IMG/VR virus record: IMGVR_UViG_3300044729_003978
DNA: 64,000 nt
Source of the DNA: an uncultured virus (IMG/VR IMGVR_UViG_3300044729_003978)
Taxonomy: Duplodnaviria > Heunggongvirae > Uroviricota > Caudoviricetes
Reading direction: 5' to 3' (one strand)
The notes under the pieces were generated by a model. It saw only the letters and a list, made by a program, of their open reading frames with translations. It was not told where the DNA came from and did no database searches. Shown here one piece after another: positions 1 to 64,000 of this stretch (position 1 is the first letter of the stretch; every line of letters starts with the position of its first letter). The position numbers and the translations under genes are program-made.

Positions 1-945
1 TTCTCCGCCGCCCGCGGGTTATGCGGTTTCGAGCATTACTCGGCGCTTGGCTTGCGCACGCTCACCTGAGAATCGTCCAGACTTACCCCACTCAGGGAGC
101 GTAATTTCAGTGCAAGTCCCTTATCCAGCCACGATGCGTCGCTGCATCGGCTTAGGTTCAGGATTGTAGTGTCAGAATAGGCATTGCCGCCGTCAACGCA
201 TCACGCACGCAGACCTAGCCCTGCGGACTTTCGCCCGCACGCTAGGTTACGCTTGTGTCACGCTGATACGTGCGCCACATCCTTTGTCGTCAGTAGTAGC
301 CAAGCAGGTCGTTACCGCACGGCGTAGTTCCGTGCAGTCAATACTACTGAGTACCGCAGGCTCGCACCTGCGCTACTATGGCATCGCTATACCCTAGGCC
401 ACACCCCCCTGCGTGAGTTATTTGTTACTATCGGCACTCTCGTGCCCACCGTAAGGGTAGTTATCCTAGGAGCGGTTCCAACTCGCACCTATCTAGTCTT
501 GCACTATACGATCCGATTACCGACAGTCGATAACTATCTACTCGGATCGGGGCATCTGAGAGTCACCTCATACTAGCATGGGTGCTCGACGCAGCACTAT
601 GACACCGTGCGCATCATACGGGGGCAGGATTACCATTAGCGTTTCCAGGCCTTGCGGCCTAGTGGTTATCCGACTCATGCCGTAGCATGAGCACGCGACC
701 TTCCGTATCAGAATCCGCAGCGACTCCCGAGCACTTTCGGCGCTCGGTTCCCTACCCGACTCTCTAGTTTACGCTCCCCCGTAGGGGCCGCACCGCGCGA
801 CTCTTGAGGCAAGTTTACGGGTCATGCCCGCTCTCGCTCTAGTCTATCGCTCGGCCGAGTGGTCGAGTACGCTACGCATATGTTCTCACCGAGCCTACGG
901 CTCGGGTCACCCCTCCCCCCGTAGGGGGAGGGTAGACCCACTCCG
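1..945 (-). ncRNA. Candidate large structured non-coding RNA (3' part may extend beyond the window start)
   Basis: No credible ORF. More than 12 hairpins whose loops read as UACG (911-932, 776-787, 674-691) or GNRA (GCAA 647-660, GAGA 433-446, GAAA 222-239 and 727-747, GCGA 355-372, GUGA 560-569) on the - strand. G-U pairs form only on the - strand (e.g. 222-239). Longer-range pairings at 290-297/342-349, 213-219/241-247 and 510-516/542-548. Confidence 0.6.
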
Positions 946-955
946 TACGCTCGCC

Positions 956-1411
956 TCAGGCGAGCTTCTTGAGGGTGATCTTCGCCTCGTTCTTGCCGAA
1001 GGCTCCGAAGAGGGCGGTCGCGAGGTGCGACCCATTGATCGAATCAGAGTCGATCGTCTTCCCGTACTCGTGCCCTCGGAGGGACGGCACCTCGAGGAAC
1101 ATCTTGCCGATCCCGACCTTCGTCGCGAGGTACGAGGCCTTCTCAGCCTCGGCTCGCTCGAGAGCGGCGAGCGCGGCGAGGTCGCTCGGCCTCTCGATCG
1201 CGGTCCGCATCGCGCGGTCCGCGGCCGAGATCGCGTTCGATCCCGCGAGGACGAACTCGTGAGCCGATCGCAAGAAGGCAGTTCTCGACTTGGGGTTCGC
1301 CGAAAGATCGGACGCCTCGAACTTCGCGACCTCCTCGCTCTTCGAGAGACGAACCAAGCGAAGGGAGACGGAGACGGAGGTGGTCGGGGAGGTGGCGGTG
1401 GTCTTCGACAT
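956..1411 (-). CDS. Hypothetical protein (151 aa, MSKTTATSPTT...), GC-rich, probably an early gene
   Basis: ATG at 1411 is preceded by a GAGGA SD. Strong G/C third-position bias and ordinary protein composition, unlike the Arg/Pro/Ser-rich overlapping frames. Confidence 0.7.
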   Translation of the reverse strand: MSKTTATSPTTSVSVSLRLVRLSKSEEVAKFEASDLSANPKSRTAFLRSAHEFVLAGSNAISAADRAMRTAIERPSDLAALAALERAEAEKASYLATKVGIGKMFLEVPSLRGHEYGKTIDSDSINGSHLATALFGAFGKNEAKITLKKLA

Positions 1412-1561
1412 GGAGATATCCTCGGGCGTGTTGCCCGTTTGGCGTTTCGTTGGCCGACTGCCCGCACGCTGCGGGCGGCATTGTCGGCACAACGGCAACA
1501 AAGTTGGCCGGTCTTCCCCGCCGGCTCGGCGGTTCTCACGTTTTCACAAGCAAAAACCAAT

Positions 1562-1631
1562 TATAAGCACTTTATTTAAAATAAAAAGCGCCAACCTAAA
1601 ATGGGGCGCGTTTGGTAACCATATAAGCACT
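1562..1631. repeat. Direct repeat TATAAGCACT (1562-1571, 1622-1631) flanking an inverted repeat GCGCC/GGCGC at the GC/AT boundary
   Basis: Read directly from the sequence; the two copies are exactly 60 bp apart. Confidence 0.6.
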
Positions 1632-1644
1632 ATTAAAACACTTA

Positions 1645-3039
1645 TCAGATATCTGATAAATCAACAGGCGTTTTATCAATCTTTTTTATATCACCCTTAT
1701 AAAATACAAGGACGTTTTGATGTATTTTTGTAATCTTTTTTGTTTTCATGCTATTTGCAGCCCTAACAGCGGCGGTGCCTATTGAATTTTTAAGTATAAT
1801 TTCATTGTATAATTTCAACTTGGAATCTAAAAGTATTCTAATAGTATCATAAACAAATCCATAATATGCACCCTCATCATTTCTCAAATCACCAACAACT
1901 ATAACAAAAAATGAATTATTTTTTAACAATAAACAGGCATCTTTTAATATTTTTGAGTAATTTTCTATAAATTCAGCGTATGTACCCATAGCGCTTAAAT
2001 CTTTTTTTGAATAAATCTCAAGGTTGTAATACGGCGGACAGGTAAGACACATATCAAAATATTCACCTTTGAGCAAACTAGATAAATTTACAGAATCACC
2101 CTCAACATAAGAAACCTTGTCTGAAACCCCCAAATTGCGCATAACCAGCTCATTAGCATTTATCTGATCTCCACGTATCTCCACACCCCTGTAATTTCTA
2201 TCTAGAAGCCCACAAACCGCGCCTCTAACTTGACTTCCTGCAAAAGGATCTAAAACACTATCTTTTTTCTTCGAAAACCACCTAACTAATACTTCACACA
2301 AAACAGGATCAAATACGCTTGTTCCAGAATTTATATGGGACAAGAATTTAACTTCATCTTCTTCAACAGAAGTTCTGCCAAATTCACCGTCTCTAGTTTC
2401 GGTGGCAGAACCAATTGTATTGAACCATTCCCTCTTTCTGCAAATCCAATCAGCGGAAGAGGAGTCTAGTATGCTAAATGGGGGAAAAACAAATTTATCT
2501 TTTAGGCCACCAGTAGAAATTTTCTTCAGTTTTCCGTAAGCCTGATTGATGCTTATTTTTCCACTTCTTAGATCTTTTTTTAAATCTTCATTGCCGTTTT
2601 TATCTATGTAAAAAGCTTTATGAAGCGTATCATGCGAATATCCTGTTTTTTCGGCTATTATTAAAAGAGTATTGTGTTTTTTTCCTTCAGAAGACGGCTT
2701 TTTAGAAAAGCCTAGCCTGTTTAAATCATCCTTAAGCTTTGCGTATATTTCTATTTTTTCGTAGGGCTGCAGATTTCTTCGTATGATTTGGTTTTCAATT
2801 ATAAAAGATAAAACCTCAAATCTGTCTTTAAAACTATAAAAAACATATTTCGGCTCTATTTTTAACTCTTCGCATATTTCGTATCTATTGTGACCGTCAA
2901 CTAAAACATTTTCTTCGGTCCAAACGATTAATGGTTCCCTAAGCCCATACGTTTTTATATTTTGCTTAAGAGCCTCTTTTTGTTCTTTTTGAAGGGGTGT
3001 AATTAAATTTTTAAATTCTTCAAGAATCTTTGGTTTCAT
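1645..3039 (-). CDS. ParB-like N-terminal domain fused to an amino (N6-A/N4-C) DNA methyltransferase
   Basis: ParB motif LREPLIVW...VDGHNRY, then an HTH-like segment, then SAM-binding VLDPFAG and catalytic TCPPY. Confidence 0.85.
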   Translation of the reverse strand: MKPKILEEFKNLITPLQKEQKEALKQNIKTYGLREPLIVWTEENVLVDGHNRYEICEELKIEPKYVFYSFKDRFEVLSFIIENQIIRRNLQPYEKIEIYAKLKDDLNRLGFSKKPSSEGKKHNTLLIIAEKTGYSHDTLHKAFYIDKNGNEDLKKDLRSGKISINQAYGKLKKISTGGLKDKFVFPPFSILDSSSADWICRKREWFNTIGSATETRDGEFGRTSVEEDEVKFLSHINSGTSVFDPVLCEVLVRWFSKKKDSVLDPFAGSQVRGAVCGLLDRNYRGVEIRGDQINANELVMRNLGVSDKVSYVEGDSVNLSSLLKGEYFDMCLTCPPYYNLEIYSKKDLSAMGTYAEFIENYSKILKDACLLLKNNSFFVIVVGDLRNDEGAYYGFVYDTIRILLDSKLKLYNEIILKNSIGTAAVRAANSMKTKKITKIHQNVLVFYKGDIKKIDKTPVDLSDI

Positions 3040-3388
3040 TTTTTTTAAAAACCCTATTCTTATTCTGCTCTGAAGCTGTTGCGTATCTTAAATTCTCTAT
3101 TCTATTATCATCTCTCACTCTATTTATATGGTCAACCGTTTTGTCTATAGGCCTAGGACCTATAAACGCTTCAGCAACAAGCCTATGAACAAACTGCTTA
3201 TAATTTTTCCCATTTAACGCAAGCACGACATAGCAATAACCGTCATCATCTCTGTGGATCTTGACAAAACCACCGCGCTTGCTGTAATATCTCCCACGAT
3301 TGAAAACCATCCTGGTCTTCTGACGAATAACTCCAGAATCACTGACTTCATATGAAGGGTTTGAGGGAAGATCACGCCAAATTACCAT
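3020..3388 (-). CDS. NUMOD4-HNH homing endonuclease
   Basis: WRDLP..YEVSDSG (NUMOD4) and VHRLVAEAF...VDHINRVRDDNRIENLRY (HNH_3). The start is more likely ATG 3388 than GTG 3403. Confidence 0.9.
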   Translation of the reverse strand: MVIWRDLPSNPSYEVSDSGVIRQKTRMVFNRGRYYSKRGGFVKIHRDDDGYCYVVLALNGKNYKQFVHRLVAEAFIGPRPIDKTVDHINRVRDDNRIENLRYATASEQNKNRVFKKNETKDS

Positions 3389-3393
3389 CCATC

Positions 3394-3403
3394 GTGTATA
3401 CAC
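3394..3403. promoter_or_regulatory. Palindromic GTGTATACAC, candidate bidirectional late promoter
   Basis: GTGTAT on both strands between divergent starts 3388 (-) and 3419 (+). Confidence 0.65.
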
Positions 3404-3418
3404 CTAGTAAGGCATAAA

Positions 3419-4348
3419 ATGGACAGAAAAAAAATTATAGAAAAACTTTATATGGCGCTAGCAGCAGAACCCTTTGAATACGAAGGCGCTCTAGAGATTC
3501 AAGATCAGGCAGAAACTATTGACCCAACTCCCAACCCAACAGTGAGCGATTATTCAAAAGTAATTTGCACAGGAACAATACAAAATCCAGACGGAACAAC
3601 TACTCCTTATACAATAACAGAAGGAGATATAATTGAGGCGACTTTCTGCGGCGAGGCCGCATCATGTTCGTTAGAACAAAGAAAAGCTATAATGGCTGTT
3701 GCTTTTAATAGAACAAAGAGACGACCACGAACAATTAAAAGGGGCGAATTCACATTCGACGGTTTTGTAGCCGAACTAATCGACCCTAAACAATACAGTT
3801 GTTGGGATAATGTTAAATTTAATAATTGCGACAATTTAAGAGCTGGAGTTTTGGCAAACAAGGCAAAGTGCGCGGCAACTACCGTGCTTCCATCATTAGA
3901 CTACGAAAGCTTACTTCAATCACTAATAAATTTGGGTTTTAATGGCTCTAGAGATAAAGGCAGCGCAAATTATGATCCCGCAATAGACCCAACAAACGTA
4001 TTTAATTACTCAACTCCTAAAGTTTTAGCAAAAAAAACTGACTGGAATCCTTGTTTAAATGGAATAAATATACCCGTTGGATCCAAGATAGAAATAGCTT
4101 CAGAGGAATGGGAGATTATTATACACAATGGAAAACCAACAAAAAATTGTTTCCATTTTACTGGTATGAGATGCGCAATAATATCAGACGGCTGCCACGC
4201 TTTCTTGAGTAATAACAGCGATAAGTATAGAATGGAACCAACGAAAAAAATAGTAAAATGCCCAAATCTTCAACCTCCATTAGAACCAGGTAAGAGAAGG
4301 AGAATCTGTCTCACAGCTACCCCGCAGGAAGGCGTGACACAACAATGA
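3419..4348 (+). CDS. SleB/Hydrolase_2-like cell wall hydrolase with shared N-terminal leader
   Basis: ATFCGEA...AIMAVAFNR...KQYSCW matches the SleB-like lytic transglycosylase pattern with catalytic Glu. Leader MDRKKIIEKLYMALAAE; Cys-rich. Confidence 0.7.
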   Translation: MDRKKIIEKLYMALAAEPFEYEGALEIQDQAETIDPTPNPTVSDYSKVICTGTIQNPDGTTTPYTITEGDIIEATFCGEAASCSLEQRKAIMAVAFNRTKRRPRTIKRGEFTFDGFVAELIDPKQYSCWDNVKFNNCDNLRAGVLANKAKCAATTVLPSLDYESLLQSLINLGFNGSRDKGSANYDPAIDPTNVFNYSTPKVLAKKTDWNPCLNGINIPVGSKIEIASEEWEIIIHNGKPTKNCFHFTGMRCAIISDGCHAFLSNNSDKYRMEPTKKIVKCPNLQPPLEPGKRRRICLTATPQEGVTQQ

Positions 4349-5133
4349 GAAAAGATCTGACAAAAATACTAAACAAGCTGTATGCCGTTGAAATAATTAA
4401 AAGCCCACCTTTTGTTGAAGAACCAGAGTATGTTGATGAGCCACCAGAACCACCAAAGCCAAGATCGTTAGAACTTTGGGAGATTCTTCGGTCCGTAGGA
4501 TCATACGCAGATTGCGACTGTATTGCTATACTTAAGAACAATAGAATACCAGCAATAACAATTTACGGCACAACACAAACAGGGTACATTTTACCAGGCA
4601 GCATCAATCAAGTCTTTCGGCCAATTTATTCATCAATATCTATACATGACTTAGAGGCCGCATTCAACACAAATCAAATGCAAAATTTTTTAGCAGCACG
4701 TATATGCGAAAAATACAACGCGCCACAAGATCCACAAAAAGCCAAAGAAGTCTTAAATTTTATAGATGAATGGTTTAGTAAAGCCGCACTTGGACTAAAT
4801 GAAGATGAAATAGAACAATTACCTACTCCATGGTTGTTTGACGACGGAATATGGGATCTTCTAGGTCGTTTAGGGGAAAACCAAACGGATACATGCATTG
4901 ACAATTGTTTAGGTATGGTTCATGATCTTTTTACTAAACTAGTTAGTATTGCTCGTGAAGCGCATGGTATAGAATTAGCGTTTAGTGTTCCTTCTCTTGA
5001 TCCTAAAGGCGTACAAAGACCAGATCCTTTTTGGGGCGCCAAATACCCAGCTATGAAGACCGTTATGGAAAAAATAATAAATTGCGTGCAAAAAAAACTA
5101 AAAAGAGTTATACAAGAAGGAACTATAGCTTAA
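4345..5133 (+). CDS. Hypothetical protein with shared leader (MRKDLTKILNKLYAVE)
   Basis: 262-aa ORF with ATGA overlap on the upstream stop; Pro/Glu linker after the leader. Confidence 0.75.
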   Translation: MRKDLTKILNKLYAVEIIKSPPFVEEPEYVDEPPEPPKPRSLELWEILRSVGSYADCDCIAILKNNRIPAITIYGTTQTGYILPGSINQVFRPIYSSISIHDLEAAFNTNQMQNFLAARICEKYNAPQDPQKAKEVLNFIDEWFSKAALGLNEDEIEQLPTPWLFDDGIWDLLGRLGENQTDTCIDNCLGMVHDLFTKLVSIAREAHGIELAFSVPSLDPKGVQRPDPFWGAKYPAMKTVMEKIINCVQKKLKRVIQEGTIA

Positions 5134-5139
5134 GTGTAT
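5134..5139 (+). promoter_or_regulatory. GTGTAT candidate late promoter
   Basis: Intergenic, 45 nt before ATG 5179. Confidence 0.5.
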
Positions 5140-5178
5140 TATAATATATTAATTGAAAGCATTTACGAGATTTAACAA

Positions 5179-5973
5179 ATGAAAAACTATCAAAATCTAA
5201 TAAAAAAATTAACAGCGGCATTATCAATTCAAACAGCGCCAGCAAATAACGCAAAATGCGCTGGAGTCACAGGAAAAATAGGAAGTATTACGCTAGAAGC
5301 CCCACCAATAGACACTACAACCTTTGACTGGGTTAATCTTTCAGATGTAGAGAAAGCTAAAGCGCAGGAAAAGCGCATCAAAGTGTATTACGGGAAACTT
5401 TTAAAAGCTGTTAAAGACTGCTCGTCAACCGATGAGTGCAGCTCAAAAGGAACATTTGAGGGTTGTTTTCAATCTGGACACGCTAAAGTTATAGAAGAGA
5501 TGAAAAAAATGACTGCTTCAACTGAGGTTTCTGAAGAAGGAACCGCTTTAGCTGCGGCAGAACCTATCATAGGACCAGCACCAGAAAGTTCCGGACCGCC
5601 AAATCAAATGGGTCCAACCGAAAGAAGAAACTGTATTTTAAGAAAGAAACGGTGCTTGTGCGAATTTTACATCGCAAAGGCAAAACATGAAATACTAGCC
5701 GCGCAAGAGGCAGAGCTTTACAATAAAGGCTTGGAAAAATATTATATAAATCCAGCAGTAACAAGCACAAGACTTGATGCCGAAAAAGCAAAAATGAAGC
5801 AAAAGTTTACAGAAGCCTGCAAGAAGCTTCCAGAAAAATCGGGATATCTAGGTGATAGCCCCTGCAAAAAGAAGCCTGACGGAAAATTTATGTACAGTGA
5901 TTGCAAAGATTTTTGCGAAAAGTGTTCTCAAGGAGAACCAGATGCGACATCAATAGAAGGGCAGGATTTTTAA
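5179..5973 (+). CDS. Cys-rich hypothetical protein with shared leader (MKNYQNLIKKLTAA)
   Basis: 264-aa ORF; two Cys-containing helical regions separated by an Ala/Pro/Glu linker. Confidence 0.75.
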   Translation: MKNYQNLIKKLTAALSIQTAPANNAKCAGVTGKIGSITLEAPPIDTTTFDWVNLSDVEKAKAQEKRIKVYYGKLLKAVKDCSSTDECSSKGTFEGCFQSGHAKVIEEMKKMTASTEVSEEGTALAAAEPIIGPAPESSGPPNQMGPTERRNCILRKKRCLCEFYIAKAKHEILAAQEAELYNKGLEKYYINPAVTSTRLDAEKAKMKQKFTEACKKLPEKSGYLGDSPCKKKPDGKFMYSDCKDFCEKCSQGEPDATSIEGQDF

Positions 5974-6201
5974 ATGGGTAATATAAAAAATTCTTTAGAA
6001 AAACTTAGAAACGTTATGGCAAAACAAAATAGCACTTCTGGAGGCGCCTGCTGCTATTACGATAATTATAGCGGTCTTTTAAGTTGTTTTAATGGAGCCA
6101 CCCCAGGTGACTGTCAAGCCAAAAACGGAACATTACACCCTGGATATACTTGTTCTCAAGGTCCATGCTTTAAAAAACCGAAACTTCAACAATCTTTATA
6201 A
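5974..6201 (+). CDS. Small GACC-type cysteine-module protein with shared leader (MGNIKNSLEKLRNVMA)
   Basis: GGACC...C...C....G....G..C....C pattern; abuts the upstream stop. Confidence 0.7.
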   Translation: MGNIKNSLEKLRNVMAKQNSTSGGACCYYDNYSGLLSCFNGATPGDCQAKNGTLHPGYTCSQGPCFKKPKLQQSL

Positions 6202-6226
6202 TATTTGAATTTTATATTGGTTACTT

Positions 6227-7276
6227 ATGGCTATCTTAAAAACATATATCCCAACTATACATGATATTCATACTTACGCCTATCCTGCTACTTTAAATCC
6301 AAGACTTGATGCAAGCCCTTTTGGTTTAAACCTAGACTGCCACGCCGCCCATATTCTGTGGAACGGTGTAAGCATACGCCCTAGAGCGTTCTGCAGAACG
6401 ATAGGAGCTGCGTTTCAAACTAGTTGGACTGCTCCGTACGAAGCAGAGAACATAAACTTTTGGAATACGTGCAATCCCACAGCCGTTTTGATATCACCCA
6501 AGCATGCTTTAATATGCCAGCACTACAGAGGCACTCATAACAGACCTGAGGAGTATTACACATTTTTAGGAAGGTCTGGTGCGTTCTACACGGGCAGAGT
6601 TTTAAAGGCCTACCTAAATATAGGGCCAGACCATACTCTAATTGAGTTCCAAGAACCATTTATTACTGACGTTCCGTATTACTCAAAAATTGCCGACGTA
6701 AAATACATTCCAACAGGCACGCCTCTTTGGATTCATGAATGCAATGGTAAAGCCTACAAGATGATTTTTGGTCAAGCTCAACTTAGCACTGCTGGATCTG
6801 CAGTTCAGTACACGTATGGCCCTAGTCTTGATCCGATCAACATTGGTATTACTGCAAATGGGTGGCCGGCTATATTTGGAGGAGATAGTGGGTCACCAAC
6901 CTTTATTGACTACAACGGCACTACTATTTTTGTAGGCTTAATGCACGGCGGCATGCAGGTAAACGATGTAGAGCTAGCTGCTATAAACGTATTATTGCAG
7001 CCTCAGGGTTATTCTGTAGAGCATTTTAAAGTTTCTGCAAAGCCTGCCGATTTGAATCAGGACGGATTAGTTGATGGCTCTGATCTTGCTAAGATCATTA
7101 GCGCTTGGGGTAATGGGTCTGCCCTTGCTGATTTAAATAAAGATGGAGTTGTGGACTCCGCTGACCTATCCGAGTTGCTTGGGTCATGGGGGGCGTACGC
7201 CATGCAGACAAATTTTTTCAAGCCTCCGACTACGGTTCAGCCTGACGACAATGCAAATATCAAACCTAGATCGTAA
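6227..7276 (+). CDS. Trypsin-like serine protease with C-terminal dockerin-like (EF-hand) repeats
   Basis: AVLISPKHALICQH (His), PDHTLI (Asp), GGDSGSP (Ser); two repeats ADLNxDGxVDxxDL...xxWG. Confidence 0.85.
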   Translation: MAILKTYIPTIHDIHTYAYPATLNPRLDASPFGLNLDCHAAHILWNGVSIRPRAFCRTIGAAFQTSWTAPYEAENINFWNTCNPTAVLISPKHALICQHYRGTHNRPEEYYTFLGRSGAFYTGRVLKAYLNIGPDHTLIEFQEPFITDVPYYSKIADVKYIPTGTPLWIHECNGKAYKMIFGQAQLSTAGSAVQYTYGPSLDPINIGITANGWPAIFGGDSGSPTFIDYNGTTIFVGLMHGGMQVNDVELAAINVLLQPQGYSVEHFKVSAKPADLNQDGLVDGSDLAKIISAWGNGSALADLNKDGVVDSADLSELLGSWGAYAMQTNFFKPPTTVQPDDNANIKPRS

Positions 7277-7287
7277 AATTCTTCGCT

Positions 7288-7896
7288 TTATAAACTAGGA
7301 AGCGTTGGCATTGTTGCGTGACCCAACCTTTCTGTTGATGTCCCGTCCCTAAAAGAGAGCGTTAAAATAGGCCGCTTGCTAGCATCTGCTGATTCTAGTG
7401 AGTAGTATGTCGCAGCGTCTGCGTCTGACGAAAACAACACTAGATAAAATGCAGTAAAACCTTTTAGTGCTGCTTTTGCGGCGTTATACACATTAATATT
7501 TACAGAGCCTTCAGCGGTATGCGGTAAAGCATCATTTATATCAATATCAACATCTACACTGCCAGCACCACCAGAACTCCAACTTCCAGACCCATCAGGG
7601 GAATTCCAAGTTGCAAATCTTACATCGTATGAATTCTCATATGCGCCAGCCTTAATTCCAAATACAGGGTTTCCACCAGGGCTTTTGCAAGTAAGCGTTA
7701 ATACTGCGGATTCAAGTTGATCTTCTGATGAAAACTTCTTAAGGCCTGTGTTGTGGGTGCCAAAAGATAAGATAGAATTTACATTTGAGCCTATAGAACC
7801 TGACAAGCCTAAATCTTGAGTTCTAAAATTGGTCGTTGGATTAGATTGCTCAACTCTAGTGTCATTAGACGGAAGCAGACCAGTGTTATTAAGCAA
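7288..7896 (-). CDS. DNRLRE/CBM96-like domain protein
   Basis: DTRV..NPTTNF, SILSF, ESAVLTL, ATWNS..W, YYSLES..RPILTL pattern; TTG start overlapping the upstream gene. Confidence 0.6.
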   Translation of the reverse strand: MLNNTGLLPSNDTRVEQSNPTTNFRTQDLGLSGSIGSNVNSILSFGTHNTGLKKFSSEDQLESAVLTLTCKSPGGNPVFGIKAGAYENSYDVRFATWNSPDGSGSWSSGGAGSVDVDIDINDALPHTAEGSVNINVYNAAKAALKGFTAFYLVLFSSDADAATYYSLESADASKRPILTLSFRDGTSTERLGHATMPTLPSL

Positions 7897-8089
7897 CTTT
7901 TACGCCTTCTCTCAACTGAACCTTTCCACGACCAGATAATTTAACCATTCCTAATCTTCTTCTCATTTCACGAATTGACTTTAGGCTTTTCTTAAGATGA
8001 TTGGCCATATCAGAATCTTTCATTGTTGCAGCATTTGTGGTTAGGAAATTTTTTTCAATTTCTGTCCATCTTTTTTTATTTGTCGTCAT
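7889..8089 (-). CDS. Small Myb/HTH-like DNA-binding protein
   Basis: KRWTEIEKNFL...MANHLKKSLKSIREMRRRLG; GGAG SD. Confidence 0.7.
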   Translation of the reverse strand: MTTNKKRWTEIEKNFLTTNAATMKDSDMANHLKKSLKSIREMRRRLGMVKLSGRGKVQLREGVKVA

Positions 8090-8106
8090 TTTTAACTCCG
8101 CAAATT

Positions 8107-8112
8107 ATACAC
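8107..8112 (-). promoter_or_regulatory. GTGTAT candidate late promoter
   Basis: 23 nt before ATG 8089 on the - strand. Confidence 0.55.
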
Positions 8113-8137
8113 AAAAACACTATAATAGTATAGACAA

Positions 8138-8716
8138 ATGAAAGATCCGGTTAAAACCTTTATAAAAAATATTAATAAAAATAATAAAAATAAGATCTCT
8201 TACGAAGAGGTGCTTTCTATTATAGAAAATATAGCAAAGACTCATAGAGGTAAAAAATTTGGTTTTATGACTGAAGAAGATATTGAATCTCAGGTTAGAC
8301 TAATTTGTATTCAGCAAATTAAGTTTTTTGATGTGACAAAAGAGTCTGACATAACTCATCAAAAAAGCTTAGAGAGATGGTTGAACAAAATAGTTAAAAA
8401 CAGACTAAAAAATTTTTATAGAGATCACTGTCTTTCTGTTAATAAAAAACACGCAACAGCTAGACAAAACCTAAGCAAATCAGCGTCTTCTGATATAGAA
8501 AAAACAGAATCTTTAAATAAAAACGCTATTACAAAATCAAATATAATTGAAGATTTAGAGTTTCAAGAGCTTAGAGACTTTATAATAAAAAATTTAGATA
8601 GTCAAATGCTTGAGATATATGAGGCCTGTATTAGCGATGAAGCTGTAACGCCATACTATAAAAACAAACTTATTGCAAAAGTAAACGAGCTTATGATCGA
8701 ATGGAATAAAAAATGA
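8138..8716 (+). CDS. Phage-encoded sigma-70-family (region 2-like) factor, candidate late sigma
   Basis: EEDIESQVRLICIQQIKFFD...SLERWLNKIVKNRLKNFYRD resembles sigma region 2, followed by ELRDFIIKNLDSQMLEIY. TATAAT at 8121-8126. Confidence 0.65.
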   Translation: MKDPVKTFIKNINKNNKNKISYEEVLSIIENIAKTHRGKKFGFMTEEDIESQVRLICIQQIKFFDVTKESDITHQKSLERWLNKIVKNRLKNFYRDHCLSVNKKHATARQNLSKSASSDIEKTESLNKNAITKSNIIEDLEFQELRDFIIKNLDSQMLEIYEACISDEAVTPYYKNKLIAKVNELMIEWNKK

Positions 8717-9540
8717 ATCAAAAATTGTCTTCAGCAGATATAAATTTTATAACAGAAAACATAGACAAAATTAGCATGGCGGAAATCAGTAGAAGATTAA
8801 ATTGTTCAGTAAAAACGATAGAAAGATATAAGAAAAAATTATCTGATATATCAAGCAAACCTGACCAGCCAACAGTTGAAGACAATATCGAAAAAGACTC
8901 AAATTTTTGGATAAGGGATTTAAACGCTTCAGCAAGAGGTAGGAGAATAAAAGCTATGCTTACAAAAAATGAGTGGGAATCTTTTTGCGAAGATTGGGCT
9001 GGGTATCATACTCAGTTAGACGATCTAAACCATACAGAGGAAAATAATATAGAGCAGATAATAATGTTAAAGCTTAGAATAGATAAAAATCAGCAGGATT
9101 ACTCTAAAAATCTAGAATTAAGAGATACTCTAATGAGAGAAAGTGGTGTAAGAGATATAAAAGATTTAGATTTAACAAACCCAAACGAAGCTCAAGTTTA
9201 CGAAAAAGTATTTGCTGCCGGGCTTAGACTTTCTGATTTAAACAAAGAGTACAAGGAACTTTTAGAGAAAAGCACAAAAATAAGCGAAAGCTTGAATATA
9301 ACAAGAAGACAAAGAGAAGAAAAAGGTAAAGTAGGAGCAGACACGCTTTTTTCGCTATTTAAAAAATTCGACTCTAAAAAGACAAGAAGTCAAGAAGGAA
9401 GAATGGCTGAGCTTATGAAGATGTCAATGCACAAAAAAACTGAAGAATTGAGAAACGCGGTAGAGTTTATGGACGGAGAAATAGCTCCGCAGCTTTTAGA
9501 TATACAAACAGTGAATGGATCAGGTGAAAACAATGAATAA
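8713..9540 (+). CDS. Probable terminase small subunit (N-terminal HTH plus coiled coil)
   Basis: SMAEISRRLNCSVKTIERY HTH; helical oligomerisation-like region; lies upstream of TerL. Confidence 0.5.
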   Translation: MNQKLSSADINFITENIDKISMAEISRRLNCSVKTIERYKKKLSDISSKPDQPTVEDNIEKDSNFWIRDLNASARGRRIKAMLTKNEWESFCEDWAGYHTQLDDLNHTEENNIEQIIMLKLRIDKNQQDYSKNLELRDTLMRESGVRDIKDLDLTNPNEAQVYEKVFAAGLRLSDLNKEYKELLEKSTKISESLNITRRQREEKGKVGADTLFSLFKKFDSKKTRSQEGRMAELMKMSMHKKTEELRNAVEFMDGEIAPQLLDIQTVNGSGENNE

Positions 9541-10516
9541 AAAAGCAATAATCACAGGGTGCCACGGACAAGACGGATCTTATCTGTCAGAGTTTTTATT
9601 GGAAAAGGGTTATGATGTATACGGAATATCTAGAAGAACCTCTTCAAGAGATAACAACTATCTAGACAACTGTCTAAAAAATGAAAGATTTTATCTAGTA
9701 AATCTAGATATAACAGACGCTTCTGGCGTTAGCAATATTGTGGCAAAAATAAGACCAGACGAATATTATAATCTAGCCGCTATGTCTCATGTTGGTCAAA
9801 GCTTCAAGGAGCCTCTAAACACTCTTAAAATAGACGGCGAAGCTGTTACCATAGCCTTAGAAGCGATAAGAAACAACAGTCCAGAGACAAGATTTTATCA
9901 GGCTTCAACATCAGAGCTTTTTGGAAATTCCATAGCTCCTCAATCAGAAAAAACAGAATTTGCACCAAGAAGCCCATACGCTGCTGCTAAGCTATACGCT
10001 CATAAAATGGTTGGCCTTTACAGAGAGGCCTATAAAATGCACGCGTCTTGCGGTATACTTTTTAATCATGAAAGTCCTAGAAGGGGTCTAGATTTTGTTA
10101 CTAGAAAAATAACTAGAGGTGTTGCTAAATTCATATTTACTAAAGAGAAATTTTCAATAGGCAATCTAGACGCAAAAAGAGACTGGGGTCACGCAAAAGA
10201 GTACGTCGAGGTAATGTGGAAAATGCTTCAAAAAGATACACCAGAAGATTATGTAATAGGTACAGGCGAAACCGCCTCTATTAGAGATGCTATTGAATAC
10301 GTTTGTTGGTTGGCTAATGTTAAAGAAAAGCCATACTATCAAGACGAGTCAATGATTAGACCAGCAGAGGTTTTTGAGCTTACGGCTAATCCAGAAAAGG
10401 CGGAATTTGGATTAGGCTGGAGAGCGCAAAATAATTGGAAAAAAGTTTTAGAAGACATGTTTGCTAGTGATTATAAGGAAATTAAAGAGCTTTACGATTC
10501 TAATTGTAGTGTATAA
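9533..10516 (+). CDS. gmd: GDP-mannose 4,6-dehydratase
   Basis: AIITGCHGQDGSYL, YNLAAMSHV, FYQASTSELFG, PRSPYAAAK, GILFNHESPRRG..FVTRKIT, GNLDAKRDWGHA. Confidence 0.95.
   Translation: MNKKAIITGCHGQDGSYLSEFLLEKGYDVYGISRRTSSRDNNYLDNCLKNERFYLVNLDITDASGVSNIVAKIRPDEYYNLAAMSHVGQSFKEPLNTLKIDGEAVTIALEAIRNNSPETRFYQASTSELFGNSIAPQSEKTEFAPRSPYAAAKLYAHKMVGLYREAYKMHASCGILFNHESPRRGLDFVTRKITRGVAKFIFTKEKFSIGNLDAKRDWGHAKEYVEVMWKMLQKDTPEDYVIGTGETASIRDAIEYVCWLANVKEKPYYQDESMIRPAEVFELTANPEKAEFGLGWRAQNNWKKVLEDMFASDYKEIKELYDSNCSV
10509..10514 (+). promoter_or_regulatory. GTGTAT candidate late promoter
   Basis: 13 nt before GTG 10522. Confidence 0.55.
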
Positions 10517-10521
10517 ACTGC

Positions 10522-10905
10522 GTGGCAAGAAAAAAGTATAGAAATAAAAGAGATACTGAGCTTTACAGAAATTTCAGAAGACAGGTTTTAAAAAGAGATA
10601 GTTACACTTGTCAGTATCCAGGATGCAAAATAAGAAGCGGGCTTGAAGTTCACCATATCAAGAAATACTCAGAACACTTTAGATTAAGAACAGAAGTCTT
10701 CAATGGAATAACGCTTTGCTTTAAGCACCACAATTTTGTTACTGGTAGAGAATCTGACTATGAAAGCTTGTTTTTTAGAACTGTAATGGCAAATTCAAGA
10801 CAGCCAGAATGGGAAAAATTAGATGCACCGAAAAACCTACGCGCAAGGAAGAAAAAAGGCAGAAAAAACGTTAAAAGAAACAATATACGCAAATATTATA
10901 ATTGA
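10522..10905 (+). CDS. HNH endonuclease (packaging-associated type)
   Basis: VLKRDSYTCQYPGC...LEVHHI...NGITLCFKHH. Confidence 0.9.
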   Translation: MARKKYRNKRDTELYRNFRRQVLKRDSYTCQYPGCKIRSGLEVHHIKKYSEHFRLRTEVFNGITLCFKHHNFVTGRESDYESLFFRTVMANSRQPEWEKLDAPKNLRARKKKGRKNVKRNNIRKYYN

Positions 10906-11377
10906 CTCAAGAGAAAAAAAGCCATGGGAATTTTCAGAAGGGCTTCCTAGCGGTTTCTTTGTAAAAGAAACTAAAACTATTGGATTGCCATGCGGAGACT
11001 ATTCGCTAGAGGGGTTCGATAATAAAGATGGAATCATAATAGAAAGAAAAAATAGTATTGAGGAGATAATAGGTAATTTTGGTAAAAACTGGGAAAGATT
11101 CCAAAAAGAACTAGATAAACTAGCTGAATATAAGAGATCATACATTCTTGTAGAAGACGACCTTAGAGACTCTTTCGCTAGATACGGTGCTAGAAATCCA
11201 AAAAAAGGAATGTACTTTACTTTATCTCCAGATTTTATAATAAAAAGAGCATGCGAAATAGATTATAAATGGGGCGTTAAAACTCTTTTTCTTTCAAATA
11301 AATATTTTGCAAAAAAGTACATGTGCAATATATTCAAAGCTCTTTTAGAAAGCAACCTTGACAAAAAACTGGACTAA
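10823..11377 (+). CDS. ERCC4/XPF-family nuclease domain protein (start uncertain)
   Basis: IIIDSREKKPW, LPCGDYSL, IIIERK, ILVE. Confidence 0.85.
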   Translation: MHRKTYAQGRKKAEKTLKETIYANIIIDSREKKPWEFSEGLPSGFFVKETKTIGLPCGDYSLEGFDNKDGIIIERKNSIEEIIGNFGKNWERFQKELDKLAEYKRSYILVEDDLRDSFARYGARNPKKGMYFTLSPDFIIKRACEIDYKWGVKTLFLSNKYFAKKYMCNIFKALLESNLDKKLD

Positions 11378-13376
11378 AGAACATATTCAGGAATATCTAA
11401 ATAACGCTTATTTAGAGATAGGCGATACTTATAATTTAGAAATAGAAAATCCTATAGACCTATCAGTAGGAAAGGACTTGGTTCCAGAACAGCTTGTAAG
11501 AATTTTTAAAGACATAGACTATCTGCCATTTACGGTAAAGACTCTTCTAAATATGAATCTTTTTCCGTATCAAATGTCTATACTAAATACTCTTTGGACT
11601 AAAAGACTACCTATGATATTAGCCACAAGAGGCGGCTCAAAAACCACAATGCTTGGTTGTTATGCTATAACAAAAGCTCTTCTAGATCAAGGTAGCAAGA
11701 TAGTTATAGCAGGTGCTGGTTTAAGACAGTCTGGTTTAGTATTTGAGTCCATGGAAAATATATGGAAAAACGCACCTATTCTACAAGATATATGTGGAGT
11801 GAATAATGGACCAAGACGTGGCGTTCTTGGGTTCACTTGGGAAATTGGTGATAGCAAAATAATGGGCATACCAATTGGAACAGGAGAAAAAATTAGAGGA
11901 CTCAGGGCAAACGTAATCATAGTTGACGAGTTTGGTTCTGTAAATCCAGATATATTTGAGACTGTTATTAGAGGATTTGCTTCTGTTCAAAGCAACAACA
12001 CTTTCGAAAAAGTAAAACATTATTATCAAATAGATGCGCTTAAAACAATAGGAATGTCCGATGAAGACATAAACGATTTTGTTGGCACTGCTAACAATGA
12101 AGGAAACCAAATAATAATAGCTGGAACAGCTACTTACCAGTTTAATCATTTTTATAAGTATTATCAAGATTATTGTAACATGATATATGATAATGCAAAA
12201 AATAATAATGAAAATTGCGAATACGCTGTTATTAGATTGCCTTGGGATAAGCTACCGAACGGTCTTATGGACAAAACAATATTAGAACAAGGCAAGGCAA
12301 CTATGGACTCCTCAATTTTTAAAATGGAGTATGGGTGCGTTTTTGCAAAAGACTCAGACGGTTTTTATCCAGCATCGGCAATACATAGGGCTACTTGTCC
12401 AATCAGAACAAAAGACGGAGAAATAAACTTTTTTGCTGAAGATTCTGGAGAAAATAACTCTAGATACGTTATGGGAATAGATCCCGCGTCTGAAAGAGAC
12501 AACTTTGCAATATCTATAGTGAAAATTTCAGATGAATCAAGTAGACAACTAGTATTTTGTTGGAGTACCAATAGAAAAAAGTTTGAACAAAGCAGAAAGA
12601 AAAAACCGCAGAACTTTGTGGGAATAGACGACTACAACACGTTTATATTAAGAAAGATACATGAACTTTGCGGAAGATTTAATATATCAAGAATAAATAT
12701 AGACTCTGGTGGAGGCGGAAGATCCGTAATAGAGGGTCTTAAAGATCAATCTAAACTAAAAGACGGAGAGTTTTGCATTTTTGACATGGACGATGATGAG
12801 GTGTCAGATAGAAAAGGCTCTCACATAATCAAGGTCATAGAATTCTCTTCTAGAGAATGGTACGAGGCTGCGCATTACAACTTACTAAAAGATATAACTA
12901 CAATGTCCATACTCTTCCCAGCCTATGATGCGATAACAGTTGAACAAACTAGAATGACGAATTCAGAAGAAGAAATAGGCGATTTTTCAATAGAAAATAT
13001 TCAGTATGAAATAGAGGAATGCAAATACCAAACGACACTAGTTCAAGAACAAACAACGGCTAAAGGAAATAAAACTTGGGACTTGCCAAAAATTAAAGGT
13101 GTTATAACAGAAGGCATAAAGAATAGACTCAGAAAAGACCATTTTACAAGCCTGCTTTTGGCTAATGATGCTGCTAGATCTTTAAATGTAAGAGAGCCTG
13201 ACGCAAGAACTACGTTTGGTGGTTACTCTTTAAAAGAGGCTGCGGCAAACAAAATGTTTGGAGGAAACATGTATCAAGGAAGAGGGCTTAAAAAGATGAA
13301 AAACATAAGCTCTAATATAAATAGACCTTCGAGTAGAAGTAGACCAGACGGATCAAACGGTAGTATAGCTTATTAA
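11358..13376 (+). CDS. terL: Terminase large subunit
   Basis: LFPYQ, Walker A ATRGGSKT, IRGLRANVIIVDE (Walker B), FKMEYGCVF, nuclease MGIDPA and KDHFTSLLLA. Confidence 0.92.
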   Translation: MTKNWTKEHIQEYLNNAYLEIGDTYNLEIENPIDLSVGKDLVPEQLVRIFKDIDYLPFTVKTLLNMNLFPYQMSILNTLWTKRLPMILATRGGSKTTMLGCYAITKALLDQGSKIVIAGAGLRQSGLVFESMENIWKNAPILQDICGVNNGPRRGVLGFTWEIGDSKIMGIPIGTGEKIRGLRANVIIVDEFGSVNPDIFETVIRGFASVQSNNTFEKVKHYYQIDALKTIGMSDEDINDFVGTANNEGNQIIIAGTATYQFNHFYKYYQDYCNMIYDNAKNNNENCEYAVIRLPWDKLPNGLMDKTILEQGKATMDSSIFKMEYGCVFAKDSDGFYPASAIHRATCPIRTKDGEINFFAEDSGENNSRYVMGIDPASERDNFAISIVKISDESSRQLVFCWSTNRKKFEQSRKKKPQNFVGIDDYNTFILRKIHELCGRFNISRINIDSGGGGRSVIEGLKDQSKLKDGEFCIFDMDDDEVSDRKGSHIIKVIEFSSREWYEAAHYNLLKDITTMSILFPAYDAITVEQTRMTNSEEEIGDFSIENIQYEIEECKYQTTLVQEQTTAKGNKTWDLPKIKGVITEGIKNRLRKDHFTSLLLANDAARSLNVREPDARTTFGGYSLKEAAANKMFGGNMYQGRGLKKMKNISSNINRPSSRSRPDGSNGSIAY

Positions 13377-13377
13377 A

Positions 13378-13971
13378 TTACTGAATACCGTGAACAAAAA
13401 CGTGATTTCCTATACGTATAAAAGTAGCTTTTACTTTTCGACCGTTAATTAAAACTTCTGCTGTCCAAGATGGTTTTTTTGGATTTGCGTCGCTTTGTTT
13501 AACAACTATTTTTACCCATTCTTCCTTATTGTTTCTAGAGTCTTTTGAATCTGGATTACAAAACAAATATATTTTTTTTGCCTGCTCTAAAGTTAATCCT
13601 GTGCCGTTTGTAAAAACAGAATAATCAACTTCTGGTATTGAGGTTATCGTTGCTCCTTCCATAGCTTTATCGTATCTAACGTTAAATTGTGCGCAGTTAG
13701 TAACTCCGTTCCATATTGAAAATTGCGATTTAGATAAACAGGCTATAACCTCCATATTTGTGCCATCATATAAAGAATTTGGCCTACGCATATAAGATGG
13801 TCCGTTTGCTCTATTTGCTATTACGTTTCTAACCGCCTTTTGTCCGTTAACTGGCTCTCCTTTACACTCACCGTTAAGCGTTGCTAATATTACATCAGTC
13901 TCACTTTTAGTACAAACAAAAGACTCAATAGCAGACATGGCAAATCTTAACTTGTTTAAAATATTTTTCAT
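13378..13971 (-). CDS. SleB/Hydrolase_2-like cell wall hydrolase with shared leader, inverted between terL and portal
   Basis: ATLNGECKGE...AVRNVIANR...SQFSIWN...RIGNHVF; leader MKNILNKLRFAMSA. Confidence 0.8.
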   Translation of the reverse strand: MKNILNKLRFAMSAIESFVCTKSETDVILATLNGECKGEPVNGQKAVRNVIANRANGPSYMRRPNSLYDGTNMEVIACLSKSQFSIWNGVTNCAQFNVRYDKAMEGATITSIPEVDYSVFTNGTGLTLEQAKKIYLFCNPDSKDSRNNKEEWVKIVVKQSDANPKKPSWTAEVLINGRKVKATFIRIGNHVFVHGIQ

Positions 13972-13979
13972 AAAATTTT

Positions 13980-13985
13980 ATACAC
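13980..13985 (-). promoter_or_regulatory. GTGTAT candidate late promoter
   Basis: 14 nt before ATG 13971 on the - strand; no SD. Confidence 0.6.
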
Positions 13986-14016
13986 TAATGATATAGTTTT
14001 TTAACTCCCTTTCAAT

Positions 14017-14022
14017 GTGTAT
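14017..14022 (+). promoter_or_regulatory. GTGTAT candidate late promoter
   Basis: 26-29 nt before the portal start. Confidence 0.55.
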
Positions 14023-14042
14023 GTGATTGTATTGAGATCCAA

Positions 14043-16046
14043 TTGATGGAAAAAAAGGAAACATTCTACACGTCAACAAACTCCTCTAAGCATGAAGCTT
14101 TAGAAAATCATGCCAAGTCTATGTCTGAAGTAAAAGCCGACCAGATGGCATTTGGCGGATTTTATTCAAACGTTGAAGACGGAATATCTGTAAGACCACC
14201 TTTCACAAGAAAGGCCTGGGAAAGATTTAGACCAAACGAGAAAATACCAACAAAAGACGCAGAGGTAATGACAGCGTGTAGAGAGGCTTACGAAAGCGTT
14301 GGTCTTATAAGATCAGTCGTTGACCTTATGACGGAGATAGCCGTTGAAGGCCTAGACCTAGTTAGCGAAAATGAAGGAATTCAAAACTTTTTTAAACAAT
14401 GGTCGCTAAAAACTAACATAAAAGAAAGAGCTGAAAGGTTTGCAAATTACTTTGTCGTAGAGGGAAATGTGGTTTTAGGAAGGAAGTTTGAGTCTATAGA
14501 TACGCCTTCTGTCAGAAGAATGAAGAGAGATTCTGCGAATGCAGCAAAAAAATCTAAAATACCTTTATCATATACATTTTATGACCCACAAACAATAGTT
14601 CTTATTGGTGGAGAGGCTGCTATATTTTCTGGAATAAAGCGATGGGGAGTTAAAATAAGTTCAACAAACATCTCTAACTTTAAAGCGCTCATAAAATCCC
14701 AAGGCTCAGATGTTATATCAAATGTTTCAGATGAAATTAAAAAGGCAATAATAAACGCAAAAACCGGAGCGGATTTAACGATTCAGTTTCCAGAAGATGA
14801 AATATATGTAGCGCATTACAAGAAAAAGGACAGCGCTGTTTGGGCAAAAAGTTTTATATATAGCATACTTCACGACGTAATATATAATGAAAAATTAAGA
14901 ATGGCAAAAATAAGCGCTTTAGATAGCTGGTATAACTCTGTAAGATTATGGCGTCTTGGAGATCATAAGGAAGAAATACTTCCAGACATAGGGTCTATAG
15001 TTAGACTCTCTAACGTTTTAGAAAATCACAGCGGAGGAACCCTAGACATAATATGGGATTCTATGTTGCAGTATGACCAGTACTTCCCACCGATAGAGAA
15101 ACTAGAAAATTTTACTGAAAACTATGAGTCTATGCTTCTAGGTCTTGGTATACATAAAAGCTTAGTCGGAGGTAACGCCGCTTCTAGCGGATCAAACGAT
15201 TCTTTCATGGGGCTAAGAAATCTCATGAAAAGAATAGACTCTATAAGAAGAGCTATTACGGAATGGATACAGTCAGAAATTGATATAGTTTCTGAAGAAC
15301 TAGGTTTTCAATCTAAGCCAAAAATAAAATTTAGCGTTGACAATCTTTTTGACCAACCAAGCTACTTTAAGCTTTTAACAGAACTTAACGATAGAAACAT
15401 AATATCAAATCAAACAATAGTTGAAAAGATTGGCGAAATGTGGGACATAGAAAAAGCAAGAGTGAGAAAAGAAGAAGAGGATAGAAAATCTGGAGACGTT
15501 TCTACGAAATATAGTCCTTTTATTCAAACAGAGATTCCAGACTCAAATCATAAAAAGAATAAAGAAATGTTAAAGCTTAAACAAGAAAGCACGACAGTTC
15601 CTGTTCAAATTACAGAGGACCCAAAACTAAGACCTGGAAGACCAGACGGTAGCCGAGATAAGGTTAAGCGAAAAGTATCAAAAAGAATAAGGGCTTACGA
15701 ATTAGCAGCAGCGGAAGACTTTCAAAACAGCGTAGACGCGGTTCTAGACGAGTATTTTTTAAATCAATTTAATGCGCAAAATAAAAGACAATTAACCGCT
15801 AAGCAAAAAGAGATAATTGAGGCCGCCAAGAATAAGGTATTTTCAAAATACGGAGGCCTAGAAATTTCAAAAGATGAAATATTTAAAATAGCGAATAGTG
15901 ATGTAGACTTTTCAAAATTTGAATCGGTTGTAGCAAAGGAGCTTAGGGAAATAGTAAACCCAACAACCGCAAACGCTAGGATGGTTAAAAACACAATTCT
16001 CGCTAAAATGGCTAGCGTATTCAAAGACCAACATAAAAACGCTTAA
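14043..16046 (+). CDS. Portal protein
   Basis: Position between TerL and protease; CREAYESVGLIRSVVDLMTE, FVVEGNV, LGIHKSLVGG, C-terminal PGRP motif; 667 aa. Confidence 0.8.
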   Translation: MMEKKETFYTSTNSSKHEALENHAKSMSEVKADQMAFGGFYSNVEDGISVRPPFTRKAWERFRPNEKIPTKDAEVMTACREAYESVGLIRSVVDLMTEIAVEGLDLVSENEGIQNFFKQWSLKTNIKERAERFANYFVVEGNVVLGRKFESIDTPSVRRMKRDSANAAKKSKIPLSYTFYDPQTIVLIGGEAAIFSGIKRWGVKISSTNISNFKALIKSQGSDVISNVSDEIKKAIINAKTGADLTIQFPEDEIYVAHYKKKDSAVWAKSFIYSILHDVIYNEKLRMAKISALDSWYNSVRLWRLGDHKEEILPDIGSIVRLSNVLENHSGGTLDIIWDSMLQYDQYFPPIEKLENFTENYESMLLGLGIHKSLVGGNAASSGSNDSFMGLRNLMKRIDSIRRAITEWIQSEIDIVSEELGFQSKPKIKFSVDNLFDQPSYFKLLTELNDRNIISNQTIVEKIGEMWDIEKARVRKEEEDRKSGDVSTKYSPFIQTEIPDSNHKKNKEMLKLKQESTTVPVQITEDPKLRPGRPDGSRDKVKRKVSKRIRAYELAAAEDFQNSVDAVLDEYFLNQFNAQNKRQLTAKQKEIIEAAKNKVFSKYGGLEISKDEIFKIANSDVDFSKFESVVAKELREIVNPTTANARMVKNTILAKMASVFKDQHKNA

Positions 16047-16057
16047 TATAAAATCCA

Positions 16058-16063
16058 GTGTAT
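16058..16063 (+). promoter_or_regulatory. GTGTAT candidate late promoter
   Basis: 23 nt before ATG 16081, followed by an AAGGT SD. Confidence 0.6.
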
Positions 16064-16080
16064 AACCGAAAGGTAATATA

Positions 16081-18069
16081 ATGAACATTTTTAAATCAGA
16101 AGAGACAATATCAGATCTAATTAAAAGCAATAAAACAACGTCCGAGATAAACTATCTAGTTGGTTTAGATAAAAATAAGGGCGAAGAGCTAGCAACAGCT
16201 TGCCAAGGAAATGCTTGCGCGCTTTCCGCACTAAAAGAAAAAAATTATAAGATAACAGATGATATAATGCCAATATCATCAATTTTGGTCACAGATATAT
16301 GGAACGCCAACAACGATGTTTTTACAGCGGAAGAAATCGTTAAGGCATATGAAACTCCAGAGTTTAAACCAATAAACTGGATGCATAGAGGGTCTGAAGA
16401 CACGGAAAATGAAAATATAGGAGTTATGGTAAAATCAAAATTAGTCTACGGCGGTTTGCCAGAGATTAACTACATGACAGATGAAGAAGCGGGCGTATTT
16501 AATACAGAAGGCAATACTCTTTCTGGAAACGTCCACATAAAACAGGATGGCATAATATGGTCTCAATACTTTCCAACATACGCATCAAAGATTAAAAATG
16601 GAATTGGAGAAGGTAAAATATACGTTTCGATGGAGTGTTTTTTCGAAGATTTTGGCTACTGCCTTAGAAAAAACGAAGACGATGAAAACCCTCTATTTAT
16701 AGATAGAACAGACGCTACATCACATATTAGCAAAGATCTAACTTCTTATGGAGGTAGCGGCAAGACAAAGTATAAAGGTAAGAAATACCAGGTTGGAAGA
16801 TGGCTTAAAAATATAATTTTTTCTGGACAAGGAATAGTTTTTGAGCCAGCAAATAAAAGAAAGGGCAAAATATTGAGTATAATAATAAAAGATGAAAATA
16901 AATCAAAAGCGGATGTAATAGGATTTGATCCAGCTGCAGCAAATCCGCCAACAGCACCAGTCCAAGCTCCGAATACAATTCTAAATCCATTAGAAACTCA
17001 GACAACAAACACTTTGAATCCAAGCCTTGTGTCAACACCATTAGAGCTTTCAAAAAATTTAAATATGCCAAAAACAAGTGTAGATCCAGCAGACGGTCTA
17101 CTCTTCTATACTGCAAAGGAAGCGGAAAAAGTTGGCGAAATAGAAATGGGCTGCACTGGTCACCACCTATACCAACAAGACAGGCACTCCGATAACCCGC
17201 TTTTATATGCTAAATTGATCGCTGATCCTTCAGACTTAGAAGATCAAATGAAAGTTGCTAGATACAGACCTTGCGATGATGAAAGAGAGTTAAGATTTGT
17301 TTTAGAAGATATGGCAAAAAAGGGCCTAAGCCTAAGAAGAGGCGGACTTATTTCTCCTAGCCAGACAACATCTTTTCAACCAAGTGTTCCAGGAGGAGGC
17401 GGGGAAAACATAGGTGGAGTAATGACATCAGATACTACCACTGGTCAACCAGGCGGAACAGATATGGGTCAGGCCCAAAGCCAAGACAATACTTCAATAA
17501 ACAATAGTTTATCAGATAATTATAAAAAAGTGTATGAAAACAAAAGAGAGGCTAAATTGGAAAAAATAACAGAAGAAGAAATCGAACAAGTAATGGATCT
17601 TGCTACAGGCAAGATATCAGAGCTTTCCGCTGAAAACTTGGAGTATGAAAAAGCTATAGCCGAGGCAACGGAATATATAGAAAAACTAAACAGCCAAATT
17701 AAAGAACTTCAAGCATTTGCAGCAGAAGTTGAAGAAATAGCAGATAAAGCCAACGCTCAAAAGACTGTTGCAAAAAGAAAGACAGAACTAGAGAGCATTG
17801 TTGGTCTAGATCTTCTAGATATATCCGACAAAGACATTGAGGCTATGAACGAAGCATCATATGCTATACTCAAGAAGTCTATGGCGAAAACAGCTTCAGC
17901 TATAGATAAGGCTGCCGAAGATTTAGAGAAGGCAAAAGCTGCCTCAGTAGCAATTAGTCACAAACCAAGACAAACTTCAGCACCAATGGTCGTTTCCTCA
18001 GAAGTTATTGAAACAAAGAAAAACTCTGCGGAAGCACTAATAGGCTTTGCTTTTTCGAAGAAGCGATAA
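16081..18069 (+). CDS. Prohead maturation protease fused to a C-terminal coiled-coil scaffold
   Basis: NANNDVF, KPINWMH (His), YVSMEC (Ser), FSGQGIV..PA resemble HK97/assemblin-fold proteases; acidic coiled-coil C-terminus; between portal and capsid genes. Confidence 0.75.
   Translation: MNIFKSEETISDLIKSNKTTSEINYLVGLDKNKGEELATACQGNACALSALKEKNYKITDDIMPISSILVTDIWNANNDVFTAEEIVKAYETPEFKPINWMHRGSEDTENENIGVMVKSKLVYGGLPEINYMTDEEAGVFNTEGNTLSGNVHIKQDGIIWSQYFPTYASKIKNGIGEGKIYVSMECFFEDFGYCLRKNEDDENPLFIDRTDATSHISKDLTSYGGSGKTKYKGKKYQVGRWLKNIIFSGQGIVFEPANKRKGKILSIIIKDENKSKADVIGFDPAAANPPTAPVQAPNTILNPLETQTTNTLNPSLVSTPLELSKNLNMPKTSVDPADGLLFYTAKEAEKVGEIEMGCTGHHLYQQDRHSDNPLLYAKLIADPSDLEDQMKVARYRPCDDERELRFVLEDMAKKGLSLRRGGLISPSQTTSFQPSVPGGGGENIGGVMTSDTTTGQPGGTDMGQAQSQDNTSINNSLSDNYKKVYENKREAKLEKITEEEIEQVMDLATGKISELSAENLEYEKAIAEATEYIEKLNSQIKELQAFAAEVEEIADKANAQKTVAKRKTELESIVGLDLLDISDKDIEAMNEASYAILKKSMAKTASAIDKAAEDLEKAKAASVAISHKPRQTSAPMVVSSEVIETKKNSAEALIGFAFSKKR
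17557..18069 (+). CDS. Nested in-frame scaffold protein (internal TTG start)
   Basis: Internal GTGTAT at 17530-17535, AGAGAGG SD at about 17545-17551, and an in-frame TTG at the start of the coiled coil. Confidence 0.6.
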   Translation: MEKITEEEIEQVMDLATGKISELSAENLEYEKAIAEATEYIEKLNSQIKELQAFAAEVEEIADKANAQKTVAKRKTELESIVGLDLLDISDKDIEAMNEASYAILKKSMAKTASAIDKAAEDLEKAKAASVAISHKPRQTSAPMVVSSEVIETKKNSAEALIGFAFSKKR

Positions 18070-18090
18070 TTTCTCCGAAAAATAAAAACA

Positions 18091-18096
18091 GTGTAT
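18091..18096 (+). promoter_or_regulatory. GTGTAT candidate late promoter
   Basis: 25 nt before ATG 18116, AAGGT SD. Confidence 0.6.
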
Positions 18097-18115
18097 ATTT
18101 AACAAAGGTAAAAAA

Positions 18116-18637
18116 ATGGCATTAAAACCCGATAGAAACATAGTAGATGAAGACATTTCATTCTTTGCTGCCACAGGCTGGGCCTACGGCTCAGCTAGAG
18201 GCGGTGTTGTCGTTCCTACTGGTAATACTGTAACTGGACCATCAGGCGCGGCCATGGATCAGTCGGTAAACCAGGTTTGGTACGCATTAATACCAATAGC
18301 AGCGTCAGGATCAAGACCGCTAGGAATTCTAATGAACGATGTAGTAAACATCGATCTAACTAGACAAACCCTTAATCCGTACAAGAGCGAGGCTCAGGTT
18401 GGCGATAAGGTTACAATTGCCAGAAAAGGCTACGTTGTAACAAACCTGGTTTATCCAACCGGTACGATTAGAGTCGGTGCTACAGCTTATTTAGGAACTT
18501 CCGGATATATATCACCAAGCAGCGGCGTTCCTGTAGGAACTTGGGGCGCGGCCAATAGCACCCTAGCACCAGAGGTTGGAAAATTCCTTTCTCTACCAGA
18601 CGAAGACGGATATGTAAAGGTCTATGTTGATTTATAA
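18116..18637 (+). CDS. Probable head decoration/cement protein
   Basis: 173 aa, Gly/Val/Thr-rich beta-type sequence immediately upstream of the major capsid gene. Confidence 0.6.
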   Translation: MALKPDRNIVDEDISFFAATGWAYGSARGGVVVPTGNTVTGPSGAAMDQSVNQVWYALIPIAASGSRPLGILMNDVVNIDLTRQTLNPYKSEAQVGDKVTIARKGYVVTNLVYPTGTIRVGATAYLGTSGYISPSSGVPVGTWGAANSTLAPEVGKFLSLPDEDGYVKVYVDL

Positions 18638-18658
18638 TTTGAAAGGAAATAACACACA

Positions 18659-19717
18659 ATGAAAAACTCAATAAAAGCAAGCGTAGATTCAACCGACCTT
18701 ACACCAGAGGCGAAAAACCTTCTTGTTTCAGCTGGAAGCAATGACAAAAACGTTGCTTTAAAGGCTCAAGCTCAGATCGCTAAAGGTATCGCAGCCGCTC
18801 TTAACGAATACACTCAGGCCGTTGATGGCCCAATCAGAGAGGGTATTCTTGATGGAGATATAGTTTCAGACATCTTCGTTACTGAAGACTTCACTGAAAC
18901 AACAGATCTTAGAATACCTCTAGATCTTTTAGCTCCTGGCACCGAGAAAGAGCACGTTGCTTACGTCATGCCAGACCATGGTAAGATCCCAATGAGAAGA
19001 GTCGAGGCAGATTACATTCAATTGAACACCTACCCAATCGGTAGCTCAATTGACTGCACTAGACGATTCTTAAAGCACGCTCGTTACGACGTTCTTCGAA
19101 GAATGATAGAAGTTCTTAATATGTCATTCGTCAAGAAGAACAACGATGACGGATGGCAGACCTTAATCTCTGCAGCCAAGGGTCGTGGTATCATAGCTTT
19201 TGATGCCGATGCGGCGCAAGGTTCATTCACTCCAAAGCTCATCAGCCTAATGAAGACCGTTGTTAGAAGAAACGGCGGCGGAAACTCGACTAGCGTAGCT
19301 AGAAGAAAGTTAACCGATCTTTACATGTCTCCAGAAGCTTTTGAAGACATGTCAAGCTGGGGTCTTGGTTTAGTATCTGATGATATTAGAACTCAGATCC
19401 AAAGAAGTGAAGAAGGCGCTGTTAGAGGTATGTACGGAGTCAACTTCCACGATCTTGACGAGCTTGGCGTTGGTCAAGAGTATCAGCTCTACTATACAAG
19501 TACATTAGGCGGCTCTTTAGCAGCTTCAGACGAAGAGCTTATAATTGGTCTTGATCTTTCGCAGCCAGACAAATCATTTATTCACCCAGTTAGCCAAGAA
19601 ATAGAGATCACAGAAGATGAGAATCTTCACAGACACGGTCTTGTTGGTTTCTACGGCTCAATGGAAAGTGGATGGGCTGTTCTAGACGTAAGATACGTAT
19701 TAGCTGGTTCGTTCTAA
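18659..19717 (+). CDS. Major capsid protein (HK97 fold)
   Basis: 352 aa, strong AAGGA SD, highly-expressed codon style, LYMSPEAFED and GLVGFYG motifs, followed by a strong terminator. Confidence 0.8.
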   Translation: MKNSIKASVDSTDLTPEAKNLLVSAGSNDKNVALKAQAQIAKGIAAALNEYTQAVDGPIREGILDGDIVSDIFVTEDFTETTDLRIPLDLLAPGTEKEHVAYVMPDHGKIPMRRVEADYIQLNTYPIGSSIDCTRRFLKHARYDVLRRMIEVLNMSFVKKNNDDGWQTLISAAKGRGIIAFDADAAQGSFTPKLISLMKTVVRRNGGGNSTSVARRKLTDLYMSPEAFEDMSSWGLGLVSDDIRTQIQRSEEGAVRGMYGVNFHDLDELGVGQEYQLYYTSTLGGSLAASDEELIIGLDLSQPDKSFIHPVSQEIEITEDENLHRHGLVGFYGSMESGWAVLDVRYVLAGSF

Positions 19718-19735
19718 AGCAAGAGTTTGGTTTTC

Positions 19736-19768
19736 GAAAAGCCCCCGTTTATCGGGGGCTTTTCTTTT
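19736..19768 (+). terminator. Rho-independent terminator after the major capsid gene
   Basis: GAAAAGCCCCCG-TTTAT-CGGGGGCTTTTC followed by TTTT. Confidence 0.9.
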
Positions 19769-19774
19769 GTGTAT
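19769..19774 (+). promoter_or_regulatory. GTGTAT candidate late promoter directly after the terminator
   Basis: 14 nt before ATG 19783. Confidence 0.65.
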
Positions 19775-19782
19775 TAACAAAC

Positions 19783-20265
19783 ATGGCGCTAGCTTATACA
19801 TCATCAAACGCGGTTCCTACTTCAACTAAAGCTTTTTTAGGAAAAGGTCCGCTAGTTCAACAATCAATGGATTATGGCCAAACTGGATCTGTAGCAGAAT
19901 CACCGAGCGGTTTTAATTTAATAGAGTTTACTAGAAAAGTACCATTCTCAACAGGTATTAATGTAACATCGACTGGTCAGTATATTTATTCTACTGAAAA
20001 TAACTTAAAGGGTCCGTTCTTTAAGATGTTAGTTGTAAACCCTGGAATAGCTAATAAAAATGTTATATTTGCAGGAATAAACGCCATAGGCACTGGTACA
20101 GCTAATATGTCCACTGGTGTAGGCATACCTATAAGCGGTGGTGGAAGCTATGAATTTGGCGGTCTAGGCGCAGCGGCAGTTAGAAACGTTTGGGTAATGA
20201 CATCACCAGGACAGACTGCTACCGCTCAGGTTTATGGTCAATATGACAACCTAGAGGCTCTATAA
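19783..20265 (+). CDS. Hypothetical virion protein (MALAYTSS...)
   Basis: The true start is probably ATG 19783, since the longer ORF runs through the terminator; Gly/Thr/Ser-rich. Confidence 0.65.
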   Translation: MALAYTSSNAVPTSTKAFLGKGPLVQQSMDYGQTGSVAESPSGFNLIEFTRKVPFSTGINVTSTGQYIYSTENNLKGPFFKMLVVNPGIANKNVIFAGINAIGTGTANMSTGVGIPISGGGSYEFGGLGAAAVRNVWVMTSPGQTATAQVYGQYDNLEAL

Positions 20266-20789
20266 TGGCTACAGACATATCGCCAATGGTAACATCTTTA
20301 AGACTTTACATAGGCGATGTGTCATCACCAAATGTTTATTCTGACGCTACGCTAACTCAATTTATAATATTAGCAGCTCAGCAAACGCTTGGCGAACTTA
20401 CCGTTGTGCCAAACACTTTCACGATAGATATAACAACTTCAACAATAGACCCAAACCCGTCTGCAGATGGTTCAAATCAAGGATTGGCCAGCCTTTTTAT
20501 ACTCAAGGCAGCGGTTATAATTGCAATGTCTGAAATGAGAAAAGATGTTGCTAAATTTGGTGTTAGAATAAAAGACGATCTTACATCTTACGATGGAACG
20601 GCCGCCTTAAAAGGCAGACAGGACGCCGTTAAGATGTTTATAGAAAATTTTGAAAAAACAAAATGGGACTGGGAAAGAGGCAACAAGTATGCAGGAAGAG
20701 CAATACTTGGGCCTTACGAAAGCGCCGATCTTGGCTATACAACAACCAACTTCACCTACTATCCAGAGTACGGCCCGTCTAGGAGGTAA
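20265..20789 (+). CDS. Probable head-tail adaptor
   Basis: LRLYIGD...YSDATLTQFI is typical of adaptor N-termini; synteny. Confidence 0.6.
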   Translation: MATDISPMVTSLRLYIGDVSSPNVYSDATLTQFIILAAQQTLGELTVVPNTFTIDITTSTIDPNPSADGSNQGLASLFILKAAVIIAMSEMRKDVAKFGVRIKDDLTSYDGTAALKGRQDAVKMFIENFEKTKWDWERGNKYAGRAILGPYESADLGYTTTNFTYYPEYGPSRR

Positions 20790-20791
20790 AA

Positions 20792-21301
20792 TTGTCTTAT
20801 ATTCCAGAAGATATAAAACAGCTATGGAAAGAGGCTGCACAATCTTTCAATGCACAGATAAGCGGGGTAGGTTACGCTTGCCTTCTCACATTTAATAATG
20901 AGATACGGGCTTCTTCAACAATAATGAGCGACACTGTAAGCTCAAAGCCAAGATTCATACCAGCCATGGGCGGATTAAGCAGCCCGCAACAAATTTACGG
21001 TTATCAAGAGACAAACTTTACGGCCTCTAGCGGATTTTATCAAGCTGAGACAACAAAAATTATTGAGGGAAGGGTTTATGGCGCAAACAAGGATTTCGAT
21101 AATGAACTAATAGCTCAGGGTCCTGCGAATGTATGGAAATTTGTTTGCGATAAAAAGCATATACCAGATCTAATGAGGGCTACGAACGCCACATTTTATA
21201 ATGGGTCATCAAAAGAATTCAAAACCAAACTTTTTAGGCCGCCCATTTCTTATGGACTTGGGCAAGACGTAAACTGCATATCATTTTGGGTTGATGTCTA
21301 A
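20792..21301 (+). CDS. Probable head closure/stopper protein
   Basis: Synteny after the adaptor, 169 aa, TTG start with GGAGG SD. Confidence 0.45.
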   Translation: MSYIPEDIKQLWKEAAQSFNAQISGVGYACLLTFNNEIRASSTIMSDTVSSKPRFIPAMGGLSSPQQIYGYQETNFTASSGFYQAETTKIIEGRVYGANKDFDNELIAQGPANVWKFVCDKKHIPDLMRATNATFYNGSSKEFKTKLFRPPISYGLGQDVNCISFWVDV

Positions 21302-22491
21302 TGGCAAAAAGAGGACAAGAGAGGCCGCCAAAAGACAGGGTTAGAGATATTCTTATAGATATAAGCTCTAGTACATCTATTCAAAACGGAGGATTTGTTA
21401 CAAACACACTAGCGGCTATTCTTGGAATAACAATACCAGAAATTATATTGGGAAATATATGCAGATACTGTGGGCCTGTTCTAACTAGAAGAGCCAACAC
21501 ATACATAAGAAGTCAAATATTAACCAAGATACGTAAACATCCAAATATAAACTTTTCAGAAGATATATACTATAGAGGGGCTTTAGGCATACCAAAAAGA
21601 TTCAATAAAGATAACTTTAAAAAACTTTTATATAAAGCATTAACTGTAGAAGTTACCGCTTGCGGATATCTTTCAGATTCAAAAATAGGAAGGGCCGCTA
21701 GGAGAACGGTAGGAGGCGTAGAATCTTTAGCCTCTTATAGAGAAGAGAACGCCACAAGTGTTAAAGAATTAAAAGCGAACCTAAAAAGCATTGTTAAAAA
21801 ACTTTATGAGGAAACAAGCTTCAAGGTTGGCGGCAGAAAAAGAACAGGCAAAAGAAACTGGCTTTACGAAGCGGACACTGGAAAGACTAAAGTTGACGGT
21901 TTTTCTGTTTTTCCAGGTCCAGGCGAAGGTTTAATTAATGGAGTGCAGAGTTACACATCTTCAAACACTGGAAATACTCTTTCAAGATACAGTAGATCAG
22001 GAACTCATATAATGATAAGCGGGGGTGATTATAACCCAAATGAGTGGCGACCAAATCCAGAAGAAACAAATGTAATAGAAAATATTTTTGTAAGAAGGCT
22101 TCCAGGATTGATAAAATCAGTACAGACAACTGGTTTAAAAGCTTGTTTAAATAAAATCAAAAGCAGACTAAAAAAACAGGCGGAAAGACAGGCTAAGCTT
22201 AGATTATCGGCAGTGCTAGGAAGACAAGGCGGCGGATCTATTAGTGTAAGAAAGAAAGATATTTCTTCAGCTAATACAGTTATTTCGCAAGATTCGGAAC
22301 AAATAAATGCAATTAAAGCTATAGAAAGCTCTGACGTATCAAACCTCAACATACAAGCATCTATAAATCAAATCCTAGGAACAAAAAAATTCACAAAAAT
22401 ACAGTTAGATGTCTTTATAGAAAGAGGCAAGGGTCTTGGTTTAACTGTGCAGCAAACTTTGGCAACAATAAAAGAGGGGTTGGGAATATAA
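21301..22491 (+). CDS. Basic neck/tail-completion-region protein
   Basis: Arg/Lys-rich 396-aa ORF in the neck module; function from synteny only. Confidence 0.4.
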   Translation: MAKRGQERPPKDRVRDILIDISSSTSIQNGGFVTNTLAAILGITIPEIILGNICRYCGPVLTRRANTYIRSQILTKIRKHPNINFSEDIYYRGALGIPKRFNKDNFKKLLYKALTVEVTACGYLSDSKIGRAARRTVGGVESLASYREENATSVKELKANLKSIVKKLYEETSFKVGGRKRTGKRNWLYEADTGKTKVDGFSVFPGPGEGLINGVQSYTSSNTGNTLSRYSRSGTHIMISGGDYNPNEWRPNPEETNVIENIFVRRLPGLIKSVQTTGLKACLNKIKSRLKKQAERQAKLRLSAVLGRQGGGSISVRKKDISSANTVISQDSEQINAIKAIESSDVSNLNIQASINQILGTKKFTKIQLDVFIERGKGLGLTVQQTLATIKEGLGI

Positions 22492-22494
22492 AAA

Positions 22495-23430
22495 ATGTCA
22501 ATATTCAGAGGAATAAATAGATTTGGTGAATCAACAACTAGAACGATAATCAGAGAAAATATTATGGCTAAACTTTCTCAGGCCATGATAGATGCTGGTG
22601 GTTACTACAACTTTCCAACTGGCGTTTTAGGATTTGATGGAAACGATCTTTCGCTTTTAAGACCGTCTTACAGACCAGAGTATGCAAATTTTAGATTTTG
22701 GGCTGGTAATAGCTCAAACTGGGTATGGGAAACCCAATCCCCAACTTATACTGGTGGAGCAGCACCAATACAAATAAGCGGAGTGCATATATCTGGAGTT
22801 TTTTATCTAGAAAAAAATGGCGGTCATTATGATCACTATATTGATTATGCAAGGGGCGGCGTTGTTTTTACAAACCCAATGCCTTCAGGACTTCAGGTAA
22901 GATGCCAAAGGTCTGAAAGAGTTGGATTTATATATCCTTCAATTGGTCCAGAGTACAGAAAAATATTTAATGCGCACTTAAGAAACTGGCAAAATAGTCC
23001 TCCAGGATCAGGTTATGATGAAATTACACAAGAGGTTAAGGCCTTTATGCCAGCCGTATTTGTAGACATTAAAAGAACGGACGGCGAAGCCTATGAATTA
23101 GGTTCTGCAGTAAGAATAGACCGTTTTTCAATATCTTTTGATATCATAACTGAAGATACTATTTTTTATGATTTTTTAATGGATTGCTGTAACTCTCTGC
23201 AAGACCAAACTATAGCTGCTTATAACGTAGATCAGGCTAGAGCGGGTAATGCATATGGATTAAACTTTGACGGAACCTTAAATCCAAATAGGAAAAGCTT
23301 CGATCAAAGATCGGCTAGTTATCCATGGAAAACAATAAGATTTTTAGGAGATGCCTCAGAAATAGATACTTTTATGGCCTTGCCAGTCATAAGAGGAGCG
23401 GTAGCCGTTGATTTAGAAGTAATAATTTAA
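22495..23430 (+). CDS. Probable tail terminator/neck protein
   Basis: MPAVFVD...ISFDIITE motif; directly upstream of the tail tube gene. Confidence 0.5.
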   Translation: MSIFRGINRFGESTTRTIIRENIMAKLSQAMIDAGGYYNFPTGVLGFDGNDLSLLRPSYRPEYANFRFWAGNSSNWVWETQSPTYTGGAAPIQISGVHISGVFYLEKNGGHYDHYIDYARGGVVFTNPMPSGLQVRCQRSERVGFIYPSIGPEYRKIFNAHLRNWQNSPPGSGYDEITQEVKAFMPAVFVDIKRTDGEAYELGSAVRIDRFSISFDIITEDTIFYDFLMDCCNSLQDQTIAAYNVDQARAGNAYGLNFDGTLNPNRKSFDQRSASYPWKTIRFLGDASEIDTFMALPVIRGAVAVDLEVII

Positions 23431-23432
23431 TT

Positions 23433-23438
23433 GTGTAT
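23433..23438 (+). promoter_or_regulatory. GTGTAT candidate late promoter
   Basis: 28 nt before ATG 23461. Confidence 0.6.
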
Positions 23439-23460
23439 TCTAAATGAGAGATAACATAAA

Positions 23461-24678
23461 ATGTCCACTAGACTATTAAACAATAACAGACTTTTTTACG
23501 CAATTGAGGCAATAGGATTTGCTCCATTTAGCGGTGTCGGAACAACTCAAGCCACTCTGCAGTCAGGCTTTCTAATGGCCTCTGGAGTTCAGAGCGTTGG
23601 TATAGATACATCTTTTAATATTGAGCAAGTCTTCCAGTTAGGTCAGTTAGATATTTACGCTAACATGGAAAATATTCCAAACGTTGAAGTAACTGTAGAA
23701 AAGGTTCTTGATGGAACCTCTTTACTTCAGCACTTAGCAACACCATTAACTGGCCAAGGTTCTGAGCTTCTCTCTAGATACAGCAACCAGAGATGCGATG
23801 TTGCTTTTAACGTATATAGAGACTACTTATCATCAGCTAGCGGCGGTGGCGCATTAGCTACGGGTGATGCAAACATTCATCAGTGCTATATGAGCGGAAT
23901 GTATGTAAGCTCAATCAACTTCAATTTACCAACTGATGGAAACATGACAGAGTCCATAACACTAGTTGGTAATAGTAAAAACTGGAAAGCCGGAGCTGCT
24001 GTTGGTACAGGTATAATGGATTTTAGACCAAAACAATCCCAGAGTTCTGCTCCTCCATTAAGCGGCTTAGTGATGAGACGGCAGAACTTAGTGTTTGGTA
24101 CTGGAACCACGGAGTCAGACACTAACGTTTCTTATCTACCAAAAGAAATTCCAGGTATAGATGCTACAGGATTCAATAGGACTTATGCCCTAAGCACTCT
24201 AGCAACTGGAGTTTACGCTGGATTCGGCGCTCACGTTCAAAGCATTCAGATTTCTGCAGACCTAGGAAGAACTGAGCTTTTTGAATTAGGAAGACGCGGC
24301 CCTTATCATAGATACCTAGACTTCCCAATTGAAGTAACTTGCGCAATTGAAATAATTGATACTCAAGGTGACTCAATAATTGCTAGAGAAGAGGCTCAAT
24401 CAAATCTAACCGACCAAAGAATATACCTTGTTCTTGAAGACGGAACGAATATAGATTTAGGAAGCAAGAATAGACTAACGTCTGTAAACAATTCAGGCGG
24501 AGATACTGGCGGAGGAATCAGAACAGCTACATACAATTACAGCAACTTTAACGCGTTAACAGTAACTAGAAGAGCAGGCTCTGGCGTTTTAGGATTAGGT
24601 CCTGCGGCTCCTGGTAAAGCAGATCCAGCGAATGCATCTGATGAAGATCCGTTTGAGTTTGGTGATGTAGGAAGTTAA
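23461..24678 (+). CDS. Major tail (tube) protein
   Basis: GVQSVGIDTSF..EQVFQLGQ and internal repeat HVQSIQISADLGRTELFELG; beta-rich; precedes the chaperones and tape measure. Confidence 0.7.
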   Translation: MSTRLLNNNRLFYAIEAIGFAPFSGVGTTQATLQSGFLMASGVQSVGIDTSFNIEQVFQLGQLDIYANMENIPNVEVTVEKVLDGTSLLQHLATPLTGQGSELLSRYSNQRCDVAFNVYRDYLSSASGGGALATGDANIHQCYMSGMYVSSINFNLPTDGNMTESITLVGNSKNWKAGAAVGTGIMDFRPKQSQSSAPPLSGLVMRRQNLVFGTGTTESDTNVSYLPKEIPGIDATGFNRTYALSTLATGVYAGFGAHVQSIQISADLGRTELFELGRRGPYHRYLDFPIEVTCAIEIIDTQGDSIIAREEAQSNLTDQRIYLVLEDGTNIDLGSKNRLTSVNNSGGDTGGGIRTATYNYSNFNALTVTRRAGSGVLGLGPAAPGKADPANASDEDPFEFGDVGS

Positions 24679-24684
24679 TTTTAA

Positions 24685-24712
24685 GGTGCGATGGGCTAAT
24701 CCTCATCGCATC
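24685..24712 (+). terminator. Stem-loop after the tail tube gene (weak terminator or stabilising hairpin)
   Basis: TGCGATG (24687-24693) pairs with CATCGCA (24704-24710); no clear U-tract. Confidence 0.45.
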
Positions 24713-24716
24713 ACTT

Positions 24717-25148
24717 ATGACAGATAAAATATTGTTTTGCCTTTTATCATCCGCTATAATATGCGGTTGCAGGCAAGACAAAATAAATCAGGAAAAACCA
24801 CTAATCAGTGAAAACTTAGTTGTTCATGAATTTGAGGAATTAAAAGAAACAACTCACACGGAAAATTCAATATCCGATTTGAAAGATAAGAGAAATATTA
24901 ATTTTTTTGAGTACTCAGAAGTACTTAGACCAGAACCACAAATTCAATCTATTTCAGAAAAATCAGAAGTGCAAGAAAAAATAGAGTTAAAAACAATCTA
25001 CAATGAAGAAAGGAGTGAAAAAATGGAATTAATATTAAGCTCAACACTTGGAACAATTTTTTATACGATTACCGTTTTTGTTGCTGGAGCGCTTATTGGA
25101 GCACCGCTTTGGAATTGGATTTCCTCAAAGTTGCCATGGAATAAATGA
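24717..25148 (+). CDS. Lipoprotein-signal plus C-terminal transmembrane protein (u-spanin-like architecture); possible nested 41-aa product from ATG 25023
   Basis: MTDKILFCLLSSAIICGC lipobox-like; C-terminal hydrophobic helix; AAGGAG SD before the internal ATG 25023. Confidence 0.5.
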   Translation: MTDKILFCLLSSAIICGCRQDKINQEKPLISENLVVHEFEELKETTHTENSISDLKDKRNINFFEYSEVLRPEPQIQSISEKSEVQEKIELKTIYNEERSEKMELILSSTLGTIFYTITVFVAGALIGAPLWNWISSKLPWNK

Positions 25149-26221
25149 GTAAAAAAAGCAATATCGAAATGAAATTGCGCCAGATAGTATCTGGCTTTTT
25201 TCATATAAAATTTAAAAACAAACTTTTTAAGTTTTTTGAGCCTACAAACGCTCTTTATTCAGAAGTAGCATTTCATACAGAGTCTTTATATGAAGATTTA
25301 AAAGCAGAGGGCTTCTTAACTGAAGAAGAAGAAGAGCAGATCCTGAAGGACAGAGGTTTATGGTCTGATGAAAAAGAAAAAAATCTTAAGCAAATGCAAC
25401 AGGATCTAGAAAAACTTTTATCAGAAAGACACAAGTATAAATATCAATCTAAGGCAATAGCCTCTATAGACAAAGCAATAAAAACTTTAGAAGAGTCTAT
25501 AAAACAATTGCTTGATATCAGAGGCTCGCTTTTTTATCACACGATTGAGTATCAAAAGTCTTATAGAACAAATGTAATACTTATAAGCGAGTGTTTAAGA
25601 AATAGAGATAACACTAAGGTTTGGTCTTCTTTTGAAGAACTAGAAAATAACGTTTCGGCAAGCGAGATAGATGAATTGATAGTTTTAACTTCAAAAAATA
25701 GATGCACAACTTCTGAAATAAGAAAAATGGCTAGAACCGAACCTTGGAGAACAGTTTGGAAAACGGCTTGTAAAACATCTGGTAATATATTTAACAAGGC
25801 CATAACAGACATAACAAAATCTCAATACGAGCTTTGCTATTGGTCAAACGTTTATGACTCGGTTTACGAAAGCTCTGATTATCCAGGGCAGGAAGTAATT
25901 GACAACGATGAAATGTTAGATGACTGGTTTATATTGCAGGCAGAAAAATATGGAAAATCGAAAAAAGAAAATAGTGAATTTACTCAAAACAAAAAAATAG
26001 CCAACGCTTCTGAGGTTTTTATGGTTGTAGATACTCCTGACGATGCAAAAAAAGTGTATTCAGAATTGAACACTAGCAAAGCAGAGGAAATAATCAAAAA
26101 GAGGATGGCTAAGATAGATGAAAAAGGAAATGTTGCTGAACACGAATTTGCGGACGTTCAGCAAAACATGCAGATAGAGCTTAATAAACTAAATTCCAAG
26201 GCTGCAAATGGAAAAAGATAA
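25145..26221 (+). CDS. Probable tail assembly chaperone, long form
   Basis: Between tail tube and tape measure; N-terminal ~190 aa similar to 26526-27179. Confidence 0.55.
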   Translation: MSKKSNIEMKLRQIVSGFFHIKFKNKLFKFFEPTNALYSEVAFHTESLYEDLKAEGFLTEEEEEQILKDRGLWSDEKEKNLKQMQQDLEKLLSERHKYKYQSKAIASIDKAIKTLEESIKQLLDIRGSLFYHTIEYQKSYRTNVILISECLRNRDNTKVWSSFEELENNVSASEIDELIVLTSKNRCTTSEIRKMARTEPWRTVWKTACKTSGNIFNKAITDITKSQYELCYWSNVYDSVYESSDYPGQEVIDNDEMLDDWFILQAEKYGKSKKENSEFTQNKKIANASEVFMVVDTPDDAKKVYSELNTSKAEEIIKKRMAKIDEKGNVAEHEFADVQQNMQIELNKLNSKAANGKR

Positions 26222-26525
26222 CATCACAAGGATATACATAAACTATCAAACTCTAGACGAGACGGCAGAGAAAATACTATGCAAGTTAGTCGAGCTTCAT
26301 TTTAAAACCGTTTTTGTAGGAGCCGTGTTTCAAATAGAAAAAAATTTTGGTCATTTATGGGGAGAGGACGAGGAATTGTCAGAAGATGAAATGACGGAAG
26401 AGCAAAAACTCTGGTACGAAAAATTTTTGGAAACAAGAGACAGGATATTTGACCAAGGAAACAAAGAGAAAAAACAGGCAATAGCAAAGATAAAAAACTT
26501 CACAATAAAACCAAAGGAACAATAA
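26208..26525 (+). CDS. Hypothetical protein
   Basis: 105-aa ORF coupled to both neighbours. Confidence 0.7.
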   Translation: MEKDNITRIYINYQTLDETAEKILCKLVELHFKTVFVGAVFQIEKNFGHLWGEDEELSEDEMTEEQKLWYEKFLETRDRIFDQGNKEKKQAIAKIKNFTIKPKEQ

Positions 26526-27179
26526 ATGGAAGAAAAGAAAGTAAAGGTTGGAGAAACGGAATTCACACTAAAGAAACCGAGCAGCAAAATAAGAAAAGAA
26601 AGTGACTCTATTTACGCCAAGTCGTACAGAAGAGCAATAGCTGAAGGGTTCTTTCTAGAAGCTGAGATAGAAAACATAATAAAAGAGCGAGGCATAAAGG
26701 CGGCAAATCAACGCTACAAAAAAGAAATAGACGAAAAGATAGAACATCTTGAGTCTAGATTTAATAAAAACGATTTTGCCTCTGTTGAGGAGGGCGTAGA
26801 GAAATATTCTGAAATAGCCGAACTCAGAAAAGAACTAGAAGATCTAGATCAAGCAAAAAGAGAACTCTCAACTCAGTCTGCGGCAATAATAGCAGAAAAT
26901 GACAGATTTGCGTACTTTGTTTACGCTTGTTGTTTTACTTCAGAAAATGAAAAGGTTTGGGATACTTTTGATGATTATAAAAACGATATCTCAGAAATAG
27001 CCGCAGGATTATCGTCAGAAATGATATCTTTTATATACGATGGAGCAAGTGCTTTATTAGAGGAGCTTGCTAAAATACGACCAGAGAATATATGGCGTGC
27101 CTCTGTTTCAAAAGCCAAAGAGGAAACTCCAGAAGATGCCAAGCCTAATAAATCTAAGAAATTAAAACCAACCCAATAA
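26526..27179 (+). CDS. Probable tail assembly chaperone, short form
   Basis: VKVGETEFTLKKPS start typical of chaperones; AAGGA SD; directly upstream of the tape measure. Confidence 0.6.
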   Translation: MEEKKVKVGETEFTLKKPSSKIRKESDSIYAKSYRRAIAEGFFLEAEIENIIKERGIKAANQRYKKEIDEKIEHLESRFNKNDFASVEEGVEKYSEIAELRKELEDLDQAKRELSTQSAAIIAENDRFAYFVYACCFTSENEKVWDTFDDYKNDISEIAAGLSSEMISFIYDGASALLEELAKIRPENIWRASVSKAKEETPEDAKPNKSKKLKPTQ

Positions 27180-27181
27180 TA

Positions 27182-27187
27182 GTGTAT
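27182..27187 (+). promoter_or_regulatory. GTGTAT candidate late promoter
   Basis: 30 nt before TTG 27212, GAGGA SD. Confidence 0.6.
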
Positions 27188-27211
27188 TCTTATTGACAAG
27201 AGGATACTTTA

Positions 27212-30200
27212 TTGGAAAATTTTCTGCTGAATTTTGCAGCCCAAATAGATGTAGGAAGAATTGTAATAAGCCCAGGCGTAAAAAATACGCTTGCGGCTTT
27301 AGGCAAAATAGGCGGCGGAACAACAACTAGCAAGGTAAAACAAACAGTAGAGCTTGATGTAAAGACTATTGGAAGGGTTAGTGATCTCGGTTCAGATCTA
27401 GCAGCGCAAATAAGAAAATCTTTAGATAAGATAAAGATAACCCCGACTAAGATACTAGACGAGGCTTCTCTTTCAAAAGTAAACTCTAGACTAGAACAGA
27501 TTCCTGTTATAATAAAATCCATAAATGCGGCAATAGCTGGGATCAAGGCTGTTCCTTCTATCGTCCCAGAGCCAGAAAGAGAGCTAGGCAGATTATCTAC
27601 ATTAAGAAAATCCCTTAAATCTATAGAGGCTGAGGCAAACAAAGCTCTTAAGTTACAATTCTCTCTAGAGCTAGGCGAAATAAGAGGCTTTGATTCAAGC
27701 ATAGCAAATGCTAGAAGCAACGTAAAAAATCTTCAGGATCAGTTAGATAAGCTAAAGGCCGCCCCGTCAAAAAGCCTAGACATTCAGAAACAAACTGAAA
27801 CAGCAAATGCCGCATTTCTAAAAATGCGGGATTTAAGACAGCAAAGAGCGGCTCAAAAAAATCTTTCTCCAGATGAGAAGCTAGCTCTTCAGGCACAAGA
27901 AAAGGAAGCTAGAGACGCGTTGGCAAAGATAGAGGCTAGAAGAGCTTCTAGTAAAAACGTAACTCAACAGATAGCTGAAGCGGAGGCAAAAAGATCTAAA
28001 GGGGCCACGGCTCAGTTTAATTTAGGATCTAGTTTAAAGGCCGAACAAGAGCGAGCTAAACAGGAAATAGAAAAAGCTAGAGCGCGTTTAGAAGCCGAGC
28101 AGCTAGGCCTTTCTATAATCCAAGAGCAATCAGCGGCTAGGTCTTTAACACCAGAGCAGACTAAAAAAATACAGGCTAAAGAAGCGGCAATATCTTCAGT
28201 GGAAGCAAAGAAGACTGAGATATCGAAGGCTTTTGATCAAATAAATAAAGAAATAGCCGACTTACTAGATAAGGAGCGTAAATCAGCTCAAAAGGTTATA
28301 GACGACTATAACAAGAAAAGGGCAGAAGTTTTACAACAATTTAAGGGTAAAAGAAAAGATCTACCAGCTAGAACCAAAGCGCTAGAAGCCCTGGAAGCAC
28401 AATTCCCAAACCTGTTAGAAGCCCAAAGCGCTATAGGTTTTTCTGGTTTTCAACCAAAGACCAAAAAATTTCAAGAACTTAAAAAGAAGCAAGAAGCCGC
28501 AGCTCAAGCGTTTACCGAGTCAAATCAAGGGGTTGAGGCCGCAAAGAAAGAACTTGAAGAGACTAGGGCTAGTGTCCTAGAGCAGAACAAGAAAAAGGCT
28601 GTCACAAAAGACGTCTTAGATCAGCAAAATAAAGTTAACGAGGCCGCAAAAAAACTTGCGGATATTGAAAAAGCTTCACAAGAAAAAGTTAATAAGCTCA
28701 GACAAGATTACGAAGCACTAGGAATATCGGTTGCTAAAGCCGCCGAGAAAAAATCGCAATTAGAAAAACTCAAGTCAGAAGGAAAGACCGGCCTTGAAGG
28801 AATAGATGCACAGATTGAAAAAGCAAAAAAATCACTAAATGAAATTCAGCAAAAACTTGTTGTTTCTGGAGAAAGCCCGAAACTTACAAGAGCATTCCAA
28901 GATGCGAGAAAAGAGTTTGCTTCAGCTTTAGCAAACAGAAAACAGGCACTTGACACTCAAAAATCTGTTGAGCAAGAAATACTAAATTTAGAAAATCAAA
29001 TAAACGCTCAAAAAACAATTCAGATAGATTTAGAAAAACAACAGGCTGCTGCGATATCCGCAAAATCTGGAAATCTAAAGCAGGATATAGCGCTAAGAGA
29101 AAAAATAGAAGATATAATAAATAGGGCTATTATAGCCGAGAAAAATTTACAAAAACAAGTATCTGATTCTTACGCTAGAGTTGGAAAAAACGCACCACAA
29201 AAAACGGAGACAGAACTTAGAACCTCCGCTTTAGCTAGACTAGGTGTTTCAGAACCAGAAATAAATCAACCTACCGAAGAAACACTAAAAAGAATAAAAA
29301 CCGCCAGACCTTCAGCCGCTGCAAGTAGGGCTGATGAGCGCGTTTCTAAAATTGAAACCTTAGATTCTCAAGAAAGGCTTAGAGTTCTTAATGAGAGAAT
29401 AAGGACATTGGCAATAAAAAGGGTTGAGACGGAAAGAATTAGCATAAAGCCGAGTCTGGATTATCCAACGCCTAGAGAAACCATTGATAGGGCATATACT
29501 AAAACACCCGCCGTCACCCCACTAGGCACAGTAGAGGAGTCTATAAGAGAAAGAGTTTTTGCAGAATTAAAGCCATCTGATCAAGCGTCAGAAGTGAGCG
29601 CGATTAGACAAGTAAACACTTTAATTAAAGAGCAAGTTGAGCTTAAAAAAGAAGCTTTAAGACTTGCGTCGCAAGAAGGCGAAGCTAGAAGGAAAGCCTT
29701 AGAAATAGAGGCTAAGCTCGAAAAGTTAACCAATATTGAAACTAGAAATAGAGGCAAGATAGCAACAGCTCTTGCGGCTCAAGGTTTTAATTTTGATCCT
29801 TATACAGGAGTAGCGACTAAAGCTGTTCCGCCAGGACAAACGGCGCCTAGACCATTAAATATTTACCCACAATCAACACCTAGAGAGGCAGTGCTATCAA
29901 AAATCGGTATTAACGAGAGTGAAGTTGATTATGCTACGACTGCAGAACTTAATTTTCAAGGCGCTACTAGAGTAGCGAAGAGTATAGCTAACGCAGAGGC
30001 TAGACTAGCTAGAGCGGGGCGACAAGAATTAGAAAACGCAAAACTAGTATCGAATAGATCTGTAGCCGCAGGAGATCTTAGAAGAAATTTAGTAGATTTA
30101 ATTCAAAGAGATCTAGATTTATCGAGAAGAAGAGTTGCGCTTTCTGGTGGCGAAGCACCAACTTTAGCACAATCTGCGAATAGAGTTATTAGTCGCACAT

Positions 30201-33200
30201 TTGGCACTGGTCCTTCAGCACCTAGAACAGTAGGTGGCGCAGTTGACGTTTTTACTTATGATGAAGAAGCAGGAGCGGTTGAAGCGTTAAAAAGAGTGTC
30301 GGATGCTAGAAGAGAACAAGTACAGGCAATAAGACAAGTTAGAGCAGAAGAAAGAGCCGCTGCAGAGGCAACTAGAAATGCAGCTAGAGCTGCTCAACAG
30401 GCAGCTAGAAATGCCGCTAGAGAGGAAAGAACAGAAACAGACAGAAGAGCCAGGGCTATAGAAAGAATAAACGCTCTCATAGAAAGATCAGCGCTTTTAT
30501 ACGAGCGTCAAGCAAGAGCATCAAACGCGCTGTCTAGGTCTGGGGTGCCAGGTATTCCAACTCAGCGAATCGATCAAGCAGCTTTAACAGCTAATGCTTC
30601 TAGATTAATAACTGGCGGCGCCGATCTAACAGGCCTGTCTTCAACTGAATTAGGTAATTTAGAGAGATCTGGAAGAGGTAGATTGCGTGCACAACAGGCT
30701 GAACTAAGAGAGTTTAATTCAGCTGTCAAGGAGGTTAGTGCTGGAACTAGATCTGCGTTCGAGTTAATTTCAAAGTATTCAGACAACGCTTTTGATAGAT
30801 TTGGCGCTAGAGTTGGTCTTGCCAGTGAAAGGTTGGCAGCTTATGTAATAAGCGGTGCCGGCTTATACTCAGCGATAGCAGCAACTAGACAGGCTATAGT
30901 AGAAACCGCACTGTTAGAGAAAGAAATTACGAGTGTTCAGCAGATTTTCGACACTTTAGGTACTAGTGGCGGAGAGAATGTGGGTTTGGCTGCAACATTT
31001 GATGCTGCATCAAAAAGAGCATCTGATCTAAAAGAACAAGTTTTAGCGATATCTCAGGTTACTGGAGCCAAGCCTGTAGAAATAGCGCAGTCGGCCAAAA
31101 CACTTGCTGCGGCAGGATTTGCTGATCCTCGAAAATCTGGCTTTGCAGAAACAATATCTGCAGTTTCTTTTGCAACACTAGGACCAAGCTTTGGTAATAG
31201 TCAAGAAGTTATAGACGGTCTTATCGCTTCTATAAATCAGTTTAATAGAAGTCTATCAGAAACACCTTATATTTTGGGGTTGGTAAATCAATTCTCAAAA
31301 GATTATGCTGTTGAAGCTCAAGATCTCTTCGAATCTATAAAGAGAGGCGGTGGTGCTTTTAGCGCTGTTGGCGGAAATTTAGAAGATTTTATAAAACTAA
31401 CAACTATAATTAGAGAAACTACAAGAGAAGCTGCGCCAGTAATAGGCACGTTTATTAAAACACTCTCATCTAGACTTTACTCAACCGCTGCAGAAAATCT
31501 TTTTGGACAGCTAGGAATAGACACGAAACAGATAACAGATCCTTACGAAAGACTTCTTGAGCTATCCAGAAAGCTGAAAGGCTTAGGCGAACAAAACGTT
31601 CTACCACTTTTATCAAAGATAGTTGATAGTCGTCAGGCTGGTCGTTTTGCCTCCTTGGTTAAGGTATTAGGAGAGTTTGACACAAGGTTTGGAACATCTG
31701 AAGAGATAAGAGCCAAAGCCGTGAATTCTATCGCTGAAGATGCCAAGAAAAGATTAGACGATATAGGCCCAACCATAGATAGAATAAGAAACAGTTATTT
31801 TAAATTTGTAGAAAATATATACAACAATCCAGCAACTAAAGCTCTTCTAGATATACCAGCCGGCCTCTTAGGCGCTCTTTCAGAGGTTCCAAAGCTAGGA
31901 TTTTCCGTTGGTAAGGCAGATTTTAACGCTGCAAATTTTATAAATCCTCTAGCGCAAGGTGGCGCAGCAATAGGTATAGCAAGCGTAATAAGAGGTTCTA
32001 TAAGAGCTTTCCAACAAAACGGTCTTAGCGTTAGACAAAATACTGCATCACTAGATCAGCTTAGAGGATCTGTTAACGCATTAACACTTCAAATGGGCGG
32101 TAGAGCTGTAGCCCCAGTTGGTGGCCAGCCTGGGCGAGGAGGCGGTATATTTGCTGGATTCAGAGGCGGTGGAGCGGGAGCCGCTATAGCTCTAGCTGGA
32201 GCCACTCTAATACCAGGTTTAGTTAACTCCATTCTTCCAGCTCTAGAATTAGAGGCTGATACTTCTAGTAATATAGCAGCTGGTGTTCAGGGGGGAACTC
32301 TAGCTGGAGTTGTGGCGAGATCGCTAGGCGCAGGATTAAGAGGAACGGCTATAACTGCAATTGTAGGCACAGCGGTTTCCGCAGCTTCTTCTGAATTTGA
32401 GAATAGAAGACAAAGGCAATTATTAGAAGAACAAAAAAGACAAGCGGAGGCAGCAAAAAGTACGAGTGAGCTATTTGATATAGGTAAAACTGGTCAGATT
32501 AAAAAAACCGATGTTATAGCGCCTACAAAAGAAGCTAGAGCTTTTATAGATGGCGTAGTTAAGTCAGATAGATTTGATAAATTTAAAAATTTAATACCTA
32601 GTCTATTACTAGACCCTGGTTTAGAACGAAATAGGGTCGAGATAGCTAAAACTGAAGACTTGGCAACAAAAGCCGCAAAAAATCTTAATTTAGACCCAGA
32701 TGCATTAAGAAATGGTCTTGAAGATCTTTCACAAAATCTCAGAACCTCTCTAGAAACAGCTCTTACTAAACGTTTAAAAGATGTGCCAGATACACTAGAG
32801 GGTAGAAAACTAGCTATAAAAGACGTTGCAAAACAATTTTCTGAAAAAATAACAATACAAGGTAAACAAATAGATTCTGAAGTCATAGAAAAATCTCTAA
32901 GTGACCAATTTTTAAGAGTTAACAGCCAAACACGAGAATTGTCTCAATCTTTTGGAGATTTCAGAGTGGCTGTGAAATCTCTATACGAAGAGTCTGAAAT
33001 AGCTGGAAGAATTTTAAATACTCTAGGATCTACTATAAGTAGGACTGTAGAAATACAAAATACAGGAATACAAAGAGTTTTAGATTCAGCAAACAGATCT
33101 TTGGCGTCTCCAGAGTTTACAAAAAGACTTACAACAAATCCTTTTGCATTTCAAACAACTCAACAGCTTCAACAAAGCGCTTCTATAAGAACTGTTTCAA

Positions 33201-34951
33201 ACACGATATCTGAACTTTCAAACATTAAACCTGTAGATTTATTATCTAGCTCAATAAAAGAGACAGCTCTGATTATAGACGGTTTTTTAAATGAGATTTC
33301 TGTTGCAACACCAGCTATAAGAGAAGGATTGATAAGAGTTTTATCGGATCAATCTTTAAGAGATATAGGCGGTATAGGTAGAGATGCTGAAGAAGTAACA
33401 AATGAAGATAGACAAACGATTGTTTCTCAAAGGGTTACAAATGAAGCATTGAAGTTTCAAACAGAACAAGCCTTTTCGGCTCTCAAAGAGCTAGGCCCGT
33501 CAAGCAAGAAATTATTCGAGCTAATAACAACCTCTGCCCCACTAGGAATACAACCATTTGATTTAAGAGAACTCTCTAAGGCTTTAACTTCTGGAGAAGC
33601 AAGTTCTGGTCTTAGAATACTAGGCTTGCAAGGAGCTGAACAGAAACTAAGAGAACAAGCAAACCTTCTCATAGAGAGGCAAAACCAATCTATTCAAGCT
33701 CAAATACAGGCGTCAGAAGCTTTAATCGCCGCCCTTTTTGAAAGGAGAAATAACGAACTAGAGTCAATACGATTGTCTAGAGATAATCAGATAGCACTTC
33801 TAGGTTTTAGTTCAACTTTAGGCTTGGTTACTAAAGAGTTTGCGTCGGCCCAAGCTAGTATAATAAAGAGTGGGGAAATATCTTTTAGAGAGGCTGGCCT
33901 GCCTAGCGGAAACATAAGCGGAATATCTAACACAATTAATCTTATAAAGTCTGTTCAGAATGCATTAAGTGGAGCAATTAAAGCTACTGGAACGCCAGGG
34001 TTTTCACAAACAACTGAGTTCCAAGCTTTAGCTGGACAAATAGCAGCGATTAACAGATCTCTCCCAGGATTTGGTTTAAATAATAAAATCAGCACAAGCG
34101 ATATTGGAAAAACCGCAGCAGATCTAGCCTCCTCTAGAGCTTTACTAGAAAGATCTATACAGGAGGTTTTCGCTAATTTACAGGATAAATTTAGAAACTT
34201 CGGAGAAACCGTAGATTTAATTGGAAACAAGATACAAGCACAAAGAGCAACACTAGACGGTATTATAACTAAGTTATTCTCTGGAGGTCCAGCAGAAAGG
34301 GCTATAGCAAAGTCTTCGCTAACAACTGCTCAGCAAAATGTAGAAAGAATAATAGCTAGGCTAAATAAACTAGACCCAAACATTTTGGCTAGCGGTACTG
34401 GTCCAAATAACATTCTATCTAGACAGGATGTAGCTGATGCCATAAGTCCTTTAATTTCAAGCCTTTCAGAAAGAGATTTTACTGCACTTAGAGAGCTTAT
34501 AAGTTTAGCTGGATCTAATCAATTCACGGCGGGAGGTACTGGCGAACAGATAAAAGCTGCTATTGACGCGGCCTTGTCTAAGATATTACCAACATTTGGT
34601 ATAGCCGCTGGACAGAAAGATATTGCAGCAAATGTTTCAGCTGGGCAAGCAGCATTAAATGAGGCAAATAGAATTTTACAGGAGATAAACAGAGCAAGCT
34701 CTGAACAAGCAAATATAATGAGCGGAAATCTAAGCCTAGTTTCTTCCGAAGTGAACAATCTGTCAGCAGCAATAGCAGCAATACCAAAGAAGATAGAACT
34801 TGTTGTAAGCGGAATAAACAATGTATCTGTTGATTTTGATATAACTGATGTTCAAACTTCTGTGGCTTCCATTGGTCAAGAGGTATACAAACAGGTTGTT
34901 CAAACTCTAACTGAAGGATTTAGAAGAGCCGGAGTACCAGTTCAGTTATGA
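27212..34951 (+). CDS. Tail tape measure protein (2579 aa)
   Basis: Long Ala/Glu/Lys/Gln coiled coil; TMP core (LEKEITSVQQI...EIAQSAKTLAAAGF...DLFESIKRGG); Gly/Ala hydrophobic segments. Confidence 0.9.
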   Translation: MENFLLNFAAQIDVGRIVISPGVKNTLAALGKIGGGTTTSKVKQTVELDVKTIGRVSDLGSDLAAQIRKSLDKIKITPTKILDEASLSKVNSRLEQIPVIIKSINAAIAGIKAVPSIVPEPERELGRLSTLRKSLKSIEAEANKALKLQFSLELGEIRGFDSSIANARSNVKNLQDQLDKLKAAPSKSLDIQKQTETANAAFLKMRDLRQQRAAQKNLSPDEKLALQAQEKEARDALAKIEARRASSKNVTQQIAEAEAKRSKGATAQFNLGSSLKAEQERAKQEIEKARARLEAEQLGLSIIQEQSAARSLTPEQTKKIQAKEAAISSVEAKKTEISKAFDQINKEIADLLDKERKSAQKVIDDYNKKRAEVLQQFKGKRKDLPARTKALEALEAQFPNLLEAQSAIGFSGFQPKTKKFQELKKKQEAAAQAFTESNQGVEAAKKELEETRASVLEQNKKKAVTKDVLDQQNKVNEAAKKLADIEKASQEKVNKLRQDYEALGISVAKAAEKKSQLEKLKSEGKTGLEGIDAQIEKAKKSLNEIQQKLVVSGESPKLTRAFQDARKEFASALANRKQALDTQKSVEQEILNLENQINAQKTIQIDLEKQQAAAISAKSGNLKQDIALREKIEDIINRAIIAEKNLQKQVSDSYARVGKNAPQKTETELRTSALARLGVSEPEINQPTEETLKRIKTARPSAAASRADERVSKIETLDSQERLRVLNERIRTLAIKRVETERISIKPSLDYPTPRETIDRAYTKTPAVTPLGTVEESIRERVFAELKPSDQASEVSAIRQVNTLIKEQVELKKEALRLASQEGEARRKALEIEAKLEKLTNIETRNRGKIATALAAQGFNFDPYTGVATKAVPPGQTAPRPLNIYPQSTPREAVLSKIGINESEVDYATTAELNFQGATRVAKSIANAEARLARAGRQELENAKLVSNRSVAAGDLRRNLVDLIQRDLDLSRRRVALSGGEAPTLAQSANRVISRTFGTGPSAPRTVGGAVDVFTYDEEAGAVEALKRVSDARREQVQAIRQVRAEERAAAEATRNAARAAQQAARNAAREERTETDRRARAIERINALIERSALLYERQARASNALSRSGVPGIPTQRIDQAALTANASRLITGGADLTGLSSTELGNLERSGRGRLRAQQAELREFNSAVKEVSAGTRSAFELISKYSDNAFDRFGARVGLASERLAAYVISGAGLYSAIAATRQAIVETALLEKEITSVQQIFDTLGTSGGENVGLAATFDAASKRASDLKEQVLAISQVTGAKPVEIAQSAKTLAAAGFADPRKSGFAETISAVSFATLGPSFGNSQEVIDGLIASINQFNRSLSETPYILGLVNQFSKDYAVEAQDLFESIKRGGGAFSAVGGNLEDFIKLTTIIRETTREAAPVIGTFIKTLSSRLYSTAAENLFGQLGIDTKQITDPYERLLELSRKLKGLGEQNVLPLLSKIVDSRQAGRFASLVKVLGEFDTRFGTSEEIRAKAVNSIAEDAKKRLDDIGPTIDRIRNSYFKFVENIYNNPATKALLDIPAGLLGALSEVPKLGFSVGKADFNAANFINPLAQGGAAIGIASVIRGSIRAFQQNGLSVRQNTASLDQLRGSVNALTLQMGGRAVAPVGGQPGRGGGIFAGFRGGGAGAAIALAGATLIPGLVNSILPALELEADTSSNIAAGVQGGTLAGVVARSLGAGLRGTAITAIVGTAVSAASSEFENRRQRQLLEEQKRQAEAAKSTSELFDIGKTGQIKKTDVIAPTKEARAFIDGVVKSDRFDKFKNLIPSLLLDPGLERNRVEIAKTEDLATKAAKNLNLDPDALRNGLEDLSQNLRTSLETALTKRLKDVPDTLEGRKLAIKDVAKQFSEKITIQGKQIDSEVIEKSLSDQFLRVNSQTRELSQSFGDFRVAVKSLYEESEIAGRILNTLGSTISRTVEIQNTGIQRVLDSANRSLASPEFTKRLTTNPFAFQTTQQLQQSASIRTVSNTISELSNIKPVDLLSSSIKETALIIDGFLNEISVATPAIREGLIRVLSDQSLRDIGGIGRDAEEVTNEDRQTIVSQRVTNEALKFQTEQAFSALKELGPSSKKLFELITTSAPLGIQPFDLRELSKALTSGEASSGLRILGLQGAEQKLREQANLLIERQNQSIQAQIQASEALIAALFERRNNELESIRLSRDNQIALLGFSSTLGLVTKEFASAQASIIKSGEISFREAGLPSGNISGISNTINLIKSVQNALSGAIKATGTPGFSQTTEFQALAGQIAAINRSLPGFGLNNKISTSDIGKTAADLASSRALLERSIQEVFANLQDKFRNFGETVDLIGNKIQAQRATLDGIITKLFSGGPAERAIAKSSLTTAQQNVERIIARLNKLDPNILASGTGPNNILSRQDVADAISPLISSLSERDFTALRELISLAGSNQFTAGGTGEQIKAAIDAALSKILPTFGIAAGQKDIAANVSAGQAALNEANRILQEINRASSEQANIMSGNLSLVSSEVNNLSAAIAAIPKKIELVVSGINNVSVDFDITDVQTSVASIGQEVYKQVVQTLTEGFRRAGVPVQL

Positions 34952-35577
34952 GTGCAGAAAAACTATTAATAGGTTCAGCTCAAGCATTTTTTCTTGGAGC
35001 GTTTGCAACAGTTAGTGGTACTTCTACCTTATTTATATCTGGAACTGGAAATATAGCATCTGGAGCAATGCCGCTTTTCTTAAGGGCGGTTGATTCAAAA
35101 AATGCAAATCTAACTCTTACACTTTTAGCTTCTTCAAGAACATACTCATGGGAAAGCCTTGGGGATTATTGGCAAAGATATAACACAGCCTGTGATGTTT
35201 CTGCCAGTTATTTTTGTACTGATTGGGAATATATGCCTTACTCGGCGTCTCAAGCGTCAGGTGCCTCAAGCTATATTACCATGTTCACATCTGGAAGCTA
35301 CAGATCTGCAAGAAACTACCAATTACCACTTTTCATGTCTTGCTCGGGCGATGGTGTAGCAAATAACAATTTAAGTCTGTTTTTATACGCGCAAAATAAT
35401 GAGACAGTTCATTCTGGTTCTACCACGCTTTTTAATTTAGGCCACGGTATTTCAAATGAAACTATCACAATGACTATAAGTGGAGAGATGCCGTCTTCTA
35501 GCGGTTTAATTACAATGGTATGTAATTCTTACGATAGAGCAGAGACTACTATAAAACTTTTTACATCGGGTATATAA
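34948..35577 (+). CDS. Hypothetical virion protein with repeated (M/L)xLF...SG motifs
   Basis: Ser/Gly/Thr-rich; ATGA overlap with the tape measure stop. Confidence 0.6.
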   Translation: MSAEKLLIGSAQAFFLGAFATVSGTSTLFISGTGNIASGAMPLFLRAVDSKNANLTLTLLASSRTYSWESLGDYWQRYNTACDVSASYFCTDWEYMPYSASQASGASSYITMFTSGSYRSARNYQLPLFMSCSGDGVANNNLSLFLYAQNNETVHSGSTTLFNLGHGISNETITMTISGEMPSSSGLITMVCNSYDRAETTIKLFTSGI

Positions 35578-35583
35578 TATAAT

Positions 35584-36378
35584 ATGGGAACGCCACTAAC
35601 AGGACAAACTCCAGCAGAGACATATAAGGACTTATTAAAGTTAAGCAATAGCAATAATGGTATTGACGGAACCCTAAGATATTTAGGAGATGGTGAGGGC
35701 CAAGACTCAACGGTTAAAATATCTACTTCTGGAATCGACGTATCTGGAACAATATATTTATCAGGAACAATTCTTTCTGCTTCTGTTGATCAAATAAATA
35801 AGCTAAACAGAACAGTTGTAGATGGAATTGTCGAGGCTAGCAAGGTTTTAGTTGCAGACAACAACAGGGGTCTTAGCACTCTTGGCGGAGACATAGATTT
35901 ACTTTCAAATAGCGCTGGTCTTTCTAATGGCGTTGTTTCAAATTTAGGCTTTGGTCCTTTTGGTTATGTAATGAATGATCTAGGATCAACTAGCGGCATA
36001 GTAATAAATCCAGCTAGCGGCTCTATTTTTAAAGCTGTAATAAATTCAACAACCACAGCATTGTCTTTTCAGATACCAAACTATGTTTTAAATGATTATT
36101 ACGCATCTACACCAAGAGCTTATTGGGTAAGACTTTTTGTTGTTCAAGACGCAACAGGCGGAAGGTCAATAACATGGCCTGCTACAGGCCAAGCGAACGG
36201 TAATTTATATTTCCCATCTGGTCAATGGACGTCTGTATCAGAAAGATACCCAAAAATATCTGGAGTATCTTATTCTCCATCATCTGGAGAAATAGACATA
36301 TTTGATTTCTGGACCTATGATTACGGAGTAAATTGGCTAGGTAATAGAGCAGCTTCTGGGATAAATAGAAATGGCTAA
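35584..36378 (+). CDS. Tail fibre/receptor-binding-like protein
   Basis: C-terminal LFVVQDATGGRSITWP...IDIFDFWT..G..WLG domain common in phage fibres; GGGTAT promoter variant at 35568-35573. Confidence 0.6.
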   Translation: MGTPLTGQTPAETYKDLLKLSNSNNGIDGTLRYLGDGEGQDSTVKISTSGIDVSGTIYLSGTILSASVDQINKLNRTVVDGIVEASKVLVADNNRGLSTLGGDIDLLSNSAGLSNGVVSNLGFGPFGYVMNDLGSTSGIVINPASGSIFKAVINSTTTALSFQIPNYVLNDYYASTPRAYWVRLFVVQDATGGRSITWPATGQANGNLYFPSGQWTSVSERYPKISGVSYSPSSGEIDIFDFWTYDYGVNWLGNRAASGINRNG

Positions 36379-37897
36379 CGTATATATTAATGGAAAAAGA
36401 ATAGTTCCAGCTCCACTGTACGCAATATCTCATGATATTACTAGGACTAACGGTGGAGTAATAATATCCTGCGTATATTCAATATCCCTTACTGGCAGTA
36501 TTCTAGCAAATAGAGGATATCCGTCTAGCACTGGAGCGTTTTCAACAAGCGCTTCAGATGGTTTAGATTTAGATGAATCTTCATCAATCAGAACACAACA
36601 ACAAAGATTCAAATCTTTACTTAACAAGCAGTTAGCGCTAAAGCAAGAAATTCTATTAGAGGGTTCTGGTTATGGGGCTAATAGAACTGTACAGATAATT
36701 AATACGACTGGTGGGGGAAATGGTCAAACTAATGATAAAATAGAGTTTAATTATTTTACGTCAAATATAGAATTTGAACCATCTACCACGACAGATATAT
36801 CAAATTATACCATAACACTACAGGCAAATGATGTAAGATTAAATAACAGAAGTATAAACCCAGCCTCTGGTTCTTTTCAAGATTATTATTTAAGATCCGC
36901 TTCAGACACTATGAGTGTCCAAGCATCAAACGATTATGATAACACATATACGGTCACTAGATCTGTAAAGGCTCAGGGTTACAAGCTTTACGATTCAGAT
37001 GTGGCTGGCAGTACAGTAGGAACAAGCGGTTGGGCTTCTGCTAAGGCGTGGGTAAAATCACAGTTTGGTAATGATATAAGAAGCTCGCCAACAGTTGGGC
37101 AAACTGGCGAATTTCCAGTTATAACGCTACCAAGCGATTATGAATATGTAAATGCTACAGTATCCGAAGATGTAGATAGACTTGGTGGCGAATACGGTAT
37201 AACAATAAGCTGGACATATGCCCCCAAAAATACTAGCGGTGTTTATTATTCCTCTGATGATTATACAATATCTCAAACAAAAACAAACATAGGATCTAAA
37301 AACCTATTCAAAATAAGCGGTGTTGTAAAAGGTTATCAAGATAATACTAGAGTAAAAAAGGCTTACGAAGTCGCAAAACTATATTTTGACGAATCTGTAA
37401 ACATTAGTGCGAACCTTTCAAATAGGATAGCTAATAAACTAGGTGTTGAATCTTCCTCCATCAAAGGACCAGTATCTTCAGTAATAACACATAATGAGTT
37501 TGGCGGTTCTATAAACTATGACTTCGATTTTTATCAAAGACCAACGGGTCTTCCAGCGGCTTTTTCAGATGTAGACGTTACGATGTCTAAAAACAACAAC
37601 GAAAGAATTATTGCTGAGATTGGTATACCAGGAAGAACTGCCGGGCCAATAATACAAGATATTAAAACTAAACAGGCTAAAAAGAGATCTGTTAATGCTT
37701 CCTTTTTATTGGGCGTTTCAGGGTACGATTTTTCTATTATTGAAGATTTAAGAAGTAGTGGGCTTAATTATTTAAGTGATATAAAAGCAACACCAACTGG
37801 TACGGAAAACACGCATTTCTGGATGACAGGATTTTCTCATAATCTAGATATATCAAATGGAAAATATTCTATAGACGCTAACTACACGGAGTTATAA
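36371..37897 (+). CDS. Tail tip/distal-tail-like structural protein
   Basis: 508 aa, beta-rich (Ser/Thr/Tyr), downstream of the tape measure. Confidence 0.5.
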   Translation: MANVYINGKRIVPAPLYAISHDITRTNGGVIISCVYSISLTGSILANRGYPSSTGAFSTSASDGLDLDESSSIRTQQQRFKSLLNKQLALKQEILLEGSGYGANRTVQIINTTGGGNGQTNDKIEFNYFTSNIEFEPSTTTDISNYTITLQANDVRLNNRSINPASGSFQDYYLRSASDTMSVQASNDYDNTYTVTRSVKAQGYKLYDSDVAGSTVGTSGWASAKAWVKSQFGNDIRSSPTVGQTGEFPVITLPSDYEYVNATVSEDVDRLGGEYGITISWTYAPKNTSGVYYSSDDYTISQTKTNIGSKNLFKISGVVKGYQDNTRVKKAYEVAKLYFDESVNISANLSNRIANKLGVESSSIKGPVSSVITHNEFGGSINYDFDFYQRPTGLPAAFSDVDVTMSKNNNERIIAEIGIPGRTAGPIIQDIKTKQAKKRSVNASFLLGVSGYDFSIIEDLRSSGLNYLSDIKATPTGTENTHFWMTGFSHNLDISNGKYSIDANYTEL

Positions 37898-37899
37898 TA

Positions 37900-40848
37900 A
37901 TGGCTGCTGATGTGCAAACAATAAAATTTCTAGGATGCTCTGTTATAAGCTTTACATCATCAATAGGATTCAACGGAAATCCTTCAACATTGTCTGTTAC
38001 TATGGCAGAAGATTTTGATGCAGGCGATGATTTTGCAGCAGATAGCCATACTATAAACAATGAGTTAGGGGCAACTTATGGCGGATCAGCATTTTCTGAT
38101 GGAAACCCAGGAACATACGCGACATTTAAAACACCAAACGACAGTTTTGTTTTTAAAGGCTTTGTTACTAGTTACAGAAGGTCTAAAAGTGTTAGCGGAA
38201 ATCTGATAAATGTAGAACTTTCAGATCCTAGATTTTTCTTCGCTAATATACCGATAATAAATGATACAAATCTTGGGATAAATAATACAAATTTCACACC
38301 AGGTACCTGGAATATAATATCAACACCAGCAATATTCAACAATCCAATAACTCTTGATTGGAATAAATCGGGAGTAAGATTTGATAAATTAGCAAAAGCT
38401 ATAGAGGATAAAACTTTTAATTTATATTTGGTAACTGGTATTAAGATAGTTTTTCACCAATCTTTTTATTCTCAACTTATTGGCGGCTACAGATTAAAAC
38501 AGCAAGCAAGCACCGTTGAAGATGTTATAAATCAAGCGGCAAAAGATGCAAATATAGATTGGTATTTAGAGATGGGCGAGAGTGAAGGGTTAACTGTAGC
38601 TTATGTAAAAGGCATAAAAAGAAAAAACCAGTATAATTTTACGTCTAGTAACGGTTTAGAAACTTTTATATCCTCTAGATCAGATAAAGTTGTGAGCTGG
38701 GAAGTTGGTAGAGAGTTAAGACAAGATCCAACCACAACTATAGTCACAGGAGACAGGGTAAGAACGCTATGGAACACTAGTCCTAACGGAAACTTTCCAG
38801 TTTTTTGCGAATTGGGAAACGGAGCCGTTATAGACAGGGCTTTCGTTTGCTTAGATTTCTTAAAACAAGCGGGCTTCTTAACACTTCCAACTGTTAATCT
38901 TAACATACCAGAAAGCGTTTTAAGCACATTAGGCCAGGAAAGCGATGAATTTGGTAATACTAGACAAAGATATCCAAGTAGAACTAAAAACCAAGTCACA
39001 AGAACTAGAAGAGGGTATATAGCCTCTGAGTCTATCCTAAGGGCCGCTTTATATAACAAAGCGTCATGGGAAACAGCGGTATGGTATACATATTGCAACG
39101 GTGTTAATCCGTCTACAACACTAGCTCTTACTTATAACACGTACAATAGTTTTGATTTAGATTATGGATTTGATGCACCAACCACCCAAACGGTATCTTC
39201 GTTTTCAATGAATCCAAACTCAATTGGTGTTTACGGGCCAGCATTTGATTTTGACACAGGAAATGTTAACGCAACTACTGGACAAAACGCCAATGCTGTG
39301 CAAGAAACTCTTAAGGAGGCTGTTTATCAGGCTACTAGAAGATGCGCTGAGGAGTATTACGGTAAAAAGTTTATTTGTAGACTTCCTGAATCAACAATAT
39401 GTGAAAGTATAGGCTCTAGTTATGAGGCCAATCAGAAAAAAATACCTATAGAATATGATGTAGTAGATGCCGCTCCAGATATCGCTTTCTATGATTCTCA
39501 GTCGCCTATAGGTTTTCCTAATTCTCTTTTGAACTCTGACGGCAAAAGCTTTAGAGCGCCTAACGGTTTGTTTAGACCGTTCTTGTATGTAAACAATACT
39601 ACAATAGCTGCAAGCTTCAATCAGCAGCAATACGAATATTTAGACCCAAATTCATGTATATGGGCGTACTCTGACCCTAGTGAACAAGGTGGTCAGGATG
39701 TTACATTGTATCACTCTGGAGTAAGTGTAGAAACTTACAGATTTGATCCTAGGTTTGCAATAGTAACACTTAACGAACCGATCCTGTTAGGTACTGACGG
39801 CTATAGAATGGTAGCGCCATCAGCTGTAACGAATGGCGCTGTAACAGGATGGAGCACTGGAACTAATTACATAAGCCTAAGTAGAACTGACAGAAGCGGC
39901 TGTTTTTTAGATTTGTTATCTAAAGTATTTTATGATTTCACAATAGTACCAGCGGATACCGCAGATTTGAATACTAATGGTATTAGGGTAAATGTAAATA
40001 GAAGCGTTAAAAAGGTTTCTGTTGATTACTATTTATCACTACAAAATCAGGCTATAGCGCTTCAATCAATAGTTGGTTTGGCTGAAGTTAGATTGGTTGA
40101 TATAAATTCTCACGGTGGATTCTTTATACCTTTAGTTTGGAACTATATCAAATATGGACCTTGGGTTAATGGATTAATAAATTCTAGACCAGTTAACGTT
40201 ATTGATGATAATAGACTAAATCCGTGGACTTATGGCAATTACGCTAGAATGAATGACGCTGGTGATATAATAGCTGAAAGAGCAAACACTTTAACTCACA
40301 CAATATCTTATGCAACTGTAGTAGTGGAAGGTTATCCTGAGTTTAATTTAGGATCTGAAATAACAGCTGGAACAGACACGATGGGTTCTATAAGCGATGT
40401 AGGAGTCTCTTTTGGGATCGACGGTGTAAAAACTACATACAAATTTAAAACATTCTTTGGGCCTATAGGTTTTTCAAAGAAGTCAGAGCTAGATCAAATA
40501 TCCCAAAACTCATTCTCATCAGGATCTAACAAGAACACAATAAATTTAGAATCTATATTTGAAAATGTTCAAGAACAAATATATAACCAAGGTGGTGGTT
40601 TTGGAGGCTCAAACTCAGCATTCGGAACAATTGGTGTTACTACTTTTGTTGGGTCTGTAAATAACGCTGGTGTTAACGGTGGCGTATCTATGAGGCCTGG
40701 CGCTGATGTTAAAAACAATAACAGCTCAAATACATCAAACTACGGCAAAACAGCTAAGGCAGAAGCTAGCGCTATATTTATACCATGTACAACTAGACCT
40801 CCTGCAACAACTAGAGGGGAAGCTCCTACAATAGAGGGAGGTTTATAG
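37900..40848 (+). CDS. Tail tip hub/central baseplate-like protein
   Basis: 982 aa; FLGCSVISFTSSIGF..PSTLSV, VELSDPR, C-terminal ISDVGVSFGIDGVKTTYKF. Confidence 0.55.
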   Translation: MAADVQTIKFLGCSVISFTSSIGFNGNPSTLSVTMAEDFDAGDDFAADSHTINNELGATYGGSAFSDGNPGTYATFKTPNDSFVFKGFVTSYRRSKSVSGNLINVELSDPRFFFANIPIINDTNLGINNTNFTPGTWNIISTPAIFNNPITLDWNKSGVRFDKLAKAIEDKTFNLYLVTGIKIVFHQSFYSQLIGGYRLKQQASTVEDVINQAAKDANIDWYLEMGESEGLTVAYVKGIKRKNQYNFTSSNGLETFISSRSDKVVSWEVGRELRQDPTTTIVTGDRVRTLWNTSPNGNFPVFCELGNGAVIDRAFVCLDFLKQAGFLTLPTVNLNIPESVLSTLGQESDEFGNTRQRYPSRTKNQVTRTRRGYIASESILRAALYNKASWETAVWYTYCNGVNPSTTLALTYNTYNSFDLDYGFDAPTTQTVSSFSMNPNSIGVYGPAFDFDTGNVNATTGQNANAVQETLKEAVYQATRRCAEEYYGKKFICRLPESTICESIGSSYEANQKKIPIEYDVVDAAPDIAFYDSQSPIGFPNSLLNSDGKSFRAPNGLFRPFLYVNNTTIAASFNQQQYEYLDPNSCIWAYSDPSEQGGQDVTLYHSGVSVETYRFDPRFAIVTLNEPILLGTDGYRMVAPSAVTNGAVTGWSTGTNYISLSRTDRSGCFLDLLSKVFYDFTIVPADTADLNTNGIRVNVNRSVKKVSVDYYLSLQNQAIALQSIVGLAEVRLVDINSHGGFFIPLVWNYIKYGPWVNGLINSRPVNVIDDNRLNPWTYGNYARMNDAGDIIAERANTLTHTISYATVVVEGYPEFNLGSEITAGTDTMGSISDVGVSFGIDGVKTTYKFKTFFGPIGFSKKSELDQISQNSFSSGSNKNTINLESIFENVQEQIYNQGGGFGGSNSAFGTIGVTTFVGSVNNAGVNGGVSMRPGADVKNNNSSNTSNYGKTAKAEASAIFIPCTTRPPATTRGEAPTIEGGL

Positions 40849-40850
40849 TT

Positions 40851-42137
40851 TTGATAGTCCCACAAGGAACACATGGATTAAACCCATTTAGAGCTAGATC
40901 AGGAAAAGAAGCGGCTAAGCCTAACGTTGCTATGGGAAGCACCCCTGGTGATTATAATGCTTTTGATGCTAGAGGCATGGCCATAAGGTTGCCAGTAATG
41001 GTTGCTGGATGGGGTTATGATATTTTTGGAAGACCAGTCCCTAGTAAAGCCGTTGATCTTGTAACTCTAAACGCTCAAGTAGACATGGGCTATTATGGAT
41101 TTGCCAACGATAACGCATCTGACACAAGAGGATCTCCAGCTCCTTACGGCGCAGAAACGCCGCTAAAAGATTACGTTGGCGGAGCTTTAGATTTAAGATA
41201 TAATCAAAGACACGGAGTTTGGCAAACAGACCACTCATTCTACGCTCGTATCACAGCGGTAAACGCAACTGCCTCAACTACCAATAAATTTTATTGGATA
41301 TACGATTGGGAAGAGGTTGAAGTAAGATATAACCCAATTAAAAATCAAAACTCTGGAGACCCTTTTGATAGAACCTTGTCTAACCCAGCGAAAGGGAAAG
41401 CAATAAATGTTGCAGAGGTAGTAAAAGACGCTGGTGATAGAAACTATGGATATCTTAGAGCTGGGACGATAATTGAACTAAAATCACATCTAGTGGCTAA
41501 GTCTGATGACAGTGACTATACCTTAGAACCTGTTTATCTTTTTAATCACACAGAGGAACAGCCAGTATTTTTACGGATAGATTGGAATTCTACTGTTGGA
41601 TACCCAGCACCGTTAACAAATGAAGATGCTTCTTATGGAGCCGCCAGTTACAATGGCTGTAATAGATTTTTATATAGGGCAGAAATAGCCTATTTTAATG
41701 AAAGCAATACAACTGGCGGAAAATTTGGCGCTCCTTTCGGGGCTTTTACTGGAACTAATATATTTGTTCAATGTATAAATGTAAACGAATGGGGAAATCC
41801 CGTAAATGCAAGAGGTGTAGTTGCTCCAGGAATTATAATGGCAACTGGTTCGATAGTTCATTCTGCGGCAACAAACTTATCATGGACTGGATCTACCTCA
41901 ACTCTCGCATCAGGCGCGTATCCTCCTGGCTTTATGATAAAGCCTATATGGCATAACACTATTGTTGAGGCAAAAAGAATGAAAAACCAGTCGGCAACAA
42001 AGTTATCGACTAACGGTCCATTGTACTACTTTAGCATGGTTAATGGTCATGACGGAGCTTGCGCTACTGGCGCTTGGCCAGCACTAAACACTACTCAAGA
42101 GGCTGGGCGCGGAGAAAACACAAGTGTTCTTAGATAA
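40851..42137 (+). CDS. Tail tip-associated structural protein
   Basis: LPVMVAGWGYDIFGRPVP...GALDLRYN..GVW; 428 aa in the tail module. Confidence 0.5.
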   Translation: MIVPQGTHGLNPFRARSGKEAAKPNVAMGSTPGDYNAFDARGMAIRLPVMVAGWGYDIFGRPVPSKAVDLVTLNAQVDMGYYGFANDNASDTRGSPAPYGAETPLKDYVGGALDLRYNQRHGVWQTDHSFYARITAVNATASTTNKFYWIYDWEEVEVRYNPIKNQNSGDPFDRTLSNPAKGKAINVAEVVKDAGDRNYGYLRAGTIIELKSHLVAKSDDSDYTLEPVYLFNHTEEQPVFLRIDWNSTVGYPAPLTNEDASYGAASYNGCNRFLYRAEIAYFNESNTTGGKFGAPFGAFTGTNIFVQCINVNEWGNPVNARGVVAPGIIMATGSIVHSAATNLSWTGSTSTLASGAYPPGFMIKPIWHNTIVEAKRMKNQSATKLSTNGPLYYFSMVNGHDGACATGAWPALNTTQEAGRGENTSVLR

Positions 42138-42148
42138 TAAAGTGAAAG

Positions 42149-42154
42149 GTGTAT
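42149..42154 (+). promoter_or_regulatory. GTGTAT candidate late promoter
   Basis: 14 nt before ATG 42163. Confidence 0.6.
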
Positions 42155-42162
42155 TTTAATAT

Positions 42163-42807
42163 ATGGCGACAGTAACATTTTATGCAAACGAAGGTATAGG
42201 AGCTATAAATTCTGGAAGTCAGAACTTAAACGGTTCTGGGTTGGGTTTTTTTGGAGCTGGAGGATCAAGCTCTAGTGTAAGAATTGGTGAGTATCAAGAA
42301 AGGACTTTTGTTTCAAACGCCAATGGTACTAGCGCTGGTGCTGAAATAGATAACGTTCAGTATGTTAACTCAACTGGGGCCATAATATCTAGAGGCGGAG
42401 TGGCTGACGCTACTCTTTGGATAAAAAATATCCCAAACTATAAATCTACTTTAAATATAAGATTTGAGCACACAAGCTCTGTAAGAACACAGAACGGAAA
42501 GATACAGATCTATGATAGATCAAACGTTTCTAATGGCCCCGTTGGTGTTATATGCCAAGCATGTGAAATAGTACATCCAGAAACTAGCCAAGCTGTAGAA
42601 GGATCTGGTTCTTCTGCATGGGTTCCCTGCAGTGGAAGCTCTCCATATTTAACGCTTACTGACAGTCCTGGCCTAAGCGGTCTAAGGCCTAGCGGATCAA
42701 ACACATATTCAACAGTTCATGATTGGTTTATGTGTCTTTCAGCATCTCCTACAGGCATAGGGTCACACACAGGCTTTGGACTCTATTTCTCTGTAGAGTA
42801 CTTATAA
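42163..42807 (+). CDS. Virion structural protein, paralog A
   Basis: Gly/Ser-rich; ends HDWFMCLSASP...FSVEYL. Confidence 0.65.
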   Translation: MATVTFYANEGIGAINSGSQNLNGSGLGFFGAGGSSSSVRIGEYQERTFVSNANGTSAGAEIDNVQYVNSTGAIISRGGVADATLWIKNIPNYKSTLNIRFEHTSSVRTQNGKIQIYDRSNVSNGPVGVICQACEIVHPETSQAVEGSGSSAWVPCSGSSPYLTLTDSPGLSGLRPSGSNTYSTVHDWFMCLSASPTGIGSHTGFGLYFSVEYL

Positions 42808-43487
42808 TGCCAGCTATAAAGTTTAGGACTACAGAATACGAGGCTGTAAGCGGAGTTAAATATTACGATTTAAGTCCTGACTCAATATGCTTTACTAGTA
42901 CTGGAAGTTCGTTTGCAATTCAGGTTAGCGGCTATTCAGATATAGCAAATGTCTCACCACTAGGTTCTTTAAAAAGAAAAAGATCTACAACAAACGTAAG
43001 AAGAATACCAGACTCTTCTTCTGGCGTTGTTAAAAACGATATATTAAATTTTGTCTCTTTACCAATAACAAATATACCAAACTGGTCTTCAACACTTAGT
43101 ATAAATTTTGGAGAGCCAGCATCAACTGGGTCTTATAATATAACTAGCGCAAAATTTGTGGCCTCTGGGCTAGATGTAAATCCATACGTTTACCCTGAAT
43201 CTCAAAAATCTAACGTGGTTAGAATTAATGCTTTTGAAATATGCCATACTAGCGCTAGTACTGGAGTGGCTGGTTCTGGAAGTGCGTCCTGGACTAGCTT
43301 TTACCATCTATCTAAAAACTCATTAAATTTAACTAGAAACCCTGGTCCTAGCGGGGCTTATGCATTGGTAGGATCTACAGGAATACCATCAAATCAACAC
43401 GATTGGCATATTGGTATGTGCATAGAACCAACAGACATAAATGTTGCACCTTTTATAATACTCGCGTGTATTATAGAGTATCTGTAG
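42807..43487 (+). CDS. Virion structural protein, paralog B (start MPAIKF, TAATG overlap)
   Basis: Shares NIPN..STL.I.F, EI.H, GSGS..W, PG.SG, HDW and terminal EYL with paralog A. Confidence 0.65.
   Translation: MPAIKFRTTEYEAVSGVKYYDLSPDSICFTSTGSSFAIQVSGYSDIANVSPLGSLKRKRSTTNVRRIPDSSSGVVKNDILNFVSLPITNIPNWSSTLSINFGEPASTGSYNITSAKFVASGLDVNPYVYPESQKSNVVRINAFEICHTSASTGVAGSGSASWTSFYHLSKNSLNLTRNPGPSGAYALVGSTGIPSNQHDWHIGMCIEPTDINVAPFIILACIIEYL
43466..43471 (+). promoter_or_regulatory. GTGTAT candidate late promoter
   Basis: 22-28 nt before the 43488/43494 starts. Confidence 0.5.
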
Positions 43488-43706
43488 GTGATTATGTCAG
43501 AAGATAATGGTTGGATTGAGTATAAAAAACTAATTCTTGCAGAACTGACTAGAAGCAACGATAGATTGTCTAGGATAGAGGCTGATCTATCCTCGATAAA
43601 GGAAGAGTTGGCTGTCCTGAGGACTAAAATGTACTTTGGGTCAGCTATAATAGCAGTGTTTATATCTATAGGCGTTACTTTTGTTAATCATGTAATTAAG
43701 GGATAA
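43488..43706 (+). CDS. Small coiled-coil protein with C-terminal transmembrane helix (holin/hemolysin-like)
   Basis: Heptad region followed by MYFGSAIIAVFISIGVTFV. Confidence 0.6.
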   Translation: MIMSEDNGWIEYKKLILAELTRSNDRLSRIEADLSSIKEELAVLRTKMYFGSAIIAVFISIGVTFVNHVIKG

Positions 43707-43707
43707 A

Positions 43708-44505
43708 ATGAAAAAACTATCAAAAATTTTAGCTAAGCTCAGAAACGTTTCAGCTGGTGTAGAATACGGAGCTTGTTGTTGTAGAGATCAGAAAACTGGC
43801 GAAGTCAAACACTGCAGTTATTCAGAAGGATTAGCCTGTGGAGATTACCCATATTTTACCTGGGTTTGTACTTTTTATCCAAATCTTTCTTGTGAAGATA
43901 CGTGTTATGACTCATATCCAGGAGGCACAAAGCCTAAACCATCGATAGAATCAGAAGAAATTACCGTTGATCCCAACGGAAACACTATTGACCCTAGCTC
44001 TGTTGACGGCGGTGGAGGCGGAGGCGGACCAGTTCCGTGCCCGACTTCTCCAACAAACATACCAACAGATTGCGAACGAGAAGCTTCTGATGTTGCTGCA
44101 TGTTTAGAAACATTAATGGTTGGAAGTAATGCAGATCATCCAACAGCCAAGCTACTCAGGGGTCTAATTGTTGGCTGGGGTAGATATAGATGTCCAGAAT
44201 TAAGGTCTCTATGCTATCACACAGAACAAGGCAATGTCGGATGTTATCCTGGGATGACAATAACCGATATGAAATGCTACTGCAGAATTCATCAAGAGTA
44301 TTGGAAGGGGCTAAAGAGAATAGTTGAAGAATTCTGCGCTGGAAATAGCAGTGGTGAGAAAGTAAGAACAGAACTTACAAAACTTTGCAAACAACTTAAA
44401 CTAGCGCGAAATAGATGCGCTGGGGGTGACGGATTGCCTATAGATCCAATTAAAGACTCAGGCAATTCGCTCTCACTTAATTGCGGAATAAAGAGAGTTG
44501 ACTAA
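43708..44505 (+). CDS. Cys-rich protein with shared leader (MKKLSKILAKLRNVSA), GACC module and poly-Gly linker
   Basis: YGACCC...; GGGGGGG linker; second Cys-rich helical domain. Confidence 0.75.
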   Translation: MKKLSKILAKLRNVSAGVEYGACCCRDQKTGEVKHCSYSEGLACGDYPYFTWVCTFYPNLSCEDTCYDSYPGGTKPKPSIESEEITVDPNGNTIDPSSVDGGGGGGGPVPCPTSPTNIPTDCEREASDVAACLETLMVGSNADHPTAKLLRGLIVGWGRYRCPELRSLCYHTEQGNVGCYPGMTITDMKCYCRIHQEYWKGLKRIVEEFCAGNSSGEKVRTELTKLCKQLKLARNRCAGGDGLPIDPIKDSGNSLSLNCGIKRVD

Positions 44506-44837
44506 TGAAACCAAATTTTATAAAATATTTCTTAAAGGCCGCTGAGCATGAAGGTGTAGAAATGCCAATGATGAATCCTCAAAAAGATAGTGGGGAATAT
44601 GGGGAAGAAGGGGGAATGGCAAAATCTGACTTAAAAACACTTATCAGAAACGCGCAAGAGTTGCACGACCTTATCTCAGATAATGAAGATCTACCAGAGC
44701 ATGTTCAATCAAAAATAACACTAGCTTCAGACTACATTGTTGATGCTGCAAACTACATTAAGTCAGAAAAACAAAATCCGGGATCCGAGATCCCAGATTC
44801 TGTTGACACCGAAGAATTAGAAATGGAAGACGATTAA
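44505..44837 (+). CDS. Acidic probable internal head protein
   Basis: EGGMAKSDL...DLPEHVQSKITLASDYI motif, recalled from prohead-core-type proteins of large aquatic phages; weak leader MKPNFIKYFLKAAE. Confidence 0.6.
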   Translation: MKPNFIKYFLKAAEHEGVEMPMMNPQKDSGEYGEEGGMAKSDLKTLIRNAQELHDLISDNEDLPEHVQSKITLASDYIVDAANYIKSEKQNPGSEIPDSVDTEELEMEDD

Positions 44838-45322
44838 AAAATCTTATCTTCTATAGCTTTGCTGCACATTATGAATAATACTCTAGCTTCGGCTAGAGTT
44901 ATTCTTTGCCCACACCAAAATTGATTGGATGACTTTTTAGAGCTTATTTCTAAGCCGTATGTTGGATCCTCACTATCAATTCTATAGAGCTTTATTATTG
45001 TATTACCGTCCTTGGTTTGGTGAAAAAGACCCTTACCTTTTTGCGTCTGACCATCGCTATTTCCTAAGTGGTCCTTTTTGTCAGAAAGCACCAAGGCTAT
45101 CTCTGCAAGCTCTTCCAAGTCTAGTTTTACCGTTTCATGGTTTTCTTTCCAATCAAAAACAGCGTTTCCATTTTGATCTTTAGACTCTAGCTGCTTGGCA
45201 ATTGTCAGAAAGAAGTTTTTTGTTATAGGATTATACTCCCACGAAGTGGCAGAACCCTTAGTAAATTCTTTTTGATTTGGTTTATATATTTTATATGACG
45301 GATTATATTTCTTAGGTTCCAT
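44834..45322 (-). CDS. Whirly-like ssDNA-binding protein
   Basis: YKIYK..KGSA, FDWK, L..EL, LFH, ITLAEARVL follow the order of conserved Whirly-domain motifs. Confidence 0.55.
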   Translation of the reverse strand: MEPKKYNPSYKIYKPNQKEFTKGSATSWEYNPITKNFFLTIAKQLESKDQNGNAVFDWKENHETVKLDLEELAEIALVLSDKKDHLGNSDGQTQKGKGLFHQTKDGNTIIKLYRIDSEDPTYGLEISSKKSSNQFWCGQRITLAEARVLFIMCSKAIEDKIF

Positions 45323-46119
45323 TAGATTATGATCTCCGATGATTTGATTTCTTGTGGTATGGATTCTCCGCCGTTAGCTTCTCCTCTAGTGAAGGAGTTT
45401 AGCTTAGAAAGAACAGCATGACCCTCTGAATACGTCAATGTCGAAACGTCTTGCTTCTCTAACCCCATAATAGCAAACAGCTTTACAGGCTTTATACCAA
45501 GTCTATTTGACATTGTATTTATTGCTATCTTAGCGCTATCTGAGATATTTTTGTTTCCGTCAGATGAAGACATTGATATATCGTTAACGTCCATACCTTC
45601 CTGTATTTCTTCTGCAGAATAAACCTTGACTAATCCAAGCGCCTTTCTTAATGCTCTAGCTTCAGCTTTAGTAGCCGCTGTTGCGGTGCTAGCCTTACAA
45701 TAGGGCCAAGGAGTATTGTCTGGATTAACATCAAATACATCCCCAATAGAAAACGACTTTGAGCTTCCGAATCTTTGAAAAGTCAAACTGCAAGATACGG
45801 TGGCTGTCGGGTCTGAAAGCGTTGGGGCCTTTATCACATCCATATAGCAGCTTATTATTTGACCAATAAGTTTCTTAAAAACTCTTCTAAGCCCATCGCA
45901 AGTAGGCATTCCATCTTTTAATTCGTTTTCAGAAAAATTAGACATAACATAGTCTGACCAACCCGGATCTGTTTCTGAAACTCCGCAAATAATTGGTTTT
46001 ATGTTCTTAGTTACTTCTGAATAAATTTCCTTAAGCTCAGAAACCTTCTTAGTCTTAAGATCATCCAAAAGCATATCACTGTTTTCTACAATTGCGTTTA
46101 TAATTTCTTCTTTCTTCAT
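45322..46119 (-). CDS. Single-strand annealing protein (Rad52/RecT superfamily-like)
   Basis: ATAATKAEARALRKALGL..YSAEEI motif; C-terminal LT..E...L..L helix. Confidence 0.6.
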   Translation of the reverse strand: MKKEEIINAIVENSDMLLDDLKTKKVSELKEIYSEVTKNIKPIICGVSETDPGWSDYVMSNFSENELKDGMPTCDGLRRVFKKLIGQIISCYMDVIKAPTLSDPTATVSCSLTFQRFGSSKSFSIGDVFDVNPDNTPWPYCKASTATAATKAEARALRKALGLVKVYSAEEIQEGMDVNDISMSSSDGNKNISDSAKIAINTMSNRLGIKPVKLFAIMGLEKQDVSTLTYSEGHAVLSKLNSFTRGEANGGESIPQEIKSSEIII

Positions 46120-46652
46120 GTGAAGCGTTTCTCCAAAAGCATTATATCTAGTTCGTCGGTCGAGGTTTTAGACTCATTTAAAAATGGGAAAAATGAAAGG
46201 AAAATTGTTCTTATATGCTCATTTACAAAAACAATCTCATCAAAAAAATCGCAAATAGCTGGAAGAGATTTTGATATCTCTTTCATTCCAGTTATGTCTG
46301 AAATATACCAAACCTTTTTATTTAAAATGCATCCAGACTGCATTAGATTTATAGCAGATCTTATTGTCAACGCTAAAGCATCACCTCTATAGTGCTCTAT
46401 ATAATTGTAATAATATAAAGCGCAAGGATTCACAAGAGCTGGTGAATTATTATCAGATGTAAATATCATATAATCGTAATCATATGTATTCTTCTTGTAT
46501 AGAGCGCTTACTATTTCGTAGTACTCTTGACTCCTAACCGAATCCATGCATATAGCAATTGATTTTCTATTTGGGAATCTAGTTCCTAATAAAAACGTTT
46601 CTTTTATCGGATCCTGGTTATATTTTCCACTCATTTTTTTTGATCCTTCCAT
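46116..46652 (-). CDS. Hypothetical protein, possibly a degenerate glycosyltransferase N-domain (start may be 46634)
   Basis: KKVWYISD...DEIVFVNEH; lies in the glycosyltransferase cluster. Confidence 0.5.
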   Translation of the reverse strand: MEGSKKMSGKYNQDPIKETFLLGTRFPNRKSIAICMDSVRSQEYYEIVSALYKKNTYDYDYMIFTSDNNSPALVNPCALYYYNYIEHYRGDALALTIRSAINLMQSGCILNKKVWYISDITGMKEISKSLPAICDFFDEIVFVNEHIRTIFLSFFPFLNESKTSTDELDIMLLEKRFT

Positions 46653-47334
46653 ATATAGTTTCCCATTCTGGATTTATCTTTTCTACATTCGTTGAATTAG
46701 TTTTACTTGCTTTGTGGTTATTGTATGTAAATAATGGAATTGGAACTCTTAGTGCAAAATAGCCAGATAGGATTATTCTGCACCAAAGATCGTAATCTTC
46801 TATATATCTAAAAGATTCATCAAAGCCTCCAACTCTTTCAATAGCACTTCTTCTAACCATCGAATTGGTTGATACAATACATTCTTTGAATAGAAGCTCT
46901 CTATCAAAATTCATCTTTAATCTTAGTTGCGCTCTGTCTGGATAACGTTCTATATAGTCGCTATAAACAATACCAACGCTATCACCTTTTCGCATAAACT
47001 TTAAAGATTCTTCAAGTTTTCTTGGATCATAAAAATCATCTCCATCTAAGAAAGATATGAATGGTGCAGAAGATTTGCTTACACCAAGATTTCTAGCAGA
47101 AGCCGTTCCGCCATTATTTTTCTTTGTATACTTTATTTCAAAGTCTGTTTTTGACTGAAGATTAGAAATAATGTCCTGAGTTGAATCTACGCCACCGTCG
47201 TCTATAACTATCAGTTCATACATGTTTTTTGGCAGAGTTTGGTTCAAAACACTTTTGATAGCTTTTTCTATAAAATTCTCTTCATTATATGTAGTTATTA
47301 CTACAGACACTTCAGGATTTGACATTGCATTCAA
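46618..47334 (-). CDS. Glycosyltransferase family 2
   Basis: VSVVITTYN, IVIDDG, GTASARNLG, FLDGDD, GGFDESF..EDYDLW. Confidence 0.93.
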   Translation of the reverse strand: MNAMSNPEVSVVITTYNEENFIEKAIKSVLNQTLPKNMYELIVIDDGGVDSTQDIISNLQSKTDFEIKYTKKNNGGTASARNLGVSKSSAPFISFLDGDDFYDPRKLEESLKFMRKGDSVGIVYSDYIERYPDRAQLRLKMNFDRELLFKECIVSTNSMVRRSAIERVGGFDESFRYIEDYDLWCRIILSGYFALRVPIPLFTYNNHKASKTNSTNVEKINPEWETIYGRIKKNEWKI

Positions 47335-47719
47335 CCTTTATTATAGAACATCCGTCCTCTAGATAAACCTTAGAAACATCTAGACCTGCAGACAAAATAA
47401 AATTATGGGCGGCTTGAACATTAAATGCGTTTTTTATCGACTTACAGGTAGCGTGACCTATACCTAGATCTATTTTATGATTTGCAACATTTACAAAAAC
47501 TTGATAAATATTTATAAAACCAATTGTTATTTTCGAGTCTTTTTTACAGTGCATGTTAATTTTTGCAAGCAACGCCTCTGGCGCCTCAGAAGTTTCAAAA
47601 GTTCCAGGATATATATAGAGTTCATCTATTGCGGTATCGACTGTTTCTAAAAATTCCTGCTCGGTTAATTTTGTAAAGTTTAAATGTTCTGATTCTTTAT
47701 TTGATATAAAATATTTCAT
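47312..47719 (-). CDS. Hypothetical protein, possibly a degenerate methyltransferase-fold fragment
   Basis: 135-aa coupled ORF; weak IDELY...LL..I...CK..SKI pattern. Confidence 0.45.
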   Translation of the reverse strand: MKYFISNKESEHLNFTKLTEQEFLETVDTAIDELYIYPGTFETSEAPEALLAKINMHCKKDSKITIGFINIYQVFVNVANHKIDLGIGHATCKSIKNAFNVQAAHNFILSAGLDVSKVYLEDGCSIIKVECNVKS

Positions 47720-48716
47720 TTACAGTTCCTAGTCTTTGATTATAGGCCTTATTAAATATTGAGTTCCAATTATGAACAAAAGTTTCCATAGAATAGTTGG
47801 ATTCAATAAACCTTCTAGCGTTTGAGCCAATGCTTTCAAATCCTTCCTCATTATTGCAAATTTTAACAACCGCTTCAGCCAAAACATCTAAGTCATTCGA
47901 TGAAACAGAGTTTTCTTCATTTAATATCTTAGCAACCTCTTGATATCTAGTCGAAACTATAGGCGCCCCGCAAGACATAGCCTCAAGAAGAGACATTGGA
48001 ACAGGAGAAAATTTTGAGGTGTTTATATAGCACGCAGAATTTTTAATTTTTTCTGCAATTTTATTTGGATCTGATATAGGCCTGCTTATTCCGGGATTAT
48101 CTCCAATAAGAGTAAATTTGATTTTTGGGTCTATAGACGTTGCTTTGTTTTTAACATATTCCCATTCAAAATGACCACAAAAGAAATCTCTATCTCTTAG
48201 ATAGTTTACGGTGTACACAACCTCTTTGCTACCGTTTGGTTTCCATCCAGAAAAGACATTAGTATCTATTCCGTGATTTATGACTATAGCGTCTTTGTTT
48301 TTCCAGCTTTCTTTGTTGTGTTCTGTTATACAGACATTTAAATCTGCTTTTATATTAATCGTCTCTAGCAAGGCTGGATTATTAATAGGCTCAACATGAT
48401 CTATATGTATCAAAGGAAGTCTAAGAGCATTGGCTAGGTTTTTTGAGTTTTGTATTTGAGAATATCTCTCTTGTGAGATTATAAAATCTATCGAGGATGG
48501 TATTTTTTCAAAATCGGTAACTATAACGCAGTTCTTAGGAAGCTTTCTAAACTCTTCATTCCATTTCTTAGATCCTGGCATCTCAAGCAAGAAGAAGTTA
48601 TGGCCAGTTCTAGCCATCGCCTCTTGATAAGCTTCGTGTGTAGAGAATGTTAATATATCGTATTTCTCTTTAGATTTTCTATTTATTTTATTTGAAACAA
48701 ACAATACTGGATTCAT
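47697..48716 (-). CDS. Glycosyltransferase family 4 (GT-B)
   Basis: VINHGIDT..F, YINTS..SPVPMSLLEAMSCGAPIVS. Confidence 0.9.
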   Translation of the reverse strand: MNPVLFVSNKINRKSKEKYDILTFSTHEAYQEAMARTGHNFFLLEMPGSKKWNEEFRKLPKNCVIVTDFEKIPSSIDFIISQERYSQIQNSKNLANALRLPLIHIDHVEPINNPALLETINIKADLNVCITEHNKESWKNKDAIVINHGIDTNVFSGWKPNGSKEVVYTVNYLRDRDFFCGHFEWEYVKNKATSIDPKIKFTLIGDNPGISRPISDPNKIAEKIKNSACYINTSKFSPVPMSLLEAMSCGAPIVSTRYQEVAKILNEENSVSSNDLDVLAEAVVKICNNEEGFESIGSNARRFIESNYSMETFVHNWNSIFNKAYNQRLGTVNEIFYIK

Positions 48717-49810
48717 ATCAAGGCCTCCATTTTTTTAGCACAAGCTTCTATGCTAAAATTGTCCTCTAGAAATTTTCTATTTTCTTCAACTATGTTTTTA
48801 ACTAATTCAGGATTGTCTAAAACAAACCTCATTTTTTCACATAGTTCGGTTGTAGATGGGTCTAGCCAGTTTTCTTGCCAATTGTAGTAAGGATCCGAAT
48901 TCATTCCAAAAACCTTTTTAGGAGTGAATGAAGATATTAAAATGTCTTGGTATAAAAAGTTTTTCTTTATTCCAGATATTTTGGGAGCTATCACTGGCTT
49001 ACCTCGCATGGCAGCAGAGCAAAGCGGTAAGCCTTCCCCTTCACCTCTAGACATAGACACAAAACAATCACAAGTATCTTCTAGACTACAAAGATCGTCA
49101 TCAGAAAGCATTTCAGTTATCAAAACTATTTTGGGATAAAGTTGCTCGCGCTTACCTATTTGCTTTTTAAGCTCAGATACTACGTTTTTTATGTAAGCGG
49201 ATGATTCTGATTTACTTTTACCGCTGACATAGCTCTTTATAACTAAAGAAACATTATCGTGAACAGAAAATTCTGTAAGGAACCCATGTATAAGTGCGTT
49301 TACATTCTTTTTATTTGAGTAATCAGATACTGTATAAAATTTATATGTATTTTTAACTTCTTTTCCAAGATCAAACAAAGAGTTGCTTGTTTTTGGTTTT
49401 TCCTTTGGTTGGTCTACTATTTTTATTTTTAATTTATCAACACCTGAATTGACACAAGCTAAAAACTGTTCTTCAGTTGTGACCCAAATCTCGTCCATCA
49501 ACTCGCATCCAGATTTCCATCCAGAAGAATTAAAACTATCAGTTTCCCAGAAGAAATAGCCTATGTTTTTTACTCCAGATATTCTAACAAACATATCTGG
49601 TAAACATTGTTGTATTACGATATCACAATCGTCTAAATTATTATTCTCCAATTTAGAAACAAAATCACTATTTTTAAATGGAGTCTTATTTAAAGTTACC
49701 CAGATTGGAACAACATCATGTCCAGCCTTACTTATCGACTCTATCATAGATAATGCGGCATTGCCATAACCAGTGCCGTCTTTATATACGGATATATAGG
49801 CTATTTTCAT
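48713..49810 (-). CDS. Glycosyltransferase family 4 (GT-B)
   Basis: TGYG, GYFFWET, DEIWV, KKN, DCFVSMSRGEGEGLP. Confidence 0.9.
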   Translation of the reverse strand: MKIAYISVYKDGTGYGNAALSMIESISKAGHDVVPIWVTLNKTPFKNSDFVSKLENNNLDDCDIVIQQCLPDMFVRISGVKNIGYFFWETDSFNSSGWKSGCELMDEIWVTTEEQFLACVNSGVDKLKIKIVDQPKEKPKTSNSLFDLGKEVKNTYKFYTVSDYSNKKNVNALIHGFLTEFSVHDNVSLVIKSYVSGKSKSESSAYIKNVVSELKKQIGKREQLYPKIVLITEMLSDDDLCSLEDTCDCFVSMSRGEGEGLPLCSAAMRGKPVIAPKISGIKKNFLYQDILISSFTPKKVFGMNSDPYYNWQENWLDPSTTELCEKMRFVLDNPELVKNIVEENRKFLEDNFSIEACAKKMEALI

Positions 49811-51525
49811 ACTATTTCAAACCTCTTTGGTTGCTCTAAGATATTATTACAAATTTTATATCTGTATTGTTCAAATATATTGAATTGATTAGCAATACCT
49901 TTAATCATATCAGCTATATCATTTCTAGAAAATCTTTCTTGTGAGTTCTTGACTCTGCTTTTTAGCATTGTGTGAAACTCTTTTCTTCCAGCAAACGACT
50001 TAAGAGAAGATTTTGGTGGTGAAAAATTCATTATTAAATAATCAATAAAATCTTCATCGTTGTTTATAGAATCAATTTCAATTCTAGATGTATCGATAAT
50101 ATTTGGTTCCAAATACCATCTAGCATCTGGTAGTTTTGGCATTGATTCAAAAATATGATCCCATTTTTCATAAGTTGTATGATTTTTATGGTAGGTATTT
50201 ACGGTTTCTAAAGCTTCATTTGAGATATAATCTCTAAACTCCGAAGACTCTTGGAAGAAAGAAAATATCTTTTCTCCACAATAATCTGGATCTGGCATTG
50301 CTCGTATTTGACCAGTTTCATTGGTAGACTCCTCTCTCCAATAAGCGACTGGAATTTCAGCATAAGATCCGCCTAAAGAGCTTACTTCCTTCATTGCAGC
50401 GTACTCTGTAGAAATAGTAGGTACGCCACAAGCCTTAGCTTCTATTAGAGGGATCTCTAAGGCGCCAGCCACACTGAGTTGACAGTAAAGATCGGCGCAA
50501 TTATATATTGTAGCTAAATCTTGTCTAGATAAACCTAAAACGGTATTTGGAGCGTGAGCGGTGAAATTTCCGCAGTTATTACAAGTACAGACCTCCCCGT
50601 TAAAGAATGAAGCAAAGAATGACTTACAGTATTCACAGCAGTAAGTCATAACAACCTTTGATCCAAGCTTATACTTTATAATGTCTTTTCCGATATCAAA
50701 GCCAACATCTGGGTAACTAGTATGGAGATACAGATAAGTCTTCTCAGCTATATCATCTCTACCTGCATTTTTCCAATCGTCTAAGGCCTTTGAAAATGCG
50801 TACATCAAGTCTGGAAAAAGCTTTCTAGGTTGATTTCTCATTACAGTCAAAACGATGTTTATATCATCTTTTAGACCTAGCTTCATTCTGGCTAAGCTTT
50901 TATCAGATTTTTTAAATATATCCCTATCTACACCAGGCATTGTGTTTACATTTGCTGTTCTAATTTTTCTTCCAGAGTATTCCTTTAGAACAGAAAGGCC
51001 CCAATTTGTATATGAAGACATCATATCTACGCTAGAATAAACACCTATCCACTCTAACTTTGGTGGTTCAGAATCAACACATGCAGACCATACGTAGTTG
51101 AATAGATATCTAGACGGAGATTTTGTAATCCACTCATCGTGCCAAAAATCTCTGAATGAGAAAACGATATCTGGCTTAAAGTCAAGCACGGCTCTATCAA
51201 AAACCAAAGAACCAAACTGCGCAGTCCTATAATTATTATTATAGTTTTCTCTATCTTGAGGGTTTGTTGGAATTACAGGATAAACCTTCCAAGGAAGGCC
51301 TGCTATTCTAGCGTCGTCATCTTGAATATACGAAGCAATCTCAGCAACTTCGTATTTTCCACTAGCGTGAAGCTCTTTCAATAGATCGTTCGCCATAACA
51401 GCGAAGCCAGTATTTAATTGACTAAATTCACCTATTAGTAGGACCCGCTTTTTTCGATCCTTGTGTGAATCCTTCGTACCCTGGTAAAACTCTTTTATGT
51501 TGTCCTGCTGTTGCGTGATTTGCAT
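49807..51525 (-). CDS. Glycosyltransferase family 4 (GT-B) with Cys4 zinc-ribbon-like insertion
   Basis: TGFA, PGVD..F, VMRNQPRK, YLHT, CEYC...CNNC, IYNCADLY...EIPLIEAKACGVP. Confidence 0.88.
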   Translation of the reverse strand: MQITQQQDNIKEFYQGTKDSHKDRKKRVLLIGEFSQLNTGFAVMANDLLKELHASGKYEVAEIASYIQDDDARIAGLPWKVYPVIPTNPQDRENYNNNYRTAQFGSLVFDRAVLDFKPDIVFSFRDFWHDEWITKSPSRYLFNYVWSACVDSEPPKLEWIGVYSSVDMMSSYTNWGLSVLKEYSGRKIRTANVNTMPGVDRDIFKKSDKSLARMKLGLKDDINIVLTVMRNQPRKLFPDLMYAFSKALDDWKNAGRDDIAEKTYLYLHTSYPDVGFDIGKDIIKYKLGSKVVMTYCCEYCKSFFASFFNGEVCTCNNCGNFTAHAPNTVLGLSRQDLATIYNCADLYCQLSVAGALEIPLIEAKACGVPTISTEYAAMKEVSSLGGSYAEIPVAYWREESTNETGQIRAMPDPDYCGEKIFSFFQESSEFRDYISNEALETVNTYHKNHTTYEKWDHIFESMPKLPDARWYLEPNIIDTSRIEIDSINNDEDFIDYLIMNFSPPKSSLKSFAGRKEFHTMLKSRVKNSQERFSRNDIADMIKGIANQFNIFEQYRYKICNNILEQPKRFEIV

Positions 51526-51622
51526 ATTGCTTTATTATTTCCATGTTATCAGGGGCCGTATTTTTCAACAGCCCCTGAGATCTTAAAAATTCTAAAAATT
51601 TTTCTAGTTTTACTTCGCTCAT
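51428..51622 (-). CDS. Small hypothetical protein
   Basis: TGATG coupling to ssb, but overlaps the next gene by about 98 nt. Confidence 0.4.
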   Translation of the reverse strand: MSEVKLEKFLEFLRSQGLLKNTAPDNMEIIKQYANHATAGQHKRVLPGYEGFTQGSKKAGPTNR

Positions 51623-52047
51623 CAGAATGGAATATCTTCTAGCTGCGCTACTGCTTCTCTTGTTGGCCGCTTATTCTCTTTTACTACAGGGTTAGAAGAC
51701 GAACTTGTTGCGGCAGTCTTCTTATTGCTCATAAACTCAAAATCCTGAATGCTTATGATGTGCTTGCTTCGCTTTTCTCCATCCTTTGTTTCCCAATTCT
51801 CTTGTTTTAGAATTCCGTCAATAAGAATTGGGTCGCCTTTTGTCATATACTCAGAAATGACACTAGCTCTAGCACCCCACATCTCGCAATCAATGTATGT
51901 GCTTTCTTCTTTCTTTTCGCCAGACTTAGTCGTGAACTTTCTATTAATAGCCACTCTAAATCTAACAACATTGGAGTCTCCAACGTTCTTAAGCTCTGGA
52001 TCTGAAACTAAGTTTGCTGCAAGAATAACTTTATTGTAATTTGCCAT
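51622..52047 (-). CDS. ssb: Single-stranded DNA-binding protein
   Basis: NKVIL..NL..DPEL, IDCEMWG, KGDPILIDG, WETKDGEKRSK, C-terminal EDIPF; GAGG SD and upstream TATAAT (52065-52070). Confidence 0.95.
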   Translation of the reverse strand: MANYNKVILAANLVSDPELKNVGDSNVVRFRVAINRKFTTKSGEKKEESTYIDCEMWGARASVISEYMTKGDPILIDGILKQENWETKDGEKRSKHIISIQDFEFMSNKKTAATSSSSNPVVKENKRPTREAVAQLEDIPF

Positions 52048-52087
52048 GTTTTACCTCGTGAAAGATTATAGTAAGCCTAAAAGTTTT

Positions 52088-53605
52088 TTATACGTTTTTA
52101 ATTGAATTTACAGACCAACCGAATCCAGTTCCCTTAAGCACTACGGAGTAGTATGAACCAACCGCTATAGAGTTTTTAAATTTCTCGTATGTGTCGGGGA
52201 AGCAAACCACGTTTATAAAACCAGTGTTGTCTGCAATAGAAAGTTGGCACATATCCTTGCCAGGATCTTTGCCCTTTTTTGTTTTTGTAATCTTGATATC
52301 GTTTATTTTTACAGTCAGATTCGCAATCATGTTTTTGTTGACACGCATTTTATTGAAACACTCCTTGCAACTCCAGTCGTCTTCGACATTTACATTGTAA
52401 TCATAACTAAAGGCTATTCCAAGAAGATCTTTTTCAACAGAATTTTTTATCACTGCAGAGTCGCTAGACTTTATGTCAATTGACAAAGCTTCTGACATAA
52501 CTATGTCTTTTCTTTTCTTTACGCATTGTTCAACAGAACATTTTTTAACAGCCTCAATCAAATCTAGAACTCCGCTTTCTGAATTTATTTTTGAGAAAAT
52601 AAACTCGATCTCTTTTTGAGTTAATTGCTTAAGCATGTTGTAGACAGATAGCATGCACGATCTAGATAGTCCGTATTCATCGCAAGCCCCACAATTTATA
52701 AGGCTTTCTAGGGCTAGTGATCTTATTTTTTCTGAAGACGCGAAGTGTGTGATAAGTAAACTAGTAAAACTAGCTGGTCTAATAGATTCTATCAGTTCGG
52801 CGTCAGATTCACCAACCTGTTTTATGTGAGATAGACCATAATGAATGACGCCCTCTTTTATTGAGAAGTCAAAATTTGACTTTGAAACAGAAGGTTTTTC
52901 TATACTTATACCAAGCATCTTAGCCTCGTTTATCAAATCCTCTATCTCCTCTCTAGGCTTCTGTTTACCTTTGCTGTAGGTTAGATAGACGCAATAAAAT
53001 TCAAGCGGAAAGTTTGCTTTTACGTAGGCTGTTTTGTAAGCCCAAAGCGCATATTTTTTAGCATGAGCATCGTTAAAAGCATATCTACCAGCGCCTTCGA
53101 TAAGAGAAAAAAGCTTTTCAGCCATTTCTTTTGATCTACCGTTCTTAAGACATCCTGCTATGAATTTGTCCCTAAGATCAATAATTATTTTTTGATCCTT
53201 CTTACCAATGCCTTTTCTAAGCTTATCAACAATCACAAGTCTATCAAGGTATGGAAGATCCCTCCAAGCTATTTCGCCACCAAATTTCATCAGCTGTTCT
53301 TGATATATAAGAACACCCATTGTTGGGGACAGTATCGAATTAACAGACTCATCATTGTAATCTGGCTTCTCAATTAATCCACTTTTTACCTTTGAATAAG
53401 TCTCGGTCATTCCAGATTCTAGGCACGCAGGTCTTATCAATGATATTACGGCGCTAAGCTCATTTATATTAGAGGGCTTTATTGTAGCAGACCATTTCTT
53501 ACCGAGATCACTCTCTAGTTGGAATACGCCTATAGTGTGACCATTCTGTATTAGCCGCCAAGCCTTGTCGTTTTTTAACGATATGTTTGATGTCTCAAAT
53601 GTCAT
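52088..53605 (-). CDS. dnaE: DNA polymerase III alpha, C-terminal half (fingers, HhH, OB)
   Basis: GVFQLES, SLIRP, LIYQEQLM, LRKGIGKK, YAFNDAHA, LSHIKQVG, OB fold with TKKG..M. Confidence 0.92.
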   Translation of the reverse strand: MTFETSNISLKNDKAWRLIQNGHTIGVFQLESDLGKKWSATIKPSNINELSAVISLIRPACLESGMTETYSKVKSGLIEKPDYNDESVNSILSPTMGVLIYQEQLMKFGGEIAWRDLPYLDRLVIVDKLRKGIGKKDQKIIIDLRDKFIAGCLKNGRSKEMAEKLFSLIEGAGRYAFNDAHAKKYALWAYKTAYVKANFPLEFYCVYLTYSKGKQKPREEIEDLINEAKMLGISIEKPSVSKSNFDFSIKEGVIHYGLSHIKQVGESDAELIESIRPASFTSLLITHFASSEKIRSLALESLINCGACDEYGLSRSCMLSVYNMLKQLTQKEIEFIFSKINSESGVLDLIEAVKKCSVEQCVKKRKDIVMSEALSIDIKSSDSAVIKNSVEKDLLGIAFSYDYNVNVEDDWSCKECFNKMRVNKNMIANLTVKINDIKITKTKKGKDPGKDMCQLSIADNTGFINVVCFPDTYEKFKNSIAVGSYYSVVLKGTGFGWSVNSIKNV

Positions 53606-53606
53606 T

Positions 53607-54257
53607 TTAATTTGCTTGGGTTTCTTTTTGAGCGTTTATTTTTGGTCTTATTTTAAAGTTCATGAAGTTCATATATCTTTGGAACATCTTTTTTGTTATG
53701 TCTACATCCTCAGCAGCGTCGTGATTTGCGGTTGCTCTCTTAAGTCCTATTATCTCTGCATACGTGTCCATCTTGTTGTTTTTCAAACCGTCTCTTCCAA
53801 ATATGCAAAACATCAATGGAAACATGTCTATTTGCATGTTAGACCAGGGTAAATCATCTTTTTCTGATATTATCTTGTATTCAAGCATCTGGTGCTTAAG
53901 GAATGGTATGTCAAAGTTTACTATGTTGAAGCCAACAAGAACTGGGGATGTCCAAAACTTCTTTGTATGATTAACAGAGTCTAAAAACTCTTTGAACTTT
54001 CTTATGCCAACCTTTGGATGAAGTCCATCAGATTTAGCCCTACTCCATAAATCTTCGCCAATCACCTTTATAGCGTCTGGACTAGCCCTTTCGGGCTTTT
54101 GAGGCTTTATAAGCAAATCAAACCTACCATTTTCTATTTCAGAGTAGTCTGAATATTTTAAAGCAACCGCTGATATCTGAACAATCTCAGCGCCGTCTTT
54201 AGGATCTAACCCGCTAGTTTCTAAGTCAAAAACAACGAAATTCTTATTGTTGGCCAT
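53607..54257 (-). CDS. DEDDh 3'-5' exonuclease (DnaQ/epsilon-like)
   Basis: VFDLETSG, VGFNI.NFDIPFL, HDAAED. Confidence 0.92.
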   Translation of the reverse strand: MANNKNFVVFDLETSGLDPKDGAEIVQISAVALKYSDYSEIENGRFDLLIKPQKPERASPDAIKVIGEDLWSRAKSDGLHPKVGIRKFKEFLDSVNHTKKFWTSPVLVGFNIVNFDIPFLKHQMLEYKIISEKDDLPWSNMQIDMFPLMFCIFGRDGLKNNKMDTYAEIIGLKRATANHDAAEDVDITKKMFQRYMNFMNFKIRPKINAQKETQAN

Positions 54258-54265
54258 GAATCATT

Positions 54266-54877
54266 TTAGGCGCCTATGAAGGATCTTTCGACGTTTTTTG
54301 GAAGACTCCTAAAAGACCTTTTAAGCGATCTTCCACTAGCAGCCATTTGCTTTTTACCTATCTTAGCGTCCCATTTTTTGGTTTTTATTGAAACCCAATA
54401 ACTATAAAGAACGGCTGAAGCTTTAGATTTATATATGTCTAGATCAATTGGAAGATTGAATTCTTTTATTAGTTTTACTGCTCTTCTTTCTGCGTTTAAT
54501 TCACAATCGATCATTTTTTGAGTGTACCTAATTAAGATTTTATTATTCAAAGTTATCTCATTATTTATCCACATACAAACCGCATTTTGAACACTGCCAT
54601 ATTTTCTATGATCGCAGAACTTGTACGTTTTGTCTCCCTCAATCCACTGTAAAACATGCGCAAACTCATGAACTAGTGTTGAAAGAAAATCTTGCGCGGA
54701 CCCTCCGCTGGCACAGGCAAGTATTGAACCGCCTTCGTCAAAATATCCTAAAACTCTAAACCCAAAAGGTTTCATAACAACAGACTTGCCCCTGCCTATC
54801 TTAAGCTTAATGCCATTTCTAGCGCAAGTTTCTTTGACAAAATCTAAGAAATCACCTGGGATCTGATGTGTTGGCAT
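54266..54877 (-). CDS. HEXXH zinc metallopeptidase-like protein
   Basis: TLVHEFAHVLQW and downstream CELNAE. Confidence 0.7.
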   Translation of the reverse strand: MPTHQIPGDFLDFVKETCARNGIKLKIGRGKSVVMKPFGFRVLGYFDEGGSILACASGGSAQDFLSTLVHEFAHVLQWIEGDKTYKFCDHRKYGSVQNAVCMWINNEITLNNKILIRYTQKMIDCELNAERRAVKLIKEFNLPIDLDIYKSKASAVLYSYWVSIKTKKWDAKIGKKQMAASGRSLKRSFRSLPKNVERSFIGA

Positions 54878-54881
54878 AATT

Positions 54882-54891
54882 GTGTATACAC
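54882..54891. promoter_or_regulatory. Palindromic GTGTATACAC, candidate bidirectional late promoter
   Basis: 14 nt from ATG 54877 (-) and 25 nt from ATG 54907 (+); same geometry as 3394-3403. Confidence 0.7.
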
Positions 54892-54906
54892 TATTGGGTT
54901 AGTTAA

Positions 54907-55164
54907 ATGTCCCTATCAAAATCAATACAAAAACTCCTTAACAAGTTAACCGCTAGCTATAAAGGATTCATGGTTGGCGATACTGTTAAGAACATAAATG
55001 CGAAGTGTTTACATTATGGAAGCGTTGGAAAGGTCGTAAAGATTGAAAGTCTACCAAACAATTCTGGGTACTTAATCCACTATAAAGTTGAAAACTTTGG
55101 AAATACTTACAAAAATGGGGATGTTTTGGTAAAAACAGAGGATCAACTAGAGAACGTTTTATGA
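54907..55164 (+). CDS. Small SH3/KOW-like protein with shared leader (MSLSKSIQKLLNKLTAS)
   Basis: GDTVKNIN..C.HYGSVGKVVKI beta-barrel-like pattern. Confidence 0.7.
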   Translation: MSLSKSIQKLLNKLTASYKGFMVGDTVKNINAKCLHYGSVGKVVKIESLPNNSGYLIHYKVENFGNTYKNGDVLVKTEDQLENVL

Positions 55165-56120
55165 AAAACAATAAAAAACAATTAAATATTAAATTCTTAC
55201 TTAACACGGCCGCGAATGAAGAGGTCAGGATTGATAGTATCACAGCTGTGCCTGATGCGGAACTGCCTGATGCGGAACTTTTAGGAGAATCTTTTCTTGG
55301 GATAAGTAATACCGAGGTTGATACCGTTTCAGTTCTATTTTCTCTTACTTTTTTGGGTGCCGCAGCTGTTGTTAAAATTAAGGACTGGCTAAAAAATTTG
55401 CCGCCAAATTGTTTAAAGTATTTTAAAGATCCAAGAATGAAAAGAATTATTGCTGAGTTAGAGGCTTTTATAAATATATTTAAAGATTCAGTTCCAGCAT
55501 CTACTATAGCTAATCCTGCACAGACTTGGATTGGAAGATTTTGGGGAATTCTGCGAGAGCCGAGAATAGCAGAAAGCGAAGGGATTATTTTGATTGTTAA
55601 GACATTATCAGATCTTCTGTCAGATATGCGCGATCTTTTAGCAATAATTTCTAATGGGGAATGTAATTTAGAGTTTAAAAAATTTTTAGACCTTTTGATA
55701 GAATTTAGTCCTTTTGCTGGTGTTGATGAACTTGGTGGCCTTAAGGACATATTTGATAAAGTGCTTACTGGAGCATTAGAGCCTAGTTTAGCCTTAGGTG
55801 CTATGATCAGAAATTATAATCCACAGCTTGCGGCTGCTTGGGCTGCAGACTGTGTAGTTCGACGGTATGGTTGTCAAACTACGCAAGGACCAACGGCAGG
55901 TGTAGATTGGGGTCAAGTGGCTCTATGGACTACGGTTGGTATAGGTGCGGTTGCAATAATAGTCTTTACTGGTGGAGCAGCCGCACCAATAGCGCTTGCG
56001 GTAACTGGCGGGGCGGCGCTTACTTGTTCAGGAGCGGCTCTGGCCGATATGTCAGATAGTGAAATACAGCAATTAATACAAGAAAGAATTCAGCAGCAGG
56101 AGGATTTATTAAATGGATAA
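55161..56120 (+). CDS. Helical protein with C-terminal hydrophobic hairpin (FTGGA), translocon/pore-former-like
   Basis: VALWTTVGIGAVAIIVFTGGAAAPIALAVTGGAAL; paralogous to 57918-59045. Confidence 0.65.
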   Translation: MKNNKKQLNIKFLLNTAANEEVRIDSITAVPDAELPDAELLGESFLGISNTEVDTVSVLFSLTFLGAAAVVKIKDWLKNLPPNCLKYFKDPRMKRIIAELEAFINIFKDSVPASTIANPAQTWIGRFWGILREPRIAESEGIILIVKTLSDLLSDMRDLLAIISNGECNLEFKKFLDLLIEFSPFAGVDELGGLKDIFDKVLTGALEPSLALGAMIRNYNPQLAAAWAADCVVRRYGCQTTQGPTAGVDWGQVALWTTVGIGAVAIIVFTGGAAAPIALAVTGGAALTCSGAALADMSDSEIQQLIQERIQQQEDLLNG

Positions 56121-56616
56121 AAAAAATGTAACTTTAAACAAACCTAGACGAATAGGTAAAGGTGATCCTGGTTACGGAAAGAAAAAATTCTACGTTTATG
56201 TGAAAAATGACAAAGGAAACGTTGTCCGTGTTATGTTTGGAGATCCAAATATGGAAATAAAAAGAGACAGCGACAACAGGAGAAAGAATTTTAGATCGAG
56301 ACACAGCTGTGATGACAATCCAGGCCCAAAATGGAAGGCTAGATACTGGTCTTGCAGAATGTGGGAAAAGAAAAAGAGTGTAACTGATTATACATCTTCA
56401 GAAATTGACAAGGAAGATTATAAATCATATACATTTACGAAGAAAAAGGCGGCCAGAAAACTCGCAAAAAAATTAGGTTGTGATACAATACAAAGATTTT
56501 TTAATATAGATGGGAAACAGCCTGGTTTGAAACCAAACACAAATTATTTTATGCCTTGCTCAAATAGACAACAGATGCATAAAAAAATATCAAAATTCAA
56601 TAAAGATAAATCATGA
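56113..56616 (+). CDS. Basic conserved phage protein, probable internal head protein
   Basis: KKFYVYVKNDKGNVV..FGDPNM...FRSRHSC...ARYWSC..W domain plus a C-terminal GC...MPC module. Confidence 0.7.
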   Translation: MDKKNVTLNKPRRIGKGDPGYGKKKFYVYVKNDKGNVVRVMFGDPNMEIKRDSDNRRKNFRSRHSCDDNPGPKWKARYWSCRMWEKKKSVTDYTSSEIDKEDYKSYTFTKKKAARKLAKKLGCDTIQRFFNIDGKQPGLKPNTNYFMPCSNRQQMHKKISKFNKDKS

Positions 56617-57050
56617 TACCTGTAGAACTCCTTTCTATGTTGGGTGGCGGAATAACAGGCTTTGTTTTTCGTTATCTAGCAGAGAAAAGAGATAACGACA
56701 AGCAGCTTTTTGAGAGGCTTATAGCTTTAAACGAACAAAAAGAAAAAGCTAAGGACAACGCTGTTAAAAGAGTACCAATAGATATTGGAAAGGGCGTAAG
56801 ACAACTTATAGTTCTTACTGTTCTTTTTGCCACATTAGCCGCGCCATTCGTTTTACCGTTTTTTGGAATACCAACTTTCGTAGAAGTTCAAACAGAGTCT
56901 CCAGAATATTTCTTAGGATTTATACCTAGTTTTAATAAAACTTTTTTCGTTGAGATAAACGGATATCTGTATGCTGGAGAATACAGGCAAATACTTTTGA
57001 GTATTGTTGGTTTTTATTTTGGTAGCGCCTCTGCGGGAAATAAAACATGA
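56613..57050 (+). CDS. Holin-like membrane protein
   Basis: Three hydrophobic segments; terminal IVGFYFG motif typical of phage 3TM holin-like proteins. Confidence 0.6.
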   Translation: MIPVELLSMLGGGITGFVFRYLAEKRDNDKQLFERLIALNEQKEKAKDNAVKRVPIDIGKGVRQLIVLTVLFATLAAPFVLPFFGIPTFVEVQTESPEYFLGFIPSFNKTFFVEINGYLYAGEYRQILLSIVGFYFGSASAGNKT

Positions 57051-57289
57051 AAAAGCTAACAATAATTTATCTAACCCTAATTATGAGTTCTTGTTTTTCT
57101 GGACCACAATTCATTCCAGATGAAAGAAATGATTCGCCTATGACATATGCAATTAAAAAGGGTATAGATTCTGGTCAGAGTGGTAATAGTTACGGTTGGA
57201 TTTTTTGGTATGCGCCAATAGCAATAATAGCTTTCCTATGGGCCTACAGAGAGTTTATTACCAAACGGAGTAGCAAAAATGAACAGTGA
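57047..57289 (+). CDS. Small lipoprotein with C-terminal transmembrane helix (u-spanin-like)
   Basis: MKKLTIIYLTLIMSSC lipobox; WIFWYAPIAIIAFLWAY followed by a basic tail. Confidence 0.55.
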   Translation: MKKLTIIYLTLIMSSCFSGPQFIPDERNDSPMTYAIKKGIDSGQSGNSYGWIFWYAPIAIIAFLWAYREFITKRSSKNEQ

Positions 57290-57662
57290 AGATATAGAAG
57301 TACCGATGTCAGAAGTTAATCTAAGTTTTTTAGATGTTATTTTTTTTGCTTTAGGCGAAGAACAGAGTAAGTCAGTTAGAGAAACTCTAGCTAAAAAGGC
57401 AACTGATCATAATGAGAAATATGGTCAAGATTCTTGCAAAAAAACATCTACAAAAACATTAATGGCCGTTTTTAGAAGAGGCGTTGGTGCATATAAAACC
57501 AATCCTGAAAGCGTAAGACCAAATGTTACAGGGCCACAGCAGTGGGGATATGGTAGAGTTAACGGTTTTCTTCACGCTCTAAGGACAGGGTCTTTCAAGA
57601 GAAAGCCATTTGATGTAGATCTTTTACCATCATGCCACCCGCAAAGAAAGAAGAAAAAGTAA
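57279..57662 (+). CDS. Conserved phage protein (DUF5824-like), probable internal head protein
   Basis: LAKKA..HN...LMAVFRRGVGAY...RP....QQWGYGRVNGF. Confidence 0.6.
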   Translation: MNSEDIEVPMSEVNLSFLDVIFFALGEEQSKSVRETLAKKATDHNEKYGQDSCKKTSTKTLMAVFRRGVGAYKTNPESVRPNVTGPQQWGYGRVNGFLHALRTGSFKRKPFDVDLLPSCHPQRKKKK

Positions 57663-57934
57663 AATTTAAGTTTAATGGAAAGAATTGGACTATTAGATTT
57701 GTAAAATCTAAGGATATGCCAGGATCTTTTGGAGAATGTGATGATCACAGGTACAAGAAACCAGAGATTTGGATAAATAGGAATTTATCAGAAAAAGATA
57801 AGTTAGACACAATTATACATGAAATGCTGCACGCAACCCACCCTGAATTATCAGAAGAAAGCGTTTCTGAAACAGCTTCAGCAATTGCGAAAATTCTTTT
57901 TAGGCTAAATCTTAGATTTATCTCGAAGGACTAA
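57632..57934 (+). CDS. Small HEXXH metallopeptidase-like protein
   Basis: FGECD...IWIN..L...DTIIHEMLHA. Confidence 0.7.
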   Translation: MPPAKKEEKVKFKFNGKNWTIRFVKSKDMPGSFGECDDHRYKKPEIWINRNLSEKDKLDTIIHEMLHATHPELSEESVSETASAIAKILFRLNLRFISKD

Positions 57935-59045
57935 GCGCTGGGTTTGTTTGATTGTCTTCTGGCGTGTCTGAATTTTCTTCAACACTTACGCCCTTACATT
58001 TAGCGGCTTCTTTAGCCTTTTCTAATATAAATGCCTCAATTTGTTCTTCTGTCATTTCATAGCCAGCAGCTGAAGCTGTTTGTGATAGCCCTAGCGCCGT
58101 TATGCCAGCAGCGGTTAAAACAGCGCCAACTGTTGTTGATCCAGCCAATATTGCGGGAAGAGCAGCTAAAACAGCGGCAACAGCGGCCACTATTAGCGCG
58201 GCCCAAGCTAAGCCAGCTAAAAATGGCACAACATATTCATTGTTTTCTATTCTATGAATTCTTAGATCTTTTAGATAGTTTCTAGGATTTACGCAATTTG
58301 GATCTAATCTTGGAAGACTAAATGGTAAAACGTATGGCAGAGGTGGAATTTCTAGAACCTTAGCTCCGTTAAGAATCCATTCTACCAGTTTCTTTATAAA
58401 TTGCTTTATTTGATCTTGAGTAAGCCCCATTGCTGATAGTCCTTCACCTAGCAAGATTAGTAGCCATTCATATATGAAATTATACGCGTATTGTGCCCCA
58501 ATACCAGTGCAAGAGGCTAGTTTAGCTATTATGCTAGCCGCTAAAGAAACAGCTTCAGTTAGAGCGTTTATCAATGCGGTAATCGATGTTTCAATAGGCA
58601 TTTGAGATATCGTTAAGAATATATCCTTTAGGCCTCTGAGAGCGTCCATGCAATCTTGGGATAAAGGATTATTTGGGTTATTTGGACCGCTTTTAAATAG
58701 ATCTCTTAAGAAGAGGATTACTTTTTGTAATGCTTGAGAAGAAGAAAGACCAGATCTTTTAAACATATTCCACAAACTAATGCTTATTCTCTTCATCCAA
58801 TTTCTAAAGTTTTGATTAAGCATTAATGTCAGCGCGATGCCGCTTCCACTCAAGATAGACGCAAGATTTTGCTGTATAAATTGCCAAACGCCCTCCTCCG
58901 TCTCAGGATTCATGCTCTGCCTAATAGCATCAAACAAAGCACCTTCTTCTATCGATAGCTCATCATCCGATAACTCATCATCGGCCTTTATAAAGTAATT
59001 TGCGGCGGCTAGATTTATGTGCTTATTTAAATTAAAGCGGTCCAT
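57918..59045 (-). CDS. Helical protein with C-terminal hydrophobic hairpin, paralog of 55161-56120
   Basis: Start likely ATG 59045 (MDRFNLNKHINLAAANY); LAWAALIVAAVAAVLAALPAILAG...; MTEEQIEAFI versus MSDSEIQQLI. Confidence 0.65.
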   Translation of the reverse strand: MDRFNLNKHINLAAANYFIKADDELSDDELSIEEGALFDAIRQSMNPETEEGVWQFIQQNLASILSGSGIALTLMLNQNFRNWMKRISISLWNMFKRSGLSSSQALQKVILFLRDLFKSGPNNPNNPLSQDCMDALRGLKDIFLTISQMPIETSITALINALTEAVSLAASIIAKLASCTGIGAQYAYNFIYEWLLILLGEGLSAMGLTQDQIKQFIKKLVEWILNGAKVLEIPPLPYVLPFSLPRLDPNCVNPRNYLKDLRIHRIENNEYVVPFLAGLAWAALIVAAVAAVLAALPAILAGSTTVGAVLTAAGITALGLSQTASAAGYEMTEEQIEAFILEKAKEAAKCKGVSVEENSDTPEDNQTNPALSPSR

Positions 59046-59238
59046 CACTATTTTTATACACAAAATTATAATTATAGGATTTGGTCATAAAAAATCTGTG
59101 TTTAAAAGCGCTTAAAATTTCTATTGCCAACATCACATCATTTATATTAGCTATAGCTATAGTTTGACCATTTTGTTGCATTAATATCCTATCGCTATCT
59201 TCTTTTATCGATATTGAAGCGCTAGATATAGGTTTCAA
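59032..59238 (-). CDS. Small hypothetical protein
   Basis: 68-aa ORF coupled to the dnaE-N stop, GGAG SD. Confidence 0.5.
   Translation of the reverse strand: MKPISSASISIKEDSDRILMQQNGQTIAIANINDVMLAIEILSAFKHRFFMTKSYNYNFVYKNSDGPL
59056..59061 (-). promoter_or_regulatory. GTGTAT candidate late promoter
   Basis: 16 nt before ATG 59045. Confidence 0.6.
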
Positions 59239-61103
59239 TTTAATTCTCCAAATCTAACCTCATTAAGTTTTTTATTTATCATTTTCTCTATCTGGAAAAC
59301 CTTTTCTATAGCAGAAACTCCTAATATATCAAACTTAACGCCTCCAAGAATTTCTAAATCTGAACCTTCGATATCAATTACCATCTGACCTAACTTGCTT
59401 GAATATGTCATTGGAAAGTGCTTATATAACGGTCTATCGCCTATTATTATACCAGCAGCATGAACACTTTCGTTTTTTGGCAACTTTTCTATTTTTATAG
59501 CAAAATCAAAAGCCTCTTTGTATTGATTGTAAAACTTATTTACATCAGTAATATTATCTATATTCCATCTTATAATTCCGTATGACGGGTCTTCTTCTTG
59601 AAGTTCAATTAATTCATCTGATATCTTGCTCTCATCAACAAAAAGCTTTGTTATTTCATTCGATACATCAAAGTAATTGTTAACAGGTTTTAATATTCTA
59701 AAAGCTTCTTTTATCGCACCCTTACCTTTAAACCTAGAATGCGTGATTATATGAGCCACTTGATCTTTTCCGTATTTTTCGCGTAGGTATTTTATAACAT
59801 CGTCTCTTATGGAAGGGGGTACGTCCATATCAATGTCTGGCAAAGAAACATTACTAGCGGTGTTTCTTCCTTCGTTGTAAAATCTTTCAAAAGGAAGCTC
59901 TCTTTCTTTTGCATATGCAAGTGATGCATCTGGCACTATTGGATCAATTGACGATACACCTATTAGGTAGGAAATTAAGCAGCCTGAAGAAGAGCCGCGG
60001 CTATCTGCTGGAAAGCCCATTTGTTTAATGTGATCAACAATGTCTTTGACGATTAGAAAATATCCTGATATCTTAGCCTGCTTGAAAACACCTAACTCGT
60101 GTCTAATCCTGTCTAGGTAGATGTTTTTGAGGTTTGCGTCTGAAGAAATCTTTGGCGATATCTTTTCTAAGAAGCCCTTTCTGCAAATATCTCTAAGATA
60201 CTCGTCCTGATCCTGTATTTCATGTCCTTTAACCTTGAAATCTGGTATCATGGGGCGCTCTTCTATTGAGAAGTCCTCAACCAAATCTACAACCAATTTG
60301 GTCTTTTCGCCAGAAGGAATTGTTTTTGTAAGGTGGCAAAAGCAATACTCTTCTTCAAAAATTCTAGAATCATCTATATTTGAAGACAAAGCCTCTGAGT
60401 CGCTTGATATAAGACTGTGAATCTGATAATCTTCTTTTGATATATAGTGCACATTTACAGAGGGTATAGCTTCATAAAATTCTTGTTTTATTTTTTGGCC
60501 TAAAACCTTAATAATTGGAAGTTTTGAATAATCAAAATATAAAAATACATCGCTAAATACCTTCCTGTATTTTTCTAATACCTCATTTACTTTTTCTTTC
60601 CAGTCCTGCCTAAGAAGGCTCTCGCACTCTTCCTCGCTATTTGAGCCGTACGCCATTTCAAAATTAACAAAGCAAGAATGAAAAATTTCGCTTCTTAAGT
60701 CACCGATCATGCATATGATCCCGCTAGAGTATTGGTGAAGATCTTTGAAAAAAGTTTTTGGCGTAGTCTCTTTTTTAAACACAGACTCTGATCTAGCGTT
60801 TGAGACTATATTTACTAGATTTTTGTAGCCAACTTTGTTTTTGGCTATCAGCGTTAGCCTGCCAATAAATTTTTCGTCAGTTAAATAAACGTCCACTTCG
60901 ACGCCTATTATTGGCTTTATTCCCCTAGCCTTACACGCTTTGAAGAATGGAACAACCGCTTTTAAATTATTATGATCGGTTATTGAGCAAGCAGAGCCTC
61001 CAGTCTCTTTTATTTTTGCGACATATTCATTTACGTCAACCGTGCTGTCTAAGAGAGACCAGCATGTATGTACATGTAGTGGTGTGTAGTTCATATTATT
61101 CAA
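59235..61103 (-). CDS. dnaE: DNA polymerase III alpha, N-terminal half (PHP plus palm/thumb)
   Basis: LHVHT.WSLLD, ITDH, KPIIGVE, YFLIV.D, RGSSSG, FERF, LPDIDMD, SVHAAG, ending shortly after KFDILG. Confidence 0.93.
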   Translation of the reverse strand: MNNMNYTPLHVHTCWSLLDSTVDVNEYVAKIKETGGSACSITDHNNLKAVVPFFKACKARGIKPIIGVEVDVYLTDEKFIGRLTLIAKNKVGYKNLVNIVSNARSESVFKKETTPKTFFKDLHQYSSGIICMIGDLRSEIFHSCFVNFEMAYGSNSEEECESLLRQDWKEKVNEVLEKYRKVFSDVFLYFDYSKLPIIKVLGQKIKQEFYEAIPSVNVHYISKEDYQIHSLISSDSEALSSNIDDSRIFEEEYCFCHLTKTIPSGEKTKLVVDLVEDFSIEERPMIPDFKVKGHEIQDQDEYLRDICRKGFLEKISPKISSDANLKNIYLDRIRHELGVFKQAKISGYFLIVKDIVDHIKQMGFPADSRGSSSGCLISYLIGVSSIDPIVPDASLAYAKERELPFERFYNEGRNTASNVSLPDIDMDVPPSIRDDVIKYLREKYGKDQVAHIITHSRFKGKGAIKEAFRILKPVNNYFDVSNEITKLFVDESKISDELIELQEEDPSYGIIRWNIDNITDVNKFYNQYKEAFDFAIKIEKLPKNESVHAAGIIIGDRPLYKHFPMTYSSKLGQMVIDIEGSDLEILGGVKFDILGVSAIEKVFQIEKMINKKLNEVRFGELN

Positions 61104-62076
61104 AAACGTTTCTCCTATCGCTAGTTTTGTTTTTTAGTTCTTGCTTAGATTTCTTTAGCTTATCTATCTCTAGTATCGTCTGGTCTATACCGTTTCCAAC
61201 AACGTAAGAATGTATTGTGTCGCAAATGCTGCAGCCGGCTGCTGTTTTTGTTTTGCCAAAGTGGCAAACACTTTTACATTTCCACCTATCGCTAGCGTTG
61301 CTTTCTTTTAGTCTAGTTGGAAGCTGGTTCCATTTAATATTTTTAAATGTTTTTTCTATTATGGACAGGGTCTCTTTTCTGTCTTCGTCGGAAAAAGCAA
61401 CAGTAAAAGGTCCACCATCATTGATAAAATGAATGGTTAGAAGCCTGTTCTTGTATTGCGGAAACATTAAATAGCAGGCTAGGTCATACATTCTTAGCTG
61501 TATGTCTTTTGATTGAAGATACTCAAACTCCTTGTTCTCGCCTGTGTTCCAACATTTTCTAGATCCAGTCTTCCAGTCAACAACCTCAATAGTTTCGTTG
61601 TCAACCTGGGTTATCAAATCTATCGTCCCCCTTATCTCATAATTTCCTTTTTCAACAACACCTTTTACTATATCATAATATTCATATTTAAAAACAGGAT
61701 CTGTTAATGGTATCCTAAACTGTTTTTCTGTATGCAGAACGTTGAGATTTTTTGGATCATAAAAAGTATTTATAACTTTTTGAATTGATGAAAGACAAAA
61801 TTTTTTGTCGCCCTTTTTTAAATCCATTTCTGGATTTTCTTTTGTATATCTATTCCAACATATATCAAGAAGCTTTTCATGATCAAAAAGCAAGCCACCA
61901 TTGTGACCTAGCTTTTTTGCTTTTGCCATTAGTTCTAGCACATGATGAGTAATAGTGCCTAACAGTGCCTTTTTTCCGCTCTTTGTTGGTATCTCTAAGA
62001 TTTGCTCCATAAAAAAAGCAAACTCGCAACCTCTATAAGAGTTTATTGAAGAAGCTCTAAGAAATTTTATTTCCAT
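61096..62076 (-). CDS. PD-(D/E)XK nuclease, RecB/Cas4-like exonuclease
   Basis: LRASSI..Y.GC, GTI.H..LE, IRGTIDL, VVDWKTG, QL.MY, C-terminal Cys cluster. Confidence 0.88.
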   Translation of the reverse strand: MEIKFLRASSINSYRGCEFAFFMEQILEIPTKSGKKALLGTITHHVLELMAKAKKLGHNGGLLFDHEKLLDICWNRYTKENPEMDLKKGDKKFCLSSIQKVINTFYDPKNLNVLHTEKQFRIPLTDPVFKYEYYDIVKGVVEKGNYEIRGTIDLITQVDNETIEVVDWKTGSRKCWNTGENKEFEYLQSKDIQLRMYDLACYLMFPQYKNRLLTIHFINDGGPFTVAFSDEDRKETLSIIEKTFKNIKWNQLPTRLKESNASDRWKCKSVCHFGKTKTAAGCSICDTIHSYVVGNGIDQTILEIDKLKKSKQELKNKTSDRRNVFE

Positions 62077-62497
62077 TTTTAACCACTTTGATTTCTAAGT
62101 TTTTTTCGGATGAAACTATGTTTATTATATAATCTGATTTTTTATAAACATAATTGTTCATATCTTTTATTTTTTTTGGATTAAATCCGCCAGTAGAAAC
62201 CAAAAAAACAGAATTAGAGCTTTTTATTATTTTTTTAAACTTGTTCTTTATGGGATCTGGCCAACTATGATCATTATCTTCGTAAGGAACGACTACTTCT
62301 CTTAAGATGCCTATTTCAGAACAGACCTCGCAAAAATCCATTGATATTCCGTTTTTATATTTTCCAATACAATGAATGGTTCCTTTTGGGAATGAAGCAA
62401 GAAATTTTCTTATGGAGTTGTATATCTTAATCCTTGCTGGATTATCGCTGTCGTATATGTCAGACAGTATTGAAGATTCATTCATCGCAACTATCAT
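62057..62497 (-). CDS. YspA/SLOG-like nucleotide-binding protein
   Basis: G..M.F.E...I....VVPY.....WP...N.Y...SDYII pattern. Confidence 0.55.
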   Translation of the reverse strand: MIVAMNESSILSDIYDSDNPARIKIYNSIRKFLASFPKGTIHCIGKYKNGISMDFCEVCSEIGILREVVVPYEDNDHSWPDPIKNKFKKIIKSSNSVFLVSTGGFNPKKIKDMNNYVYKKSDYIINIVSSEKNLEIKVVKNGNKIS

Positions 62498-63131
62498 TAA
62501 TTATCTCTTTCATTATATTTTTTAGTTTTTCATTCTGTTCTTCTATGGACATATGTTGGTTGTCTATGGTGTAGCTTTTTATGGTGTCGAAATTGTAATT
62601 ATCTAAAGCTACTTCGCTCTCATGATTGTTTGATGTGACGTTTCTAGTCAATCTTATTACTGTAGGCTTATATTTTAAACAATAATCTATTTCGTTTGGA
62701 AATCTAGCGTCTGCAATAATTGCAAAATCAAGACTCTCTTTTTTGATTCTCTTTATTGTAGAGCGAACCCAGCAATCGTTGTCAAATTTTCTAAAAATAT
62801 CTGTACCCCATATTTGCATAACCTCACGAGCAGTTAAGCTATCGTCTAGCTTTGGCGCACTTGGTTTATTCATTATAATAGCCAATCTGTCTTTTGGTAA
62901 GGGTAGATCTCGCCACTTAAAATTTGTTTTGGTGTTCTTATCAAAATCAGAACCCCAACACTGCTGATTAGCAAGCCCAAATATGTTCTCGCATATGTTT
63001 TTTAATTCTCCAGCAAATGCGTATATATCGCAAGTTTTACCAAAAGAACACAGATTTTTTTTAATTAAATTCGCGGAGGTATCTTTTCCGCTTTGTGCTT
63101 TACCCGTTATGATTATTATCTTTGTATTCAT
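62478..63131 (-). CDS. Deoxynucleoside monophosphate kinase
   Basis: ITGKAQSGKDT P-loop, FAGELK, REVMQIWGTD..R, IIADARFPNE, HESE. Confidence 0.92.
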   Translation of the reverse strand: MNTKIIIITGKAQSGKDTSANLIKKNLCSFGKTCDIYAFAGELKNICENIFGLANQQCWGSDFDKNTKTNFKWRDLPLPKDRLAIIMNKPSAPKLDDSLTAREVMQIWGTDIFRKFDNDCWVRSTIKRIKKESLDFAIIADARFPNEIDYCLKYKPTVIRLTRNVTSNNHESEVALDNYNFDTIKSYTIDNQHMSIEEQNEKLKNIMKEIINDSCDE

Positions 63132-64000
63132 AGCGCCTTCTCAATACTGATAGTTGAGGTTTTATGAACATATTATAGTCTTCTGTCTTAAGATCTCCAG
63201 GATCCTTGTTGTCAGGAAGTATTAATTTTTCTACTGAAATTCTATCTTTAAAAATAGAATCAGCTTTTTCAAAGCCAGATTTACCAGCAAGGTCAGAGTC
63301 AAAAGCTAGGGCTATGCATTTAAAATTATGTTTCTTTATTTTATCAAACTGATCCTTTGACAATGAGCAACCAAAAGAAGCTACGCAATTTTTAACACCA
63401 AACTCCCAAAGTCTCCAAGCGTCAAATGGACCTTCGACTACTATAAGAAATCCTAGTCTTTCGGCCCATCTTTTTGCTTCGTGAAAATTATAAAGCTCCC
63501 CGCTCTTGTTAAGACCTTTTGGGTAGTGTCTCCATTTTGAAAAAATTGCAGTGAAATTACCCTCAGCATTTGCCCATTCTGGATGATATCCGCCAGTTCT
63601 ATCACTTTTTTCATAAACGCTTCTGCCAGTAAAACCAACCAGCTGCCCGCCCTCATTTCTTATAGGTATCATCAATCTATTGTGCTGCATTTTAACTTTG
63701 TTTTTGGGAACCCCAGACTGAAAATGAAACAAAGTCTTTTCCGAGAAACTTCTATCAGATATGCTTGAAAAGTCAGCCTCTAGATTTTCTAATATTGATT
63801 CGTCTAGTATTTTATTTGGCGGATTTGAAGTGAAGACTTTTTCTTCAGGTGTATATCCAGCGTTTATTTCTGGATTGTTGACAATCTGAAGAATCCAATC
63901 AACGCAATCATTGTAGCCAAAGTTCTTTACGGCTCTTATCAAGCCTATTATGTCGTTTCCGTATTTTTTGTGACAGCCGTGAGTGAAGCACGACCAGCAC
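63100..64000 (-). CDS. dnaG: DNA primase (DnaG-type, TOPRIM); 5' end beyond the window
   Basis: RLMIPI...VGFTGR, VVEGPFDAW, FDSDLAG, KDPGD; the frame stays open to the window edge and reads WSCFTHGC (zinc finger). Confidence 0.92.
   Translation of the reverse strand, partial: CWSCFTHGCHKKYGNDIIGLIRAVKNFGYNDCVDWILQIVNNPEINAGYTPEEKVFTSNPPNKILDESILENLEADFSSISDRSFSEKTLFHFQSGVPKNKVKMQHNRLMIPIRNEGGQLVGFTGRSVYEKSDRTGGYHPEWANAEGNFTAIFSKWRHYPKGLNKSGELYNFHEAKRWAERLGFLIVVEGPFDAWRLWEFGVKNCVASFGCSLSKDQFDKIKKHNFKCIALAFDSDLAGKSGFEKADSIFKDRISVEKLILPDNKDPGDLKTEDYNMFIKPQLSVLRRRYEYKDNNHNG

Follow-up and report, generated by a model that had tools for sequence, protein, structure and literature searches.

A non-coding RNA gene of about 1 kb lies on the minus strand of a tailed phage from lake water, and it represents a family of large ornate phage RNA that is new and unusually placed. 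That the gene is genuine can be said with confidence just short of certainty. The window, meaning the whole stretch of 64,000 nucleotides that was analyzed, had been predicted from its letters alone to begin with a large, novel, minus-strand phage RNA. Covariation, strand asymmetry, RNA contigs, and zero Rfam matches now bear this out.

The window is that of a tailed phage, with a terminase large subunit (11358-13376) and a tape measure protein of 2579 aa, and it also encodes DnaE in two pieces, a primase, and glycosyltransferases. Eighteen lake-water DNA runs are listed as containing its sequence, 11 of them flagged as its possible source. The two parts of the DNA polymerase III alpha subunit (52088-53605 and 59235-61103) lie about 5.6 kb from each other, the exonuclease subunit being encoded separately at 53607-54257, and a GDP-mannose dehydratase and glycosyltransferase cluster occupies 9515-10516 and 46618-51525. 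A protein with a C-terminal dockerin repeat (6227-7276) is similar to one bacterial cluster in which Planctomycetota is the commonest phylum, and this may be taken as a lead only to a Planctomycetota host. The RNA and its surroundings consist of the following features, given by position in the window.

1..953, minus strand: large structured non-coding RNA, type A, its 3′ end missing at the window edge (homologs L049, L072, and L074)
1..14, minus strand: 5′ arm of the terminal hairpin, which is followed in homologs by a short U run
69..92, minus strand: motif AGUGGGGUAAG(U)C..GGACGAUUCU, which forms the loop of a covarying stem and is the chief sequence common to types A and B
469..497, minus strand: 29-nt block identical in all four type A RNAs, where the conserved 3′ half begins
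573..576, minus strand: self-complementary CUAG in a hairpin loop, unchanged in all four type A RNAs
674..691, minus strand: hairpin in which an RNA contig carries two compensatory pairs and a loop changed from UACG to UUCG
760..860, minus strand: variable 5′ segment, closer to L001 than to the other type A RNAs (a mosaic)
890..953, minus strand: 5′ G/C-rich hairpin with a cUACGg loop, immediately past the stop codon, common to L001, L049, L072, and L074
956..1411, minus strand: P0001, a protein of 151 aa, Ala-rich, basic, mostly helical, of no known family
1412..1540, minus strand: structured GC-rich leader with a Shine-Dalgarno-like GAGGA at its end (1401-1600 folds with z -2.9 on minus and -3.2 on plus)
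1535..1632, minus strand: conserved motif at the AT-to-GC boundary, consisting of AAGTGCTTATA (two copies in the window) and then TTG...TGTG, aligned at 10 of 10 loci

The folding of the region favors the minus strand. The minimum free energy (MFE) of 1-950 is -432.4 kcal/mol on minus (z -7.59) and -366.4 on plus (z -3.98), each against 20 shuffles. GNRA and UNCG loops on stems of at least 4 bp number eight on minus, compared to a shuffle mean of 1.04 and with none of 500 shuffles reaching eight, and there are none on the plus strand. All nine hairpins named in the original prediction fold on the minus strand where they had been placed, with some corrections of detail. The GUGA hairpin at 560-569 is present, its stem being only 3 bp (-1.4 kcal/mol); the GAAA loop at 727-747 is closed by C-G in the full fold and becomes a 5-nt loop when the hairpin is folded alone; and the enclosing stem 290-297/342-349 exists in a register off by one base. 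One result counts against the observation: in the most conserved part, 1-200, the local 200-nt fold on minus equals shuffles (z -0.2).

The composition of the region is as distinct as its fold, with a GC content of 58% in the first kilobase and 29-44% in the 1-kb bins from 2 kb onward. The view that 1-945 holds no plausible open reading frame (ORF) has also stood up. The ORFs entirely within it are all of 55 aa or less, and two long overlapping frames run into it from the neighboring GC-rich gene. Among homologs, indel lengths are divisible by 3 in just 14 of 71 cases in type A and 9 of 40 in type B, so the RNA region is not coding.

Loci of relatives were collected by a terminase search (44 loci). 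The RNA itself has three close homologs, called type A, and six distant ones, called type B, of which four are distinct, all in related tailed phages. When the RNA was used in blastn, 1 of 23 virus records matched (G002), and a 17-nt conserved motif had three matches (G002, L072, and L074); type A consists of the window and these three, at 62-92% identity. The G002 homolog folds with a z of -12.0. At the equivalent position the complete genome G004 has a different structured sequence of about 1.1 kb with the motif GUGGGGUAAG..GGACGAUUCU. A scan with the loop motif yielded 11 viral matches, comprising the three of type A, the six of type B (L075, L076, L078, L079, L080, and L085), and two, L081 and L082, that were rejected as chance matches within coding DNA; the single genome match, L086, was dropped on the same ground. 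The RNA is 953-1109 nt long in 10 sequences.

Types A and B have in common only the 23-nt loop, the 3′ flank, and their position. No similarity between them is detected by nhmmer, and a covariance model of the type A 3′ part had no match in 14 sources, type B loci among them. In the 3′ flank, the score is 54 for L072 with L080 (null maximum 36) and 35 for L074 with L080 (null maximum 30), and neither comparison with L075 exceeds the null. On the strength of position, the loop on its covarying stem, and the 3′ flank, the two types are likely homologous, which falls short of proof.

Other sequences can occupy the same site. For example, L001 has the same layout, with a protein 44% identical to that of the window and an RNA with z -4.6 over 572 nt, which has only the first hairpin and a segment of about 100 nt in common with the window; 760..860 against L001 gives a local score of 54, where the maximum of 30 shuffles is 32. 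In L007 (1-972, minus), a phage whose terminase is 79% identical, the same upstream motif and a 191-aa gene accompany a structured sequence of about 970 nt (z -11.9) that has no Rfam match and no similarity that could be detected to either type. Both sequences, that of L001 and that of L007, run off the end of their contigs. In the distant records G010 and G011 (terminase 37%) the RNA had no match, the region is absent from the nearest record, G001, and a motif from the 5′ segment of the window and L001 had no matches.

The secondary structure is conserved and multi-branched. With four sequences per type and shuffles that ignore phylogeny, RNAalifold gave 272 pairs in type A, 70 with two-sided change, and RIBOSUM scoring gave 285 pairs with 63 clean double changes, compared to 12-19 in six column shuffles and 3-5 when partners were slid by 1-3 columns. 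In type B, RIBOSUM scoring gave 315 pairs and 66 clean double changes (6-14 in column shuffles and 1-5 with slid partners). One-sided changes and breaks number 36 and 54 on the sense strand of type A versus 14 and 76 on the other strand, and 22 and 27 versus 13 and 40 in type B. The G-U changes, together with the GNRA and UNCG loops, are why the strand is assigned as minus. For the 319 pairs of the window MFE, each homolog has 33-40 double changes and 50-84 broken pairs, so the set of helices has support as a whole, and the fold is still provisional in its details.

Some parts of the structure suggest roles of their own. The hairpin at 890..953 is a possible stabilizing or processing element. 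The CUAG loop at 573..576 is a candidate kissing loop, as a lead only, and the same holds for a self-complementary CUAG/CAUG loop pair in type B. A search for pseudoknot partners of the invariant loop found none conserved across the types. Beyond the window edge, homology predicts that the terminal hairpin ends some 25-30 nt farther on, and that a hairpin-rich flank of about 200 nt follows.

Contigs from sequencing runs give another view of the locus. Those of three of six RNA runs and 1 of 18 DNA runs were aligned to 1-3000, and stretches without coverage prove nothing. The RNA contigs are 151-219 nt long at a depth of 3-4, from runs picked for containing part of 1-1560. All five, from all three of the freshwater metatranscriptome runs placed, fall in 81-898, and none of the five is on the ORF or the methylase. 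Such contigs say nothing of strand, ends, or level and could stem from DNA carry-over, making them weak evidence of transcription. Their substitutions are independent support for structure and strand: scored on MFE or consensus pairing, 7 of 13 retain the predicted pair, 1 (at 127) breaks an MFE pair, and 5 are unpaired. One contig has compensatory changes at the pairs 674/691 and 675/690 in addition to its UACG-to-UUCG loop change, and the other pair-keeping changes are UG to CG (733), AU to GU (708), and GU to AU (796).

A DNA contig spans 1089-1751 and joins the GC-rich and AT-rich parts; this bridge and the recurrence of the layout in relatives rule out a chimeric assembly. Another DNA contig extends 60 nt beyond position 1, which shows that the window edge truncates the RNA. 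In one DNA run, contig depth is about 8 over 914-1751 and 2-4 on either side, which is not a copy number; the rise could come from a short terminal repeat or mixed strains.

One could consider the region a structure of the DNA itself, at a genome end or in an injection region, for which the first-step-transfer stop signal of T5 is the model. The sharp AT-to-GC boundary with its conserved motif would suit such a structure, several contigs stop in or shortly past the element (the window, L001, L007, L049, and L079), and the plus strand, too, folds beyond chance (z -4.0). However, the G-U-type changes and the GNRA and UNCG loops favor one strand, and the RNA contigs bear UACG-to-UUCG and UG-to-CG changes, leaving this reading extremely improbable.

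The RNA is part of a cassette with a fixed order, namely boundary motif, leader, 150-aa gene, RNA, terminal hairpins, and small GC-rich genes. The consensus of the boundary motif, AAGTSCT.AT..TT...TGTG, is present at 10 of 10 loci and is followed by a GC-rich leader and a gene of 147-191 aa. The motif is a putative early promoter and/or genome-end signal; a sigma-70 scan did not pick it up, and the sigma-70 and terminator scan was uninformative. In G004, GC leaps from 0.44 to 0.71 at the boundary and then declines over about 12 kb. The RNA sits at the GC peak, and the decay runs across about 12 kb of small genes, many of which lie downstream of the RNA on its strand. From composition and gene content, the cassette would be the start of an early, host-adapted region, comparable to the early regions of T5, T7, and SPO1.

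The neighborhood of the cassette has features of its own. A ParB-methylase fusion and a NUMOD4-HNH endonuclease adjoin it in the window (1645-3403), and relatives have an HNH gene or a methylase-type gene directly upstream of it. Farther along the putative early region, G004 (29575-31609) and G025 have two paralogous Ala-rich genes of about 140 aa that belong to another family. In the early region of G025 and G026 (L087-L089), AAAGTCCRC occurs seven and six times, on the sense strand only and often directly past a stop codon, and it is a possible processing or antitermination signal. The distant relative G010 has a GC-rich small-gene region (100300-102100) with G/C-run hairpins between genes and no large RNA detected.

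This arrangement raises the question of whether the RNA acts in cis, as the leader of an early operon, where the nascent RNA would modify RNA polymerase or organize processing. It is known that the put RNA of phage HK022 modifies RNA polymerase and that put-type elements, of about 70 nt, act only in cis. In the lake phage, such an effect would carry transcription past hairpins and through 10-15 kb of early genes. The RNA does come after the first gene and before all of the later small genes, with which it shares its strand, and terminator-like and repeated bulged hairpins come after it in both types. In G025, AAAGUCCRC is found seven times in the sense direction and not once on the other strand, with one copy inside the RNA and at least three directly past a stop codon. 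However, about 1 kb with many covarying domains far exceeds known put-type elements, and in G010 the GC-rich small-gene region comes with no such RNA detected. The RNA contigs, all of which fall on the RNA while the ORF upstream, in the same putative transcript, has none, are a weak further argument. A cis-acting leader appears unlikely, although it is the main rival of the trans-acting reading described below.

The gene before the RNA, taken in the original prediction to be a 151-aa ORF (956-1411), is real. Its third-position GC content is 0.88, compared to 0.24-0.32 for four other genes, and P0001 has 18 relatives in an alignment (A3). The protein has no Pfam or PHROG family match, and its fold has no match in PDB, BFVD, or the ESM Atlas, the best Z of 6.5 being a common helical arrangement. 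Scans based on it found no relatives in viral contigs or genome contigs and one in metagenome contigs. The A3 profile matched 0 of 23 virus records, a search that is insensitive since several of these records carry distant members.

Whether this protein is the partner of the RNA, as had been suggested, is less clear. A ribonucleoprotein of the OLE-OapA or HEARO-IsrB kind could explain why a gene of about 150-190 aa is adjacent at 10 of 10 loci compared, with a product that is net basic in all. The proteins at other loci form a second subfamily that matches that of P0001 by profile (probability 80%, E 1.4e-5), with an identical order of helices and strands in two models, and the two main subfamilies appear to be homologous; the L007 protein has no match to them. 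That much supports half of the suggestion. The gene evolves fast; protein and RNA, however, vary independently. For example, the RNAs of L072 and L074 are 92% identical and follow proteins whose alignment, at 40%, covers only 57 aa, and the 44% identical proteins of the window and L001 precede largely different RNAs. This reassortment weakens the case for a dedicated complex. With no RNA-binding fold matched either, a ribonucleoprotein seems quite unlikely.

We propose instead that the RNA may be an early, trans-acting scaffold or decoy resembling GOLLD and ROOL, a reading to which we give about an even chance. Host polymerase would transcribe the cassette from the boundary motif, and processing at the flanking hairpins would release the RNA from the early transcript. 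The RNA of about 1 kb would then fold with 5′ domains that vary and a conserved 3′ core that displays the invariant loop. Early in infection it would work in trans as a scaffold, possibly self-assembling as GOLLD and ROOL are, and would bind or decoy a host factor of the defense or translation machinery.

A bolder version, which we regard as doubtful, takes the first-expressed cassette as a hypervariable module that swaps or rebuilds kilobase RNA folds, so that the RNA and not a protein would be the early effector of anti-defense or host takeover. The swapped or rebuilt folds would comprise types A and B, the sequence in L001, the unrelated one in L007, and the mosaic 5′ segment of the window. 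The effector might then be, for example, an RNA-only cage or a decoy showing the invariant GUGGGGUAAG loop to a host target.

Comparison with known RNAs begins with Rfam, where the whole window has nothing at gathering score and 1-1700, searched up to E 10, has only sub-threshold, unrelated rows. A catalytic RNA or intron relic, such as a group I or II intron or an RNase P-like RNA, would agree with the size, the multi-branch structure, and the long invariant blocks. However, no Rfam match appears for the window or its homologs up to E 5-10, nor any core match to group I or II introns, RNase P, or tmRNA. No gene is interrupted, since the ORF ends before the RNA, and the adjacent ORF, having no Pfam or PHROG match, is no reverse transcriptase or maturase. 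A catalytic origin is accordingly very improbable. Nor does the RNA fit a sponge of the CsrB/RsmZ type, in which hairpin loops present numerous GGA motifs: just 0-2 of 17-20 GGA are unpaired in the MFE folds of five RNAs, and the CsrC rows in Rfam are confined to the terminal hairpin. Mimicry of, or antisense to, rRNA was rejected because, in nearly all of 60 comparisons, the number of 8-10-mers in common with E. coli 16S and 23S is close to that of shuffles. L072 with the 23S complement shows the greatest excess (7 versus 1.9 ± 1.6). The sequence GGUAAGUCGG of L072 and G002 has its complement in E. coli 23S, and the match is shorter in the window and type B.

The literature searched, mainly its open-access part, has no account of the lake-phage RNA, and the one match that blastn of 1-1560 found in 50,697 phage records is weak and lies within the ORF. 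Six supplementary files of PMC10690425 have no match to the motif or contigs; the 29-151-nt IMG/VR candidates of that paper could include fragments of the RNA. The lnc001 and lnc002 RNAs of Staphylococcus phage K are likewise long phage non-coding RNAs (0.6-1.2 kb), lnc001 with its own early promoter, but they adjoin tRNA genes in a Kayvirus (PMC9241854). OLE RNA with OapA and HEARO with IsrB also place a large RNA beside a constant protein gene (PMC12286853), whereas the neighbor here is small, soluble-looking, helical, without a family match, and reassorts relative to the RNA.

GOLLD and ROOL come closest. ROOL is a large ornate RNA of phages and prophages (PMC5737381), and besides rRNA, group II introns, and GOLLD, no RNA of such complexity exceeds its length, according to that source. 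It has three conserved pseudoknots and differs in length, about 581 nt compared to about 1 kb here. GOLLD is similar in size, with a conserved 3′ part and a variable 5′ part (PMC12286853); it forms an RNA-only homo-oligomeric cage and rises on phage lysis (PMC12286853, PMC5737381). The lake-phage RNA likewise is phage-borne (with terminase and tape measure in the window), derived from a lake, longer than 800 nt, and rich in covarying stems, with a conserved 3′ and a variable 5′ part. However, this RNA stands behind a fixed gene of about 150 aa and heads a GC-rich region. GOLLD, like ROOL, is often near tRNA genes. No tRNA or tmRNA is present in the window, whose side downstream of the RNA is missing, and no tRNA in G025 or G026; G004 and G005 have one tRNA-Arg about 2 kb downstream of the type B RNA. 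The GOLLD and ROOL models have no match up to E 5-10 in the window, L001, L049, L073, L075, L078, L079, L080, or L094. As far as can be told, then, the lake-phage RNA is like GOLLD and ROOL in size and plan, yet not a member of either. Bacterial and phage RNAs so large and complex are rare, and what they do is an open question. To them is now added a class of about 1 kb with covariation support and complete phage genomes, and its location at the head of a putative early region allows a direct test of giant ornate RNAs in host takeover.
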